From: Acidimicrobium ferrooxidans | GTDB taxonomy: Bacteria; Actinomycetota; Geothermincolia; Fen-727; Anoxymicrobiaceae | Direction of reading: 5' to 3' | NCBI GenBank assembly: GCA_020723485.1 | Contig: DYIU01000003.1 | Span: 394,347-458,346, forward strand | Length of the DNA: 64,000 nucleotides | Shown here: in pieces, positions 1-64,000 of the stretch | How positions within the stretch are numbered: position 1 is the first letter of the stretch | Layout: each line of letters begins with the position of its first letter | Position numbers and translations under genes: made by a program | The notes under the pieces: generated by a model | What the model saw: the letters and a program-made list of their open reading frames with translations, nothing else | Told to the model about the DNA's origin: nothing | Database searches by the model: none

Positions 1-1201
1 CCTCCGCGAGGAACCAGGTGGGGGCGGTGATATAGTTGTCCCAGACCTCGGCTCCCGTTGCATCGTTCCCGGTGCCGCAGTACAGGTCTCCCAGCCAGAA
101 AAGGAGCGCGAAAGCCCCCAGGTTGTTGCTGGTGCCAAAGCCGGGGGCGTTTACCTGCTGCCAGTCCGTGAAGGGCGGGCCGCCCGTACAGGCGCTCTGC
201 CAGATCTCCGCTCCCGTGGCGCTGTTCCTGGTACCGGCATACAGGTACGAGCCGTCTGATACCAGCGACGTGACGCCCACGTTCCCGGCATCGCCGAACC
301 CGTTGGGGGCGACGTTGGCCCAATCGGTGTACGGAGGCCCTCCGGCGCCGGAGCTCCTCCATATACTACTTGGCGCCCCGACTCCGCCGTTGTCGACGCC
401 GGCGTAAAGGTACGACCCCTTCACCTCCAGCGTCCGTGCGCTGTAACGGTTGACCGAACCGAAACCCGGGTTGTTCACGCGGACCCAGTCCGTGTACGGG
501 GGCCCGCCCCCGGCGCCCGTGCTCCAGATCTGGCAGCCTGTCGCGGTGTTCTCGACTCCCACGTGGAGCCGCGAGTTGAAGACCGTCATCGACCACGCGT
601 CCTGGTTACCGGTACTTCCGAAGCCGGAGGTGTTCACGCGGACCCAGTCGGCGAAGGGCGGGCCGCCCGCGGCCGCGGTCCTCCAGATCTGCGTGCCGTT
701 CGCCGGGTTATAGGTCCCCGCGTAGAGGTACTGACCGTACGCGGCGAGGCAGTCTATCGAATCGTTGTTCACGTTGCCGAAGCCGTTCGCGTTCACCTGC
801 TGCCAGTCGGTGTAGGGCGGGCCGCCGCCCGCCGCGGTCCTCCACAGCTCGGCGCCGTTCGAGTTCTCGGTTCCGGCGTAGAGGTATCCGCCGTGGACCG
901 TCATCGAGAAGACGGCCACGTTTGCGGCGTCGCCGAAACCAGCGGTGTTCACCCGGACCCAGTTACTGGCGTCATACATCCAGACCTGGCAGCCGGCACC
1001 GTTGCCGACGCCGGCGTACAGGTAGCCCTCGTACTCGACCATAGTCCAGACCCGGGCGTTGGCGGCCGCGCCGAAACCGTCCGTGTTATTCTGCGACCAG
1101 GCGGTCAGGTCTGCCTGCGCGGGGCCCGCCAGCAGGGTCAGTGGGACTATGAGGGCCGCGATGAGGATAACGGAGATTACCGAAGCACGTGTAGACCGCA
1201 T
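1..1201 (-). CDS. Secreted repeat protein, 5'-partial in window (C-terminus lies beyond coordinate 1). Signal peptide, then about 7 tandem ~50-aa repeats of pattern W-x-x-V-N-x-x-GFG ... Y-L-Y-A-G-T ... Q-I/V-W, looking like a beta-propeller or Kelch-like fold.
   Basis: The reverse-strand reading frame is open from 1201 to the window edge. ATG at 1201-1199 gives MRSTRASVISVILIAALIVPLTLLAGPAQA, a signal peptide. The periodic repeats are visible in the translation. Confidence 0.6.
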   Translation of the reverse strand, partial: MRSTRASVISVILIAALIVPLTLLAGPAQADLTAWSQNNTDGFGAAANARVWTMVEYEGYLYAGVGNGAGCQVWMYDASNWVRVNTAGFGDAANVAVFSMTVHGGYLYAGTENSNGAELWRTAAGGGPPYTDWQQVNANGFGNVNNDSIDCLAAYGQYLYAGTYNPANGTQIWRTAAAGGPPFADWVRVNTSGFGSTGNQDAWSMTVFNSRLHVGVENTATGCQIWSTGAGGGPPYTDWVRVNNPGFGSVNRYSARTLEVKGSYLYAGVDNGGVGAPSSIWRSSGAGGPPYTDWANVAPNGFGDAGNVGVTSLVSDGSYLYAGTRNSATGAEIWQSACTGGPPFTDWQQVNAPGFGTSNNLGAFALLFWLGDLYCGTGNDATGAEVWDNYITAPTWFLAE

Positions 1202-1394
1202 GACGCCACCTCCCGGTAGGGTTATCCTTGATTATGTTCCCTTACGCGTGAATAGGCAATCCGCGCGCGCGTTCGCCGGGGGGCATCGGGCTTCAGCTTC
1301 AGCAGCTTCGGCCAGACCGGTCGGCGGGAAGGTGCGCGGGAAGGACTGGATAATATAACGTTAGAAGGAGAAGCATCTCACGGGGGGGTTTGGC

Positions 1395-1769
1395 ATGGAG
1401 GCAAGCAGCAGCGGTTTCCCGGCCTGGTTGATAGTTGTCCTGGCTCTCGTCGGTCTTGCCATCTACATCTATACGGCGTACTGCCTGATGAAGATAGCCG
1501 GGAGGCTGGGGGTGGAGAACGGGTGGTTCGCCTTCATACCGTTCCTCAACTACTGGCTCATCACAAAGATGGGGGGAAGGGACTCCACCTGGTTCATCTT
1601 CATGCTTCTCGGGTCGTTCTGCTGCGGCATCGTCACGATGGTCATGTTCATAATCATCATGATGGACGTCGCCGAAGCGCTGGGATTCCAGGACTGGTGG
1701 GGAATCCTCCTAATCATCCCGCTCTTGAACCTCTACGTCTTCTACAAGCTGGCGTTCACCGAGCCGTGA
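1395..1769 (+). CDS. Small integral membrane protein (3-4 predicted TM helices), function unknown
   Basis: 124-aa ORF made of hydrophobic segments. GAAGGAG sits upstream of the ATG. Confidence 0.5.
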   Translation: MEASSSGFPAWLIVVLALVGLAIYIYTAYCLMKIAGRLGVENGWFAFIPFLNYWLITKMGGRDSTWFIFMLLGSFCCGIVTMVMFIIIMMDVAEALGFQDWWGILLIIPLLNLYVFYKLAFTEP

Positions 1770-1853
1770 TTCATGACGGGTCTCCCGCTCCATTTCTTTT
1801 TTCCGCGGCACCCGAACCGAATGTCGACCGGCGGGCGGGGGCTTCCCGTCCTC

Positions 1854-2015
1854 CCCGCAGGTTTGAATCACAATAGTGTTCAGAAATTAACAATATAATG
1901 AAGTTTGCTTCATTATTAACAGCCCGAGCCGGAAATTCGCAGCAAGGCTGTGGGTCCTGATTAATATTGATATTATTCAAGGCTATTGTTTATTACTGTG
2001 ATTCAAACCTGCGGG
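1854..2015. repeat. AT-rich island of about 124 bp, flanked by a perfect 19-bp inverted repeat (CCGCAGGTTTGAATCACA / TGTGATTCAAACCTGCGG). Could be a MITE-like element or a small RNA locus.
   Basis: Inverted-repeat arms at 1854-1872 and 1997-2015. The interior is about 70% AT in an otherwise 63% GC context and has internal hairpins (AATGAAG...CTTCATT). It lies between convergent gene ends. Confidence 0.5.
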
Positions 2016-2045
2016 ACGCTCTAGATCGAGACGCTGAATCGACCC

Positions 2046-2257
2046 GGGTCGGGCACCCTCTCGGAGGACACCCACGTTGTGCCCGGCGCCAGCAGAGCAG
2101 ATAGATTCCCGGAACCGCGGTTCTACCGAGTCTGATGATCAGGGTCGGCACCCTCACATGGATTCCCGGAACGCCAAACCGGCGGAGTCGTAGCCGCGGT
2201 ACTCGAGCCGCCTCAGTCCGTCGTACAGTACCGCGGTTCTATCGAGTCTGATGATCA
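2046..2257. repeat. Two tandem imperfect direct repeats of about 96 and 116 bp. Each begins GGGTCGG(G)CACCCTC, contains GATTCCCGGAAC and ends ACCGCGGTTCTA(C/T)CGAGTCTGATGATCA.
   Basis: The 28-bp terminal units at 2114-2141 and 2230-2257 differ at 1 of 28 positions. The second unit abuts the stop codon of the 2258-3292 gene. Confidence 0.5.
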
Positions 2258-3292
2258 TCAGTAAGGAGCCCAGTACCAGCCTTTTCCCTCGCAGTTGGGG
2301 CAGGTCTTGGTCGAGCCGTCAGGGAAGATGAAGTAACCCAGGCCGCCGCACTCGGGACACTCTATCCTCTGGCCCCCTGATTCGGACTCCTCCTGCTGCT
2401 GCTGGGCGGCAGCCTGCTGCTCGGCCGCCGCGGCTGCCTGCTGGGCCGCGGCAGTCTCCGACTGGATCCTGGCCTGCTCAGCCGCAACCGCCTCGTTGAC
2501 CTTCTGTTCCGTCTTCTTGGTCCAGTCCCAACCGACGTCTAGGACGCCGAAGCCCTCGTCGGTCTTCTCGACCTGGTCGTTGTCCGCGACGAACTCCCCG
2601 TTGGCCTTTTCGACCGACTTCGCCAGATTCTGCAGCTCCGTGAGTATCTTGTTGAGGTTGTTGACCACGTCTGGATTTATGAGCTGGTTGCCCGCGAGGG
2701 CGTTGTTCAGTGCGGTTATGTACTCGACCATCTTCTTTACGTATTCCTTGTATACCTCGAGGGCAACGGCCAACTGCTCCGCCTTGATATCGCGCGTATT
2801 GGCGGGTTTTGCATCCGGGTTCTTGCGTAAGCCGTCGGTGCCCCCTTTCTCCTCCTGTATCTCCTGGAGGGCGGCCAGCTTCGTCTGGCTCTTCTTGAGG
2901 TCCTCCTGCGCCTGGTTGAGTGAGGCGGTGTCCATGGTTATCCGGGCGACCTCATCACTGTCATCCTCGAGGAGCGCTTCGTAGTCTTCCCAGACCTCCA
3001 TTGTCGCGGCGTCGACCTTGTCGTTCGCGCCGGCCTTGAATATGAAGATGCCTCCGAGCACAAGTCCGCCCAGCACCGCGACCCCGATTATCACGACGAG
3101 GGCTATTCCCGCCGGTGAAGAGAAGAACCCGCCCGAGTCTTTCTTCCTGTCCGCATCCTGTGGCGGCTGTGCCTGTGCCGCGGGAGCGACCGTCATCGGC
3201 GCGGTCGCGCCCGGGTCGCCGAACCGGTAGCCGCACTCGGGGCAGAACTTGCTGCCGTCGTTCACTGAACTGCCGCAGTTTCTACAGAACAT
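2258..3292 (-). CDS. Membrane-anchored coiled-coil protein bracketed by zinc ribbons: N-terminal CxxC-x12-CxxC, one TM helix, a long Ala/Gln/Glu-rich coiled coil, and a C-terminal CPECGG...CPNCEG ribbon
   Basis: 344-aa ORF. The motifs are visible in the translation. No confident family assignment. Confidence 0.55.
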   Translation of the reverse strand: MFCRNCGSSVNDGSKFCPECGYRFGDPGATAPMTVAPAAQAQPPQDADRKKDSGGFFSSPAGIALVVIIGVAVLGGLVLGGIFIFKAGANDKVDAATMEVWEDYEALLEDDSDEVARITMDTASLNQAQEDLKKSQTKLAALQEIQEEKGGTDGLRKNPDAKPANTRDIKAEQLAVALEVYKEYVKKMVEYITALNNALAGNQLINPDVVNNLNKILTELQNLAKSVEKANGEFVADNDQVEKTDEGFGVLDVGWDWTKKTEQKVNEAVAAEQARIQSETAAAQQAAAAAEQQAAAQQQQEESESGGQRIECPECGGLGYFIFPDGSTKTCPNCEGKGWYWAPY

Positions 3293-3368
3293 CGATCATC
3301 ACCCCTCCTCTTGAACCGCGCCCATTCTATATCAGGGAATCGGCGCCCCGACAGCCGCGCGCGGCTAT

Positions 3369-5183
3369 TTGACCTTCGGTCAGGTGATTTCCTATGCTTG
3401 GACTGAAGCGGGAACCGGGTTCATGCCGATACAGAAGATGATGATGATGGGCATACTTCCTCGCTCCTGGTCAATATTCGCTCCGAGGTTCGACAGGAAC
3501 GGTTCCAGGCCGGCGGACCTCGTGGTCGCCGGTGCCCGGATAATCACGTGCCACGAATCCGCGCCGCGGGCGAGCGCGCTGGCGGTCAAGGACGGCCTCA
3601 TCGCTTACGTCGGGGACGATGCCGGCGTCCGCGATTTCGTGGGCCTCTCTACACGGGTGATAAACGGGAAGGGCCGCACGCTCACCCCGGGGTTCATCGA
3701 CAACCACTGCCACGTCCTCTGGATAGGTGGGCTCACCTCGCTGATGACGACGGACCTCTTCACCTGCGAGACGGTGGACGAGATGAGGGAAGTCGTCCAA
3801 AGGCAGGCCGCCCGGTTCCCTGACAGCGCGATAGTCATGGCGCAGGGCTGGAAGCAGCACTGCATCCCGGAAGGCGTATCGCAGCTGGAGCTGCTCGACT
3901 CCTGGGTCCCGGACCGCCCGGCGGCGCTGATGTCGTACATGGCGACCGGCTGGGTCAACTCGAGGATGCTCGAACTCATGACCGAGCGGAACCCGGCCGC
4001 GATGGAGCTGCTGGTCCCGGAGAGGGACGGGGCGGGCGCCTGCAACGGCCTGCTCAGGCACTTCCACGCCTTCAACCCGCTGGACTTCGTCTCGCTCGAT
4101 GAGCTGGGGCCCGGGGTCAAGGAGCTCATGTTCGAGGCCATGGAGCGGGTACTGGGCGAGGCGCTCTCCGTCGGCGTGACCACGATGGACGACGTCCAGG
4201 TCTACAAGCCCTATTTCCCGGTCATCCTGGAGTTCAGGGACCGGGGCGGACTAGACAACGTCAGGGTCAGGTGCGGGTATTACCTGCCCAACTCGGTGCT
4301 CGACGACGAGGCGGCGCTCGAGAGGGACCTTTCATGGTGGAAGGAGCTGGGGAAAGCCGAGTCGGACGAACACCTCACCCTCGGCAGGTCGGTGAAGCTC
4401 TACATCGACGGGGTGGCCTCCAACCACGCCGCGCTCAACTTCGAGCCTTACGCGGACATGCCGGACAGCCTGGGGGACGCCGTCTGGACCCAGGAGGGGT
4501 TCGACAGGGTCATCGAGATAATCGACTCCATGGACCTCCAGGCGTGCACGCACTGCTGCGGGGACGCGGGCATCAACAGGGTCATCAACTCCTACGAGCG
4601 CGCTTACAGGCTACACGGCAAGCGGGACATCCGGCACCGGGCGGACCACTGCAGCCGGCCCGCGGTCGATGACTACGAGAGGCTCGCGAAGGTGGGCGTG
4701 TACGCGGCGATGCAGCCCGCGCACTTCTTCGGGGACCAGACCGTTGAAGCCGCGCTGGGACACAACAGGCTCCAGCACTTCCAGCCGTGGAGGTCTCTCG
4801 AGAAGGCGGGTGTGAACATCTCGTTCGGGAGCGACTGGTGCGCGGGCCCGATCAACCCGGTGTACGGGCTCCTCATCGCGGCCAACAGGATGAACTACCA
4901 TTTCTCCACCAGCTGGGGACCCGCCGAGAAGATAGGCATCGAAGGCGCGATAAGGCACTGGACCATCGACTCGGCGAGGGCCCTGCACATGGAGGACGAC
5001 ATCGGCTCGATCGAGGTCGGGAAGAGGGCGGACTTCGTCCTCTTCAACACGAGCCCGCTGAAGCTTTCGTCACACTGGTTCCTCTTCACGCACGCTCTCG
5101 AGCTGGGGGCGATGGACGGTTACGTGGACCTGACGGTGGTCGGGGGAGAGATAGCCTACCGGAAAGAGGGCGCTCAGGTTTGA
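3369..5183 (+). CDS. Amidohydrolase-family metal-dependent hydrolase (amidohydrolase_3-like)
   Basis: FIDNHCHVLW (the HxH metal-ligand motif), HCCGDAG, and a C-terminal FNTSP...GG segment. The start is uncertain: there are ATGs at 3369, 3423 and 3441-3449. Confidence 0.8.
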   Translation: MTFGQVISYAWTEAGTGFMPIQKMMMMGILPRSWSIFAPRFDRNGSRPADLVVAGARIITCHESAPRASALAVKDGLIAYVGDDAGVRDFVGLSTRVINGKGRTLTPGFIDNHCHVLWIGGLTSLMTTDLFTCETVDEMREVVQRQAARFPDSAIVMAQGWKQHCIPEGVSQLELLDSWVPDRPAALMSYMATGWVNSRMLELMTERNPAAMELLVPERDGAGACNGLLRHFHAFNPLDFVSLDELGPGVKELMFEAMERVLGEALSVGVTTMDDVQVYKPYFPVILEFRDRGGLDNVRVRCGYYLPNSVLDDEAALERDLSWWKELGKAESDEHLTLGRSVKLYIDGVASNHAALNFEPYADMPDSLGDAVWTQEGFDRVIEIIDSMDLQACTHCCGDAGINRVINSYERAYRLHGKRDIRHRADHCSRPAVDDYERLAKVGVYAAMQPAHFFGDQTVEAALGHNRLQHFQPWRSLEKAGVNISFGSDWCAGPINPVYGLLIAANRMNYHFSTSWGPAEKIGIEGAIRHWTIDSARALHMEDDIGSIEVGKRADFVLFNTSPLKLSSHWFLFTHALELGAMDGYVDLTVVGGEIAYRKEGAQV

Positions 5184-6031
5184 GGGGTGGACGCGCCGCC
5201 GGGTGGCTCTGGAGCACCAGCGAGCAGCTGGCGGAGAGGCACCGGTGGTACGCGGTCCTCTTAGAGGCTCTGGTCGATTTCCGGCGCAATAAGCTCCGGT
5301 ACCACACCTACTTCTTCACCGTCAACGCCTTCGTGGGGGTGCTCGCGCTGTTTCTCGCCATATCGTCGCTCATGGGCTTCCTGGGGGACTCCGAGTTCAA
5401 GCGGCAGGTGGTGGACGGGATGACGAGCGTGATGCCGGTGCTGCGCGGGAGCAGCTCCGAGGTCCATAACATCTTCGAGACCTTCAAGGGAGCCGCGGGC
5501 ATTGTAAGCTTTCTCTTCCTCATATGGGCGGCCACCAGGATATTCAGCGCGCTCGAGACCGGGTTCAACATCATCTGGGATTCCGAAAAGAGGCGCTACG
5601 CGCACTCTCTGCTGGTAGGCCTCCTGATGACCGCCGTGGTGGGGGCCCTGTTCCTGCTCACTTCACTGATACAGTTCGGGTTCAACAGGCTGCTCGGAGA
5701 GCTCCTCGAGACGAGGAACGTGGGCTACTACCTCGGTGTGGCGGTCGCAAAGCCCATTATCGGCCTGCTCATAAACTTCCTGCTCTTCCTGTTCGTTTAC
5801 CGCGTGGTCACCGGGGTAAGCCCGCCGTTCACCAGGTGCCTGCCCGCGGCCGCGCTGGCGGCGGTCCTCTTCCTCGGCTCCCAGTATGTCCTCAACCTCT
5901 ACTTCGATTACATCTACAAGGTGCCAGCGATATACGGGAGCCTGGCAAGCGGGATAATACTGATACTCTGGATGCAGGCGACGGGCATGATAACCTTCTA
6001 CGGCGCCGAGGTCATCCACGCGCTCGAATAG
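5180..6031 (+). CDS. yihY: YihY/BrkB-family inner membrane protein
   Basis: Six TM segments with the family-typical N-terminal region (RYHTYFFTVNAFVGVLALFLAISS) and a C-terminal GAEVIHALE. The long upstream ORF extension overlaps the amidohydrolase gene and was discarded. The start is probably TTG at 5180, which overlaps the upstream stop codon. Start is approximate. Confidence 0.7.
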   Translation: MRGGRAAGWLWSTSEQLAERHRWYAVLLEALVDFRRNKLRYHTYFFTVNAFVGVLALFLAISSLMGFLGDSEFKRQVVDGMTSVMPVLRGSSSEVHNIFETFKGAAGIVSFLFLIWAATRIFSALETGFNIIWDSEKRRYAHSLLVGLLMTAVVGALFLLTSLIQFGFNRLLGELLETRNVGYYLGVAVAKPIIGLLINFLLFLFVYRVVTGVSPPFTRCLPAAALAAVLFLGSQYVLNLYFDYIYKVPAIYGSLASGIILILWMQATGMITFYGAEVIHALE

Positions 6032-6111
6032 GGTCAGACCATTTTCGTTGCGTCAGCAACATGTTCAACATGTTAAATAGAGTGCCTGACGCAACGAAAA
6101 TGGTCTGACCC
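6031..6111. terminator. Perfect 26-bp-stem palindrome (GGGTCAGACCATTTTCGTTGCGTCAG ... CTGACGCAACGAAAATGGTCTGACCC) with a 29-nt loop. It exactly fills the gap between two convergent stop codons. Likely a bidirectional terminator and/or a palindromic repeat element.
   Basis: Arms at 6031-6056 and 6086-6111. The loop contains the direct repeat CAACATGTT twice. The arms resemble the repeat family at 11230, 33209, 51278 and 59880. Confidence 0.55.
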
Positions 6112-9100
6112 TATTCGCCGATGGTGGAGGTGCCGGCCCCGCGGCTGTTCCAGTACATCGCCTGTTCGGCCACTATCCCCTTGCCGGGGGTCTTGCAGGT
6201 GACCTCGACGGCGGCGCGGCCTGCCGGTACCCTATCCGACATGTCGTAACTCCTGCGGGAATGCGCGGGCACCACCTCGGAGAAGACGACCTCTTCCCCC
6301 TCTCCGGCCAGCGGCATGTATGAGACCTCTATCTCCACATCCTGGTTGTTGGGGTTCTGCACGATGGTCCATGTCTCGTGGCCGTTGTATGTCTCTCCAT
6401 CCGGCAGGTAGAACGTCCCCCTGGTGGAACCGACCCCGATGGAGCAGTGGCCCGCTTCTCCGTTCGGCGTGTCCCCGCCCCACAGCATGACCCTCTCGGC
6501 GACGATCGGCGCGGAGCCGTGGACTTCCATAGACAGGTCGGTGCTCGCGACCGGCTGTATATCGTTCACCCTGACGGTCCTCCTGGAGCAGGCAGGTATC
6601 TGTAACTCCGACCGCCACCTGCCGCCTTCAGATGTCATGTAGGTCACGGTGACATCCGTGTCTGTGGGCTGCGGGTTCTGCACTACCAGGTACGTCGTGA
6701 ATCCCCAGGCCGTGGTCCCTTCCGCCAGGTAGAAGTCCCTGGAGGGAGTGTCCGTGCCGATGGATTCATGCCCTTCCCTGCGGTTGTTTCCGTACATCGT
6801 CCTCTCGGGGACCACCGGCACGTCGCTTTCCACTTTGATGCTCGCGTCCGCCGCGCCTGTGTCACCGGCAACGTCGATGGAAGCCCGCGACATGGCCGGC
6901 ACCTCGTGACGGACCGTTCTCGGGGCACCGTCCTCGAACATATAGGTCACGTCGCAGGTCGCCGGGGCATCGTTGGGATTGAGAATCGTCAACCAGCACT
7001 CGAAGCCCCATGCGGAGGAGCCCTCTGCGAGGTACCAGGCCTTCCCCGGGGTATCGACTCCCACGGACGAATGGCCTTCCGCGGAAGGCGCACCCTCTCC
7101 AGTCCAGATCATCCTGCGTTCAACGGCAAGAGGCCTGCCCTCCGGGCTCTCCACGACGGTCGAGAAATCCATAGCCCCTATGTCGTCCCGGGGGTTGATG
7201 ACAGTCTGGCTCGAGGCCGGCAACTCGAGGTCGGGACGGGTCACCGGACCTGCCGGAGTAATATAGGTCAGCTTCGCCGCGGTCGCAGTTTCGTTGGGAT
7301 TCATTATCGTGAGGTATGTATCGAATCCCCAGGCGGACGACCCCTCGGCAAGGTACCCGGCAGGGTTTCGCACCTCCAGGTTTGCCGAGAACTCACTGGT
7401 GTTTCCCTCCCCGCTCGGGTCGCCTGCAGGGCTCGCGGCCGTGGCGGATATCAGGTCGCCCGCCGACATTCCGGATACCGTCGTGCTGAATTCACCGGAA
7501 CTGGCGGCCGTCACGGTCGCCAGGTAATCGCGACCCTGACCGTGACCGGAAGGGTCCGGTGAGGCCCCGGTGAGATAGAGCTCGACGGCGGCGCCTGGTG
7601 GAGCCGTGCCGCGCACCAGCGCATCCCCGGAGTCGTCTACCACGGCCTGTCCTCCCGAGAACACCGGGAAGTTGTAGCCGCGCTGGGGCTTCTCCGGGTT
7701 GTTGTTGTTCCCATCGTTGGGGGTCACACCGTCACCGAGGATATCGATGCCCAGACCGCCGTTGCAATAGATGGAATTCCCGCTTATCCGGTCGCTGTAA
7801 GAGTCCGGCGTCCAGACGACGACCCCGGCGGCCTGGTTGTCCGCTATCCGGTTGGACGTCACCTGGTTGCCTGTAGAATCAGAGAACGGGGCGAACGATA
7901 CGCCGCTGCCGAGGTTTCCCTCAATCGTGTTGTCGGAGACCACGCAGTCCGTGCCGCCCAGGCTGACGCCCGAGTCGTAGACCTTCGTGCCGAAGTCGAG
8001 CGCGGGCGGCGAGTACCCGGCGGCGACGGGCAGCGAGCCCACCGGGAGGTAGTCGCTCCCGGGCGATGCGGCCTGGAAGGCGAGCTCAAATCCTCCATCC
8101 TGAATCTCCGAGTTGTCGTAGCCGAAGCCGGGCAGCACCATGTCCATGAAGCCCAGGAGCACCTCTTTGCTGGGGAACACCCCGGCGTCGGCGTACCAGG
8201 TCATGTAGAGGTCCCCTGAGCCGTTCCACGCGTGCACGAGCCCCACGTTGAAGCTCCTGACCCCGTCCGCGAACTGGACGAGGGACCCGTCCGAGGGCAC
8301 CGCTGCGAACTCGCCGGCCGAGGGGTCCCCGATGAAGAAGCACCCCGGGAAGCCCATGATGGTCTCGTCGTAGTCGTTGCCGCCGAGCGAACGAGGCGAG
8401 TTGGAGGCCTCGTAGCAGGGCAGGCCGGTGCCGTTGCCGGTGATGGTATTCAGGCTGACGGTGCACTGGGAGACGCCGCTGAGGATGAGGCCCTGGTGGC
8501 GGTTGTACTTGATGTGGTTGCGCCCCTCTTCCGAGCCGCCCACTACCGTATGGCCCGCTTCGTTCTCAATCCTTATGCCGGTGTTCGCGTTGCCGAGCCC
8601 GGAAGCGCCGTCGCGGTTGGTACCGATGTAGTTGCCGAGCACCTCGTTGTACTCAGTCCCGGCATCCGACAGGTACACCCCCGAGTCGCCGTTGGCCGCG
8701 ATCACGTTCCCCGTGCCCGCGCCTTCTCCACCGACGGTGTTGGGATTCGAGGCCGAACCGGCGCCCGCGGTGATGCTCACGCCGCTGGAATCGTTGGGCA
8801 GGGCGGCCGTCGCTGTCGCATCGAGCCCGATCACGTTGCCGGCGACCACGTTGCCGTCGGCGTTGGGCCCGGTGATGGTCACACCGTTGGGATTGCCGCT
8901 GATCAGGTTTCCCTCTCCGGGACCGCCTCCGCCTATTGTGTTGTTCGAACTCGACGAGGCGCCTCCATCGATCCAGACACCATCGCTCGCGTTGCCGAGC
9001 GCGGCCGTGCCAGTCTTGTCGGTGCCTATGAAATTACCGGCTATGTGATTGCCGTCCGCCCGGATGCACACGCCTTCGTGGGCCGCTGCGCTTATGAGGT

Positions 9101-9791
9101 TGCCGTCCTGCGGCCCGCTGCCTCCCACCGTGTTTCCGGATGCGGAGCTCGATATGTTGATATTGTCGCTCGCCCCCGGAGCAGGAGCACCCAGGCCGTC
9201 CGCGTAAGTGCCGATGTAGTTCCCCGCCACCACGTTCCCTGTCGCGCCAGGTCCCGAGATGCCTATCCCGTTGCTCGTGAACCCGTAGATCGCGAGTCCC
9301 TGGACCGTATTTCCTCCGGAGCCGATGTTGATGCCGGTCCCGACGGAGCCCTGCCCGTTTACGGCCACCAGGATGACCCTCGAAGCTATCGGCCCTGGCG
9401 ACGCTCCATCCTGTGTGTAACCGTCAATAGTGGTGTTTCCACCATGCAGCACGGGAAGGGGTGAAAGAAGGAGTATCTCGTAGGGGCCGGCCGGGATGTC
9501 GAACTCGATGACCTTGGTGTCCTCGGGGAGCTCCGCGCTGGCATCGATCATCGCCTGCCGCAACGACCCGACCCCGGAGTCGTTGACCGTGACTACGGTG
9601 AAGGTATGCGTGTCCGCCGCTCCCGCCGGTCCGGCCACCATGAACACCGTGGCCGCGACCATTGCAATGAGCACGAGTGCGAACGCCGCGGGCACGCGGA
9701 CTATTCCGGGATACCGCTCGAATGGGACCTTCGTCTCCGGCCTCCTCCACTCAGACTTATCGGGATGCAGGTCACTGGACAGGAAGACCAC
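6111..9791 (-). CDS. Large secreted or membrane-anchored surface protein. It has an N-terminal signal anchor, a right-handed parallel beta-helix region (PbH1/NosD-like; many GNxIxGNxIG repeats), a Ser/Thr-rich linker, and 4 C-terminal ~110-aa repeats with the pattern YLAEGxxAWGF-T-L-I-NP.
   Basis: 1226-aa ORF. The periodic NxxGNxxxGN beta-helix motifs and the four repeats are visible in the translation. The start codon is GTG at 9791 or a downstream Met. Confidence 0.7.
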   Translation of the reverse strand: MVFLSSDLHPDKSEWRRPETKVPFERYPGIVRVPAAFALVLIAMVAATVFMVAGPAGAADTHTFTVVTVNDSGVGSLRQAMIDASAELPEDTKVIEFDIPAGPYEILLLSPLPVLHGGNTTIDGYTQDGASPGPIASRVILVAVNGQGSVGTGINIGSGGNTVQGLAIYGFTSNGIGISGPGATGNVVAGNYIGTYADGLGAPAPGASDNINISSSASGNTVGGSGPQDGNLISAAAHEGVCIRADGNHIAGNFIGTDKTGTAALGNASDGVWIDGGASSSSNNTIGGGGPGEGNLISGNPNGVTITGPNADGNVVAGNVIGLDATATAALPNDSSGVSITAGAGSASNPNTVGGEGAGTGNVIAANGDSGVYLSDAGTEYNEVLGNYIGTNRDGASGLGNANTGIRIENEAGHTVVGGSEEGRNHIKYNRHQGLILSGVSQCTVSLNTITGNGTGLPCYEASNSPRSLGGNDYDETIMGFPGCFFIGDPSAGEFAAVPSDGSLVQFADGVRSFNVGLVHAWNGSGDLYMTWYADAGVFPSKEVLLGFMDMVLPGFGYDNSEIQDGGFELAFQAASPGSDYLPVGSLPVAAGYSPPALDFGTKVYDSGVSLGGTDCVVSDNTIEGNLGSGVSFAPFSDSTGNQVTSNRIADNQAAGVVVWTPDSYSDRISGNSIYCNGGLGIDILGDGVTPNDGNNNNPEKPQRGYNFPVFSGGQAVVDDSGDALVRGTAPPGAAVELYLTGASPDPSGHGQGRDYLATVTAASSGEFSTTVSGMSAGDLISATAASPAGDPSGEGNTSEFSANLEVRNPAGYLAEGSSAWGFDTYLTIMNPNETATAAKLTYITPAGPVTRPDLELPASSQTVINPRDDIGAMDFSTVVESPEGRPLAVERRMIWTGEGAPSAEGHSSVGVDTPGKAWYLAEGSSAWGFECWLTILNPNDAPATCDVTYMFEDGAPRTVRHEVPAMSRASIDVAGDTGAADASIKVESDVPVVPERTMYGNNRREGHESIGTDTPSRDFYLAEGTTAWGFTTYLVVQNPQPTDTDVTVTYMTSEGGRWRSELQIPACSRRTVRVNDIQPVASTDLSMEVHGSAPIVAERVMLWGGDTPNGEAGHCSIGVGSTRGTFYLPDGETYNGHETWTIVQNPNNQDVEIEVSYMPLAGEGEEVVFSEVVPAHSRRSYDMSDRVPAGRAAVEVTCKTPGKGIVAEQAMYWNSRGAGTSTIGE

Positions 9792-9827
9792 GTTTGATGG
9801 GGTATTCGGTAATAATTGCCAATAACA

Positions 9828-10583
9828 TTAACTGTGGGAGTCAGACCGTTTTTCCGCGACGAGAATCAGCCGCTCGCTCTCGTACTGCGAGTAGGGGGTG
9901 AAGTCCTTCTCCCCGTAGAACGTGAACCTGGCGATCCCCGCCTGCCGGACCGAGAACTCCAGGTCCGCAGCGGTCAGGTTAAGCAGGTCGAACCTGAAGT
10001 GCCGCATCGATGGCTCGCCGCCCGCCGCGTCGATGAAGAAGAACCTGTGGGTGGTCTTTGTTTCCCCGAAGTCGCGCACGAGCATGAGAAAGCACTCCGG
10101 CTCCGGCTCGACCACCTCTATCTCGATGTTCTCGGCCAGCTGCCTGTCGACGTTAGTGCCGCTGACCAGGAGCACTCCTCCCGGCTCGAGAACCTCGAAC
10201 ATCCCCTTCAGCGATTCGGTGACAGCCTGGCCGTCCGGCTCCAGCGAGAGGGAGTTACCCATGCAGACTACCGCGTCGTACTTACCCGGCACGACCCCGG
10301 GCAGGTCGCGCCACGTGGAGTTGTAGAGGTCGACCTCGAGTCCCGAGCCCGACAGCTTCTCGCGGGCGACCCCCAGCATGTGCTCCGATGCGTCCGAGCC
10401 GATGACAGCGAAACCCTCGCGCGCGAGCACCTCGGTGTGGACCCCCGTCCCGCAGGCGCAGTCGAGGACCGTTTCCGCGCCGTAGCGTTCTAGGATGCTC
10501 ACCAGCATGTCCCGGTCGGCTTCCAGGTCTCTCAGGAACATCCTGTCATAGACCCGGGCGATATCCTCGAAACGGTTCTCCAT
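9828..10583 (-). CDS. Class I SAM-dependent methyltransferase
   Basis: Motif I VLDCACGTGVHT and motif post-I VIGSDASEHM. Start taken at the internal Met (MENRFEDIARVYD). Confidence 0.75.
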   Translation of the reverse strand: MENRFEDIARVYDRMFLRDLEADRDMLVSILERYGAETVLDCACGTGVHTEVLAREGFAVIGSDASEHMLGVAREKLSGSGLEVDLYNSTWRDLPGVVPGKYDAVVCMGNSLSLEPDGQAVTESLKGMFEVLEPGGVLLVSGTNVDRQLAENIEIEVVEPEPECFLMLVRDFGETKTTHRFFFIDAAGGEPSMRHFRFDLLNLTAADLEFSVRQAGIARFTFYGEKDFTPYSQYESERLILVAEKRSDSHS

Positions 10584-10644
10584 TCCCACCGCCCGCTGCC
10601 GGGGCCCAACACCCCGGCTCAAGCCTTCCGAGGTGGAGCCTTTC

Positions 10645-11061
10645 CTACTCGACGACCTTGTCGTACTGGGTGCCCTCCTGCGGGTTGGTGACAGCTGCGA
10701 CTTTGCCCATGGATATACCGACGTACCAGGTCTCCTCGGCGCCGCCGTCGTCGAAGGTCAGCACCACCACACTGCGGTCATCCTCGGCGTCCTCGACTTC
10801 GTAGGTGCCCTTCCTGGACGAGCCCCATGCGTCGCCCTCGAACGTCCCGTCCTTCGTGAAGACGATCGAGCCGGGCCGACCCATGTTGTCCTTGTACGTG
10901 CCGACGATACCGGTCTCCACGTCCTCGTCGAGGGAGACGACCTCGGTCTCATGCTCGCCCTGGGTTTCGTCTTCCGTTGTCTTGCCGCCGCCGCACCCCA
11001 CAACGAGCAGCAGCCCGAGGACGAGGACCCCCAGGCAAAGGACTGCTACATACCTCTTCAT
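10645..11061 (-). CDS. Small lipoprotein (lipobox LVVGC), function unknown
   Basis: Signal peptide followed by a Cys. AAGGGGG Shine-Dalgarno site. Confidence 0.55.
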   Translation of the reverse strand: MKRYVAVLCLGVLVLGLLLVVGCGGGKTTEDETQGEHETEVVSLDEDVETGIVGTYKDNMGRPGSIVFTKDGTFEGDAWGSSRKGTYEVEDAEDDRSVVVLTFDDGGAEETWYVGISMGKVAAVTNPQEGTQYDKVVE

Positions 11062-11229
11062 CGTACGGTACCCCCTTGTTCCGGACCCCCACTCTCTGGA
11101 GGACGTTGTAGAGGCCGCTGCCGGTCTCCACGGCGCCCGCCAGAAATCCTAGCACATCGAGGCGGCCAGGGGCCTGGCCGCCGTCCGGCGGCCGCCCGCT
11201 CCTGAACCATCTATACTATTGTGAGAACT

Positions 11230-11259
11230 GCAAAATCGGGGTCAGGTCACTTTGTTGCA
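11230..11259. repeat. Copy A of the quasi-palindromic repeat GCAAAATCGGGGTCAGGTCA(C/T)TTTGTTGCA. It sits in the 5' leader and ends 20 nt before the ATG of the amino-acid-binding-protein gene.
   Basis: This is 29/30 identical to the copy at 59880-59909 and to the reverse complement of 51278-51306. Confidence 0.6.
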
Positions 11260-11278
11260 TTTTTCAGAGGAGCGCCGC

Positions 11279-12049
11279 ATGAAAAGGGCAGTATTGATGA
11301 GGTCGAGTGCAGTAATGGCCGTCTTGCTCGCGCTTGCCGCGCTGCCTGCCCTCGTGGGCTGCGGCGGCGGGCCCGCGACCGTTCAGGATGGAAGACTCCT
11401 GCTGATGGGCAACGAGAACATAGCCTTCCTGGAGATCGCCAATGGAGAGCCCGGCGGGTTCTCAGCCGAGCTCGTGACGGAGATGGCCGGACGCATGGGG
11501 CTCGAGCTCGAGGTGACCCTGGAGCCGTTCGCCGCGCTCTTCGCCAGTCTGGAAGCCGGGGAGTGCGACATCGCCATGTCGGCGATCACCATCACGCCCG
11601 AGAGGATGGAGCAGGTCGACTTCTCCGACCCTTATTTCGATTCGGGCCAGGCCATCCTGGTGCCGGAGGACTCAGCCGTCTCCGGGGAAGCGGACCTCGC
11701 CGGGAAGCGGGTGGGCGTCCTCGAGGGCTCCACGAACCAGGAGACAGCCGAGAGCATACCCGGTATCGCCGAGATAGTGCGCTTCCGGGAGAAGCCCCCG
11801 ATGTTCGAGGCCCTCGTTGCAGGCGGGCTCGACGCGGTCATCAGCGACACGCCGTTCGCTCAGTTCAACGCGAAGGCCACCGGGAAGACAAAGATCGCAA
11901 AGGTGCTGACCCGCAGTGAGAAGTACGGGATAGCGGTGAAGAAGGGCAACTCCGAGCTGCTGCGGGAACTGAACGACGAGCTGAGGAAGCTCAAAGAGGA
12001 CGGGACGTACGACCGGCTGTACGAGAAGTACTTCGGCGACAGGGTCTAG
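11279..12049 (+). CDS. Amino-acid ABC transporter substrate-binding lipoprotein (SBP_bac_3 family)
   Basis: Lipobox ALVGCGGG. Family-typical DIAMSAITIT, DFSDPYF, GKRVGVLEGST. GAGGAG Shine-Dalgarno site 7 nt upstream of the ATG at 11279. Confidence 0.8.
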   Translation: MKRAVLMRSSAVMAVLLALAALPALVGCGGGPATVQDGRLLLMGNENIAFLEIANGEPGGFSAELVTEMAGRMGLELEVTLEPFAALFASLEAGECDIAMSAITITPERMEQVDFSDPYFDSGQAILVPEDSAVSGEADLAGKRVGVLEGSTNQETAESIPGIAEIVRFREKPPMFEALVAGGLDAVISDTPFAQFNAKATGKTKIAKVLTRSEKYGIAVKKGNSELLRELNDELRKLKEDGTYDRLYEKYFGDRV

Positions 12050-12098
12050 GGAGCGCGACCCGGCCGACGCTTTAGAATCGAAGCGGTTCGAAGCTCTC

Positions 12099-13628
12099 TC
12101 AGTGCACCGGGCCGGTGGCAAGGGAGCCCGCATCCCCCGACAGGAGCTCGGCACTGATGGTGGTGTGCTGCCCGATAACGCTGACGGCGGGCTCTTCCAT
12201 CTCCGAGCACGTGCCGGTGGGGGCCTGCAGCGCGAGCGGCATGGCCACCGCCCCGTCGGCGGGCGGGGTGAACGCCGCGTCCACGTCCAACTGCACGTTG
12301 CAGCGCAGCGGGTCCTGGTTGCCGAAGTAGAACTCCTTGAACTCCCTGCGCTCCTCCTCGGTTATCCGGTCGGTCCAGTCGGATATGTCCGCCGCCGTGG
12401 GGTCCACCGGGACCCAGCCGTAGTTGGGCAGGTAGAACTCGGCCCAGAAATGGCCCGCGAAGTTGCCGGTGAACAGCTGCCAGCCGCCGGTGGTCCGGGC
12501 GGGAATCCCGAGCGAGCGGCAGAGGGCGCTGAAGTACATGCTCTGTGCCCCGCAGTCGCCGCGCTTCATCCTGTGCACGTAGACTGACTCGCGCTCCCCT
12601 CTCGGCCAGGCCGCCATGTGCGGCATGTAACTGTACCTGACCTCTTTCAGGATGTAGTCGTAGAGCTTCTTCGCTGCGAGGTACGGGTTCTTCTCGCGGC
12701 CGACGACCTTCTTAGCCGTGGACCGGATGTCGTCGGATATGTAGATGTTTCCGTATGACCTGGTGTACTCCCTGTAGAGCGCGCTCGACCTGTCGTACTC
12801 GCCGACGTTTTCCGGCTCCACCTTGAAGTTCTCCTGGTAGTGCGTGAACTGGAACTTGACCTCAATGCTCAGGTCGCCCGCGAGCTCCTCGAGCGGTACC
12901 TCGAAGTAGGCGTCCGACAGCGCCCCGTCGAGGGAAGCCGGCTGCTTGAGCCAGGTATCGGGAGTAACCGACACCACCGAGACCGTGTCCTGCGGCCCCA
13001 GCAGCACCGGGAGCGGGAACCAGAGCTTCAGGACACCCTTATCGGGCAGTTCCGGGCGGGGTATGTCGACCGACTCGGTGCCCAGCCACGTCAGGGGATT
13101 GGAGTACGGCTGCCACTCAGGGGCCTGGTACTCGATGTACGGCTTGAAACTCTTTATAAGGCCGGCCACCGTCTCGGACTTCGCGGTGTTCTGGTACGCG
13201 ATGTCGAAGTGGCGTGTCGCTATGTTCTCGGCCGCCTGGTCGAAGTAGTGGACCTTGCCGTCCCAGGTCATGTGCTCGAGCTCGCCGCTCTTTATCCAGC
13301 CCTCGCGCTCTTCGCGCGGCACCTGGGGATACAGCTCTTCGAGCTTCTTCCTGGTGTCTGAGACCAGGTCCGGGTAAGTGGCCATGACGAACATCGCGTC
13401 CTGCGCAGCGTTGCGGCATTCGGTCGCCCTGGCTGCCTCACCCTCCTTCACGAAGAGCGAACGGGCGCGCTCGTACTCCTTCATTGCCTTCGTGAGCTCG
13501 GCCTTCTCCTCGAGCTCCCGGGCCCTTTCGAGGGCCTGCTGCGCGGGCGACCCGCCGCACCCCCCCAGGACCGGCACCACAAGCGCCAGGATGACTAATA
13601 CGATCAGCGTGACGCGTACTCTGGACAT
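12099..13628 (-). CDS. Transglutaminase-like cysteine protease-fold lipoprotein
   Basis: Core GDCGAQSMYFSALCRSLGIPAR (a transglutaminase-like Cys). Lipobox LGGCGGS. AAGGAG Shine-Dalgarno site. Start taken at M28 of the ORF. Confidence 0.7.
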   Translation of the reverse strand: MSRVRVTLIVLVILALVVPVLGGCGGSPAQQALERARELEEKAELTKAMKEYERARSLFVKEGEAARATECRNAAQDAMFVMATYPDLVSDTRKKLEELYPQVPREEREGWIKSGELEHMTWDGKVHYFDQAAENIATRHFDIAYQNTAKSETVAGLIKSFKPYIEYQAPEWQPYSNPLTWLGTESVDIPRPELPDKGVLKLWFPLPVLLGPQDTVSVVSVTPDTWLKQPASLDGALSDAYFEVPLEELAGDLSIEVKFQFTHYQENFKVEPENVGEYDRSSALYREYTRSYGNIYISDDIRSTAKKVVGREKNPYLAAKKLYDYILKEVRYSYMPHMAAWPRGERESVYVHRMKRGDCGAQSMYFSALCRSLGIPARTTGGWQLFTGNFAGHFWAEFYLPNYGWVPVDPTAADISDWTDRITEEERREFKEFYFGNQDPLRCNVQLDVDAAFTPPADGAVAMPLALQAPTGTCSEMEEPAVSVIGQHTTISAELLSGDAGSLATGPVH

Positions 13629-13763
13629 CCTCACTCCTTCGCATCTCTCTTCGAGTGTTGTCGGCTTGCACCGCGCGCTTTCTGAAGCGAGGAATGCATA
13701 ATGGGGCATAATCCCAGGATCTTGATTCCGTGAACGACCCGCCTGCGCCCCGACGGCGATAGC

Positions 13764-15596
13764 CTATCGCGCCGCCCGCAGGAACTCCCTGCAGAGGTTC
13801 ACACCTTCACGGGGATCCAGGGTCCAGGCGTCGGCCCCGACGAAGTCGCGTACGCCCTCGGTGGTCGGCCCGCCTCCTATGATAACGAACCTGCCGCCCC
13901 TGATCCCCCGCTCGCCGAGCAGCTCGACCACCTGTCTCATGGACTCGAAGGTGGGGGTGATAAGCGCCGACATTGCGACTACCGCGGCGCCGGTCTCGGC
14001 GACCTTGTCCACGATGGCTTCCGGCGGCACGTCGACCCCCAGGTCGTGGACGTTGAAACCGCTCGCCCTGAAGAGAGTCGCGGTTATGTTCTTGCCGATG
14101 TCGTGGACGTCACCCTTGGGCGTGGCGATGACCACGACCCCGCCTCCAGCCTCTCCCCCGCCCTCCATGACGAGCGGCTCGAGCCTCTCGGCCACCTCCT
14201 TGAACGCGTCGGCGGTGAGGACCAGCTCGGCCAGGAAATACTCGCCGCTGCTGTACAGCTCGCCCACCTTCTCCATCCCGGAGCGGCAGTCGTCGAGTAT
14301 CTCGAGTGGATCTCTTCCGGCGGAGATATCTCTCTGGACCATCGACATCATCTCGTCCAGTCGGAGCTCGCAAAGCGCCAGGCCGATCTCCCCTTCGAGC
14401 GCCACCTCCACGGCGTCCCGCCCGGCGGTCTCGACGCTCCGAGCGCTGGACCCGGCGGTCTTCCTGCCGCGGTAGGTCCTGCCGGTCTCGACCATTGCCC
14501 TCAGGTTCTCGGGCCTTACGTCGATCGGGCACTCGCACCCGGTGGTGAGCATGAAGCCGCCCCCGTCACCGACCTCATCGATCAGCTTCCTGCAGTAGGC
14601 CTCGACCTCATCCGGCTTCCCGAGCGAAAGCAGCGCGGCCGGCACGTCCCCGCTTATGCACATGTGCCCTTTCAGTATCTCCTTGGCGCGGAAGATGTCG
14701 GTCATGCCGTCCAGGTCGCATACGCATTTGCCCCTCGGGAGCTTCTTCAGGTAAGGCATGTTGAGCGTCCAGTCGGTGTCGAAGTGCAGCCAGGGCGTGA
14801 TGCCCTCCGAGACAAAGGCGTCAACGTAAGCCTGCAGCCACGGCCACTCGAAGCGCTCGAACGTCTCGAGGCGGTAGTAGGCCCCCGAGCCCCTCTCCAA
14901 CACCACGAAAGCCACCATCTTGCCGTTGTTCCTGCAGACCTGCACCGCGTTCGAGATGAGGTCGTCGCACGAAGCGCGCATGGCAGCCTCGACCTTGTCT
15001 GGCACCTCGAAGAGGTCGCGGGTGAACTCGGGGAGAGTCCGGCACAGGGAGAACGCCATCAGCACCGAGTCTACGGCCACCCCAAGGAAGATAGGCATCC
15101 CCTGCTCCTCGCATATCTTCGTGTCCTCGTCGTAGAACTGGTTGCTCAGGGTCTGCATCAACCTGAACTTCTCGGCGGACTTGCCGCTCATCTCCTCGTA
15201 GCGCTCGTCCCAGTATGCGTTCCACCCCAGCGCGGCTATCCTGTCGTAGTCCTCCCTCCCGAAGAGCACCCTCTCGTCTATCTGGTACAGGTCGTCCTCC
15301 CCGAGCTGCCGCCCGGGAATGAGGTTTCGCACCGGCGCCCCGCAGTGCCTGCCGGGTAGCATCGGGTAGTAGTAGTTGGGCTTGCTGCCGTAGTCGTATC
15401 CGAACTCCTTGAAGCACCAGAGGAGCGCCTCGCGGGCCGCGTCGTGGTCGCGCCACGCCTCCCCCTGGGTGATTCCGTACAGCCTCGGCCCCGCCGTGAC
15501 TAGTATCGGGAAAACCGGGTGCCGGTCTACCGGCTCGATGGCCAGGGCGGCCTCGATCCTCTCCTGGGAGGTCATGGTCTCTGTTACTCCGGCCAT
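13764..15596 (-). CDS. Fused corrinoid-dependent methyltransferase. The N-terminal domain is URO-D/MtaA-CmuA-like and the C-terminal domain is a B12-binding corrinoid domain (helical cap plus DxHxxG Rossmann).
   Basis: About 400 aa of URO-D-like domain, then LALCELRLDEMM...GEYFLAELVL (B12-binding cap) and VVIATPKGDVHDIGKNI (the DxHxxG cobalamin-binding motif). GGAAGGAG Shine-Dalgarno site. Confidence 0.7.
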   Translation of the reverse strand: MAGVTETMTSQERIEAALAIEPVDRHPVFPILVTAGPRLYGITQGEAWRDHDAAREALLWCFKEFGYDYGSKPNYYYPMLPGRHCGAPVRNLIPGRQLGEDDLYQIDERVLFGREDYDRIAALGWNAYWDERYEEMSGKSAEKFRLMQTLSNQFYDEDTKICEEQGMPIFLGVAVDSVLMAFSLCRTLPEFTRDLFEVPDKVEAAMRASCDDLISNAVQVCRNNGKMVAFVVLERGSGAYYRLETFERFEWPWLQAYVDAFVSEGITPWLHFDTDWTLNMPYLKKLPRGKCVCDLDGMTDIFRAKEILKGHMCISGDVPAALLSLGKPDEVEAYCRKLIDEVGDGGGFMLTTGCECPIDVRPENLRAMVETGRTYRGRKTAGSSARSVETAGRDAVEVALEGEIGLALCELRLDEMMSMVQRDISAGRDPLEILDDCRSGMEKVGELYSSGEYFLAELVLTADAFKEVAERLEPLVMEGGGEAGGGVVVIATPKGDVHDIGKNITATLFRASGFNVHDLGVDVPPEAIVDKVAETGAAVVAMSALITPTFESMRQVVELLGERGIRGGRFVIIGGGPTTEGVRDFVGADAWTLDPREGVNLCREFLRAAR

Positions 15597-15721
15597 GGGA
15601 GCTCCTTCCCGTGGACTTCAGGCCCAGTCAATTATATCGATGAGGGCATTATTGACATACATGTGGTGTGATGCATATTGTCGGTAGGCTCGAACGAGGA
15701 CTCTGAAGGGGGTTAGCGGCT

Positions 15722-16408
15722 TTGGTCAGACTCGATACTGATGTCGTTAAGGACATCTTCCTCGAGCTGGGTGCGGATCTCTGCGGGATCGCCCCCGCCC
15801 AGAGGTTCGGCGAGGCCCCCGAAGGCTTCAGGCCTACGGATATATTCGGTGACTGCAGAAGCGTGATCGTCTTTGCGAAACGCCTGCCCGCAGGCCCGTT
15901 GTTCGCGGCCAGCTGTATTCCGTACACCCGGTTGAACGACCTCCTGATGACTCGGCTGGACGACGTGGGCTACGCGGCTTCATTAGAGCTCGAGCGCCTG
16001 GGGGCGAAAGCCGTGGCCGTTCCGGCCGACGATCCCTCCGAATACTGGGAGGCGGACCGGCATTACGCTCGCGGTGTTCTCTCACTCCGCCATGCCGGTT
16101 ACCTGGCGGGGCTCGGCGTGCTCGGGCGCAACACGCTCCTGAAGAGCGAGCGGTTCGGGAACATGATCCAGCTCGGCGCGGCGCTCGTGGACGTGGAGCT
16201 CGAGGCCGACCCGGTGGCGTCAGGCGAGGCCTGCCCCTCCGACTGCAGCATCTGCCTGGACGCATGCCCGCAGGGAGCGCTCGACGGCAACACCGTAGAC
16301 CAGAAGCTCTGCCGCCCGCTCTCCAACTACACGAGCCCCAGGGGCTATAAGCTGTACAAGTGCTGGGAGTGCAGGAAAGCCTGCCCCGACGCGCTCGGCA
16401 CCCGGTGA
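15722..16408 (+). CDS. Fe-S protein with a QueG/reductive-dehalogenase-like N-terminal region and a C-terminal CxxxCxxCxxxCP ferredoxin motif
   Basis: N-terminus DIFLELGADLCGIAPAQRF resembles epoxyqueuosine-reductase-family proteins. Motif CPSDCSICLDACP. TTG start with a GAAGGGGG Shine-Dalgarno site. There is a TTGACA-N17 promoter-like sequence at about 15640. Confidence 0.5.
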   Translation: MVRLDTDVVKDIFLELGADLCGIAPAQRFGEAPEGFRPTDIFGDCRSVIVFAKRLPAGPLFAASCIPYTRLNDLLMTRLDDVGYAASLELERLGAKAVAVPADDPSEYWEADRHYARGVLSLRHAGYLAGLGVLGRNTLLKSERFGNMIQLGAALVDVELEADPVASGEACPSDCSICLDACPQGALDGNTVDQKLCRPLSNYTSPRGYKLYKCWECRKACPDALGTR

Positions 16409-16698
16409 AGCATCCCCCATCTGGGGTATATTCGGGTTGTCCCCGAATGCGGATTATTCCTTTTATACCGCGGAATGAGATATCCCCCGTATGGGGGTTA
16501 CGCATGCAAGCGGCGACGGTCAATAATTCATGCAACAGGTCCAGCGGCACATTCCACACCGCCCTGGGCACTGTGGGGTTCAAAATCGAAAGGGAAGCTT
16601 TGACCCGCGGGTTTAAACTGGTCACCTGGCCCGCGGCGAGCGAGTGGTGAAACCGGCCCGATCATCGAGGATCGGGTTTTTTATTGGGGGAGGAGAAC
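16409..16698 (+). promoter_or_regulatory. 290-nt structured non-coding leader ending in an intrinsic terminator (CCCGATC-atcgag-GATCGGG + T6 at 16657-16682), immediately upstream of the RBS and ATG of the SdrD-like gene. Candidate attenuator or riboswitch leader, or an sRNA.
   Basis: Multiple hairpins (ATTCGGG...CCCGAAT, CCCCCgtaTGGGGG, CCGCGGG-18nt-CCCGCGG). The terminator T-tract ends 8 nt before the GGAGG site. Confidence 0.4.
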
Positions 16699-18156
16699 AT
16701 GAGACGAGGAACCGTTTTCGCAGTAGTCGCCCTCATGGCACTCGCATTCGTCATGACAACGGCGGGCGCGCTGGTCGTAGCCGAGGACCCCGCCCCGACC
16801 GCGGTCGATACGAACGTGGGCGTCGTGCAGGCGCTCGTCACGGTCGACGGAGTCATGACCGACGGCATCAACGTCACCCTTTACAGCCTCAACGACGACG
16901 GCACCAGGAACCTCGTCGGCACCATGGCGAGCACCGGGGGGGCATACATGGTCTGGCCGTGGGGGACCTCCTACGCGCCGCCCGAGTCAGGCGGCTGGCA
17001 GAACGGCTGGGTCGGATGGAACGCCCTGCCCACCACGCACGCAGACAAGGACTATGTCGACTACGAAGTCGAGGTCGAGGTGCCCGCCGGTCTCATCTCG
17101 GTTAACGGGACCGTGCAGGGCGGGCTGGAAGTCGGGCGCCTGTGGGCCCCCAGCACTGAACACCCCTTCTGCTGGGGAAGGCAGTTCGAGTTCAAGCTCG
17201 AGAGCAGGCCCGTGGAGTACAGGCTGGACGGTTACAAGTTCAAGGACATGAACGAGAACGGCGTCATGGACGCGGACGAGGTCGGCATCCCCGGTGTCAC
17301 CATAGACCTGGACACCGACAAGGCCTCCGCCCAGACCGACGCCGGCGGTTACTTCAGTTTCACCGTTGCGGCGGGAGAACACACGGTGGCGGTCGACGAG
17401 TCGACGGCGCCCGGTTATTACCCCACCACCCCGACCTCGGTCGTCACCAGCGAGGGCAAAACGGTCTACTTCGGCAACGCGCCTTACGGCTCCATATGCG
17501 GCAAGAAGTACAACGACAAGAACAAGAACGGAAAGCCCGACTGCGGCGAGCCCACGCTGGGCGGCGTCACCATCAAGCTGAGCGGCAAGACCAACGTGGG
17601 CGGCGAAGAGGTGAACAAAGAGACGACCACGGCCACTGACGGCAGTTACTGCTTCACAGGGCTGAAGGCCGGCACGTACATCATCACCGAAGTGGTTCCC
17701 TCCGGCTGGTACGCGACCGGTCCGAACCCGAAGACCGTCACGCTTCTGCCGGGGCAGAACGTGACCGGCGTCGATTTCTTCAACGCTCAGGGCTGCGTGC
17801 CGTACGGTTCGATATACGGCAAGAAGTACAACGACAAGAACAAGAACGGAAGGCGAGACTGCTGGGAGCCCACGGTCTCCGGGGTCAAGGTCAAGCTCAG
17901 CGGAGTCATCGACGGCCAGCTCGTGAACAAGGAGACCACGACCTCGTGGGACGGGAGCTACTCGTTCACAGGGCTGAAGGCCGGCACGTACACGATAACG
18001 GAGGTCGTTCCCTCAGGCTGGCAGGCTACAGGCCTCGTGTCGGTTGAGGTGACGCTCCTTCCGGGACAGAAGGTGACCGGAGTCGATTTCTTCAACGTGA
18101 GGACTTCGACGTGCGGATGGACCCTGGACTGGTGCCTCTTCAGCTGCTGGTTTTAG
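16699..18156 (+). CDS. Secreted adhesin-like protein with tandem SdrD-B/CnaB-type repeats (DxNxNGxxD calcium-binding motif) and a Cys/Trp-rich C-terminal tail
   Basis: Signal peptide MRRGTVFAVVALMALAFVMTTAGA. Two near-identical ~100-aa repeats (GSICGKKYNDKNKNGKPDCGEPTLGGV...TEVVPSGW). Ends TCGWTLDWCLFSCWF. Confidence 0.7.
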   Translation: MRRGTVFAVVALMALAFVMTTAGALVVAEDPAPTAVDTNVGVVQALVTVDGVMTDGINVTLYSLNDDGTRNLVGTMASTGGAYMVWPWGTSYAPPESGGWQNGWVGWNALPTTHADKDYVDYEVEVEVPAGLISVNGTVQGGLEVGRLWAPSTEHPFCWGRQFEFKLESRPVEYRLDGYKFKDMNENGVMDADEVGIPGVTIDLDTDKASAQTDAGGYFSFTVAAGEHTVAVDESTAPGYYPTTPTSVVTSEGKTVYFGNAPYGSICGKKYNDKNKNGKPDCGEPTLGGVTIKLSGKTNVGGEEVNKETTTATDGSYCFTGLKAGTYIITEVVPSGWYATGPNPKTVTLLPGQNVTGVDFFNAQGCVPYGSIYGKKYNDKNKNGRRDCWEPTVSGVKVKLSGVIDGQLVNKETTTSWDGSYSFTGLKAGTYTITEVVPSGWQATGLVSVEVTLLPGQKVTGVDFFNVRTSTCGWTLDWCLFSCWF

Positions 18157-19489
18157 ATGACCTGATAAAGGGAAGCAGCAGGAGGGCGAAAAGGGGCACC
18201 AGTACCAGCATACCCCAGAAGTAGTTGTTGACGATGTCCGTGAAGGCGTAGGTGAACGCCTCCTCGAGGCGGTACCATCGTTCGCCGTGCCTGCTCTTCA
18301 CTTCTATCCTGTCGAACCGGATTCCGACGTAGGTCTCACCGGGCGAGCCCGGCATCCGGGACTCTCCGTTTATCAGGCCCACGAAGTAGTGGTAGCAGGC
18401 ACGGTAGTCGTACGTCTTCCAGAGCTGTGCTCCCCCGCCGCCTGATATTATCGTCCAGACCATCTCGTCATCCTTGTTCCGCCTCATCGCTTCGTCTTCA
18501 TCCAGCTCGCCCGACATATTCCAGATGTCGAAGTCGAATGTATGCAGGTGCGAGCCTACCACGAAGTTCACGTCGTATTTCTCGCAGAGCCTCTTGAACT
18601 CCTGGGCGTTCCGCCGGTCGCCGAGATACTCACTCCAGGGAATCCTCACGCCCTTGTGTGTCTCGTCCCTGTGGCCTTTGAAGGCGGGCACGTGCATGAA
18701 GACCGTGCAGTACCGGTACGCTTCGCTCTCTACGAGCTCGCCCTCGAACCATTCCATCTGCGCGGGCTCGATGCGCTCCTGGTTGGAGTCGTCGAGCATG
18801 ATGAAGTAGTCCTCCCCAATGGAGAACGAGTAGTAGCGCGGGCCGAATATCTTCTCGTAGACGTCCGAAGCCGTGTCTTTCGCGTCGTGGTTTCCCGGCA
18901 CGGTCACGAAAGGCACATCCAGTTTCTTCGCCCTCTCCATGAACAGGCGGTACTGGACCTCGTTCCCGCTCACCGTCAGGTCCCCGTTCGCCACCGCGAA
19001 CAGTATCCTCTTCTTGCGCGTCTCGTTGATCTTCTTCTTCAGGGCGAGCAAAGAGCGGTCGCGTTCGTCCTGGGAGAGGCCAGACGCCTTCCGCGTTTCG
19101 GCGAGCTGCGCCTGGAGCTTCTCGAGCTTCCCCTCAACCTTCACGTTGGTCTGGTTGACCTTTCGCACCAGCTTTAGGAACGTGTGCCTCGAGTCGTGGA
19201 TGTCACCGAACACGGCGACGGAGAAGCCGTCGTCCGCCTCGGGATTGCCGGTGTCATAGAACTTCCGTGCCTGCTCACTGTATTCGCGCTCTATCCTCGC
19301 GAGCTGCGTCACGTTCCAGCTCTCCGGCGGCGCAGGCAGCACCACTGTCGCGTAGACCCTGGCCACCGTGCCCAGCTCGATGAGCGCCGCGACGATGACC
19401 GCGCAGGCAAGGAGGACCGCCGCCTTCCAGCGCGGCAGGCTCGGATTCCTCCGAGCAGTCTCAGGGATGCTTTCCGGGGTCTTGCTCAT
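18140..19489 (-). CDS. Membrane-anchored calcineurin-like metallophosphoesterase
   Basis: GDIHD, GNHD, and a GSHLH-like motif. N-terminal and C-terminal TM helices. Confidence 0.75.
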   Translation of the reverse strand: MSKTPESIPETARRNPSLPRWKAAVLLACAVIVAALIELGTVARVYATVVLPAPPESWNVTQLARIEREYSEQARKFYDTGNPEADDGFSVAVFGDIHDSRHTFLKLVRKVNQTNVKVEGKLEKLQAQLAETRKASGLSQDERDRSLLALKKKINETRKKRILFAVANGDLTVSGNEVQYRLFMERAKKLDVPFVTVPGNHDAKDTASDVYEKIFGPRYYSFSIGEDYFIMLDDSNQERIEPAQMEWFEGELVESEAYRYCTVFMHVPAFKGHRDETHKGVRIPWSEYLGDRRNAQEFKRLCEKYDVNFVVGSHLHTFDFDIWNMSGELDEDEAMRRNKDDEMVWTIISGGGGAQLWKTYDYRACYHYFVGLINGESRMPGSPGETYVGIRFDRIEVKSRHGERWYRLEEAFTYAFTDIVNNYFWGMLVLVPLFALLLLPFIRSSKTSS

Positions 19490-19579
19490 TCCTGCCTGTG
19501 ATGACTTCCGCTATAAGGACTCGCGATTCACCTTTCGCGGTATTATTCGGCATCTCGCGCGCCATACCGTACCGGGAGG

Positions 19580-19897
19580 CTAGTCCCACCAGCCGGCTTC
19601 CTGCATAGACTGGATGGCGACCCTCGAGCCCGGAGGGTCGCCCCTCGCCACGTTGACCCCGCACCCCGCGCCTACCGCCTCGTCGATCTCGGCGATTTCC
19701 CTGTTCGTGAAGCCGGGGCACAGCAGGACCGATGTGATGCCTTCGTCGGCGACCAGCCGCCGGCACTCAGCGAGGGCCTGCTCCTGGTTGCTGACAACAG
19801 TGACGAAGAGCACGTACTTCCCGGTGTCGATCACGCTCCGGTGCTTCTCGGGGTCCGCGTCCGGCGCGTGTGCGAGGAACGCTGCTTTGAAAGGCAT
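19580..19897 (-). CDS. Small conserved hypothetical protein
   Basis: 105-aa ORF with plausible codon usage. No recognisable motif. Confidence 0.4.
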   Translation of the reverse strand: MPFKAAFLAHAPDADPEKHRSVIDTGKYVLFVTVVSNQEQALAECRRLVADEGITSVLLCPGFTNREIAEIDEAVGAGCGVNVARGDPPGSRVAIQSMQEAGWWD

Positions 19898-20026
19898 TTC
19901 GAGAACCTCCTGGATCGAGCTGCCTTAATGAACTCGCTGGGCCTGATTCCCTTATAATGCCATTATTCTATCTCGAACAGGAGCCGGCCGCGCAGGGGGC
20001 CCATAAGACGCAGGGAGGGCGAATCG

Positions 20027-21427
20027 ATGCTCTGGACCATCAAGGCCGCGAGTGACTTCGAATACGGGTACAACGCCGCCAGGGGGCGCTCTCTCCTCTT
20101 CAGGACGGCGATCGACCGCGCCGTCGAAGCCGTCGGCAGACGCGGCACCGACCGTGAGGCCCAGGCCCGGAAAGCGAAGCGGCACGCGGCGCTGCTCGCG
20201 GAGCGCTACCCGGCCCAGCTGGAGCGGCTCTCCGGCCTCGCCCGCGCGACCGGCCTCGAGCCCCTCGAAGCGACGGCGGGTGAGCTCGCGCTCGGCTCGC
20301 TCCTCAGCACCGGCTGCACCAACTTCGCCGCCGTGCCGCCCGCCACGTCGGACGGCAACCCGTACGTCTCCTGGAACTTCGACCTCTCTCCACTTTTCCG
20401 CCTACTCATGGGCCGCACTCCGCTCTACGTCCGTGACATTGCGGGGAAGAAGCCGTACGTGTGCCTCGGCCTGCCGGTGCTCTTCGGGATAGGGGTGATG
20501 AACGCGGACGGCCTCTGCTCCTGCGTCAACTCCGTATCGGCGACGGACGGCGGGGAGGGCCTGATGTTCTTCGAGCTGAACAACCTGGCCATGGAGACGC
20601 AGTCGACCGTGGACGGGGCGGCCGGCGTCTGGCGTGACAACCCGCGCGAGGTTCTCCCGGGCGTGGCCCTCTCCATGATAATGAACTCGAACAGCATCTT
20701 CGCCGACATGAGGGGAGACGCCGCTGTGATAGAGCACTCCCACAACCACATGGCCGTCGAGAAGGCGCGCGACCACGGCGGCGTCCTCGCCTCGGCAAAC
20801 CACCACCAGTTCCTCGACCGTGCGCTCTCCGGCGGGACCGACCCGTCTGTCGAGCCGATGATAACCGGGTCGTACGCGCGGCTGGCCCGGATGTGGGAGC
20901 TGCTGGAGCTCCTTCGCGGGAAGATGGACAGGGAAACGGCCCGGATAATAGTCACAGACCACGAGACCAACTACTCCACGCTCGCCGAGTTCGGCATCAC
21001 GCGGACGCGGTACGAGGAACGCATCGACGACGCCACAATATGCATGCACCCATGGAACTTCTGGCGCCACCTGCGCCGGTTGGAGCTGCTCGAGGCGGTG
21101 CTCGAGGCCAACATGCCGACCCTTAACTCGATACTCATGGACCCGGCGAGGTGCACAGTCTATTTCACCAGGGGCAATCCCTGCCGCAACCAGTACGTGC
21201 CGGTCTGGGTCGGGGACGCTCTTCGCATGGAGTGGGCCGACCGGGCGCGCGGGGAGCTGGACTACAACCCTGAACTGGCAGCCAGCACCTGGTCCCGCCG
21301 CCTCGACTGGTTCCGCCGGCCCGAATCGACCGTGGTGAGCGATGTCCTGAGGTATGTAGCCCTGACGTTCTTCAGGATTGCGGAGCGCCTGACCCCCGCC
21401 AGCGTCATAAACCGGGGTCACGTCTGA
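20027..21427 (+). CDS. Peptidase C45 / acyl-CoA:6-APA acyltransferase-like Ntn-hydrolase
   Basis: STGCTNFAA nucleophile-Cys motif typical of the C45/AAT family. TATAAT -10 sequence at about 19944 and a GGGAGGG Shine-Dalgarno site. Confidence 0.6.
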   Translation: MLWTIKAASDFEYGYNAARGRSLLFRTAIDRAVEAVGRRGTDREAQARKAKRHAALLAERYPAQLERLSGLARATGLEPLEATAGELALGSLLSTGCTNFAAVPPATSDGNPYVSWNFDLSPLFRLLMGRTPLYVRDIAGKKPYVCLGLPVLFGIGVMNADGLCSCVNSVSATDGGEGLMFFELNNLAMETQSTVDGAAGVWRDNPREVLPGVALSMIMNSNSIFADMRGDAAVIEHSHNHMAVEKARDHGGVLASANHHQFLDRALSGGTDPSVEPMITGSYARLARMWELLELLRGKMDRETARIIVTDHETNYSTLAEFGITRTRYEERIDDATICMHPWNFWRHLRRLELLEAVLEANMPTLNSILMDPARCTVYFTRGNPCRNQYVPVWVGDALRMEWADRARGELDYNPELAASTWSRRLDWFRRPESTVVSDVLRYVALTFFRIAERLTPASVINRGHV

Positions 21428-21500
21428 ACTTATGACTCAGGCTTGCGGTGCGGAGGCAGGAGCGGTCACAAAATCAGACGTGACCCCGGTATATACCGGT

Positions 21501-23087
21501 TTAGTCAAAGGGTATTCCATCCCAGACCCGGCGGTCCGCGCCGAAGGGGTCGTCCTGCTGGGCGGACACTACGTTGAAGACCATGGTCGCCCTGTCCTCG
21601 AGGTCGTAGGGCTTCCAGCCCGGGTCGCCCGAGCGGGCGAAGGACAGCCATGCGTCCTGCATGGCGTCGGAGAGCTTCCGGGGCGGGTCCTCCCCGAGGA
21701 GCGCCTCGAACCGTGTCCCCTCGAGGTTGCCGAAGACGAAGGGTAGCTCCATAGCGTGGCACGAGCCGAGCTTCGGCGCCGCCGGGCTGGACCACGTGAA
21801 CAGGTACATGTAGGTCTTCGGCTGTTTCGCCGATGCCTCCGCTACCCTGATGGCCGGCAGGCGGAACATCACGTCAGTCAGCACCGCCATTGTCACGTCA
21901 CCGTCCGTCGCCCCGGGCCTCCTTGACTTGTAGCTTGACGCGATAGCGTCCGCGGAGCCGCCGACGGCCGCCTGCACCTTCGGGATGAACGGCGCGACCA
22001 CGCTCAGGGGATACATTGCCATCGCCGGGGCCTCCGCAGCCCAGAGGCGCATCTCGTCCAGGTTGGTCCCGATGATAAGTTCGACTCCCGAAGCGCTTCC
22101 CGCCGCGATCGAGTGCAGTGGCGGCTCGAGGATGACCGAACCATCGAGGACCGGCCCGAACACCGTGGCCGACGCCGGGTTGGCCCTTATCATGTCGGAC
22201 TCGGCCTGGACGATGCGCTCAGTGTCGAGTGACAGGAGGCCCTGCAGGTCGGTCACCCCGGCATACTGCATGAGCTGCCGGGTGACGGCCGCGGCGTCCC
22301 CGGTCGAATGGATGAGGCTGAGGGCGCCGCTCTCGGCGATGGCCCGGCTGAAGAGCCCTTTGGCGGCGGGAATCGCCATCAGGGTGCATGTGCTCATGCT
22401 GCCGGCCGACTCCCCGAACACGGTGATGTTCCCGGGGTCGCCCCCGAACGCGGCGATGTTGTCGCGCACCCACTCAAGGGCGGCCACCTGGTCGAGCAGG
22501 CCGAGGTTCCCGCTCTGCGCGTACTCAGCCCCTCCCAGCTCGCCGAGATAGAGGAAGCCGAAGGCGCCGAGGCGGTAGTTGAGCGTCACAACCACCACGT
22601 CACCGCGCTTCGCGAGGCGGGCGCCGTCATACAGAGGTTCTGAACCCGCCCCGTTGGTGAACCCACCGCCGTGTATCCAGACCATGACGGGGCGGCGGCC
22701 GCCGTCCACCCCCGGGGTCCAGACGTTGAGGTTAAGGCAGTCTTCGGACTTCACCACGCCTGAGGCGCTGGCGATGTCACCTTTCGGCTGGGCCGCGGCA
22801 TCCCTGAAATCGAATGCTTTGAGCGTCCCGTCCCAGGGTTTCGGGGGCTCCGGCGGCTTGAAGCGGAGCGCATCGACCGGGGGCGCCGCGTAAGGTATCC
22901 CCTTGAAGACAACGACGCCGTTGGCCGCGACTTTGCCTTCGACCCTCCCCTGCGCCGTGACGGCCGTCGTTCCTATACCACAGCCGGCGGAGAACAGTAT
23001 GAGAGCTGAACACAGAGCAGCAATCAGAACGGCGGCGAGTGCGACCCTCGCACGCCCGCCCGGGAAGCTCGTCGGTATCCCGGCCAT
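21501..23087 (-). CDS. Carboxylesterase type B (para-nitrobenzyl-esterase-like) lipoprotein
   Basis: GESAGS nucleophile elbow, HGGGF oxyanion motif, and lipobox FSAGCG. The true start is the ATG at 23087; the 190-codon upstream extension in the ORF track overlaps the rubrerythrin gene. Confidence 0.85.
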   Translation of the reverse strand: MAGIPTSFPGGRARVALAAVLIAALCSALILFSAGCGIGTTAVTAQGRVEGKVAANGVVVFKGIPYAAPPVDALRFKPPEPPKPWDGTLKAFDFRDAAAQPKGDIASASGVVKSEDCLNLNVWTPGVDGGRRPVMVWIHGGGFTNGAGSEPLYDGARLAKRGDVVVVTLNYRLGAFGFLYLGELGGAEYAQSGNLGLLDQVAALEWVRDNIAAFGGDPGNITVFGESAGSMSTCTLMAIPAAKGLFSRAIAESGALSLIHSTGDAAAVTRQLMQYAGVTDLQGLLSLDTERIVQAESDMIRANPASATVFGPVLDGSVILEPPLHSIAAGSASGVELIIGTNLDEMRLWAAEAPAMAMYPLSVVAPFIPKVQAAVGGSADAIASSYKSRRPGATDGDVTMAVLTDVMFRLPAIRVAEASAKQPKTYMYLFTWSSPAAPKLGSCHAMELPFVFGNLEGTRFEALLGEDPPRKLSDAMQDAWLSFARSGDPGWKPYDLEDRATMVFNVVSAQQDDPFGADRRVWDGIPFD

Positions 23088-23119
23088 GGGCAGCTGTGTG
23101 TCGGTCAACCTGGGAATCC

Positions 23120-23677
23120 TCAGGCCTTCCCCTCGAGCTTTGTCAGCTTGTCCTCGTCGAGCTGTATGTGGTCGGCCTCTATCATCGAGAGGGCCGCGAA
23201 CACCTCTTTCACCCTGGGGTCCGTCGCCTCGGCGGCGGAAGCCGCGTAGAACTTCGTGGCGTTGTTCTCGCGCTTGAGCGACTCCCTGACGTTCTCGATG
23301 TAGGCGTCGTGGCACTCCTCGGTGTGCTCCTTGTCGGGCTTGGGCTGGCCGAGCATCTTGAGGATGGTCGACGCGTGCTCGTTCTCGACCTTCGAGAGCG
23401 CCTTGAAGGTGGCGAACCCCTCGAAATCGCCCGCCTCGTCCCCCTTGGCCGATGAGCAGCGGTAGAACGCGGTGTTGGACTGCTCGATGGCAAGAGCCTT
23501 CTCGAGGTTGCCCCTGTCCGTGTCGTTGAGGGTTCCGACCTTCGGGTCGTCCCAGTCGCTCGCGAGGATTATGTACTCCGCGTGTGCCCCGCAGAACGGG
23601 CAGTGCGAGGGTGGCACCGCCCCTATGTAAGGGTCTCCGCAAATCCTGCATCTCCATACGCGCACCTTCATATCCAT
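23120..23677 (-). CDS. Rubrerythrin-family protein with an N-terminal rubredoxin-like zinc/iron ribbon (reverse-rubrerythrin arrangement)
   Basis: CRICGD...CPFCG, then a ferritin-like ExxH four-helix region. Confidence 0.8.
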   Translation of the reverse strand: MDMKVRVWRCRICGDPYIGAVPPSHCPFCGAHAEYIILASDWDDPKVGTLNDTDRGNLEKALAIEQSNTAFYRCSSAKGDEAGDFEGFATFKALSKVENEHASTILKMLGQPKPDKEHTEECHDAYIENVRESLKRENNATKFYAASAAEATDPRVKEVFAALSMIEADHIQLDEDKLTKLEGKA

Positions 23678-23738
23678 ACCTCCCGGTTGGTCCTGGCCGG
23701 ATTCTACAATATCCTGCGCCTCGCGACCTTGAGCTTGC

Positions 23739-26369
23739 TCAGGGGTCGAAGCCTATGGAGTCGTGGGCGCACTGGCGATAACACGTGGCGGTGTCCCAGT
23801 ACATCGCCCGTTCCGCGATGACCGGCTGGTCCGAGGCGACCCTGGTGGAGACGCTGAACTCGTTGGGAAGGCAGTCAGCCACGTTCAGTGTCTTCCGGGT
23901 GTGCGGGGTAAGCGTGAACTCCTGCCCGGCCACCTCTACGCCTCTGGGGGTCTGATAGTAGAGCCTCACGTTGGCAGCCGTATCTCCCGGGTTCTGCACC
24001 AGCACCCACGTCTCGAAGCATCCCTGCTGGCTCGCCCCGGTGCAACCCTCGGCGAGGTACCAGGCGCCGCAGGGCGCAGTGACGCCCACGGAATCGGTGG
24101 CCGACTGGCGGTAGGAGCCCGGGGTGCCTGTCCAGTACATCGAGCGCTCGGCGATCACGGGCTCGTCCGAATCCACCCGCGTGGAGACGCTGAACTCGTT
24201 GGGCAGAAAATCGGCGACGTTGCGTGTCTCGCGCGAGTGGGCGCCCACGGTGAGTTCGTGGCCCTTCACCTCGGTGGTCGGCGTCTGGTAGTAGAGCTGG
24301 ACATGCGCCGGGCTGCTGCCGGGGTTCTGCACGAGGACCCAGGTCTCGAACGAGCCCTGCTCATTGGTGCCGGTGCTTCCTTCGGCGAGGTACCACGCGG
24401 TGCAGGGCGCCGTGACCCCTATGGAGTCGTGGGCCGCCGCCCTGTACGCCCCCGGCGCGCACCAGTACATCGCCCTCTCAGCTATGACTGGCTGGTCGGA
24501 TGTCACCTTCGTGGACACGCTGAACTGGTTGGGCACTACATCGGCCACGTTCCGGGTCTCTCTGGCGTGCGGCTTCACCGTGAACTGGTGCCCTTCGACC
24601 TGCCCGTCCGGGGTCTGGTAGTAGTACTTCACATTGGCGGGCTCGTCTCCCGGGTTCTGAACCAAGACCCACGTCTCGAACCACCCGAATTCGTTGGCTC
24701 CCGTGCTGCCCTCGGCGAGGTACCAGGTCTTCGCCGGGGAGGTCACCCCTATCGAGTCGGTGGCGGACTGACGGAATGCGCCGGGCGCGTCCCAGTACAT
24801 GGAGCGCTCTGCGATTATAGGTCTGTTCGACACCACCCGGGTGGAGACGCTCCACTCACCGGGGACGACGTCGGCCACGCTCCTTGTATCCCGCGAGTGA
24901 GGGGCCAGCGTCATCTGCTGGCCGGGGACTTCACCGGAAGGGGTCTGGTAGAACAGCTGGACGTCCGCGGACTCGTCCCCCGGGTTCTGCACCAGTATCC
25001 AAGTCTCGAAGTAACCGAACTCGTTCACCCCCGTGCTGCCCTCGGCCAGGTACCAGGTGAATGTCGCGGGTGTGTACTTGGCCACGAAAGTGGTGTAGTC
25101 GCCGTCGGGGTCGCTGTTGGATATCGACATGCCGACGGTGTAGACGTTCCCCTTGTCGTCGACGTTGGTGGCGTGCGCCTCATCGGAATAACCGGCCCTG
25201 TTCAGCACCTGCGGGAATCCCGGGGACATCGCCCCGTTCGGAGCGTACCTGTTGGTGTGCACGCTCGTGTCCGCCTGGCGCGTGAACGAGGCCGCGATGT
25301 TGCCCTCGCTGTCCACGGCGCCGTGCCAGGTGTCGGGCGGATGGTAGCCTACCATGCCGGCGGACGAGTCCGTCTTCGGCCACCCGGCGACCTGGGCCCC
25401 GGCTTTCGTGTAACGGTTGACCAGGAGCTTCCCGGAGTCATAGGGCGGGGCGAGCGCCGCGCCCTGGGTGAGCCCCACGAGGCAGTACTGGCCGTTCGAG
25501 TCCTGGGTGACCGATGAGTACTCGTCGTAGAGCGCGCCGCCGGAGGTCCAGGTCTTGGGCCACCCGGCGGCAAGGTTTCCATCCGTGTCCATCTTGAAGA
25601 GGGCCGCGTCCCTGTCCCCTGCGCCCGGGGTCCCGTACCCGGCCGCCACAAGGTTGCCGTCCGAGTCCTGGATTATGTCGTACCCCACCGTGTTGGTGCC
25701 GGACACCTGGTATGTCCTCGGCCAGCCCGAGACGATGGTGCCTGAGGCCGTGTATTTCACCACCAGCAGCGAGTAAACCGTGCCCGCCGCGTTGCGGGCA
25801 TATCCACAGGCGACGATGTTGCCGTCCGAGTCTACGATTGCTGCGGTCCCGTACGAATGGTCGCTCACGTGCATGTACTTCGGCCAACCGGGGAGAGGAT
25901 TGCCCTCGGAATCGAGCCTCCATACGGCCAGGTTCCAGACGTTTCCCGTCGTTATCATGTAGCCGCCGATGGTCATGTCGCCGTTCGGCTCAACGAAGAC
26001 GTCCTGCCCCTCGTTCCAGCGCATGCCGGCCTGGGCGTAGAACCTGGGCCAACCCGGGAGGAGCTTACCGTCCTGCGTGTACCTGCCGACGATGAGCTCG
26101 CCGGGGTCACTACCCACGTTATCGCCGTCAGACCCGACCGCCACCACCGTGCCGTCCGGGCATATCGCCACGTTGTGGTACTCGGGGCAGCGATCAGGCC
26201 TGGGGTCGGCGTAGTAGGAAGTCCAGGGTGCGTTCGAGCCGCCCCCCGGCGCGACCGAGGCCGGCTGCGTGCCGCCCGCAAGGGCCGGCGCGATCCCGAT
26301 GGAGACACAGCAGGCGGAAAGCAGGATAGTGACGGCAAGAGCAAGGAACTGCCGCGTGTTCGCCCACAT
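23739..26369 (-). CDS. Secreted surface protein: signal peptide, an N-terminal DUF5122-like beta-propeller region, and 4-5 C-terminal ~112-aa repeats (WYLAEGSTGxNEFGxFETWVLVQNPG ... VADxxPxxFSVSTxVxSDxPxIAERxMYW ... HDSIGV)
   Basis: The repeats are nearly in register across about 560 aa. Start taken at the ATG at 26369 (MWANTRQFLALAVTILLSA, a signal peptide); the ORF track extends to 26441. Confidence 0.7.
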   Translation of the reverse strand: MWANTRQFLALAVTILLSACCVSIGIAPALAGGTQPASVAPGGGSNAPWTSYYADPRPDRCPEYHNVAICPDGTVVAVGSDGDNVGSDPGELIVGRYTQDGKLLPGWPRFYAQAGMRWNEGQDVFVEPNGDMTIGGYMITTGNVWNLAVWRLDSEGNPLPGWPKYMHVSDHSYGTAAIVDSDGNIVACGYARNAAGTVYSLLVVKYTASGTIVSGWPRTYQVSGTNTVGYDIIQDSDGNLVAAGYGTPGAGDRDAALFKMDTDGNLAAGWPKTWTSGGALYDEYSSVTQDSNGQYCLVGLTQGAALAPPYDSGKLLVNRYTKAGAQVAGWPKTDSSAGMVGYHPPDTWHGAVDSEGNIAASFTRQADTSVHTNRYAPNGAMSPGFPQVLNRAGYSDEAHATNVDDKGNVYTVGMSISNSDPDGDYTTFVAKYTPATFTWYLAEGSTGVNEFGYFETWILVQNPGDESADVQLFYQTPSGEVPGQQMTLAPHSRDTRSVADVVPGEWSVSTRVVSNRPIIAERSMYWDAPGAFRQSATDSIGVTSPAKTWYLAEGSTGANEFGWFETWVLVQNPGDEPANVKYYYQTPDGQVEGHQFTVKPHARETRNVADVVPNQFSVSTKVTSDQPVIAERAMYWCAPGAYRAAAHDSIGVTAPCTAWYLAEGSTGTNEQGSFETWVLVQNPGSSPAHVQLYYQTPTTEVKGHELTVGAHSRETRNVADFLPNEFSVSTRVDSDEPVIAERSMYWTGTPGSYRQSATDSVGVTAPCGAWYLAEGCTGASQQGCFETWVLVQNPGDTAANVRLYYQTPRGVEVAGQEFTLTPHTRKTLNVADCLPNEFSVSTRVASDQPVIAERAMYWDTATCYRQCAHDSIGFDP

Positions 26370-26461
26370 GAGAATCCCTCCCCGTGCAACAACCGCAATG
26401 CAAGGTTCTCCAGGGGGAATCATATATGAACCGGGCGGCAAGTTGCACTGGGGCCGGGGCC

Positions 26462-27484
26462 TCAGAGCCCGATGTAACGCGAGTACAGGGACCGGGCTAC
26501 GCCCTCATCCGTGGTCCCCTTGATGATAGCCCTTCCCGTAGGGAATATCGTCAACTCATGATCGCCGGTTCTGAACACCAGGAGGTACCCGTTGCTCTCG
26601 ACCTCACCCACCCTGGCGAGGTCCGAGAGGAGCTCATCGAGGTCCAGCTCCTTCTCCTCGGCGGGGGTTATCTGCACGGCGTTCCTGCCGCACAACGACG
26701 TGGACCACGAGGTGGCTTTTCTCTCGAGGAAACTGAACTCCCCGCCCGAGCACGCCGGGCATCCGTCGAGGCGGTTGACGGGGAACTGGAGGAACTCGTT
26801 GTCCCAGACGTCGACGAACGTCAGGACTCCGGCCGGCATAGGGTTTCCGGACAGGTACTGGATGGCGTAAGTCGCCTGCAGGTCCCCGATGATGCCGGTG
26901 ACCGTGCCGAGCACTCCCAGCACGTCGCAGCCCTGCAGGGGCTCGGCGGGGCGCCCGGGCAGGTAGCAGCGGTAACAGGCGGTCTCCCACGGGATGACTG
27001 GCATGACCTGGCCGCACGACCCCACTGCCGCCCCGTGTACCCATGGCAGGTCCAGCTTAAGGCACGCGTCGTTCAGCAGGAAGCGTGCCTCAAGGTTGTC
27101 CGTCGCGTCCAGCGCCAGGTCGCAGCCGCGCAGGATGTCCTCGATGTTCGCGGGGACCACGTCGAGCGTGAGCGCCTCGATCTCGACCTCCGAGTTCACC
27201 GCCTCCAGGGACGAGGCGGCGGCCTTCGCCTTGGGCATTCTCAGTCGGGCGTGCTCTTCGTCGAACAGCGTCTGCCTCTGCAGGTTGTCGAGCTCGACGA
27301 AATCGCGGTCGGCTATCCTCAGGTGACCCACGCCCGCGCGCACCAGCCTGTCGGCGATGACGGTGCCCAGGGCTCCGCAGCCTATGAGCGCGGCGCGGGC
27401 GCCCGCCAGCCTCGCCTGACCCTCGGCGCCGATGGGTTCGAAGAGGCACTGCCTCGAATAGCGGTCCTCCTTCGAGCGGTCCAT
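26462..27484 (-). CDS. ThiF/MoeB-family E1-like adenylyltransferase with a C-terminal ~90-aa ubiquitin-like (ThiS/MoaD-like) extension
   Basis: Nucleotide-binding loop LIGCGALG. Zn pairs CYRC and CPAC. C-terminal tail ...HELTIFPTGRAIIKGT. GGAGG Shine-Dalgarno site. Lies 4 nt downstream of the mnmA stop. Confidence 0.75.
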   Translation of the reverse strand: MDRSKEDRYSRQCLFEPIGAEGQARLAGARAALIGCGALGTVIADRLVRAGVGHLRIADRDFVELDNLQRQTLFDEEHARLRMPKAKAAASSLEAVNSEVEIEALTLDVVPANIEDILRGCDLALDATDNLEARFLLNDACLKLDLPWVHGAAVGSCGQVMPVIPWETACYRCYLPGRPAEPLQGCDVLGVLGTVTGIIGDLQATYAIQYLSGNPMPAGVLTFVDVWDNEFLQFPVNRLDGCPACSGGEFSFLERKATSWSTSLCGRNAVQITPAEEKELDLDELLSDLARVGEVESNGYLLVFRTGDHELTIFPTGRAIIKGTTDEGVARSLYSRYIGL

Positions 27485-27488
27485 CTCA

Positions 27489-28583
27489 TCACTCCTCCAC
27501 CCTCGCGGCGACACCGCCGCCGACGACCTCGTCGCCCCGATACAGGACGACCGACTGGCCCGGGGCGGTGGGCTCCTGGGCGGCATGGAATTCGACGCGG
27601 GCCCGGCATCCGTCCAGCGGCAGCAGCGTAGCCGGGACCTCGGGCTTCCGGTACCTGGTCACCGCCGTGACCTCGACGGGCCCTCCGGGCTTCTCGATGG
27701 AGACGTAGTTCATCCTCTCGAGCAGGAGCCGCTCCTGCCCGCGGACCCGGCTCCCCGGAGCAACGATGACCGCGTTTCTTACGGGATCGACGTCGACGAC
27801 GTACATAGCTTCCCTCGTGGAGAGACCCAGCCCTCGCCGCTGGCCGACCGTATAGTTGTGAAGGCCTCCGTGTGTGCCGAGCACCGCCCCCGAATCGTCG
27901 AGTATCGGGCCGGTGCGCCAGGTGCCGGAAGCGTACTCCTCGATGAAGGACCGGTACCCGCCGGCCCCGACGAAGCAGACGTCCTGGCTCTCCTCCTTGT
28001 CGTGGACCTTGAGCCCCAGGCAGGCCGCGAGCTCCCTGGTGTCTTTCTTCTCCATTTCCCCCAGCGGGAACACCGCCGAGGCCAGCTGCTCCTGCGAGAG
28101 CGAGTAAAGGAAGTACGACTGGTCCTTGGAGCGGTCCGTTCCCCTCTCGAGGATGCGCCTGCCGGAATCCCGGTCGCGCGTCACCCTGGCGTAGTGACCG
28201 GTCGCCAGGAAAGGCGCGTTCAGCCCCCTGGCCGCGCGGAGCAGTTCCTCGAACTTGACCACCTCGTTACAGGGGATGCAGGGATTGGGCGTCTCGGCCC
28301 TGAGGTAGGAGGAGACGAAGTAGTCCACGACGGCCTTCCTGAAGACCTCCTCGAAGTTCAGGACGTAGAAAGGAATGCCCAGTTTCTCGGCTACGCGCCT
28401 CGCGTCGTCCATGGCTCCGATGCCGCAGCACGACCTCCGCTCGCCCGGCGCCTCGTCGGACCCGACCAGCCGGAGACCTATGCCCACCACGTCCAGGCTG
28501 GACTCCTTCAGGATAGCCGCGGCGACCGAGGAGTCGACCCCGCCCGACATCGCCACTACCACCCGCTCGCTCGGGGCGGGCAC
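27489..28583 (-). CDS. mnmA: tRNA-specific 2-thiouridylase MnmA
   Basis: PP-loop VVVAMSGGVDSS, catalytic cysteines, and a C-terminal beta-barrel domain. Probable GTG start at 28583, 1 nt after the cysE stop; the ORF track extends to 28685, overlapping cysE. Confidence 0.85.
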   Translation of the reverse strand: MPAPSERVVVAMSGGVDSSVAAAILKESSLDVVGIGLRLVGSDEAPGERRSCCGIGAMDDARRVAEKLGIPFYVLNFEEVFRKAVVDYFVSSYLRAETPNPCIPCNEVVKFEELLRAARGLNAPFLATGHYARVTRDRDSGRRILERGTDRSKDQSYFLYSLSQEQLASAVFPLGEMEKKDTRELAACLGLKVHDKEESQDVCFVGAGGYRSFIEEYASGTWRTGPILDDSGAVLGTHGGLHNYTVGQRRGLGLSTREAMYVVDVDPVRNAVIVAPGSRVRGQERLLLERMNYVSIEKPGGPVEVTAVTRYRKPEVPATLLPLDGCRARVEFHAAQEPTAPGQSVVLYRGDEVVGGGVAARVEE

Positions 28584-28584
28584 G

Positions 28585-29280
28585 CTACCTCTCCACGGCG
28601 CAGGCCGGAGGTTGTGCCTGCGCCCCCGCCTCCCCGGCGCGCTCGAGCCGCTCGAGCCTGCGGTCGATGTCCCCGAGCATCTCAATGAGTGGGTCTGGGA
28701 GGTCTCCGTGGTGGAGGTTCATCTGGGAGATCCTCTCCCCGGAGCAGACCGTCAGGCGACCCGGCACACCCACGACAGTGCAGTTGGGAGGCACGTCCTT
28801 GAGGACCACCGCGCCGGCGCCGACCTTCGAGTTGGCTCCCACCGTGATGGGACCGAGGACGCTCGCCCCCGCGGCTATGACCACGTTGTCGCCTATTGTC
28901 GGGTGCCGCTTTCCCTTCTGCTTGCCGGTGCCGCCAAGCGTCACCCCCTGGTACATGGTGACATTCCTCCCCACTTCCGCCGTCTCTCCTATCACCACAC
29001 CCATCCCGTGGTCGATGAAGAGCCCGCGCCCCAACACCGCCGCCTGGTGTATCTCGATGCCCGTGACCGCCCTTGCGAACATCGAAATGAGTCTCGGCAG
29101 TACCGGCACTTTCCCGCGGTGCAGGTAGCCGGCCAGCCGGTGTATCCAGATCGCGTGAAGCCCCGGGTATGAGAGGACGATCTCCAGTGTCCCCCGGGCC
29201 GCCGGGTCGCGCTCTTTCACGGCCCGGATGTCCTCCTTGAATATCTCAATCGCCTCATCAAGTCGTTTGTTCAAAGTCAT
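28585..29280 (-). CDS. cysE: Serine O-acetyltransferase
   Basis: N-terminal SATase helical domain plus hexapeptide repeats ([11 protein letters not shown]...IGDNVVI). Confidence 0.85.
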
Positions 29281-29295
29281 TCGGCGTCTCCTTCG

Positions 29296-30462
29296 TCATC
29301 TGAACGCCCGCGAGTCTCCGACCTTGCGCAGCCGGTTCACTATGTCCGGCAGTGCCTGGAGGACCCTGTCGATATGCTCTACGGTGTTGTCCCGGCCGAA
29401 CGAGAAGCGCAGGCTCGCCTGAGCCATGAGCGGTTCCAGGCCCATCGCGAGCAGGACGTGCGAAGGCTCGGTGGCTCCGGACGAGCATGCCGAGCCGGTC
29501 GAGACGGCTATGCCGAGGAGGTCGAGGTTCAGGAGCAGCGCCTCGCCGTCCGTTCCCGGGAAACTCATGTTGAGGATATTGGGAAGGCAGTCGCCGTCGC
29601 GGCCGTTCCTGCTTACGCGCTCTATGCGCTCAGATATACCAGACGCCAGCTTCTCCTTCAGCAGCTCCAGGTGTTCCGTCGCCCCCGGGAGCTCCTCTAC
29701 GGCGAGCTCCAGCGCCCTTGCGAACGCGGCGATGCCTCCCACGTTCTCAGTGCCGGGCCGGAGGTTGTGCTCGTGATGGCCCCCGTAGACGATCGGGCGC
29801 AGGGCGGTACCTCTCCTCACGTAGAGCGCGCCTACTCCCTTCGGGCCGTAGATCTTGTGAGCGGACATCGACAGCATGTCCACCCCGAGCGCGTTCACGT
29901 CGACGGGCACCTTCCCCACGGCCTGCACGGCATCGCTGTGGAAGGCCACGCCCTTTCTTCGAGCGATCTCACCGACCTCGGCTATCGGCTGTATCGTGCC
30001 GGTTTCGTTGTTCGCGAACATCACCGAGATGAGTGTCGTCTCGGGCCTGATCGCTTCCACGACCCGCGCGGGCTCGAGCCGGCATTCGCGGTCGACCGGG
30101 AGGTAGGTCACCTGGAATCCCTCTTCCTCGAGAGCGGCGCAGCAGTTGAGAACCGCCGGGTGCTCTATCGCGGTCGTTATCAGGTGGTTTCCCCTGTCCC
30201 TTAGCGCGTATGCGGCGCCCCTTACGGCCAGGTTGTCGCTCTCCGTCCCGCCGCCGGTGAAGATAACCTCTCCGGGTTCCGCGCCGATGGCCGCCGCGGC
30301 CTTCTCCCTTGACTCCTCGAGCACCCTCTTGGCCTCCTGGCCGAACGAATGAATGCTGGAGGCGTTACCGAACGTCGCCGAGAGGGTCTCCTCGAGGACC
30401 TCCAGGACCTCGGGTCGGGGCGGAGTCGTCGCCGCGTGGTCCAGGTAGACACCTTTTTCCAT
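29296..30462 (-). CDS. iscS: Cysteine desulfurase (IscS/NifS family, PLP-dependent)
   Basis: SAHKIYGPKGVGALYV (the PLP-Lys) and SGSACSS (the active-site Cys loop). Start taken at MEKGVYLDHAATT with an AAGGAG Shine-Dalgarno site. Confidence 0.85.
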   Translation of the reverse strand: MEKGVYLDHAATTPPRPEVLEVLEETLSATFGNASSIHSFGQEAKRVLEESREKAAAAIGAEPGEVIFTGGGTESDNLAVRGAAYALRDRGNHLITTAIEHPAVLNCCAALEEEGFQVTYLPVDRECRLEPARVVEAIRPETTLISVMFANNETGTIQPIAEVGEIARRKGVAFHSDAVQAVGKVPVDVNALGVDMLSMSAHKIYGPKGVGALYVRRGTALRPIVYGGHHEHNLRPGTENVGGIAAFARALELAVEELPGATEHLELLKEKLASGISERIERVSRNGRDGDCLPNILNMSFPGTDGEALLLNLDLLGIAVSTGSACSSGATEPSHVLLAMGLEPLMAQASLRFSFGRDNTVEHIDRVLQALPDIVNRLRKVGDSRAFR

Positions 30463-30470
30463 ATTCTCCT

Positions 30471-31310
30471 TCACCCGCTCCGCGATAAAGCGCCCACGAG
30501 CCGTTCGTGGCGCGCGCAGAATTCCGTCTCGGCGTAAAGCTGGGAGAACAGGAGGTCCTTCTGCCAGTGGGCGTTGAACAGCCTGCAGCCTCTCTCCTGA
30601 CAGAACGGTTCCCCGGTCATGTAATAGAAGGCGGCCTGAGCGACATAGCCCTTGATGACCTCTGTCGTACGGGGATCCTCTGGTACGAGCCACTCCCCGG
30701 GCCCGCCTTCCGCGGCGGGCGGCCCGGGGATTCCGAGCTGCCTGCCCAGGTAGTACGACCTGGGCCTTGCAGGTGCCACGACCAGCCCTGAGGTCGAGAC
30801 AACGGTCGGATGGCCGAACACGGCAACCCTCGCGTGGTAACGGGAGTCCCCTTCGTCGAATGTGCCGAAGAGCTGGTCTGTGATCACCACGACCAGGTCC
30901 TCGGGGGAGACGCCCGCGCCTGACATGAGCCGGCCATATGCAGCGCAGAGGCTGAACCCGTCGTACAGGACCCCGGCCGGTCTCGGGGGTTCACGCTCGA
31001 GCATCCGCCTCTCGTACGCGAGCACATGCGGCGAGGGCGCGCCCGCCGGCCTTTCTGCGCCCGGTTCCGTGACCCGCGCGGCCGCGAGCCCGCCCGCAAG
31101 CTCTTCCCTTGCCTCTTCGACACGCGACGCATCGGTCCGCTCCAGGCAGAAGGCGATGAGGTCCCCGTGTCGTTCGACCTCCGGGCCGCCGAGCAGTCTC
31201 TCCCCGTAACGTGCCAGTTCCTCGACGTCCACGGACGGGGACCCTGAGCTGTCGAACAGCATCGCGCCCGGGGGGCGGGTCAGCTCCAGGAGGCTTTCAA
31301 CCTCTCTCAA
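30471..31310 (-). CDS. Conserved hypothetical protein inside the sulfur operon. Carries Cys motifs FCQERGC and FCARHE.
   Basis: 279-aa ORF with a TTG start and a GAGGTGA Shine-Dalgarno site. It is tightly packed between thi4 and iscS. Confidence 0.45.
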
Positions 31311-32082
31311 GGATCACCTCAGCGGCCCTCTTCCCGGAAAGGAGCATCCCGCCGAAGGTCGGGCCCATCCTCGGCAGGCCGAACGCGGTGCTGACAGCCA
31401 TGCCCGTGACGATGAGGCCCGGCCATATCTCGCACGTGTGCTCCAGTATCAGGTCCTCGGACTGCTCCACCCACATTGCATCGTGCCCGGGCAGCTCCAG
31501 CACTCCCCTCTCGGCGAGCTTCGCCAGGACCATTGCGTCGTGGCCGGTCGCGTCGACTACCACGTTCGCCTCGATGGCGATAGGGTCGACACACGTTATC
31601 TGCCTCGGGAGAGCCTGGATGGGGGTCCAGTTGATGACCACCCCGCTGACCCGGTTCCCCTCCCTGATGACAAGGTCGTCGAAGACCGTCATGTTGAGAG
31701 TCTTCGCTCCCGCGTCGCAGGCCGCCGCGATGAGCTTCGAGCAGGCGTGCGGGCCGTCTGCCACGTAGAGCCCCGGGCTCGCCTCCTTGAACGGGATGCC
31801 GAGCTCCTCCAGCTCGAGCTGTGAGGGCGCCCGCGCGGTAATCTTGTTCATCAGGTATCCGCCTATCCAGAACCCTCCCCCCAGGTAGTTGTTTCGCTCG
31901 ATCACCACGACGCTCCGCCCGGCATCGGCGAGGACGCGGGCTGCAGTCAGCCCGCTCGGACCGGCGCCGATTATCACGACGTCGCTCTCGACGAACTCTT
32001 CGAAGGTGGCGGCGAACTCAGTGACAATCGCGCGGGATACGTCCTTCTCCGAGACCCTGGCGAAGACCGGTTCTTTTCCCAT
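31297..32082 (-). CDS. thi4: Thiazole synthase Thi4 (sulfide-dependent ADP-thiazole synthase family)
   Basis: [20 protein letters not shown] fold. [16 protein letters not shown]-terminal [34 protein letters not shown] Shine-Dalgarno site. Confidence 0.8.
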
Positions 32083-32108
32083 CAGCGTTCCTTTCCTTCT
32101 CCTGGTGC

Positions 32109-33065
32109 TTACAGCTGGGCGCTCTCCGTCGAATCCACCGGCTCCTCGAAGAGCCACGTGGACAGGTAGCGCTCCCCGGTGTCCGGGAGGACCACCACGA
32201 TGAGCTTACCCTCGTTCTGGGGCCTCGCCGCCACCTGGACCGCCGCCCAGGTCGCCGCGCCGGAAGAGATGCCCGCGAGTATGCCCTCGCGCGTCGCGAG
32301 CGCCCTCGCCGTCTGGCCGGCAAGCTCGTCCTCAACCGTGATGATCTCGTCGATGAGGTCCGTCCTGAGGACCTCCGGCACGAACCCCGCGCCGATACCC
32401 TGGATCTTGTGAGGGCTTGGCTGGCCCCCCGAGAGCACGGGCGACTTCGCCGGCTCGACCGCTACGGCCTGTAGATCGGGCTTCTTCTCCTTGAGCACCT
32501 CGGCCACCCCGGTGATCGTCCCGCCCGTCCCCACGCCGGCGACCACGATGTCCACCCTGCCGTCAGTGTCCTCCCATATCTCCCGCGCGGTGGTCTCGCG
32601 GTGGATCCTCGGGTTCGCCGGGTTCTTGAACTGCTGGGGCATGAAACCGTTGGAGGTCTCCTTGAGGAGTCGCTCAGCCTCGGCGATGGCCCCGGGCATT
32701 CCCTTGGGGCCCGGGGTGAGCACCAGCTCCGCGCCGAATATGGCCATCAGTTTCCTGCGCTCGACGCTCATGGTCTCGGGCATGGTCAGAACGAGCCTGT
32801 ATCCCCGCGCGGCGCACACGAATGCCAGTGCGATACCGGTGTTACCGCTCGTCGGTTCGATTATCGTCGTCTCCGGGGTGATGAGTCCGGAATCCTCCGC
32901 GTCGGCTATCATGCTCACGCCGATGCGGTCCTTTACGCTCGACTGGGGGTTGAACGACTCGAGCTTCGCGTAGACCTCCGCCCCGGCTCCTTCTGTCACC
33001 CTCCTCAGTCTGACCAGCGGCGTGTTGCCTATTGTCTGCGTTATGTCCTCGTATAACCTGCTCAC
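32109..33065 (-). CDS. cysK: Cysteine synthase (O-acetylserine sulfhydrylase)
   Basis: SVKDRIG PLP-Lys motif. [17 protein letters not shown] start at 33065 with an upstream extended -10 (TGTACAAT). The ORF track's 105-codon N-terminal extension was discarded. Confidence 0.85.
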
Positions 33066-33208
33066 TTTTCCGTCCTTTCCCCGAGTCCGGTCGGTATTGT
33101 ACACTATTTTGATAGGTTTTGTAGGTTGATGATAGTACCCGTCCGCCTCTCGTGTCAAGGTCGGTGGCCCCTCCTGACAGAAGGGCACCCCGCCGCCATG
33201 GCACAAAG

Positions 33209-33236
33209 GCAAAATGGGACCTGACCCCTTGTTGCA
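33209..33236. repeat. Copy D of the repeat family (GCAAAATGGGACCTGACCCCTTGTTGCA). The central GGTCAGGTC core is inverted relative to copies A and B. It lies about 145 nt upstream of the cysK start.
   Basis: The flanks GCAAAAT/TTGTTGCA are shared with 11230 and 59880; the core is the reverse complement. Confidence 0.5.
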
Positions 33237-33315
33237 AGAAGCGATAGCCGGGGGCACCGAGCAATGCCTCCGGCTATCCACGCATCCTTGAAGGGGGTAC
33301 AGTCGTTCTCGAGCT

Positions 33316-36240
33316 TCACCTCCTTCCCGGCGATGCGCTTTCGCGCGCCGCCGTTCCCGCTTGCCCTGTGGTTCCAACGCCGGCTTGACGGTTGCCTGTG
33401 ATCAATTCGTCCCTGCCCTGGCCCACGGTCGTCACCTGCCCGCTCCCTGCGGAGCCGAGCGCGGCGGCGCCGTCCGCAACGGTGTTTCCGATCGAACTCG
33501 CTGCCCGGGGCTCCGGGCTCCTGCCCATGGTCCCGTCGTCCTTCATCGCCGAGCTGATCTGCGCGAACCAGACGAAGAGGAGGGCGAAGACGACCACCAT
33601 GACCACCGGTGCGATCCTGGACACCCAGTTCGTCCTCCCCGGCTTGAAGCGCCTCAGAAGCAGCGAGTTCGAGACGACGGAGATCGAGCTGAGCACCATG
33701 GCCAGGCCCGCCAGTTCCGGCCTCAGCGCGATGCCCAGGGCGGCGAACACGCCCGCCGCGATGGGGATTCCCATAACGTTGTAGAAGAGGGCGAAGAACA
33801 TGTTCTGACGGACCTTGCCGAACGTCTCCTTCGAAAGCTGCTTCGCGGTGACGACGTCCCTCAGGTCGTCTTTGATTATCACGATGCCGCCGGTCTCCAT
33901 CGCCACGTCCGTGCCTGAGCCCATCGCCACCCCGAGGTCGGCCTGGGCGAGCGCGGGCGCGTCGTTGATGCCGTCACCCACCATCGCGACCCTCTCTCCA
34001 CTCGCCTGCAGCTTCTTCACCTCGCTCGCCTTGTCCTCAGGCAGGACCTCGGCCAGGACGTTCCCGATTCCCAGTTCGCCGGCGATCGCCCCGGCGGTGC
34101 GCCGGTTGTCCCCGGTGATCATGTAGATATCGAGGCCCATGTCCTCTAGCTCCGAGATCGCCTCGCGGGACGTATCCTTGACGGTGTCGGCGACCGCCAC
34201 GGCCCCCAGCACCTTCTCGCTCGAGGAGAGTATCATCACGGTTTTTCCCTGCTCTTCGAGCCCCGAAACCGTTGAGTCGATCCCTTCCAGCTCCAGGCCG
34301 ACGACCTCGGTGGCGAGCTTCCGGTTGCCGAAGAAATAACGGCTTCCTTCCACCTGGCCCTGCACCCCCAGGCCGGGGACCGCCCTGAAATCCGAGACGT
34401 CGCGGACCGGGATCGAACGGCCGAGCGCGTGGCCGTATACCGCCTCGGCCAGCGGGTGCTCGGAGGATTTTTCCAGGGATGCCGATATGCGCAGGACGTC
34501 ACTCTCGCTGAACCCGTTGAACGTCAGGACATCCGTCACCTCGGGCTCGCCGTTGGTCAGCGTACCGGTCTTGTCGAAGACGATGGACGTCACCTTCTCA
34601 GCCGACTCCAGCGGCTCGCCTCCCTTGACGAGTATGCCGTACTCCGCGCCCTTGCCGGTGCCGACCATTATGGCGGTGGGGGTGGCAAGTCCCAGAGCGC
34701 ACGGGCAGGCGATGACGATAACGGCGGTGAACGCCATCAGCGAGTAGGTCAGGGACGCGCTGAGGAATACGAACCAGACGGTGAAGGTCAACGCGGCGAT
34801 TGCCAGGACCGCGGGCACGAAGTACTTCGATACCCTGTCCGCGAAGCCCTGGATCGGCGCCTTGGAGCCCTGTGCGTCCTCGATGAGGCGGATTATCTGG
34901 GCGAGCATGGTCTCGGAGCCGACGCGGGTCGCCTCGAACTCGAAGCTCCCGGTCTTGTTGATGGTGACGCCGATCACCGTGTCGCCCACGTTCTTCTCGA
35001 CGGGGATGCTCTCGCCCGTGACCATCGACTCGTCCACAGCCGAGGAACCCCGGGTGATGACTCCGTCGACCGGGACCTTCTCCCCGGGACGGACCAGGAT
35101 GATGTCGCCGTGGACGACGTCCTCCACCGGTATGTCATCGGTGACGCCGTCCCTTATGACGCGCGCCGTCTTCGCCTGCAGGCCCATGAGCTTTTTGATG
35201 GCCTCGGACGTCTTGCCCTTCGCCCGCGCCTCCAGCCACTTGCCGAGCAGCACGAAAGTGATCAGGAACGCCGCCGTCTCGAAGTACATGTTGGGGACCT
35301 TGGCGCCGTCCATGCCGATCAGGGTCGAGTTTGACACGGCGTAGGATATGTATACCGCCAGGCTGTAGAAGTAGGCCGTCGATGTCCCGATCGCGATGAG
35401 GCTGTCCATGTTGAAGGTCCTCATGCGCAGGCTCGACCACGCGCCCTTGTAGAACCCCGCGCCCGCGATGAACTGCACGGGGGTGGCCAGTATGAGGGAG
35501 ACGATTGCGAAGTACGGGGGCAGGGACCCGGCGCCCGGCAGCCATTTGAAGAAATCGAGGAGCATGAAATAGAGCATGGGAAGGCTCAATACCAGGCTGA
35601 ACAGGAACCTGTTCCTGTAGCTCCTGATCTCCCTCTCTCGCCTGTCCGACTCCTGCTCGCTCTCCCTCTCGCCGACGACCGCCGCCCTGTAACCGGCCTT
35701 CCTGACCGCCTCGACGAGGTCTTCAGGCGATACCGTCACGGGATCGTAGTCCACGTACGCCTTCTCGGCGGCGAAGTTCACCGAGGCCTGCCTCACGCCC
35801 TGAGTCTTGTTGAGCGCACGTTCGATGACGGCAGCGCACGAGGTGCAGTGCATCCCTGAGAGTGAAAGCCCGACCCTGCCCGCGGAGCTCCCGGCCTCCA
35901 TGCCGCCGGTTTCCCCGCGGTGGCCGCCGCTCCCCTCCCCGGTCGAATCATGTTCGCCGGGGCCGGGGAGCGGTACGCCGGTGTCGGCTTCGGGGGCGCC
36001 GGGGCCTGCGCCCTCATCGCTGTCGTCGATGAGCTCCGCCCGGTAACCCTCGGCTTCTATCAGGTTGAGGACCATCTGCACCGGGATGATGTCGACCTCC
36101 GCCACAACGGTGCCAGTACCGCTCTCGTAATCGAACTCGGCCGTGCGTACACCGTCCGCGCAAAGGAGGGCATCCTCGATGAGCCGCGCGCAGGAGTTGC
36201 AGTGCATGTCTTCCACCTTGAGCCTGAGTACTCTCTCCAT
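33316..36240 (-). CDS. copA: Copper-translocating P1B-type ATPase with two N-terminal HMA domains
   Basis: MHCNSCA and MHCTSCA metal-binding sites. CPC in TM6. [21 protein letters not shown] Shine-Dalgarno site. Confidence 0.9.
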
Positions 36241-36362
36241 AACAGCCTCCCGGGTTCTTATACCTATACCTATGGTAGGGGTACCAGACAGGAAAGTCAA
36301 GTGTTTTGGTAGGTTATTTCACCGGGAATATTGAACGCTCTGGAGGCCCTGTCTGTGCGGCT

Positions 36363-37886
36363 CTACCCGCAGCACCCGCCCCGGGCCGGGGCGGGGGTTT
36401 CATCCTTCTTGAGGTCGGTCTTGCCCGGTTTTGCAGGGTCCACTACGTCCATGTAACCGGCGACCATCCCCATCCAGCAGCTGAACCGGTACCGCCCCGG
36501 TTCATCGACCTTGAACTCCTTGACGCTGGTTTTGCCGGGGGTCAGGGCGATCTCGCCGCTGAAGAGGTCCTGTGCGATGATGGCGTTGGTGCAGCCGCTC
36601 GTCCCGGTATCCTCTATCTCCCACTTCACCGGGACTCCCGCACGCACAGTCAGGTGGTCAGGACTGTAACCAGACGACGAAGCCTCCATCTCGAGGACCT
36701 GCTTGCCGTCAACGATCTCAGGGAGCTTCACATCGGCCTTCGCCGCGGTCGGTGCCTTGCCAGGGCTGAAGAGGTCCCCGAGGTTCGGCGCGTCCAGCAC
36801 GACCAGCTGATTGTTGATGTTGAACAGCGCGAAGAACAGCACCAGGACTCCTGCGACCTTCAGGAAGGTCGCGGCCAGCCTCGGCTTCTCGAGGAACTTC
36901 ACGCTGGAAAAGCCTATCACCAGCAGCATCGGCAGGGTCCCGAGAGCGAAAGCAAGCATTATGAGAGAGCCCTGGAGCGGATTCCCCGACAGCAGGGCGA
37001 AGCTCTGCGCGGTTATGGTGAACCCACACGGAACAAAGAACGTCAGGGCGCCCATCGCGAGCGGCATGTACCTTCCCTTGAAGTGAGTCTCGTCGGCCAC
37101 GTAACGGGTGACGGACTTCGGCATTGTGAACTGGAACCGGCGAAAGGACTGCACCCCCAGCATCTGGAGACCAAGTACGATCATCACAATCGAGATGGCT
37201 ATTACCATTAGTGCGGAAAACGACGGCGTCAGCCTCAATGTCCCCCCGATGCCGGCAAGCAGCGCCCCGAGCAGGGCAAACGAGACCAGCCGGCCCGCGT
37301 TGAACAGGAGGTGCGGCTCCAGCCTCTTTTTCAACGGATCATCAGGGGAGTAAAGCTCGCCCCACTGCTTGGACATCGACAGGACTATCCCGCCGACGAG
37401 CGCCGCGCAGCTCGAGAAGCCCGCGACCAGGCCGAGCAGGAGGAACACCGGGAGCGAGGACCCGCTGTCCACTTTAACAAGCCCGGTCACCCCCGCCCTC
37501 TGGAGCAGTATGACGAGAGCGACGGCCGAGACGGCCACTCCAGCTACCTTCCCTGCGTCCTTCAGCCGCGAGGAGCCGCCGGCAGCCTTCGGGCTGAGTG
37601 AGAACCTGTACCCCTCCTTCTCGAAAAGCCTGTTCAGGTCTTCAACCTTAGGCGGGCGGCCCTCGTACTCGACTGTGACGGTCTCCCTCGAGACCGACGC
37701 CTCGACCGAGTGGAGCCCGTCGAGCCCTATCAGCTTCTTCTCGATGATGACCTCGCAGGCGGGGCAGTGCATGCCCTCGACGTAGAAGTCTCGCTCGAGA
37801 GCGCCGCCCCTCCCGCGCGCCACATTCGTGGCCTTCGCCCTGTTCGTCCGCTTGTTCTTCTTTCCTGACTTGCCTCGCCTGGCCAT
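36363..37886 (-). CDS. HMA-domain membrane protein: an N-terminal MxCxxC metallochaperone domain fused to a DsbD_2/TauE-like polytopic permease and a C-terminal soluble beta-rich domain ending ...GGCCG
   Basis: GMHCPACE. 8-9 TM helices. The C-terminal approximately 120 residues are hydrophilic with terminal Cys-Cys. Confidence 0.6.
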   Translation of the reverse strand: MARRGKSGKKNKRTNRAKATNVARGRGGALERDFYVEGMHCPACEVIIEKKLIGLDGLHSVEASVSRETVTVEYEGRPPKVEDLNRLFEKEGYRFSLSPKAAGGSSRLKDAGKVAGVAVSAVALVILLQRAGVTGLVKVDSGSSLPVFLLLGLVAGFSSCAALVGGIVLSMSKQWGELYSPDDPLKKRLEPHLLFNAGRLVSFALLGALLAGIGGTLRLTPSFSALMVIAISIVMIVLGLQMLGVQSFRRFQFTMPKSVTRYVADETHFKGRYMPLAMGALTFFVPCGFTITAQSFALLSGNPLQGSLIMLAFALGTLPMLLVIGFSSVKFLEKPRLAATFLKVAGVLVLFFALFNINNQLVVLDAPNLGDLFSPGKAPTAAKADVKLPEIVDGKQVLEMEASSSGYSPDHLTVRAGVPVKWEIEDTGTSGCTNAIIAQDLFSGEIALTPGKTSVKEFKVDEPGRYRFSCWMGMVAGYMDVVDPAKPGKTDLKKDETPAPARGGCCG

Positions 37887-37941
37887 CCCTGATCGCTCCC
37901 TCTGTAGGCCGGGTACCCGGCGCCCCGCAGGTCCAGCCCGC

Positions 37942-38214
37942 CTACTTGTTCGACAGCTTGGTCACCTGGAGTATCTCCTGGATCATCTCCTGCTTGCGCT
38001 TGTCGCTCGCCGACGACATCGCCTTCTTGAAGCAGTCGTTCAGGTGCCCTTCCATCAGCATCTGGTTCGCTGACTTGAGAAGGCCGATTACGGCGAGGTC
38101 CTGCTGCATTATGTCGACGCAGTACTCGTCGTTCTCTATCATCTTGATGATCTTCCCGAGAAGGCTCTGCGCTTTCTTGAAGTTGATGAGGGTCTTTTCC
38201 TTCTGGACGTTCAA
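37942..38214 (-). CDS. csoR: CsoR/RcnR-family metal-sensing transcriptional repressor
   Basis: 90-aa protein with conserved Cys and His positions (...DEYCVD...GHLNDC). First gene of the copper operon. Confidence 0.75.
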   Translation of the reverse strand: MNVQKEKTLINFKKAQSLLGKIIKMIENDEYCVDIMQQDLAVIGLLKSANQMLMEGHLNDCFKKAMSSASDKRKQEMIQEILQVTKLSNK

Positions 38215-38253
38215 GAGGCCACCTCCTTGTCTACCCCTACCATGGGTATAGGT

Positions 38254-38910
38254 CTATGACGAGAGATTACCACCCGGGGTTCCCCCTGTCAAACGGGCCG
38301 CGGCGTCCTGCAGGTCCGCTATCAGGAAGTAGCCGCTCAGGGCCGTCAGGTTCGGTCGCAGCCTCACTTCCCTTCCGGCACCGGAGAACCAGGACTTCTC
38401 TATGGTGATGCCCCCCGATTCACAGTAGTCGACAAAATCGCCGATGCTCAGGAAGTGCAGGTTCGGAGTATCGTGCCAGGCATATGGGAGCGAAGGCGTC
38501 ACGGGAGTCCGCCCCCTGAGCAGTATCTGAGCCCTCGCCCGGTAGTGAGCGAAGTTCGAGAACCCGACTATCGTCTTCTCGCTCACCCTCAAGGCTTCCC
38601 GCAACACGGCGTGGGGCCTGCGCACGACCCTCTGCAGGCTGCCGTCGAATATCGTGTAATCAAATGCGCCGCTCCCGTAGTCCCGCAGGGCGTCGTCGAC
38701 CTCCTCGTGAAGGACGTTGAGCCCCTTCTCTATGCATGAGAACACCGACGCGTCGTCCAGTTCTATCCCGTGGGCCCTGACGCCCCGTTCGGACGCCAGG
38801 CGTGCCAGGAGGTCCCCGCTGCCGCAGCCGAGTTCCAGCACCGAGGAACCGGGCTCGACCCAGTCGACAATGATATCCTGCGCCGACCTGCCCTCTTTTC
38901 GAACCGCCAC
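38254..38910 (-). CDS. metW: Methionine biosynthesis protein MetW
   Basis: VLELGCGSGDLL methyltransferase-like fold. Directly follows metX. Confidence 0.75.
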   Translation of the reverse strand: MAVRKEGRSAQDIIVDWVEPGSSVLELGCGSGDLLARLASERGVRAHGIELDDASVFSCIEKGLNVLHEEVDDALRDYGSGAFDYTIFDGSLQRVVRRPHAVLREALRVSEKTIVGFSNFAHYRARAQILLRGRTPVTPSLPYAWHDTPNLHFLSIGDFVDYCESGGITIEKSWFSGAGREVRLRPNLTALSGYFLIADLQDAAARLTGGTPGGNLSS

Positions 38911-38911
38911 T

Positions 38912-40060
38912 TCAGCCCTCCTCCTCCACCGTCCGCAGGAAATGCGTTATGAGCCTGGTCTGCTCATCGACCTCGAGAAGGAACGCGTCGTGGCCGTATG
39001 TGGAGGGGACCTCGCAGTACGACACCTCGACGCCCGCCCTCTTGCATGCCCGCACTACATGCTGTGACTGGTAGGACGGGTACAGCCAGTCGGACCCGAA
39101 TGACATGACAAGGACCCTGGCCTCGAGGCCCTCGAACGCGGCCGCCAGGCTTCCGCCCCGCGCGGCGTCATACTCGTCGATCGCCCTCGTGATGTAGAGG
39201 TAAGAGTTCGCATCGAACCTCTCAACGAAGGAGGAGCCCTTGTGATGCAGGTAGTCCTCCACCTCGAACCCGTTGCCGAACGGGTGGGACCTCCCGTCAG
39301 GGCAGACCCGCCTTCCGAACTTCTCCGACATCGAGGTGTCACTCATGTAGGTTATGTGGCCGACCATGCGGGCGACGCTGAGCCCGCCCGCCGGCCGCTC
39401 GCCACCGTAGTAGTCCCCGTGGTTCCAGTTCGGATCAGAGAGGATGGCCTGCCGTCCCACCTCGTTGAAGGCTATCTGCTGGGGCGAATGCTTCGCAGCG
39501 GTAGCGCACACGATTGCACTCCTTGTCCTTCCGGAATAGGAGACCAGCCATTCGAGGACCTGCTGGCCGCCCATGGAGCCCCCCGCAACACTCAGCAGCG
39601 TGTCGATTCCCAGGTGGTCCAGCAGGCACGCCTGGACCCTCACCATGTCGGGGATGGTCACCGGGGGAAAGGAGCCTCCGAACGGCCGCCCCGTGGCGGG
39701 GTCAACGGTCGAAGGGCCGGTGGTTCCTCTGCATCCTCCGAGGACGTTCGAGCAGACTATGAAGAACCTGTCGGTGTCGAATGCCCTGCCCGGCCCGATC
39801 ATGTCGTGCCACCAGCCCGGTTTCCGGTCTCCCCGGTGCCAGCCGGCGGCATGCGCGTCTCCGGAGAAAGCGTGCGCGACCAGTACCGCGTTGGACCGGT
39901 CCGCGTTCAGCCTGCCATAGGTCTCGTAGGCCACGGTGACAGGGCTCAGGCTCTCGCCGCAGTCCAGGAGGAACGAATCCGGGGGCGGGGCGATAGTCAC
40001 GGAACGGGGCTCTACCAGGCCGACCCCGTCAAGCACCGCCGTAGTATCTTCTCTTTCCAT
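38912..40060 (-). CDS. metX: Homoserine O-acetyltransferase MetX
   Basis: Alpha/beta hydrolase with GGSMGG nucleophile elbow. Start at MEREDTT with a GAGGTGAG Shine-Dalgarno site. The ORF track's 133-codon extension was discarded. Confidence 0.85.
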   Translation of the reverse strand: MEREDTTAVLDGVGLVEPRSVTIAPPPDSFLLDCGESLSPVTVAYETYGRLNADRSNAVLVAHAFSGDAHAAGWHRGDRKPGWWHDMIGPGRAFDTDRFFIVCSNVLGGCRGTTGPSTVDPATGRPFGGSFPPVTIPDMVRVQACLLDHLGIDTLLSVAGGSMGGQQVLEWLVSYSGRTRSAIVCATAAKHSPQQIAFNEVGRQAILSDPNWNHGDYYGGERPAGGLSVARMVGHITYMSDTSMSEKFGRRVCPDGRSHPFGNGFEVEDYLHHKGSSFVERFDANSYLYITRAIDEYDAARGGSLAAAFEGLEARVLVMSFGSDWLYPSYQSQHVVRACKRAGVEVSYCEVPSTYGHDAFLLEVDEQTRLITHFLRTVEEEG

Positions 40061-40068
40061 TACCGCTC

Positions 40069-41700
<1,632 letters not shown>

Positions 41701-41754
41701 CGTAACTATCACCGCAAGGCCCCGGTGCCTTCGACGGAGAGGAACACAAGCGAC

Positions 41755-42237
41755 ATGAAGATCTCGACACGGGCGCGGTACGGCATGCGCGCCATGCTCG
41801 ACATAGCAGTTCACAGCGACGGCGGCCTGGTCCTCTTGAAGGACATCGCCGCCAGGCAGGAGATCTCGAAGCGCTATCTCGAGCACATGATGACGCAGCT
41901 TCGGAACAGCGGTCTCGTGGTCTCCGAGCGCGGCGCGAGCGGCGGCTATCGACTCGCCCGCGACCCGGGCGACATAAGGCTCGACGAGATATTCGAGGCG
42001 CTCGAGGGGGAGATAGCGGTGGTGGAGTGCATAAGAGACGCCGCCATCTGCAGCAGGGCCGATGAATGCGTCACAAGGGACCTCTGGTGCGAGGTGGCCT
42101 CCGCCATACGTTCCGTGCTGGGGACCAAGACCCTGGCGGATCTCAAGAAGCGATATGAAAGGGTAAAGGAACAGGGGAGGGATTCCGGCAGGGGAGATGT
42201 TCGGGTTCACTCCTCGACGGGAAGGGCCGTGAAGTAG
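41755..42237 (+). CDS. Rrf2-family transcriptional regulator with three clustered Cys (IscR/NsrR-like Fe-S cluster ligands)
   Basis: N-terminal wHTH (ISTRARYGMRAMLDIA) and CIRDAAICSRADEC. Divergent from metY. Confidence 0.8.
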   Translation: MKISTRARYGMRAMLDIAVHSDGGLVLLKDIAARQEISKRYLEHMMTQLRNSGLVVSERGASGGYRLARDPGDIRLDEIFEALEGEIAVVECIRDAAICSRADECVTRDLWCEVASAIRSVLGTKTLADLKKRYERVKEQGRDSGRGDVRVHSSTGRAVK

Positions 42238-44135
42238 AAAGTGGCTCCCTCACCGGGCTTGCCCTCAGCCCAGACCCTTCCGCCGTGGCGGCGCACTATG
42301 CGCTGTACTACCGCGAGGCCTATGCCCACACCCTCGTACTCCTCGGGGGAGTGCAGCCTGCGGAACACGCCGAAGAGCTTGTCGGCATAGCGCATGTCGA
42401 AGCCGGCGCCGTTGTCCTTTACGAAGTAGACGTTCTCCCCGTCGCCGCGGAGGCTGCCGACCTTTATCCGGGCAACGTCCGTCTCCCGCGTGAACTTCAC
42501 CGCGTTCGAGAGGAGGTTGTCCCACACCTGCTGCCACATCACCGGGTCGCCCATCGCGTGAGGGAGCTCGTCGACCTCGAACTCGACGGCGCGCCCGTCG
42601 ATGGAAGGCTCGAGCTCCCCGATGACGTTGCCGACCAGCTCGTTCATATCGACCTCGCGCTCGGCGAGCTCCCGCCTGTCCACCCTCGACAGCATCAACA
42701 GGTGCTCGATGAGCTCGGCCATGTAGTCGCAGTTCTGCCTTATGACTGAGAGCAGCCTCAGGCCCTCACCGTCAATCGACTCCGAGTGCTCTTCCTCCAG
42801 GATGCGCGAGAACCCTTCGATCGCCCTTAGCGGAGTGCGCAGGTCGTGCGACACGGAGTATGAGAACGCCTCGAGCTCCTTGTAGGCCGACTGGAGCTGC
42901 GCCGTGCGCTCGATGACACGCCGCTCGAGCTCCTGGCTCAGCTTCCGGCGCTCCTCTTCGATGCGTTTTCGCTCCGATATGTCGCGCACTATACCAACAG
43001 CACCGTTTCGTTCACCCTGCTTGTCAGTAGTCTGCCAGACGCATAGAGACACGGGCATAGTCGTTCCATCCTTGCGGATGTACTCCTTTTCGAACTCATC
43101 GCAGTAACCTTTTGACACGAGCTGCCTGCCGACTATCTCCCTCTCGAGCTCATGCCAATTGGCGGGGGTGACCTGCTCAAAGGTCATCTCCGAAAGCTCT
43201 TCCATCTCGTATCCGAGCATATCCAGGAATGCCTGATTCGCCCCGGTGAAACGGCCATCCAGGTCACAGGATACGATCCCATCCCTGCTTGATTCGTAAA
43301 GCGTGCGGTACTTCTCCTCGGAATCCCTGAGCCTGGCCTGGGCCTCTTTCTGCTTGGTTATGTCGCGCGAGACCACCAGTACGCCATAAGGGTTGCCTTC
43401 CTTGTCACGCAGGAACCCCGCGCTCAGCTCCGCCGGGTAGGTCGAGCCGTCCTTCCGCAGCTGCTCAACCTCCACCCTCACCGGGACCGGGGGGTCTGTG
43501 TTGGTCTCCACCTGCCGGGCGAACTGCTCGGCGAAGACTTCGGACACGCTTCTGAACGACTCCTCCGTTATGAACTCCCTCGTGCTCCGGCCGAGGCCTT
43601 CCTCCGGCGTGAACCCCGTGTTCCTCTCGACCGAAGGGCTCACGTAGGTGACTTTGAGCTCCATGTCCGTTGTGATTATGAGCTCATTGGCGTTCTCCAC
43701 CAGCAGGCGGTAGTGCTCCTCGCTCTCACGGAGGGCGCGCTCGGCATGATGGCGCACTATCGAATAGCGCATCGACCTCTCGAGCGAATCCGGGCTTATC
43801 CTTCCCTTGGTGAGATAGTCCTGAGCGCCCATATCGAGAGCACGGGACGCAGTGCCGCTCTCGTCGAGGCCGGTGAGGACCACCACCGGCACCTCGACCG
43901 ACACGTGATTGAGAACTCTCTCTACGGTCTCCAGCCCATGGGCGTCGGGCAGGGTGAGGTCGAGCAGCAGGATGTCGAACGGCTCAGCCTCGATGCGGGC
44001 CAGGCCGGACGTCAGGCTCCCCTCGGCCTCGAGCTCGAAGGGCCCCCCGGGGGCGTCCTTCAGCAGTTCGGCGATGAGCCGGGCGTCGCCCGGGTTGTCC
44101 TCTATCAGCAGTACGCGCATGCCGTCTCCGCTCAT
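42207..44135 (-). CDS. Hybrid sensor histidine kinase: N-terminal REC receiver, three PAS domains, HisKA, HATPase_c
   Basis: LLIEDNPGD...VVLTG (receiver domain). PAS repeats. H-box SHDLRTP. N, G1 and G2 boxes (GIGLAVV). Confidence 0.8.
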
Positions 44136-44578
44136 CCTCCATCCCCCGTGGGAAGCTTTACGACCGTCAGCCAGAAATCCTCCACCGCCTTCACCACCGA
44201 GACGAACTGCTGAAGGTCGACCGGCTTGGTTATGTAGCAGTTAGCGTGCAGGTCGTAGCTCTTCAGTATGTCCCGCTCGTCCCTCGATATCGTCAGTATC
44301 ACGACCGGGATGCGCTTCAGGTCCGGGTCCCCCTTGATCTCGGCCAGGACCTCCCTGCCGTTCTTCCTTGGAAGGTTGAGGTCGAGGAGCACCAGGTCGG
44401 GGCGGGCGGCCTCTTCGTATTTCCCCTGCCTGCGCAGGTACTCCATCGCCTCCTCGCCGTCCATCACCACGTTCAGCTTGTTGAGGACTTTGCCCTCCTT
44501 CATGACCTCCCGGGTGAGCCTTATGTCGCCGGGATTGTCCTCGACGAGGAGTATCTCGAGCGGCTTCATCCTGTTCAT
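44132..44578 (-). CDS. Single-domain response regulator (CheY-like receiver)
   Basis: LLVEDNPGD...LLDLNLP...KPV. 4-nt overlaps with both flanking kinase genes. Confidence 0.8.
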
Positions 44579-46557
44579 TCAGGCTCTCCTTCCGCGGGCA
44601 TCGTGAAGTAGAAGGTGGCGCCCTCGCCCGGCTCGGACTCCGCCCAGATCCTTCCACCGTGCTGCTCGACTATCTTCCTGCTTATGGCGAGCCCTATCCC
44701 CGTACCCTTATACGTTCCCCTGGGGTTGAGCCTCTGGAATATGTCAAAGATGCGCTCGGAGTGCCTGGGGTCGAAACCGATGCCGCTGTCCTTCACCGAG
44801 AAGACCCATTCTCCCCCCTCGAGGTTCGCGGAGACGTGTACCCTCGGAGGCTCCGAGCCCCTGAACTTTATCGAGTTGCCTATGAGGTTCTGGAACAGCT
44901 GAGAGAGGTTGGTCTCGTCAGCCATGACCGACGGAAGGGTGTCGCTCGTGATGACCGCGCCGGATTCCTCGATCGGGAACGCGAGGTTGGCCCGCGCCCT
45001 GCCCAGCGCCACGTTCACGTCGGTAGGCTTCATCTCCTCTCCACCCGTCCCGACCCGCGACAGGGCCAACAAGTCGCTGATAAGCGTCTGCATCCGTTCG
45101 GCCCCGTCCACCGCGTACCCTATGAACTCGTCGGCGTCGTCGTCGAGGCGCCCCCGGTACCGGTCTGCGAGCAGCTGAACGTAGCTCGAGATCATGCGCA
45201 GCGGCTCCTGGAGGTCGTGTGAGGCCACGTAGGCGAACTGCTGCAGCTCGGCGTTCGAACGCTCGAGCTCGGCCATCGCCTCGTGCAGCTCGGCGGTGCG
45301 CTCGGTTACCAGCTCCTCCAGGACCTCCCGGCGCAGGCGGAGCTCGACCTCGGCCCGGTAGCGCCCGAGTGCTTCCATGAAGGCAGCCCCCAGGGCATCG
45401 AGGTCCTGGACGTCCTCTTCCTCGAAGCCGCCCTCCTTGTTGGCGAGCGCGATGACGCCGACAGCCCGGTCCTCCCACCTGAGCGGGACTCCCAGGAACG
45501 ACCTGATCGGCGGGTGTCCCACCGGGGTGCCGGTGGTGTCGGGGTCGGACGCGGGGTCGTTCACCAGCTGTGGCTTGCCTTCCTTGATGACCCTCCCCCA
45601 GAAGCTGGTGAGCTCCATGTCGTTTATCATCCGGACGGCCTGGGTCTCCGGCATCATGCATTCCGCCCAGCCGGGCTCGCTCAGGGACTTGGTGTCGAGC
45701 AGCCCTTTCTCGTTGACCATCCCCAGGAACCCGAACCTGGCCCCCGAGATGCGCTCCGCCACCGACAAGCATGCGCGGGCGATATCCTCCTCGTCCTCGG
45801 TGGTGAGGCCGGTCCTGAACACGAGGTTGAACCCCTCGAGTATCTCTCCCTTGCTCTTGACGCGCTCGGTCATCCGGTTGAACGAGGCGGCGGCCTCTGC
45901 TATCTCGTTCCTGCCGCGCACCTCTATTGGGGTCTCGAGGTCCCCCTCGGCCACTCTCCTGGTCCCCTCCCCGATGGCGTCCATTCCCTTCAGGACCCAG
46001 ACGCTCACCACAACGGTGTCCGCGACGACGAGGAGAGCGAGCAGCGCCACCAGGACCGTCGGGAGGATGACACCGAGCCTTATCGCGCTTGAGAGCTCCT
46101 GCCTGCTTTCGTTTGTGAGCTGCGCGCTGAAGTCGGCGACCTCCTGGGCTTTCGCGGTCAGGTCCCCGACTATCTGGTCCTCGACGCGCTGGGAGGCGAT
46201 GGCATCTATCGCGCCTGACTGCAGGGCCTGCCAGTTGGCCTCGAGCCTGTCGAAGCCTTCGCCTACCGCGGGCTGATAACCCAGCAGCAGGCCTATCTTC
46301 GCCACGTGGTCGCCTCCGGCGAATTCGCGGTCGGCATCCTTCAGCAGGCTTATCACCCGCTCGTGTACGGCGTGCCACTGCCTCGCCGTCCTCTCGTTGT
46401 GCAGCAGCAGCCAGTCGGACCTGAGGGCTATCCGCTCGAAAGCCGCCTCCGAGAGCTCCGAGGCGGTCTCCAGCCTCCGGGACGCCCCGCTCGCGCGGGA
46501 AAGGACGAGTGTACTAGCGGTTATTACGACCGCCGCCACCACTATCGTCGCGGCCAT
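44575..46557 (-). CDS. Sensor histidine kinase: N-terminal TM, periplasmic or helical sensor, TM, HAMP, GAF, HisKA, HATPase_c
   Basis: H-box [13 protein letters not shown] core. GTGIGLAI G2 box. Confidence 0.8.
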
Positions 46558-46597
46558 CGCAAGTATGAGAAGGGTCCTTATCTTCAGCGCATCCTCC

Positions 46598-47611
46598 CTA
46601 GTGTGCCACCTCGACAGCTTCGGGATCGGCCCTTTGTAGGCCGGTGAAATCTATTCTCTCCAGGTAGTCCGGCGCGGGAGTCCCGCCCGCGAAGCCGCTC
46701 TCGACGTACCAGGTGGCCTCGAGGTCGAGCTGGAGCATCAGGCAGTTGGTGAGTGATATCTCATAGAAGTTGTTCGGCCATGCGTAATCAAGGTACGGCA
46801 TGCTGAGCCCGTATGCCATGGAGACTGCGCGCCTGGCGTCGCGCGGGTTCTTCCTGATGAAATCCACCGCGTCGACGAGCGAGCGCATCAGCCGCTCGGA
46901 CATGCCGGGCGCCCGCTTCAAGACCTCCTCGGTGGAAATGGCGGTGAAGTGGAAATGCTGGTCGCCGAGGGCCGACCAGGTCACCGCCTCCTCTCCGAGC
47001 ATCTCCTTGAGCTGGTAGGCCACCGGGTCCCAGATGACGACCGCTTCTACGGTGCCCGCGGCGAGCGCCCGGCTCATCTCCTCCGGGGCGAGGTCGACCA
47101 CTGTGACGTCGCCAATGGTGAGGCCCTCCCTCTTGAGGCTGCTTCCCAGAGCGTACGCGCCGAGCGTTCCGGGGGAGACGCCCACCCGGCGGCCCTTGAG
47201 GCCGGCGGCGGTCGATATCCCGCTGCTCGTGGTGGTGATAAGCCATATGGTCTTTACCCTGTCAATCGACGCGAGCAGGCGGAGGGAAGGCTCGCTGAAG
47301 CTGGCGCTCGCGAAGACGTAGTCCGCCGCGGTGGCGACGTCCGCGTCCCCCGCCAGCAGGGTCTGAACCGCCGCGGCGCCGGTCTGGCTCTCGACCTGGG
47401 TCACGTCAAGGCCGTTGGACTGGAAATAACCTTCGGCCTCGGCGACGGCGATCGGAGCGGACATCTCACCCGGGTATATCGCTATTCGCACTTTCATCGC
47501 GGGAGTTGGAGCCCCGCATCCCGCCGCGCCCAGCGCGACCGACGCACTGAGCGCCACGACAAGTACCAGTGCCGTTAAAGCCGGTCCCAAGTGTCTCTTT
47601 GAGCTACGCAT
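46598..47611 (-). CDS. ABC-type substrate-binding lipoprotein of the NitT/TauT (NMT1-like) family, located upstream of the kinase genes
   Basis: Lipobox AAGCG. NMT1/SsuA-like fold. Confidence 0.65.
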   Translation of the reverse strand: MRSSKRHLGPALTALVLVVALSASVALGAAGCGAPTPAMKVRIAIYPGEMSAPIAVAEAEGYFQSNGLDVTQVESQTGAAAVQTLLAGDADVATAADYVFASASFSEPSLRLLASIDRVKTIWLITTTSSGISTAAGLKGRRVGVSPGTLGAYALGSSLKREGLTIGDVTVVDLAPEEMSRALAAGTVEAVVIWDPVAYQLKEMLGEEAVTWSALGDQHFHFTAISTEEVLKRAPGMSERLMRSLVDAVDFIRKNPRDARRAVSMAYGLSMPYLDYAWPNNFYEISLTNCLMLQLDLEATWYVESGFAGGTPAPDYLERIDFTGLQRADPEAVEVAH

Positions 47612-47819
47612 TTCACTGCCGCCGGTGAATGGACACACTGCCGCTCGCCTGTCCGCTCTCAGATCCCCTGCCAGGCTGTATTCATTGTAGCATTACCGGT
47701 CACCCTCACATGATAGGGAGACCTCCTAATAATCCCTGCCGCTCCGGCACGCATTTCCAGTGGGATTTTGAGTAAGATTAGTCTTTGAGCGTTGTGACGT
47801 CCGGACCTGGAGGGCGGCG

Positions 47820-48542
47820 GTGCAGGCATTCAGTGACAAATGGATACGTTACTTCGAGAGGCCCGGGCCGGCCAATACGCGGGATACCCTCGAATGCTGC
47901 AGGCGGAGAGCCGTCGAGCTGGGCCTCCGAACCGTTGTGATTGCGAGCCTCAGGGGGGAGAGCGCGCTGCTCGCTCTCGAGGTGCTCGCGGGGACGGGGT
48001 TCGAGGTCGTAGCGGTAACCATCCCTCCCGGCGCATTCTGGACCGTGGGCTCTATGCACAACGACATCTGGGACGACATCCCCGAGCTGAGGGCGCAGAG
48101 GGAGGCGTGGGAGAGCGAAGGCCTCGGGCGGGTGCGGATGGACATGGACGAGGATACGGAGGCCCGTCTGACCGCCATGGGGGTGAAGGTGGTCCGGGGT
48201 ACGATACCGTTCTACGCCATTGGGACCTCGCTCGCCGCCCGCTTCGGGGGCTTGAACTTCGAGCAGTACTTCACCGAGGCCCTGCGGCTGTTCTCGGGTG
48301 GTACGATAGTGTGCGTCGAGGCCGCGCTGATGGCCGCGGATGCCGGCGCGGTCTCCATTGAAGACGAGGTGGTCGCGGCCGCCGGCACTTCGATGGGGCT
48401 CGACACCGCAATGGTCGTCAGGCCCTCGACCAGCCTGACCTTCCTCGAGCCCGGCTCCGGCCTCGAGATTCGGGAAGTCGTAGCGATGCCGCGTGCAAAA
48501 CCGAAATACTCTCCCGGGGGAATGGGAGAGGAATACCGATAG
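47820..48542 (+). CDS. Hypothetical protein, possibly with a pyruvate-kinase C-terminal-like (alpha/beta) domain
   Basis: GTG start with a GGAGGG Shine-Dalgarno site. 240 aa. Only a weak family resemblance. Confidence 0.4.
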   Translation: MQAFSDKWIRYFERPGPANTRDTLECCRRRAVELGLRTVVIASLRGESALLALEVLAGTGFEVVAVTIPPGAFWTVGSMHNDIWDDIPELRAQREAWESEGLGRVRMDMDEDTEARLTAMGVKVVRGTIPFYAIGTSLAARFGGLNFEQYFTEALRLFSGGTIVCVEAALMAADAGAVSIEDEVVAAAGTSMGLDTAMVVRPSTSLTFLEPGSGLEIREVVAMPRAKPKYSPGGMGEEYR

Positions 48543-48571
48543 CCCAGCTGAGGCAGAGGGCGAATGGAACG

Positions 48572-49093
48572 ATGCTGATAAACACGGAAAGCGTGGAGAT
48601 AACGTGCTCGCAGGACCACCCCGGCGACGAGGACTGGCTGGCGAAGGCGCGCGTGCCTGAGGACCTAACTCCAATCATGCCGTACGTCAACGCAGTCGTG
48701 AAGCGCACTGACTACTACACCGACGTGCCGGCGATAATCTGGATGCACGGAGACCGCAGAGTCGCGGTGCGTCCTCACGAGATAGCCGTGAGCCACGTCG
48801 GCGATACTGAGGAGGCCGCGGTCGAGGTCCGCAAGGTCGTCGACTGGCTCAACGACCTCTGGGAACGGCGGGACGCAGTGACCCCCATGGCGGAGCCGAA
48901 GTCCCTGCCTCCGCTTATGAGCGTCCTGAGGCTTCTGCCGATGAACAACTGCGGGGAATGCGCCCTGCCTACGTGCACCGCTTTCGCGGTCAACCTCATC
49001 GAGGGCGACAGGCGCATCGAGGACTGCCCGGCGCTCACGTCGGAAGAGGGCCGGGAGAGAGCGCGGGCGCTCGAGGACATGGGCCTCACCTGA
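48572..49093 (+). CDS. Protein with a C-terminal four-Cys FeS domain like the N-terminus of the corrinoid iron-sulfur protein large subunit (CGECxxPTCxxFA...C)
   Basis: Motif LLPMNNCGECALPTCTAFAVNLIEGDRRIEDCPAL. Confidence 0.5.
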   Translation: MLINTESVEITCSQDHPGDEDWLAKARVPEDLTPIMPYVNAVVKRTDYYTDVPAIIWMHGDRRVAVRPHEIAVSHVGDTEEAAVEVRKVVDWLNDLWERRDAVTPMAEPKSLPPLMSVLRLLPMNNCGECALPTCTAFAVNLIEGDRRIEDCPALTSEEGRERARALEDMGLT

Positions 49094-49114
49094 GAGGCCC
49101 GGGAAAGGACCGAA

Positions 49115-49783
49115 ATGACCGGACTGAACGAACGGCGCTTCTTCTGCTCCTGGAGCGGAGGCAAGGATGCTTGCCTCGCGCTCTACCGCGCGGTGCAGGC
49201 TGGCGGGAAGCCGGCCGCGCTCCTCACGACGCTGAACGAGGACGGCCTGAGCTCGCGAGGCCATGGCATAGAGCCGGGCTTGTTGCGGGCCCAGGCTGAG
49301 AGCCTCGGGATCGAGCTGGTCACCAGGCCCACGAGCTGGGAAGGCTACCGGGAAGAGTTCCTGGCCGCTGCGCGGACGCTGGCCGGCGGAGGGGTCGGGA
49401 TCGGCGTTTTCGGAGATATAGACCTCCAGGTGCACCGTGACTGGATCGAAGACGTCACGTCCGACGCGGGGGTGGAGCCGTTCTTCCCGCTGTGGAAGTG
49501 CGAACGCTCCGAGCTGGTCGGCCAGTTCATCGATGCAGGTTTCAAGGCCACCGTCATCTCTGTGAAGGAAGAGGTGCTGCCGGCCGGGCTCCTGGGGGAG
49601 GAGCTCACCGCCGAGACGCTCGCTGCGATAGAGAAAGCGGGGGCGGACCTCTGCGGTGAGGACGGCGAGTACCATACCATTGTGACCGACGGACCTCTGT
49701 TCATGACGCCGCTCGAGCTGGTGACCGGCGGCACGTCCGAGCGCGACGGCTACACGGTACTCGATATCCGGGGCAAGGCATGA
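49115..49783 (+). CDS. PP-loop ATP pyrophosphatase of the Dph6/MJ0570-like (diphthine-ammonia ligase-like) family
   Basis: CSWSGGKDA PP-loop at the N-terminus. 222 aa. Confidence 0.7.
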   Translation: MTGLNERRFFCSWSGGKDACLALYRAVQAGGKPAALLTTLNEDGLSSRGHGIEPGLLRAQAESLGIELVTRPTSWEGYREEFLAAARTLAGGGVGIGVFGDIDLQVHRDWIEDVTSDAGVEPFFPLWKCERSELVGQFIDAGFKATVISVKEEVLPAGLLGEELTAETLAAIEKAGADLCGEDGEYHTIVTDGPLFMTPLELVTGGTSERDGYTVLDIRGKA

Positions 49784-49815
49784 GAGTCTATCTCGGCGAC
49801 CTGGAAGGAGTGCGC

Positions 49816-50604
49816 ATGAGAACAGTGAGCCTGACGGCGGTTGCCCTGCTGGTTGCGGTCGCCTTGACCTCCGGCGCGGGCTGCGGGACATCGACAGGTG
49901 GGGGCGGGCGCCTGGAAGGGACCCGCTGGGCGCTCGAGTCCTACGACTCCGGTGGCCGGGCGGTGGGAGTGCCCTCCGGGTCCGAGGTAGACGCCACCTT
50001 CGAGAACGGGCGGGTGAGCGGGTCTTCTGGGGTCAACACCTACAGCGGGGAATACGTCCTCTCCGGGAGCCGGCTCACCATAAGCAAGCTGGCGTCCACC
50101 CTGATGGCCGGGCCTCAGGAGCTCATGGACCTGGAGCAGGCGTACCTGGGTCTCCTGGAGCAGACTGCTTCATACACCGCGGAGGATGGCGGGCTTACCC
50201 TGTTCGGCAAGAACGGCGACGTGCTGCTCGAGTACTCAAAAGGCAAAGCCGCCTCCCTCACGGGCGGCACGTGGAACGTCATAAGCTACTATAACGGCCG
50301 CGATGCGTTGACCAGCGTAATAAACGGCACCGCGCTCACCTCCGTCTTTGGAAAGGACGGCGCCGTCACCGGCTCGGGAGGCGTGAACACCTACCGCGCG
50401 TCGTACAGCACGAGCGGGAAGAAGATCACCATCGGCACGCCGACGACGACCCTTATGGCAGCGACCGACCCGGCCGTCTCGCAGCAGGAGACCGAGTTCC
50501 TTGCCGCCCTCGAGCTGGCGGTCGAATTCGAGGTAACGGGAAGCTCACTCAAGCTGTTGCGCGAAGGCGGAACGATCGCGGTCACATACGAGCTCGCAGA
50601 GTAG
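49816..50604 (+). CDS. Lipoprotein with two tandem META (HslJ-like, DUF306) domains
   Basis: Lipobox LTSGAGCG. Two copies of W-x-L...G...Y...L...T-M-M...E-Q-x-Y-L. Confidence 0.65.
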   Translation: MRTVSLTAVALLVAVALTSGAGCGTSTGGGGRLEGTRWALESYDSGGRAVGVPSGSEVDATFENGRVSGSSGVNTYSGEYVLSGSRLTISKLASTLMAGPQELMDLEQAYLGLLEQTASYTAEDGGLTLFGKNGDVLLEYSKGKAASLTGGTWNVISYYNGRDALTSVINGTALTSVFGKDGAVTGSGGVNTYRASYSTSGKKITIGTPTTTLMAATDPAVSQQETEFLAALELAVEFEVTGSSLKLLREGGTIAVTYELAE

Positions 50605-50714
50605 CGCAGCACCGATTCACCTTGAAAACCACCTGCGGATAGTACTATGATACCCGCGGGTCAAAACAACGGTCTGATGTGGGCGGACCCGGCCCCGAGC
50701 TCAAGGAGGCAGAG

Positions 50715-51236
50715 ATGGCATGTGAATGCGCCGAGTGCACCGAACACGGAGGGCCGAACCCGATAATAATGACGTTCCGGGTCATGGTCATCGTGGCCCA
50801 GATGGTCCTGGGAGCCTACGGGATGCTCAAGGAACGCTCGTATAAAGCCCTCTGGGCGTGGCTGGGTGCGCTCGCCCTGTTCTGGACAATACCGCGCTAT
50901 CTCATCTGCGCCCGGTGCCCCGGGTACGGGCAGAAATGCTACAGCCTGTACCTGGGCAAGATAACCTCGATGTATATGCTGAAGGTGGAGGGACACGAGC
51001 AGGAGCACCCTTCGAGCCTGGCGATCGGGCTGGAAGTGCTCTCACTCGCAACCATCAGCAACGCCCCGGCTATCGGGCTGCGCGGGGACAAGAAGCTCCT
51101 GCGGCTCTACATGCTCCTGTCGACGATAACCCTCTGGAGCCAGTTCCTCCACGCCTGCAGGCACTGCGCCACATACGGCGAGGGCTGGAAGAAGGACTGC
51201 CCGTCAGCCCAGACCTACCGCAGGCTGTTCGGGTAA
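50715..51236 (+). CDS. Cys-rich membrane protein (N-terminal CECAEC, later CARCPGYGQKC and CRHC), function unknown
   Basis: ATG at 50715 with a strong AAGGAGG Shine-Dalgarno site. 3-4 TM helices. Confidence 0.45.
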   Translation: MACECAECTEHGGPNPIIMTFRVMVIVAQMVLGAYGMLKERSYKALWAWLGALALFWTIPRYLICARCPGYGQKCYSLYLGKITSMYMLKVEGHEQEHPSSLAIGLEVLSLATISNAPAIGLRGDKKLLRLYMLLSTITLWSQFLHACRHCATYGEGWKKDCPSAQTYRRLFG

Positions 51237-51277
51237 GCAGGTCAGGCTTTAACGCTTGTGCCGGATGAGTTGAAAAC

Positions 51278-51306
51278 GCAACAAAATGACCTGACCCCGA
51301 TTTTGC
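51278..51306. repeat. Copy C of the repeat family (reverse orientation: GCAACAAAATGACCTGACCCCGATTTTGC), between the Cys-rich membrane protein gene and the sulfatase-like gene
   Basis: Reverse complement is 29/30 identical to 59880-59909. There is an additional partial core CAGGTCAGG at 51238-51246. Confidence 0.6.
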
Positions 51307-51355
51307 GTTCTGTGCTAGGATTCAGCTACCTTTGAGGCAATCCAGGGAGGCGCGG

Positions 51356-52876
51356 GTGCAGGTAGTGTTCCATCCATTTCTGCTGGCGGTCGCGCCCGTC
51401 CTCTTTCTTTACGCGTTCAATATAGACCAGGTCGTCTTCGGGGATGCGCTCTGGCCGCTGCTGGTGAGCCTCGCGGTAGCGTCCGCCCTCTTCTTCGCGC
51501 TTTCGGCCCTGCTGAAGAACAAGAAAGAGGCGGGACTCCTGGTCTCGCTGGGCCTTATCCTGTTCTTCTCCTACGGGCACCTGATGAGCGTCCTGCGCGA
51601 ACTCGGCCTGACCGACGGCCCGTGGCTCTGGCTCCCCGTGTTCGCGGCCGCCTTCGCCGCCGGGGCGTTCCTCGTCGTCAGGTACCGGGACAGGCTCACG
51701 ACGCCCACCTACCTGCTCAACGTGGTAGCGATAGTGCTCGTAGGCCTCTCGCTCTTCAACATTGTCAGCCACGAGCTGCGCTCGAAACCGGAGGTGCCGC
51801 AGCCGGACATCGTGGTAAAGGAGGGAAAGAAGCCCGCCGGGGTGACGGAGCCACCGGATATCTACTACATCATCCTCGACGCTTACGGCTCTCAGAGCAC
51901 GCTGGAGGAGGCTTACGGCTTCGATAACAGCGAGTTCCTCGGGTTTCTCCAGGAGAAGGGATTCTACGTCCCCGAGGACTCGAGGAGCAACTACTTCGAG
52001 ACGTTCCTGTCGCTCTCCTCAGCGCTCAACATGGAGTACCTGGGCTTCCTGGAGAAGGACCCGGGCCCGGACTCGAACGACCGCTCGATCCCCTACCAGA
52101 TGCTGCAGGACAACGCCGTCGCGCGCTTCCTGAAGTCGAGCGGCTACGAGTATGTCTTCTTCGCCTCCGGCTGGTCCGGGACGTCCCACAGCCGGGCCGC
52201 CGACCGCGTTGTAGCCGAGCACCACCTCTTTGACAACGAGTTCTGGAACGCGCTTGTCAGGACCACCGCCCTTCGGCCGCTCGCGCGCAACTGGCTGTTC
52301 ACAAGGGCGGCGGTGAACGCCACTTTCGAGCGGATACCGGAGGCGGTCGGCAGGTCGGACGGGCCGGCGTTCGTCTTCGCGCACATCGTCCCGCCGCACC
52401 ACCCGTTCAGGTTCGCCGCGGACGGCGGCTTGCCGGAGCCGGCGGGATCTGGCGTCGAGGCCAGGAAAGCCGCCTACGTAGAGCAGGTCCAGTACGTGAA
52501 CGGCAAGATAGAGGAACTGGTAGACGATCTGCTGTCCCGGGAGGGCCCGCGGCCGGTCATCATCATCCAGGGAGACCACGGTCCGAGCTACGCGGGGAAC
52601 CCGGCCAGCCGAGAGGCGTCTCCCGGCAAGAGGGAGCCGGTGGACGAATACGTCCAGGAGCGCTCCGGCATCCTCAACGCATACTACCTGCCGGCGCCGG
52701 ACGGCGGAACCGTCTCTCTCTACGAGGGAATCTCACCGGTCAACAGCTTCCGAGAGGTGTTCGACCTGTACCTGGGGACGGGCATGGAGAGGCTTCCAGA
52801 CCGCATCTACTACTCCACCTACAGCCGCCCGTTCGACTTCCGCGACGTCACCGACACGGTGAAGGACGCCGACTGA
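51356..52876 (+). CDS. Membrane-anchored sulfatase / LTA-synthase-like (alkaline-phosphatase superfamily) protein
   Basis: 5 N-terminal TM helices, then a sulfatase-like domain (DIYYIILDAYGS, HIVPPHHP, IIIQGDHGP). GTG start at 51356 with a GGGAGG Shine-Dalgarno site; the ORF track starts at TTG 51332. Confidence 0.7.
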   Translation: MQVVFHPFLLAVAPVLFLYAFNIDQVVFGDALWPLLVSLAVASALFFALSALLKNKKEAGLLVSLGLILFFSYGHLMSVLRELGLTDGPWLWLPVFAAAFAAGAFLVVRYRDRLTTPTYLLNVVAIVLVGLSLFNIVSHELRSKPEVPQPDIVVKEGKKPAGVTEPPDIYYIILDAYGSQSTLEEAYGFDNSEFLGFLQEKGFYVPEDSRSNYFETFLSLSSALNMEYLGFLEKDPGPDSNDRSIPYQMLQDNAVARFLKSSGYEYVFFASGWSGTSHSRAADRVVAEHHLFDNEFWNALVRTTALRPLARNWLFTRAAVNATFERIPEAVGRSDGPAFVFAHIVPPHHPFRFAADGGLPEPAGSGVEARKAAYVEQVQYVNGKIEELVDDLLSREGPRPVIIIQGDHGPSYAGNPASREASPGKREPVDEYVQERSGILNAYYLPAPDGGTVSLYEGISPVNSFREVFDLYLGTGMERLPDRIYYSTYSRPFDFRDVTDTVKDAD

Positions 52877-53264
52877 GCTCCGGCTCAACGTGAAACAGCC
52901 ACGAATGCATACTCTGCAGAGTGCCCAAGACCCGGCACGCGTTCAATCAACGCTTTGAGTTCCGTTACGGCCCGTCATGGTACGGCGCGGTCAAGGGGGC
53001 GGTGGCCGGTTTACTCAATGCGTTGAGTAATCCCCGCCGGGGGCAGGCCGGCAAACCCGGGACAGGCGGTGTCGGACATTTGCATAACAAAACCAACAAC
53101 AGTTGACCGATGAATCATCCTCAACGGAAACAGCCTCTTCGAGGCTCTCGAAGTCGGCTCAGCCGTTATTCATGTTGCTTGTGTTGCTTTCTGGTAAGAG
53201 AAATGCTTTTTGTGACGCAAACGCCCGACACCATCGATCGTCCGACTCCCCCCACAAACCTTGT

Positions 53265-54125
53265 TTAAAGGAATGCATTCCACGGGGCGCCTCCCGAGCC
53301 CCTGACGGACTGCTGGTGATTTTCTCGTTCGCGTGGCCTATGCGTGGCTTCAGACATCTCACTGACGAGACGGGAGAGGGGCTCGAGGCTGCCATCCGTT
53401 TCGGCGACAGCTTTCATGAGGGCACTGCCGACGATGACGCCGTCGGCCATCGCCGCGGCCTCGCGGCACTGCTCCGGCGTCGAGATGCCGACCCCCACCG
53501 CGATGGGGCATGAGGCATGCTCGCGGACGCGGGCCAGGAACCCGGGCAGCCCGGGCGGCAGCGATTCTCGCGCGCCCGTGGTGCCGAGCTGCGAGACGCA
53601 GTAGAGGAACCCTGTGGTCGCCGCGGCCGCCGCCCCGAGCCTCTGGGGGCTCGTCGTCGGCGCGCAGAACGCGACGGTCGCGAGCCCCGCGGAATCACAG
53701 GCCGCCTTGAGGGGGCCCATCTCTTCGACCGGCAGGTCCGGGACCACGAGCCCGTCGGCGCCCGCCGAATGGGCGCGGTGGGCAAAGCGCTCGAGCCCGT
53801 AGCGGAAGACCGGGTTGTAGTAGGTCATGATAAGGAGGGGGCGCGCGGTCCCGCCCCGGACCTCACGGAGGAGGTCCAGTACCGAATCGACCGTCGCGCC
53901 GGCCGAGAGCGCCGCGACGCTTGTCTTCTGTATCACCGGGCCGTCCATCACCGGGTCAGAGAACGGCACGCCTATCTCGACGGCGTCCGCTCCCGCCGCG
54001 AGCATTGCACGGACCACCTCCGCGCTCCGCTTCCGGTCGGGGTAGCATCCCGTGGCGTACGTTATGAGTGCGGCCCCTGACGGTGCGGCCACCTGGAACA
54101 TCTCCCTCAGTGCTTCTGCGCTCAC
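53265..54125 (-). CDS. trpA: Tryptophan synthase alpha subunit
   Basis: Family-typical sequence. Last gene of the operon. 4-nt overlap with trpB. Confidence 0.9.
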
Positions 54126-55300
54126 ATGTGCTCCTTCATGGTCTCAAGGTCTTTGTCCCCCCGTCCGGAGAGGCAGACGACAATTGACTGCCCAGGGCGC
54201 ATCCCCGGCGCGGCGCGCATGGCGTAGGCCACTGCATGGGCGCTCTCGAGTGCCGGCAGGATGCCCTCAGTCCTCGCGAGGAAGCGCGCCGCCTCGAGAG
54301 CTTCGCCGTCGCTCGCGCTCGTGTAGGTCGCAAGCCCTTCCTCCTTCATGCGGGCGTGCTCAGGCCCGACACCCGGGTAGTCGAGGCCGGCCGAGACCGA
54401 GTGGGTATCCGCCACCTGTCCATCGCCGTCCTGCAGCAGGTAGCTCATGGCGCCGTGCAGGACGCCGACCTCGCCCAGGCCCAGTGTCGCGCCGTGCTCG
54501 CCGGGCGCCGCGCCCCGACCCCCTGCCTCCACCCCCATGAGCAAGGGGCCCTCCCCGACGAACGGCGCGAACATCCCCATGGCGTTGCTGCCGCCCCCGA
54601 CGCAGGCCACAAGCACGTCCGGCATCTTCCCCTCGGCCGCCAGGAACTGTTCGAGCATCTCCGTCCCTATCACTGACTGGAACTCGGCAACCATCCCCGG
54701 GAACGGGTGGGGCCCGACCACCGAGCCGATGCAGTAGTGGGTCCCGGACACGTTCTCGACCCAGTCGCGCAGGGCCTCGTTTATCGCGTCTTTCAGTGTG
54801 CGGGAGCCGCTCCCGACCGGCCTGACCTCCGCGCCAAGGAGCTCCATCCTGGAGACGTTGGGCGCCTGGCGCTCTATGTCGACCTCCCCCATGTAGACCA
54901 CGCACTCCTGGGAGAAGAGCGCGGCGGCGGTCGCGCAGGCGACGCCGTGCTGCCCGGCGCCCGTTTCCGCTATCACCCTGGGCTTACCCATCCGGCGCGC
55001 GAGCAGGCACTGCCCCAGGGTGTTGTTGAGCTTGTGCGAGCCGGTGTGGCAGAGGTCCTCCCGCTTGAGGTAGACCGTCGCGCCGCCAAGAAGGCGGGTC
55101 ATGTTGTCCGCCCTGTAGAGGGGGGTTGGACGGCCGGCGTACTCGCGCCTCAGGCGAGAGGACTCCGCTGTGAAAGCCCCGTCCCGCTTCGCCTCGAGGA
55201 ACGCCTCCTCGAGCTCGAGCAGCGCCGCCATCAGCGGTTCGGGAACGAACCTGCCTCCGAACCTGCCGTAGTATCCTTTCTTTGCGTCGATCATCTGCAT
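54122..55300 (-). CDS. trpB: Tryptophan synthase beta subunit
   Basis: [12 protein letters not shown]-Lys motif. GGGSNAMG. Confidence 0.9.
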
Positions 55301-55914
55301 GCCTCCATGCCGGCGTTCCTCGCCTCTTCCACGAACCTCCGCATGAGCGCGTGGTCCTTCTTCCGGGGAGCGCGCTCCACCCCGCTTGCGACGTCCACCC
55401 CGAACGGCTGCGCGAGCCTGACCGCTTCAGCGACGTTCTCCGGGGCCAGGCCTCCAGCGATGAGTGTGCGCCTCGCGGCCGCGAATGGCCTGGCGGCTCT
55501 CCAGTCAAAACCGTCTCCGGGCCCGGCCCGCCGCCCGGTCTTGGGGGCTTCCAGCAAGACGAGGGAACACCCATGGCCCGTCACGGCGCCGACCGCGGGT
55601 ACGTCCTCAAGCCTGACGGTCCTTATCACCATCCCGCCGAGCGCCGAGCAGTACTCCGGGCTCTCGCTGCCGTGGAGCTGGACCATGTCCAGCCCGCAGC
55701 GCTCGACCACATCGAGTACATCCTCTAGCGGGCTGTCGGCGAACACGCCCACCTTCGTCACCCCGCGGGGCACTGACCCGGCGATGCGGCGCGCGCACTC
55801 CGGCGTCACCCTCCTCGGGCTCTCCGCGAAGATGAAACCGACCGCGTCCGCCCCCAGCTCAGCAGCGCAAAGGGCGTCCTCGAGCCTGGTGATGCCGCAG
55901 ATCTTCACCCACAT
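55291..55914 (-). CDS. trpF: Phosphoribosylanthranilate isomerase
   Basis: MWVKICGIT...GADAVGFIF. Confidence 0.85.
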
Positions 55915-56729
55915 CCCTGGTCGGCCCCCTCAGTTTCCGCGAGCGTGCCGGCGGCTGCCGCGACCAGCTCGCGCAGCCTGTCTCCCGGACTCGCGGCTCT
56001 CATGAGTTCCTCCCCTATGAGGAGCGCGTCCACGCCCATCTCCGACAGCTCCCTGACTCTCTCGACGGTCCTTATTCCGCTCTCGCTCACAACCGTCACA
56101 CCGTCCGGGATGAGTCGCAGGAGCCTCTCCGTGGTCGAGGGGTCCACCTCCAGTGTGCGGAGGTCACGGTTGTTGATGCCTACGATCTCCGCCCCCGCTT
56201 CCAGGGCTCGTGCGATACCCGCCGCCGTGTGTGCCTCCACCAGCGCGTCGACGCCCAGCTCGAGGCTCTGCGTCACGAGGGTCTCGAGCACCGAATCCTC
56301 CAGGGCTTCCGCTATGAGAAGCACCGCCGAGGCGCCATACGCGGCCGCTTCCAGGACCTGGTACGGCAGGCTGACGAAGTCCTTGCGGAGCAGGGGCAGG
56401 CCGCAGGCCGCCCCCGCCAGGGCGAGGTCGTAGATGCTTCCGCCGAACCTGTACTCGCAAGTGAGCACCGACACAGCCGCGGCCCCCGCTTCCTGGTATG
56501 CCGTGGCGTGCCTGCCGACGTCGGCGCCGGCCGCTATCGGGCCCGCCGAGGGCGACATCTTCTTCACCTCCGCGATGATACGGGCGCCCCCGCCCCTCGT
56601 CACAGCCTGCTTGAAACCGGGCGCGGGCCCGAGCCACCCGAGGCGCCGCTCGAGGTAATCCGCGCCGATGAGCTCCATCCTGTCCCGTGCCGCGTGCCTC
56701 GAGGACGCCATCGCCTCGTCAATGAACAT
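55905..56729 (-). CDS. trpC: Indole-3-glycerol-phosphate synthase
   Basis: IAEVKKMSPS...LRKDFV...GINNRDL. Confidence 0.85.
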   Translation of the reverse strand: MFIDEAMASSRHAARDRMELIGADYLERRLGWLGPAPGFKQAVTRGGGARIIAEVKKMSPSAGPIAAGADVGRHATAYQEAGAAAVSVLTCEYRFGGSIYDLALAGAACGLPLLRKDFVSLPYQVLEAAAYGASAVLLIAEALEDSVLETLVTQSLELGVDALVEAHTAAGIARALEAGAEIVGINNRDLRTLEVDPSTTERLLRLIPDGVTVVSESGIRTVERVRELSEMGVDALLIGEELMRAASPGDRLRELVAAAAGTLAETEGADQGCG

Positions 56730-57774
56730 CAGTTGCCTCCACGTTGTCTACTGCCGACGGGAGGTCGGAGCTACAGTAGTCGATGAGCCTCTCGAGGACC
56801 CGGGCCGCCTCCCCGGTCTCCACGGCGCGGCCGGCCATCTCCACGGCCTCGGCGAGCGAGCCCGCCGCGCCGGACGCGAGCACTGCGAACGACGCGTTGG
56901 CAACCGCCACGTCCCTTCTCGGGCCGGCGCGCCCCTCGAGCACCTCCAGCGTTATCTCGGCGTTGCGCCGGGCGTCCCCTCCCTCGAGCTCGCCCTCCGT
57001 GCACCGCTCGAACCCAAGGTCCTCGGGCGCGAGGACGTATTCCAGCAGGCTTCCCGACCTTACCTCGCAGACGCTCGTCTCCTCCACCAGCGTGAATTCG
57101 TCCATGCCGTCCAGGCCGTGGAGCACGAAAGCGCTGCGGCGCCCCAGCTGGCTCAAGGTGCTGCCCACCGTCCTCACGAGTTCGGGCCTGTTCACCCCAA
57201 CGACCTGGGAGGTCGCTCCCGCCGGGTTGACCAGGGGCCCGAGCACGTTGAATATCGTCGGGATGCCCAGGGCCTTCCGGGGCCCCGCTACCCTGCGCAT
57301 GGCCGGGTGGAACACCGGCGCGAACATGAACCCGATGCCGACCTTCTCTATGCACGCCCGCACCTGCTCCGGCTCCATCTCGACCCGCACCCCGAGCGCC
57401 TCGAGCACATCGGCGCTGCCGCACCGGGAAGACACTCCCCTGTTGCCGTGCTTGGCGACCGGCACCCCGCATGCGGCTGTGATGAACGCCGCGGTCGTCG
57501 ATATGTTGAAGGTGCCCTTCCCGTCCCCGCCGGTGCCGCACGTGTCGACGAGCCTGTCCACCCGGGGGGTGATGGAGACCTCCACCTCGCGCATGCCCTC
57601 GACGAAACCGGCTATCTCGCCCGCCGACTCGCCCCGGGCCTTCAGGGCTACCAGCAGCCCCCCGATGACCGAGTCCGGCACGTCCCCCGAGAGTATCTCG
57701 ACAGCCGCGCGCCGCGACTCGTCACGGTCGAGGTTCCTGCCCGAGACGAGCTTCTCGATAGCTTCGGTCAACAT
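56719..57774 (-). CDS. trpD: Anthranilate phosphoribosyltransferase
   Basis: DTCGTGGDG. NISTTAAF. Start MLTEAIEKL with a GGAAGGGGGA Shine-Dalgarno site. The ORF track's 118-codon extension was discarded. Confidence 0.85.
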   Translation of the reverse strand: MLTEAIEKLVSGRNLDRDESRRAAVEILSGDVPDSVIGGLLVALKARGESAGEIAGFVEGMREVEVSITPRVDRLVDTCGTGGDGKGTFNISTTAAFITAACGVPVAKHGNRGVSSRCGSADVLEALGVRVEMEPEQVRACIEKVGIGFMFAPVFHPAMRRVAGPRKALGIPTIFNVLGPLVNPAGATSQVVGVNRPELVRTVGSTLSQLGRRSAFVLHGLDGMDEFTLVEETSVCEVRSGSLLEYVLAPEDLGFERCTEGELEGGDARRNAEITLEVLEGRAGPRRDVAVANASFAVLASGAAGSLAEAVEMAGRAVETGEAARVLERLIDYCSSDLPSAVDNVEATDVH

Positions 57775-58373
57775 ATAGTCCCCCTTCCGTTCGCTCCACT
57801 CATCGCCAGGAAGTTGCCGAGGAGCTCGAGCCCGCCGTCGGTCAGGATGGACTCCGGGTGGAACTGTACGCCCTCGACCGGATGCTCCCTGTGACGCAGG
57901 CCCATCACTAGACCGTCCTCGCTGTAGCACGTGACCTCGAGGCACTCCGGCACGCTCTCCCGGTCTACGACCAGCGAGTGGTACCGGGTCGCTACGAGGG
58001 GGCTTTCGAGCCCCGCGAAGATGGTGCGCCCGTCGTGCGACACACGCGACGTTTTCCCGTGCACCGGCGCCGGGCCGCGGACTACCCGCCCTCCCATGAC
58101 GTGCCCGATCACCTGGTGGCCCAGGCACACCCCGAGGACGGGCACCACTCCCGCGAACGCGCGCACCGCGTCGCAGGATACGCCGGCGTCCTTCGGCCCC
58201 CCCGGGCCGGGTGATATGACCAGGTGCGTGGGGCAGAGCGCCCGGATGCCCTCGACGTCTATCTCGTCGTTCCTGCAGACGCGCACCTCGCTGCCCAGCT
58301 GCATCAGGTACTGCGACAGGTTGTAGGTGAACGAGTCGTAGTTATCTATCAGTACCGCCAGGGGTTCTCCCAT
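57768..58373 (-). CDS. trpG: Anthranilate synthase component II (glutamine amidotransferase)
   Basis: Class I GATase with catalytic GVCLGHQ and HPES. Confidence 0.85.
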   Translation of the reverse strand: MGEPLAVLIDNYDSFTYNLSQYLMQLGSEVRVCRNDEIDVEGIRALCPTHLVISPGPGGPKDAGVSCDAVRAFAGVVPVLGVCLGHQVIGHVMGGRVVRGPAPVHGKTSRVSHDGRTIFAGLESPLVATRYHSLVVDRESVPECLEVTCYSEDGLVMGLRHREHPVEGVQFHPESILTDGGLELLGNFLAMSGANGRGTIC

Positions 58374-59955
58374 GCGCCCTCCTCTCGTCGGAACGGGCCG
58401 CCTCCGCCAGTCGTATCGCCCGCGTCAGCGCCCCGGCTTTGCTCTCCGTCTCGCGCCTCTCTCCCGCCGGGTCGGAATCGGCGACGACTCCGGCCCCGGC
58501 CTGGACGCTGGCCACTCCGTCCTGAACGGTGACGGTCCTTATCGCTATGCAGGTATCCATGTCGCCGGAGTAGCTCACGTAGCCGACCGCGCCGGCGTAA
58601 GGGCCCCGCGCGTCCGGCTCGAGCTCGTCGATTATCTGCGCGGCCCGCACCTTGGGCGCCCCGACCACGGTGCCGGCCGGGAACGTCGCCTTGAGAAGCT
58701 CGTAGTTTCCGCGCCCCTCCTCCAGCCGCCCCTCTACCTCGCTCACCATGTGCATGACGTGCGAGAACCGCTCCACCTCCATCATCCTGGTCACCCTCAC
58801 CGTCCCGGGAACAGATACCCGCCCCAGGTCGTTCCGCGCGAGGTCGACCAGCATCACGTGCTCGGCCCTCTCCTTGGCGTCCGCCTTCAGCTCCGCTTCG
58901 AGCCGCGAGTCTTCCACCCGGTCTGAGCCGCGCGGCCTGGTGCCGGCTATCGGCCTGACCGTCGCGGTCCCTCCCCGACGCGTGACCATCGGCTCCGGGC
59001 TGGACCCGACGAGCGTGAGCCCAGGGAGCTCCAGGTAGAACATGTAAGGCGAGGGGTTCCCGGCGCGCAGGTGCCGGTACACGGAGAGCGGGTCGGCGTC
59101 GAACCCGGCAGAGAACCTGCGGGAGACGACCACCTGGAACGCGTCCCCCGCCCTTATGTACTCGAGCGCGTCCGAGACCATCTCCTCGAACCGGCCGCCG
59201 GGCACGCTGCACTCGAACGTCTCCGCCGCCGAGGCGCCGGGGTCATCCTCCTCGAGCCGGATGCCCCCGCCGTCCGGCAGCGGGCGCGCGAGGCTCTCCG
59301 ACATCTCGCGTATCGCCGCCCCCGCCCGCCGGTAGGCCACTGCCCTGTCCTCGGGCGAGCCCCCGGCGTCGGCCAGCGCGCAGAGCCTCATCCGCGAGCG
59401 CAGGTGGTCGAACATGACGAGCCGTTCCGGGAACATGAACGCCATGTCCGGTGCCGTCCCTCCCGGTGCCGTGAGCCTCACGCTCTCGACCAGCGGGAGG
59501 ATACCGTATCCGAAGTACCCGACCGCCCCACCGGCGAACGGCATGTCCCCGGGGACAAGGGCCCTCGTCCCCTCCACCATGTCGAAGAACGCGCGCAGCG
59601 GGTACTCCCCGGGGGCCCGCGGCCCGGAGCCGGACCGCGGGCCGTCGAGACGGAGCTCCCCGCCGGCGAGTGAGACCAGCGTACCGGGCTCGAACCCGAG
59701 GAAGGAGTAACGCCCCAGGGTGCCCCCCTCCGCGCTCTCCAGCATGAAGCACGGACCCCCATCCCTGAGCTTCATGAACGCGGACACCGGCGTCTCCAGG
59801 TCGCTCGAGACCTCCGCCCAGACCATCGCCGCGTCGTACCCCTCCAGCGCCTCGAACTCCTCCCGCCCCGGCCTCAAACGCAAAATCGGGGTCAGGTCAT
59901 TTTGTTGCAGAAATGCGTCGCGCCCGCTGTGACCGGCCATTTCCGGACCATCCAT
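58342..59955 (-). CDS. trpE: Anthranilate synthase component I
   Basis: LLESAEGG and the chorismate-binding domain (GAPKVRA, GGAVGY). Start taken at the ATG at 59955, which is preceded by GGAGGA and lies just after the attenuator. The conserved N-terminal region (REEFEAL...DLETPVSAF) rules out the later Met at 59826. The ORF track extends to GTG 59994. Confidence 0.8.
   Translation of the reverse strand: MDGPEMAGHSGRDAFLQQNDLTPILRLRPGREEFEALEGYDAAMVWAEVSSDLETPVSAFMKLRDGGPCFMLESAEGGTLGRYSFLGFEPGTLVSLAGGELRLDGPRSGSGPRAPGEYPLRAFFDMVEGTRALVPGDMPFAGGAVGYFGYGILPLVESVRLTAPGGTAPDMAFMFPERLVMFDHLRSRMRLCALADAGGSPEDRAVAYRRAGAAIREMSESLARPLPDGGGIRLEEDDPGASAAETFECSVPGGRFEEMVSDALEYIRAGDAFQVVVSRRFSAGFDADPLSVYRHLRAGNPSPYMFYLELPGLTLVGSSPEPMVTRRGGTATVRPIAGTRPRGSDRVEDSRLEAELKADAKERAEHVMLVDLARNDLGRVSVPGTVRVTRMMEVERFSHVMHMVSEVEGRLEEGRGNYELLKATFPAGTVVGAPKVRAAQIIDELEPDARGPYAGAVGYVSYSGDMDTCIAIRTVTVQDGVASVQAGAGVVADSDPAGERRETESKAGALTRAIRLAEAARSDERRAHGRTPGGTDR
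59880..59909. repeat. Copy B of the repeat family (GCAAAATCGGGGTCAGGTCATTTTGTTGCA). It lies in frame within the non-conserved N-terminal extension of trpE and encodes ...AFLQQNDLTPILRL...
   Basis: 29/30 identical to 11230-11259. Confidence 0.6.
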
Positions 59956-60001
59956 ACTTCCTCCAAATAGCAAGACCGTGGCTTTGAGTGCCACGGTCGG
60001 T

Positions 60002-60039
60002 AAAAAAAAGCCGCGGCCCTCGATGAAGAGGGCCTGCGG
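60002..60039 (-). terminator. trp attenuator terminator: CCGCAGGCCCUC-uucauc-GAGGGCCGCGG followed by U8 (read on the minus strand). The plus strand carries an A8 tract, so it may act bidirectionally.
   Basis: Sits 40 nt downstream of the leader-peptide stop and about 45 nt upstream of the trpE start. Upstream segments GGGCCCUC (overlapping the Trp codons) and GAGGGUCACCGCGG can form the alternative 1:2 and 2:3 pairings. Confidence 0.65.
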
Positions 60040-60079
60040 TTTCTAACTATGTGCGCTCAGGCGCGGCCGCGGTGACCCT

Positions 60080-60136
60080 CTATCGAGGGCCCCACCAGAA
60101 GCTGTGAAGCTTTGCCTTGCCTGATATGTCCTTCAT
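60080..60136 (-). CDS. trpL: trp leader peptide MKDISGKAKLHSFWWGPR, carrying tandem Trp codons
   Basis: 18-codon ORF with UGG-UGG four codons before the stop, located between a strong promoter and the terminator. The mRNA is essentially leaderless (ATG about 3 nt from the predicted TSS). Confidence 0.6.
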   Translation of the reverse strand: MKDISGKAKLHSFWWGPR

Positions 60137-60145
60137 GGTCAACGG

Positions 60146-60174
60146 AGTATAGAGGCGGGCGGCCGCGTTGTCAA
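60146..60174 (-). promoter_or_regulatory. trp operon promoter: -35 TTGACA (60174-60169), 17-nt spacer, -10 TATACT (60151-60146)
   Basis: Consensus hexamers with correct spacing, read on the minus strand. Confidence 0.55.
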
Positions 60175-60239
60175 ATCGAACGATGGGAATTGGACACATC
60201 CTCTTACGATTCAACAAGGTCAACAATAAGCCACAGCGG

Positions 60240-60524
60240 TTAGCTCTTCTTGTACGTCTTTTCGTCTCGCTGGCGGATGTACACGATGTAGATGACGTTG
60301 TCGCGGGGCGGGTAATAGACGATGCGCCAACTGCCCTTCCTGGCCCGTCGACAACCCTCCCAGGCACCTTTGAGCTTGCACGTCAGAGCCCGGTCGTAGG
60401 GATCGGCCTGAACAGCCTTGAGCAGCTCGATGATGAGGCCGCGGTCATTCTTACTGATGTTCTTTAATGCCTTGGCGGCAATATTGGAAAACTCTATGCG
60501 GTAGTCCTCAGAGGAGCGACTCAC
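60240..60524 (-). CDS. RelE/ParE-family toxin
   Basis: RIEFSNIAAKALK...SWRIVYY...NVIYIVYIRQRDEKTY. Likely GTG start at 60524, overlapping the antitoxin 3' end by 17 nt. Confidence 0.7.
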   Translation of the reverse strand: MSRSSEDYRIEFSNIAAKALKNISKNDRGLIIELLKAVQADPYDRALTCKLKGAWEGCRRARKGSWRIVYYPPRDNVIYIVYIRQRDEKTYKKS

Positions 60525-60774
60525 CGAAGACCTCTTCGACGGACTTGGTACGTCCTTTCTCAATGTCCTCTCGTCCTGCTTTGAGCATGCCATATGATTC
60601 GAGGTCGCTCATTTCCTCGACCGTGGCGATCAGCGATCGGTATTCTTCTATGCCCATGAGGACCGCCTTCGGTTTCCCTCTGCTATGGATGATGTAAGAC
60701 TCACCCTCGGTTGAGCTCTTGCTCACAACCTCGGAGAGATTAGCCCTCACACTGGCCATATTGATCGCTTTCAT
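60508..60774 (-). CDS. Phd/YefM-family antitoxin
   Basis: MKAINMASVRANLSEVV...KPKAVLMGIEEYRSL. Confidence 0.75.
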   Translation of the reverse strand: MKAINMASVRANLSEVVSKSSTEGESYIIHSRGKPKAVLMGIEEYRSLIATVEEMSDLESYGMLKAGREDIEKGRTKSVEEVFGESLL

Positions 60775-60789
60775 TTCTTACCTCCCCAT

Positions 60790-60880
60790 GCCGGGAGCCG
60801 GAAATCTATAGTACCTTATTTATCACATAATTATGTACTATAATATGTACAATTACAAGTGCTTATTGACAAGTGCTCTG
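60790..60880 (-). promoter_or_regulatory. AT-rich toxin-antitoxin promoter/operator region with palindromes (CATAATTATG; direct repeat ACAAGTGCT x2)
   Basis: Read from sequence. Directly upstream of the antitoxin start. Confidence 0.4.
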
Positions 60881-61024
60881 CGGCTGCCCTTTCCCTTGCT
60901 GATCCGAGGTCGGTTTCTGGCAGGGTCGAGGTAATAAAACGGGCGCCTGCCTCGTCAAAGAAGGTGCATGCTGTCGTTCAGGCGGAATAGTATACAGATG
61001 AGCCGGCGTTGAAAGGAACGCGCC

Positions 61025-62113
61025 TTGAGGAAATGCAGCGAGTGCGGATTCCCGCTGAAGTTCGCCAGGTATTTCGACTGGCGGAGCGACGGGACCATCA
61101 TCGGGACCCACAGGGTAAAGGGCCAGTCGCGTATCACGTTCCTCGAGTGCGGAGAGCTGGAGGGTCTCTTCAAGGACCTGTCGGTCGTGCTCGGAGTGAG
61201 CATCGACCATATCCTCATAGAGGCTGAGAAGAATATCGGCAAGGCGTTCTACGAGAGCACCCCGCTGCGGTACCTGAGGTTCGCGCCGCACAGCCCCCGG
61301 ATGCGACCGGAATGGGTCTCGAAGGCCTCGGTCAGGATTGTGCGCAACGAAGTGGCCGGCCTTGGTTCGGGCGTCATCAGGGCTGAGAGCTACCACGCCG
61401 GGGAGTCGATGGTCATCAGGATCTCCAACCCGTGTTTCGTCGAGAGGACAGTCGGCAACACCGTCGGCATCTACGAATCGATCGAGCGCGTGCACGGTGT
61501 CGCATACGAGTACTCCATCGAGGGTGGCGACCTGGTCATCAGGATGCGGAACCCCAGCGGCCCGACCGAGACGCTCGCCGACACGCGCCTGGCGCTCGAC
61601 CCGATAATGCCCGCGGAGGGGCCGGTGCGCTTCGACCGCTGCGCGGTCTGCGGAGTGCCGCGCGCCGCCTCGGACTGGTTCCAGTGGGACTTCAGCAGAG
61701 GTTCCATAACAAACCGTGTCACCGGGAAGCGGGAGGTCACCGGCGCCGCGCAGACGGTGAGCGCTATGCTCCGAGAGCTCGAGGCCGAGCTCGGGGAGGA
61801 AGTGCTGGGCCTCCTCTACGACTGCCAGAAGGAGATAACGCACCAGCGCCTGGCGCGCGACTACGGGGAGGCCGGCGCCGATTTCTGGGAGCGTTTCCTC
61901 TTCGAGGGGGCCGTGCGCGGGCTGGGGTACCCCGCAGACCACCGCATTGAGGACAACTCGGTGACGGTGCGCATCATCAACGCCTACCAGCACACTCTCT
62001 ACGCCGCGAAGGTCGCAGCGGCGTTCGAGTTCTCGACCGGCACGCAGTCATCTATCGAATGGGAGACAAGACGCCCCTACATGGCGGCGTTCACCGTATC
62101 GGCCGAGTGTTAG
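61025..62113 (+). CDS. Hypothetical protein with an N-terminal Cys-x2-Cys zinc-ribbon-like start (MRKCSECGFP) and a second CAVCG motif
   Basis: 362-aa ORF. No confident family. Confidence 0.4.
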   Translation: MRKCSECGFPLKFARYFDWRSDGTIIGTHRVKGQSRITFLECGELEGLFKDLSVVLGVSIDHILIEAEKNIGKAFYESTPLRYLRFAPHSPRMRPEWVSKASVRIVRNEVAGLGSGVIRAESYHAGESMVIRISNPCFVERTVGNTVGIYESIERVHGVAYEYSIEGGDLVIRMRNPSGPTETLADTRLALDPIMPAEGPVRFDRCAVCGVPRAASDWFQWDFSRGSITNRVTGKREVTGAAQTVSAMLRELEAELGEEVLGLLYDCQKEITHQRLARDYGEAGADFWERFLFEGAVRGLGYPADHRIEDNSVTVRIINAYQHTLYAAKVAAAFEFSTGTQSSIEWETRRPYMAAFTVSAEC

Positions 62114-62118
62114 CACAA

Positions 62119-64000
62119 TCACTGGGGCTGGTAGGCGGCGGCGCCGATGGTGTCGGTGCCTGCGCCCCGGCCGTCCCAGTACATCGACCTCTCCGCCGTC
62201 ACGCTCTTACCCGGAGTAACGCAAGTGACCGCGATGGCCGCCCGTCCCGTGATGCCGCCGTGCTCGAAGAGTCCGAACGTCCGCCTGGCTCCTGCCGGCA
62301 CCGACTCGACGTGATGTAGGTTGCCGTCACCGGTCGGGGTGAGGTAGGAGATCATGACCTGCACCGGGACGTCGTTGGGGTTCGCGACCACGGTCCAGGT
62401 CTCGTATCCTCCTCCAGCCTGACCGTCCGGGAAGTAGAAGGTGCTGTGCGGAGAGCTCATCCCTATCGAGCCGTGACACGCTTCGCCCAGCGGGGTACCC
62501 TCCCCCCAGAACATCGAGCGCTCGGCCACCAGGGGGCGGCTCCCGCTGACACGCGTAGAGAAGTCGGTGCTCGAAAGCCCGGGGACGTCGTTCGCCCTTA
62601 TGGTCTTTCTGGACCTCGCGGGCATCTCGAACGGCTGCTGGGCAAGCGTCCCTCCCGGCGTCATGTAGTTCACGGTTACCGTGTTGGGTTCGCTGTTCGG
62701 GTTCTGTATCACCACGTAGGTCGTGAAGCCCCATGCAGTAGTGCCTTCAGCGAGATAGAAGTCCGACCCCGGTGCCGCAGCGCCGATCGACTCCTGCCCC
62801 TCCCTGCGCTCGTTCCTGTACATCGTACGCTCGGCCACCACCGGTCTGTCTGAGCTCACCTGGACCGAAGCGTCGCCTCTGCCGATGTCCGCCTCCATGC
62901 CGAAGGTCGAGCGCGAGCGGGCGGGCACCGTCTTCCGCACGCTCAACGGACCAGAGCCCTCCACCATGTACGTCAGCACGACGGAGGCCGCGGAGGAGTC
63001 AGGATTCTGCACGCAGGTCCACGTCTCGAACCCCCAGGCGCTCGAGCCGTCCGCCAGGTACCAGGTGCCGGACGGCGCCGTCGCGCCGACCGAGCAGTGG
63101 CCCTCTGGGGCGGGGGCGCCGGGACCGGTCCAGGACATGGTCCTGTCGACAGCGACAGCCTGGCCGCCCGGACAGGTCACCCTCGTGGAGAAATCGGCCT
63201 GGCCTATCGAGCCGAGTATGTAGTCGCTGCCCAGGGTGGTCTGGGAGGAAGCCGGCAGCGTGACGCGGCGTGTCCTGTTCGCTCCCCCGACGGGCATGAA
63301 CGTGACATTCGCGGCCACCCGTTCCGTGTTCGGGTTCAATATCGTGATGTAAGTACTGAAGCCCCAGGCTGTGCTCCCCTCGGCCAGGTACCAGGTCGAG
63401 TTGACGCTGCTCACGGTGAAGGCGCCCGCTCGGGTCGCCGACTTACCGTCCGGGTTCTGCACGAAGAGGTCCCATGCCCCGGGCGCCGCGCCCGCGAGGT
63501 CGAACCCGCACCTTAGACTCGTGTCTGACTCGACCAGTACGCCGGTGGCGACCAGGTCCGCCTGCCCGGGCTTCCGCAGCTTCACGACTGTCGAGCCGAA
63601 AGTCTCGAAACCGGTGCCGGCCACCTGTGCGCTCGCCGCCGTCCCCTGCCTGGCGCTGGACGGGGAGACAGATGTGATGGTCGGGGGAGGATAATCAACC
63701 GTGTAGTCCCTGGAATCGGAGGTGCCGAACGGCGTGGTAACCGTGACCGGCACGGGGCCGGGCATGTTGACCGGCGCCACGCATTGTATTTCGGCACCGG
63801 TCCACGACAGGTACTCGGCGACCTGCTGCGAGCCGAACGAGACGTAGGATGCGCCGCCGTCCGGGCCGAAGTAGTTGCCCGCCAGCGTCACGGTCTCGCC
63901 CACCGGCCCGGTCGAGGGAGATATCGAGTCCAGGGCCGGGCCGCCCATGTAGCCGAGCGCGTCCCGCATGGTCATCACCGGGACGCCCGAGTTCTCGATC
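62119..64000 (-). CDS. Secreted surface protein, N-terminus beyond the window edge: an IPT/TIG-like domain or domains, then 4 ~110-aa YLAEGxxAWGF...QNP...AERxM(Y/F)W repeats. Close paralog of the C-terminal module of the 6111-9791 gene.
   Basis: The frame is open to coordinate 64000. The repeats align with those of the 6111 and 23739 genes. Confidence 0.7.
   Translation of the reverse strand, partial: IENSGVPVMTMRDALGYMGGPALDSISPSTGPVGETVTLAGNYFGPDGGASYVSFGSQQVAEYLSWTGAEIQCVAPVNMPGPVPVTVTTPFGTSDSRDYTVDYPPPTITSVSPSSARQGTAASAQVAGTGFETFGSTVVKLRKPGQADLVATGVLVESDTSLRCGFDLAGAAPGAWDLFVQNPDGKSATRAGAFTVSSVNSTWYLAEGSTAWGFSTYITILNPNTERVAANVTFMPVGGANRTRRVTLPASSQTTLGSDYILGSIGQADFSTRVTCPGGQAVAVDRTMSWTGPGAPAPEGHCSVGATAPSGTWYLADGSSAWGFETWTCVQNPDSSAASVVLTYMVEGSGPLSVRKTVPARSRSTFGMEADIGRGDASVQVSSDRPVVAERTMYRNERREGQESIGAAAPGSDFYLAEGTTAWGFTTYVVIQNPNSEPNTVTVNYMTPGGTLAQQPFEMPARSRKTIRANDVPGLSSTDFSTRVSGSRPLVAERSMFWGEGTPLGEACHGSIGMSSPHSTFYFPDGQAGGGYETWTVVANPNDVPVQVMISYLTPTGDGNLHHVESVPAGARRTFGLFEHGGITGRAAIAVTCVTPGKSVTAERSMYWDGRGAGTDTIGAAAYQPQ

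Follow-up and report, generated by a model that had tools for sequence, protein, structure and literature searches.

A fused methyltransferase–corrinoid protein, probably the substrate-specific component of a corrinoid-dependent demethylase, in an actinobacterial genome

Introduction

What reaction would a non-methanogenic bacterium carry out with a single polypeptide that joins a URO-D-family methyltransferase to a corrinoid protein, and do Fe–S proteins encoded in the same region take part in it? Corrinoid-dependent demethylases set which lignin methoxyls, methyl-sulfur compounds and methyl halides feed anoxic C1 metabolism. The locus lies in a 64,000-nucleotide (64-kb) stretch of DNA that was analyzed at its full length and is called the window here. 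A first-pass annotation had named a fused gene, a divergent Fe–S neighbor and a distant FeS-domain protein; all of these features are present, with E-values far beyond chance. The non-methanogen host is likewise borne out, and the named TrpB relatives all belong to Actinomycetota, mostly of the Geothermincolia type.

Domain organization of the fused protein

The fused gene and its parts are as follows.

13764..15596 (−): gene of the fused protein, probably MT-I plus corrinoid protein, 610 aa (open reading frame, Pfam domains, GC3, homologues)
15602..15609 (−): Shine–Dalgarno sequence GGAAGGAG, 5 nt 5' of the ATG (direct sequence reading)
14466..15596 (−): methyltransferase domain at the N-terminus, a TIM barrel of the URO-D fold, residues ~1–377 (Pfam URO-D, CdmB 9RUI, Foldseek)
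14397..14465 (−): flexible interdomain linker of little conservation, residues ~378–400 (20-sequence alignment, pLDDT)
14181..14381 (−): four-helix B12 cap domain, residues 406–472 (Pfam B12-binding_2, PF02607; predicted helices)
13854..14138 (−): Rossmann-type B12-binding domain, residues 487–581 (Pfam B12-binding, PF02310; PDB matches, Foldseek)
14094..14111 (−): DxHxxG motif, D496-V-H498-D-I-G501 (invariant in the 20-sequence alignment)

The open reading frame starts with ATG and encodes 610 residues, the GC content at its third codon positions is 0.88, and an independent Logan assembly carries an identical copy of the protein. Neither a B12 riboswitch nor any other RNA was found near the gene with Rfam at the gathering threshold; the sole Rfam match is an unrelated c-di-GMP-II riboswitch.

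The C-terminal half is a corrinoid protein. The cap scores 40.2 bits, with helices predicted at residues 402–478, and the Rossmann domain scores 79.5 bits. Its sequence matches in the PDB are 4JGI (E=1e-38), 1Y80 and MttC (7XCN), and together with MtaC these are the cognate corrinoid proteins of methyltransferase systems that it resembles; Foldseek superposes the Rossmann domain on 4JGI with a TM-score of 0.75. The residues D496-x-H498-x-x-G501, S543-x-L545 and G574-G575-G576 are intact in the window protein and invariant among the 20 aligned sequences, so that the cap, the Rossmann domain and the DxHxxG, SxL and GG motifs of a methyltransferase-cognate corrinoid protein are all present, and His498 is predicted to bind cobalt as its lower axial ligand. 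The named corrinoid subfamilies score below their cutoffs (TIGR02370 pyl_corrinoid, 143.5 against 215.3 bits; MtgC, 142 against 310; MtbC, 138.5 against 350; MtaC, 108 against 450). The linker shows no conservation in the same alignment, and its residues 378–397 have pLDDT values below 50.

The N-terminal half matches Pfam URO-D (PF01208) with 69.5 bits against a gathering score of 23.9, the match being confined to residues 181–375 and model positions 150–346. With a predicted structure of mediocre quality (pLDDT 72), Foldseek matched UroD barrels at TM-scores of ~0.6 normalized to the target. The Pfam name and these barrels might suggest a true uroporphyrinogen decarboxylase, in which case the gene would serve haem synthesis in the usual way and its B12 domain would be an accessory. 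However, the HemE model TIGR01464 gives no match at E≤0.01, UroD 4EXQ reaches only E=0.32 with phmmer and scores 5.5 bits against the family profile, and the barrel is fused to a complete methyltransferase-type corrinoid module. Clustering with UroD proper is refuted by the HemE and 4EXQ scores, and we give that reading practically no weight. The description of one polypeptide combining a URO-D-family methyltransferase with a corrinoid protein, its ligand residues in place, thus stands.

The catalytic domain and its probable metal site

In a PDB search with the catalytic half, CdmB (9RUI) is the best and sole significant match (E=2e-17). The family profile gives 224 bits for a Sporomusa homologue, 70 for the half-length CdmB fragment, 68 for CmuA, 5.5 for UroD 4EXQ and 4 for MtaA 4AY7, a ranking drawn from few references, some of them rebuilt from alignment fragments, in which CdmB is the one member compared from a group that also includes the related O-demethylase MT-I enzymes MtvB, OdmB, VdmB and MtoB. 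The MtaA/CmuA-family model TIGR01463 reaches 50.7 bits where its cutoff is 235.4, and the equivalogs for MtaA (PRK06252, 41 against 244) and MtbA (30 against 600) also fall below theirs. The label "MtaA-like" given at first is therefore imprecise. By these comparisons the catalytic domain appears closest to the substrate:corrinoid (MT-I) enzymes; since URO-D-type MT-I and MT-II are homologous, similarity alone cannot settle the direction of transfer.

The Sporomusa homologue, annotated as a "uroporphyrinogen decarboxylase family protein" on the S. termitida plasmid pSPTER (WP_246105655.1), is the closest relative found from a cultured organism. It is 29% identical over residues 11–378 and keeps the H-x-D...C triad; unlike the window protein it is unfused, and it is an uncharacterized protein of 365 aa with FAD oxidoreductases and MFS transporters as its neighbors.

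The triad occupies two places in the barrel.

14778..14786 (−): His271-Phe-Asp273, in the columns of the MtaA H-x-C zinc ligands (alignment with MtaA 4AY7, CmuA and MtaA-like proteins)
14535..14537 (−): Cys354 (TGCEC), in the column of the third MtaA zinc ligand (same alignment with MtaA 4AY7)

In the wider clade, represented by 121 sequences, His271 is conserved in 97%, Asp273 in 94% and Cys354 in 93%. His271 and Asp273 lie at the C-terminal end of a predicted strand (267–271), and Cys354 follows another (349–351). The methylcobamide:CoM methyltransferases MtaA, MtbA and MtsA share the URO-D fold, and their metal site would lie at equal barrel positions; however, their ligands are His/Cys/Cys and those here would be His/Asp/Cys. 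The H-x-C...C zinc site of the MtaA type is thus not matched: two of its three ligands are kept and the remaining Cys is replaced by Asp. A metal site at His271, Asp273 and Cys354 is probable. Asp, Glu and Arg abound on the conserved active-site face.

Family distribution and gene neighborhoods

More than 700 homologues of the fused protein were found in the metagenome database searched, and all 75 of the related loci from species-representative genomes come from MAGs. The family occurs in two forms, either fused (~610 aa) or as adjacent separate genes (approximately 380 and 215 aa). Identity across phyla is ~70%, and the split and fused clades are 52–63% identical. Public records name its members only as "cobalamin-dependent protein" or as a mutase B12 chain, and no published description of a fused or split URO-D plus corrinoid family was found in the literature. 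It is a widespread, uncharacterized family from anaerobic bacteria that is known solely via metagenomes.

Genes in the related loci were called crudely, by taking the longest ORF, on contigs of which many are short, so the following counts are to be read at that resolution. Among the 35 split-form loci, a pterin-binding methyl-THF:corrinoid methyltransferase (MT-II; NF005719, 294 bits, above the cutoff of 259), RACo and CobW each occur in six, an MtaA-like URO-D protein in 11, a Liv-type ABC importer in 12, an AMP-CoA ligase in 11, AbfD in 11 (568 bits to 1U8V) and a crotonase in nine. Of the 38 loci with a fused gene, 13 have an AMP-CoA ligase no more than 10 kb away and seven have it at a distance of at most two genes; one locus (L022) carries the pterin MT-II directly upstream, and RACo is found in none. 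Near family members overall, MeTr is present in seven loci and RACo in six. Direct linkage of the fused clade to MT-II and RACo is thus weak, the operon evidence coming mostly from the split clade. Taken together, the CoA ligase, Liv importer, AbfD/crotonase, MT-II, RACo and CobW neighbors point to a demethylase that is linked to tetrahydrofolate and has a methylated organic acid as its substrate. These neighbors do not fix the substrate, which, as had been anticipated, cannot be read from the sequence: the ligase comes closest to fatty-acyl-, feruloyl- and 4-coumarate-CoA ligases and only generically so, the crotonase to mycobacterial EchA5, whose role is unknown, and the solute-binding protein to the unassigned Liv-type 4RU0.

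The window itself holds no MT-II, RACo, RamA-type activator, CoA ligase, AbfD or associated importer, so this stretch shows only part of the demethylase system. When the window was searched by tblastn (E≤1e-3) with all members of the 13 neighbor families, only the fused gene was returned, and the activator search that had been proposed for this locus found no RACo- or RamA-type gene in the 64 kb.

This missing partner bears on a different reading, a thiol or thioether methyltransferase without a folate partner, in which one URO-D domain does both half-reactions or acts as a methylcobamide:thiol MT-II. As in Methanosarcina MtsA/MtsB, the methyl group would pass from a methylthio compound via the tethered cobamide to a thiol acceptor; MtsA carries out both half-reactions. 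The conserved triad sits exactly at the thiol-activating zinc site of MtaA, MT-II adjoins just one of the 38 fused genes and is lacking in the window, and split-form loci encode an AcrC-like acyl-CoA dehydrogenase (395 bits), ETF, crotonase and CoA ligase that could process a mercapto-acyl-CoA. However, the profile finds next to no similarity to MtaA (4 bits), the models for MtaA, MtbA and CmuA stay far below their cutoffs, genes for pterin-binding MT-II and RACo do adjoin family members, and no candidate thiol cofactor pathway was seen. We regard this reading as unlikely, though worth keeping in view.

Comparison with characterized systems

The fused protein is most readily compared with CmuA of Methylorubrum extorquens CM4 (plasmid pCMU01), a proven fusion of MT-I and corrinoid protein. 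Both are single polypeptides with the methyltransferase domain at the N-terminus and the corrinoid domain at the C-terminus, in the order URO-D-fold MT-I, cap and Rossmann corrinoid domain, and CmuA (617 aa) aligns colinearly over residues 1–608 of 610 with 23% identity. The Cys of the CmuA "PGCD" motif falls in the column of Cys354. In contrast, CmuA has GNTQDIG, with Gln for the His cobalt ligand, where the window protein has GDVHDIG, and H-T-C where the fused and split family has H-F-D. It also comes from an aerobic methylotroph, where it lies beside other cmu genes and folate-related genes.

CmuA-like architecture, as first suggested, therefore holds over nearly the whole protein, and the parallel drawn with the fused Mts proteins is not supported: in the Methanosarcina Mts fusions the corrinoid domain comes first, in the opposite order. 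What is shared, to judge from a title cited in PMC10418091, is that MtsD, MtsF and MtsH also fuse corrinoid and methyltransferase domains.

The best solved relative of the catalytic domain, CdmB, is a proven MT-I of the Acetobacterium chloromethane system CdmB/CdmC/CdmA, where it works with a corrinoid protein, an MT-II and an activating enzyme (PMC13222342). Split family members are organized likewise, with separate MT-I and corrinoid genes and, in some loci, a pterin MT-II and a RACo-type activator nearby. Unlike the fused protein, CdmB is a separate protein of 429 aa with a zinc-free, hydrophobic channel system (PMC13222342); it lacks the His/Asp/Cys triad and aligns significantly only with the C-terminal half of the barrel.

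These two enzymes raise the reading of a halomethane dehalogenase of the CmuA/CdmB type, which would pass the methyl group of chloromethane or bromomethane to Co(I) and then to tetrahydrofolate. The shared domain order, near-equal length and full-length colinearity with CmuA agree with it, as does the rank of CdmB among solved structures. However, identity to CmuA is low and the CdmB match amounts to 25% over residues 185–369, CmuA carries Gln at the position of His498, and CdmB offers a metal-free, aromatic hydrophobic cavity (PMC13222342) where the active-site face here is acidic and basic in character and bears the triad. CoA ligases, organic-acid importers, AbfD and crotonase would moreover be superfluous for a gaseous C1 substrate. 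A halomethane dehalogenase is accordingly quite improbable.

Three further groups were tried and rejected as relatives, none of them matching the fused and split family: the mlp/SCMT-like clusters, whose proteins are >25% identical to MtaA-type enzymes (PMC10418091), the MtmB-like steroid methyltransferases AbeA and EmtA of ~50 kDa (PMC11912376), and the MetE-like core methionine synthases MesA–D (PMC7857596).

The Fe–S proteins of the window

Two Fe–S proteins had been connected with the fused gene.

15722..16408 (+): QueG/RDase-related protein, 228 aa, two [4Fe-4S] motifs (QueG model, PDB alignments)
48572..49093 (+): FeS-domain protein, 173 aa (Pfam PF04060 "FeS", 42.6 bits)

The first is divergent from the fused gene, with a spacer of 125 bp. 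It shares two ferredoxin-type cluster motifs with QueG and the reductive dehalogenases, and the segment preceding them aligns to QueG (5D6S, 5D08) and PceA (8Q4H); however, the matched chains have 399–503 residues against 228 here, and only residues 118–222 are matched. The QueG model TIGR00276 reaches 42.4 of the 200 bits set as its cutoff and covers only positions 138–242 of 337, and the reductive dehalogenase model TIGR02486 gives 22.2 bits against 160.35. In the second protein the FeS domain is confirmed. A corrinoid Fe–S protein (CFeSP) is not: only the 32-residue PF04060 was detected, and the TIM-barrel and B12-binding domains were not found. Its gene lies ~33 kb from the fused gene in a separate three-gene cluster, between PK_C-like and diphthamide-synthase-like genes, and the functional connection that had been drawn fails on this ground.

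Could the three genes form one unit in which the Fe–S proteins maintain or reactivate the corrinoid? The divergent pair with its short spacer is suggestive, and a different two-cluster Fe–S protein (DUF362 plus Fer4) adjoins the fused gene in four other Actinomycetota loci. However, tblastn found the QueG-like gene in none of the 75 related loci, and it belongs to a stand-alone family of ~228 aa with 1147 matches in bacteria and archaea; the contexts of three sampled homologues, unrelated to this one, contain no URO-D/B12 methyltransferase. A 603–611-aa gene ~6 kb from one of these homologues starts MDDRWGKNMFKRTIVLLII and encodes a membrane-type protein, not a fused methyltransferase. The corrinoid activators known so far are ATPases of the RACo or RamA kind, and RACo accompanies split members of the family. 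With the distance of the FeS-domain gene added, a single functional unit, already disfavored by synteny, is very improbable, and the QueG-like gene probably lies beside the fused gene by coincidence.

Proposed reaction and significance

We propose that the 610-aa protein probably serves a corrinoid-dependent demethylase as its substrate-specific MT-I and has the corrinoid carrier in the same chain. First, the N-terminal URO-D-fold barrel would bind a methylated small molecule, and the probable metal site His271/Asp273/Cys354 would polarize its methyl-bearing O or S atom. The cobamide Co(I), held base-off/His-on via His498 in the Rossmann domain with the four-helix cap above, would then attack the methyl group. 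Next, the linker of ~25 residues may give the methyl-Co(III) domain enough freedom to swing over to a pterin-binding MT-II encoded by another gene; this MT-II would yield methyl-tetrahydrofolate for the Wood–Ljungdahl pathway or the C1 pool. Finally, a RACo-type ATP-dependent activator, encoded elsewhere, would repair oxidized Co(II). The Wood–Ljungdahl pathway, including acsE, is encoded in related Ca. Solincola genomes (PMC12917137). From the family neighborhoods we infer that a methylated organic acid is the likeliest substrate. It would be an ether (e.g. a methoxy-aromatic acid) or a thioether (e.g. methylthiopropionate or methylthiobutyrate), and after demethylation the product would be processed in the form of its CoA ester.

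A broader reading, which we advance tentatively, is that the fused and split His/Asp/Cys family constitutes an unrecognized demethylase of a methylated short-chain or aromatic acid. It may account for the genetically unassigned anaerobic demethylation of methylthio acids (MMPA, DMSP, methionine-derived) in sulfate reducers, or may represent a new class of O-demethylase. The enzyme may be coupled to CoA activation and to heteroatom elimination of the AbfD or crotonase type, and lateral transfer seems to have carried it among uncultured Desulfobacterales, Geothermincolia, Chloroflexota and other groups.

For the window itself, the fused gene is real and of interest as a member of this family, and the functional cluster with Fe–S proteins does not hold. 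Identification of the substrate would add a His-on, probably metal-dependent counterpart of CmuA. It would also tie a reaction of the carbon or sulfur cycle to sulfate reducers that are abundant but uncultured, and to actinobacteria bearing the Wood–Ljungdahl pathway.

Fused gene and domain organization

The first-pass annotation described a single 610-aa polypeptide in which a URO-D domain is combined with a complete B12 module (cap plus DxHxxG), together with a divergent Fe–S neighbour and a second, FeS-domain protein. All three features sit where it put them, and both Pfam and our alignment agree with the domain description.

13764–15596, minus strand: fused gene, open reading frame of 610 aa with an ATG start
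5 nt upstream of the fused-gene start, minus strand: Shine–Dalgarno sequence GGAAGGAG, read from the sequence
Residues 181–375: URO-D, Pfam 69.5 bits, match limited to the C-terminal half of the model
Residues 406–472: B12-binding_2 cap, Pfam 40.2 bits
Residues 487–581: B12-binding, Pfam 79.5 bits

The third-position GC of the open reading frame is 0.88, typical for genuine genes at the window's 64% GC, and an independent Logan assembly contains the identical protein with the same neighbours. The cobalamin motifs DxHxxG (D496, H498, G501), SxL (S543, L545) and GGG (574–576) are invariant in an alignment of 20 homologues; the B12 domain thus carries its ligand residues, including His498, a point on which the first-pass reading depended. 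The linker at about residues 378–400 shows no conservation in the 20-sequence alignment and is disordered in an AlphaFold2 model of medium quality (overall pLDDT of 72).

Placement of the catalytic domain

In the NCBIfam scan the protein scores 50.7 bits with the MtaA/CmuA family model against a cutoff of 235 and 30 bits with MtbA against a cutoff of 600, and the hemE model gives no match. A PDB search with residues 1–379 returned CdmB (9RUI, E = 2e-17) as the sole significant match; UroD appears at E = 0.32, and MtaA is not recovered even at E ≤ 10. CdmB is an experimentally characterized chloromethane:corrinoid methyltransferase of Acetobacterium, a substrate:corrinoid enzyme (MT-I), and has been grouped with the O-demethylase MT-I enzymes of the UroD superfamily (PMC13222342). 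CmuA, encoded on plasmid pCMU01, is colinear with the window protein over residues 1–608 at 23% identity. A profile of the family gave 224 bits for a URO-D protein of Sporomusa termitida, 70 bits for a half-length CdmB fragment, 68 bits for CmuA, 25–50 bits for MtaA-like proteins encoded near family members, 5.5 bits for UroD (4EXQ) and 4.0 bits for MtaA (4AY7); few references were scored, three of them rebuilt from fragments of HMMER alignments, but the ordering is clear. By these scores the catalytic domain is a methyltransferase-type URO-D that resembles MT-I enzymes more than it does MtaA or UroD. The first-pass label 'MtaA-like' therefore holds for the URO-D-type methyltransferase fold, but not for the likeness to MtaA itself. 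A true UroD, the outcome against which that label was to be checked, has a negligible probability, refuted by the absent hemE match and the 4EXQ score.

Active site and cobalt ligand

In a multiple alignment, His271-Phe-Asp273 and Cys354 (TGCEC) occupy the columns of the MtaA zinc ligands (LHICG ... PGCG). CmuA has THTC ... PGCD in the same columns, whereas CdmB and UroD have no equivalents of the three residues, and CdmB is experimentally zinc-free (PMC13222342). Among 121 sequences of the wider clade (30–100% identity), His271 is conserved in 97%, Asp273 in 94% and Cys354 in 93%; Asp68, Arg186 and Asp194 are conserved in 100%, Asp296 in 95% and Arg235 in 90%. The conserved residues come after the predicted barrel strands 267–271, 290–293, 228–232 and 349–351, positions that correspond to the canonical catalytic face of a TIM barrel. 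We infer a putative His/Asp/Cys metal site, probably binding zinc, that would polarize the methyl-bearing heteroatom. Positions 73/74, 107, 176/177, 234 and 294 vary in the wider clade and are invariant among the closest homologues, which occur either fused or as adjacent split genes; this is consistent with one defined substrate.

The corrinoid domain of the window protein keeps His498, where CmuA has Gln. This predicts base-off/His-on cobamide binding, as in MetH and the matched corrinoid proteins 4JGI, 1Y80, MttC and MtaC. A halomethane dehalogenase of the CmuA/CdmB type would fit the CmuA-like domain order, but the polar, acidic active site, the putative metal triad, His498 and the organic-acid gene context of the family all speak against it, and we consider such a function quite improbable.

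The cultured-organism relative closest to the catalytic domain is the S. termitida URO-D protein (29% identity; 7974–9071 of locus L080, plasmid pSPTER), which retains the His/Asp/Cys triad. Its gene, on a plasmid of 131 kb, is flanked by FAD-dependent oxidoreductases and MFS transporters.

Family distribution and host

A database search returned 734 homologues of the fused protein. The best 120 of these are all 600–620 aa long with the same three domains at 67–84% identity; they carry source labels of Thermodesulfobacteriota, Chloroflexota, Actinomycetota and Pseudomonadota MAGs, and their sole names are 'cobalamin-dependent protein', 'methylmalonyl-CoA mutase cobalamin-binding domain' and 'MtbC1'. 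Scanning one genome per GTDB species gave 75 related loci, every one from a MAG, mostly of Desulfobacterales but also of Geothermincola/Solincola, Syntrophomonadaceae, Spirochaetota, Planctomycetota and Leptospirales; several genomes have two copies. Crude gene calling (a longest-ORF heuristic) with clustering of the loci distinguished two architectures: a fused form of ∼610 aa at 38 loci (65–74% identity to the window protein), and a split form at 35 loci (52–63%), in which a ∼215-aa corrinoid gene comes immediately after a ∼380-aa URO-D gene. When the catalytic domain served as query in an exhaustive HMMER search, 1999 representatives matched at E ≤ 1e-3, 206 of them at E ≤ 1e-30. The fused and split forms together make up one 50%-identity cluster, and the next relatives outside it are at most 47% identical (full-length ones at most 43%) and nearly all unfused, at ∼370–390 aa; these comparisons make the fusion a derived trait of a single subclade. 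No description of this family turned up in the literature searched. The nearest published families, mlp/SCMT-like, AbeA/EmtA and MesA–D, each differ from it. We class the window protein as a predicted His-on, probably metal-dependent fusion of MT-I and corrinoid protein with the CmuA architecture, in a clade without a characterized member.

Named relatives of the window TrpB are confined to Actinomycetota (Ca. Geothermincolia 75%, Ca. Anoxymicrobium 74%, Ca. Solincola 69%). The host is, by this marker, an uncultured Geothermincolia-type actinobacterium, and it was therefore correctly called a non-methanogen at first pass. The Wood–Ljungdahl pathway, including acsE, has been reported in Ca. Solincola genomes (PMC12917137). 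The fused protein is 70–72% identical to Desulfobacterales homologues, about equal to TrpB within the host's class (69–75%), which suggests lateral spread or a very strong, unusual constraint.

The window also holds an apparent tryptophan-biosynthesis operon (53265–59994, minus strand), recognized by the sizes and order of its open reading frames with trpB alone confirmed, and two genes resembling heavy-metal P-type ATPases, accompanied by a small CsoR-like gene (33316–38214, minus strand). Both belong to the ordinary housekeeping repertoire and help to mark the host as a free-living bacterium.

Gene neighbourhoods of the family

Neighbouring genes at fused and split loci. Many contigs are short, so that counts of absent neighbours are lower bounds.
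AMP-forming CoA ligase: fused 13/38 (7 within two genes), split 11/35
DUF362 + Fer4: fused 4/38 (all Actinomycetota), split 0/35
Crotonase: fused 3/38, split 9/35
CobW: fused 2/38, split 6/35
Pterin-binding methyltransferase (MT-II): fused 1/38 (locus L022), split 6/35
RACo (ATP-dependent corrinoid activator): fused 0/38, split 6/35
MtaA-like URO-D: fused 1/38, split 11/35
AbfD: fused 1/38, split 11/35
Liv-type ABC components: fused 3/38, split 12/35
Receiver-like 174-aa protein: fused 0/38, split 13/35

These identities rest on matches to AMP-binding for the ligase (211 bits), NF005719 for MT-II (294 bits, over the cutoff of 259), RACo_C_ter plus Fer2 for the activator (237 bits for the former) and 1U8V for AbfD (568 bits). 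Split-form loci also contain an acyl-CoA dehydrogenase with ETF, nearest to the acryloyl-CoA reductase AcrC (395 bits, under that model's cutoff). In Syntrophomonadaceae (L033, L034) the order is sigma-54 activator, fused gene, ligase. The surroundings of P0005, a homologue at 80% identity, include two HGD-D genes along with one gene each of the HpaB/AbfD family, Amidohydro_2 and a 3-hydroxyacyl-CoA dehydrogenase. Taken together, the neighbourhoods would fit uptake of an organic acid, its activation with CoA, corrinoid demethylation and elimination of a heteroatom at the 3- or 4-position as the CoA ester, with the methyl group passing to tetrahydrofolate.

At split-form loci of Desulfobacteraceae MAGs (L064, L069, L073, L055 and L059), the 4-hydroxybutyryl-CoA dehydratase AbfD and the 174-aa receiver-like protein precede, and often also follow, the split genes, and a divergent operon of a Liv-type ABC importer and an AMP-CoA ligase adjoins them. 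Crotonase takes the place of AbfD in L043, L057 and L062.

A folate-independent thioether or thiol methyltransferase working in the manner of MtsA would suit both the putative metal site and the fact that fused-clade genes seldom have an MT-II next to them. However, similarity to MtaA is negligible and family members do have MT-II and RACo neighbours, so we regard this alternative as unlikely.

The window neighbourhood and its Fe–S proteins

15722–16408, plus strand: QueG-like gene, 228 aa (QueG 42 bits against a cutoff of 200; RDH 22 against 160)
16584–16667, plus strand: cyclic-di-GMP-II riboswitch RF01786 (61 bits, E = 4e-11), between the QueG-like gene and the next gene
48572–49093, plus strand: FeS-domain protein

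Around the fused gene lie genes for a SAM methyltransferase, a lipoprotein, a solute-binding protein, a transglutaminase-core protein, the QueG-like protein, a surface protein, a phosphoesterase and a carboxylesterase, which give it no functional context; the 64-kb window contains no member of the associated partner families. The 718-aa carboxylesterase-family protein (21501–23657, minus strand; COesterase 366 bits, with a weak match to BD-FAE, feruloyl/acetyl-xylan esterase) is encoded 6 kb from the fused gene and could be a hint that plant-derived esters are used. The riboswitch lies directly upstream of the gene for the 490-aa SdrD_B/SpaA/CarboxypepD_reg surface protein (16684–18156), suggesting that this Geothermincolia-type actinobacterium regulates a cell-surface protein through c-di-GMP.

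The first-pass annotation had tentatively tied both Fe–S proteins functionally to the corrinoid gene, and neither link stood up. First, the QueG-like gene adjoins the fused gene in the window organism only (0/75 other loci), and in three unrelated genomes its homologues have neighbours with no relation to corrinoid methyl transfer. Close to one of these homologues, a 611-aa gene was considered as a fused methyltransferase and rejected as a membrane-type protein. Second, the FeS-domain protein, in which a 32-residue PF04060 FeS is the only domain found, is encoded 33 kb away in a cluster that is unrelated to the corrinoid gene. This three-gene cluster (47820–49783, plus strand; gaps of 22–30 bp) encodes PK_C-like (240 aa), FeS-domain (173 aa) and ATP-binding Diphthami_syn_2 (222 aa) proteins. 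An Fe–S partner is very improbable; the DUF362 + Fer4 gene beside the fused gene in four other Actinomycetota loci is a residual curiosity in its favour. That gene encodes a protein of ∼366–443 aa with two [4Fe–4S] clusters in L004, L023, L044 and L078, and sits immediately downstream, on the other strand, in three of them, but at a distance of ∼3 kb in L078. A few genes beyond it there is an AMP-CoA ligase, and the window has a different Fe–S protein in the adjacent spot.

The QueG-like protein belongs to a family of ∼228 aa with 1147 matches in bacteria and Thermoplasmata archaea at ∼60% identity across them. Its alignment to QueG (5D6S, 5D08) and PceA (8Q4H) is limited to residues 118–222. 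The automatic label 'epoxyqueuosine reductase' on this family (P0121–P0240), whose QueG match covers the cluster-binding segment only, is probably a mis-annotation.

Proposed reaction and implications

We favour, with moderate confidence, a fused protein that joins an MT-I to its own corrinoid carrier, served by an MT-II to tetrahydrofolate and by RACo repair, with a methylated organic acid as substrate. The substrate methyl group would be transferred to Co(I) of the tethered, His-on cobamide and unloaded in trans by the pterin-binding MT-II to tetrahydrofolate, and oxidized cobalt would be repaired by a RACo-type activator. The substrate class may be a methylated organic acid, ether or thioether. 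The S. termitida relative could be an experimentally tractable entry to the wider clade, and the fused and split family is widely distributed and in ecological settings where it could matter.
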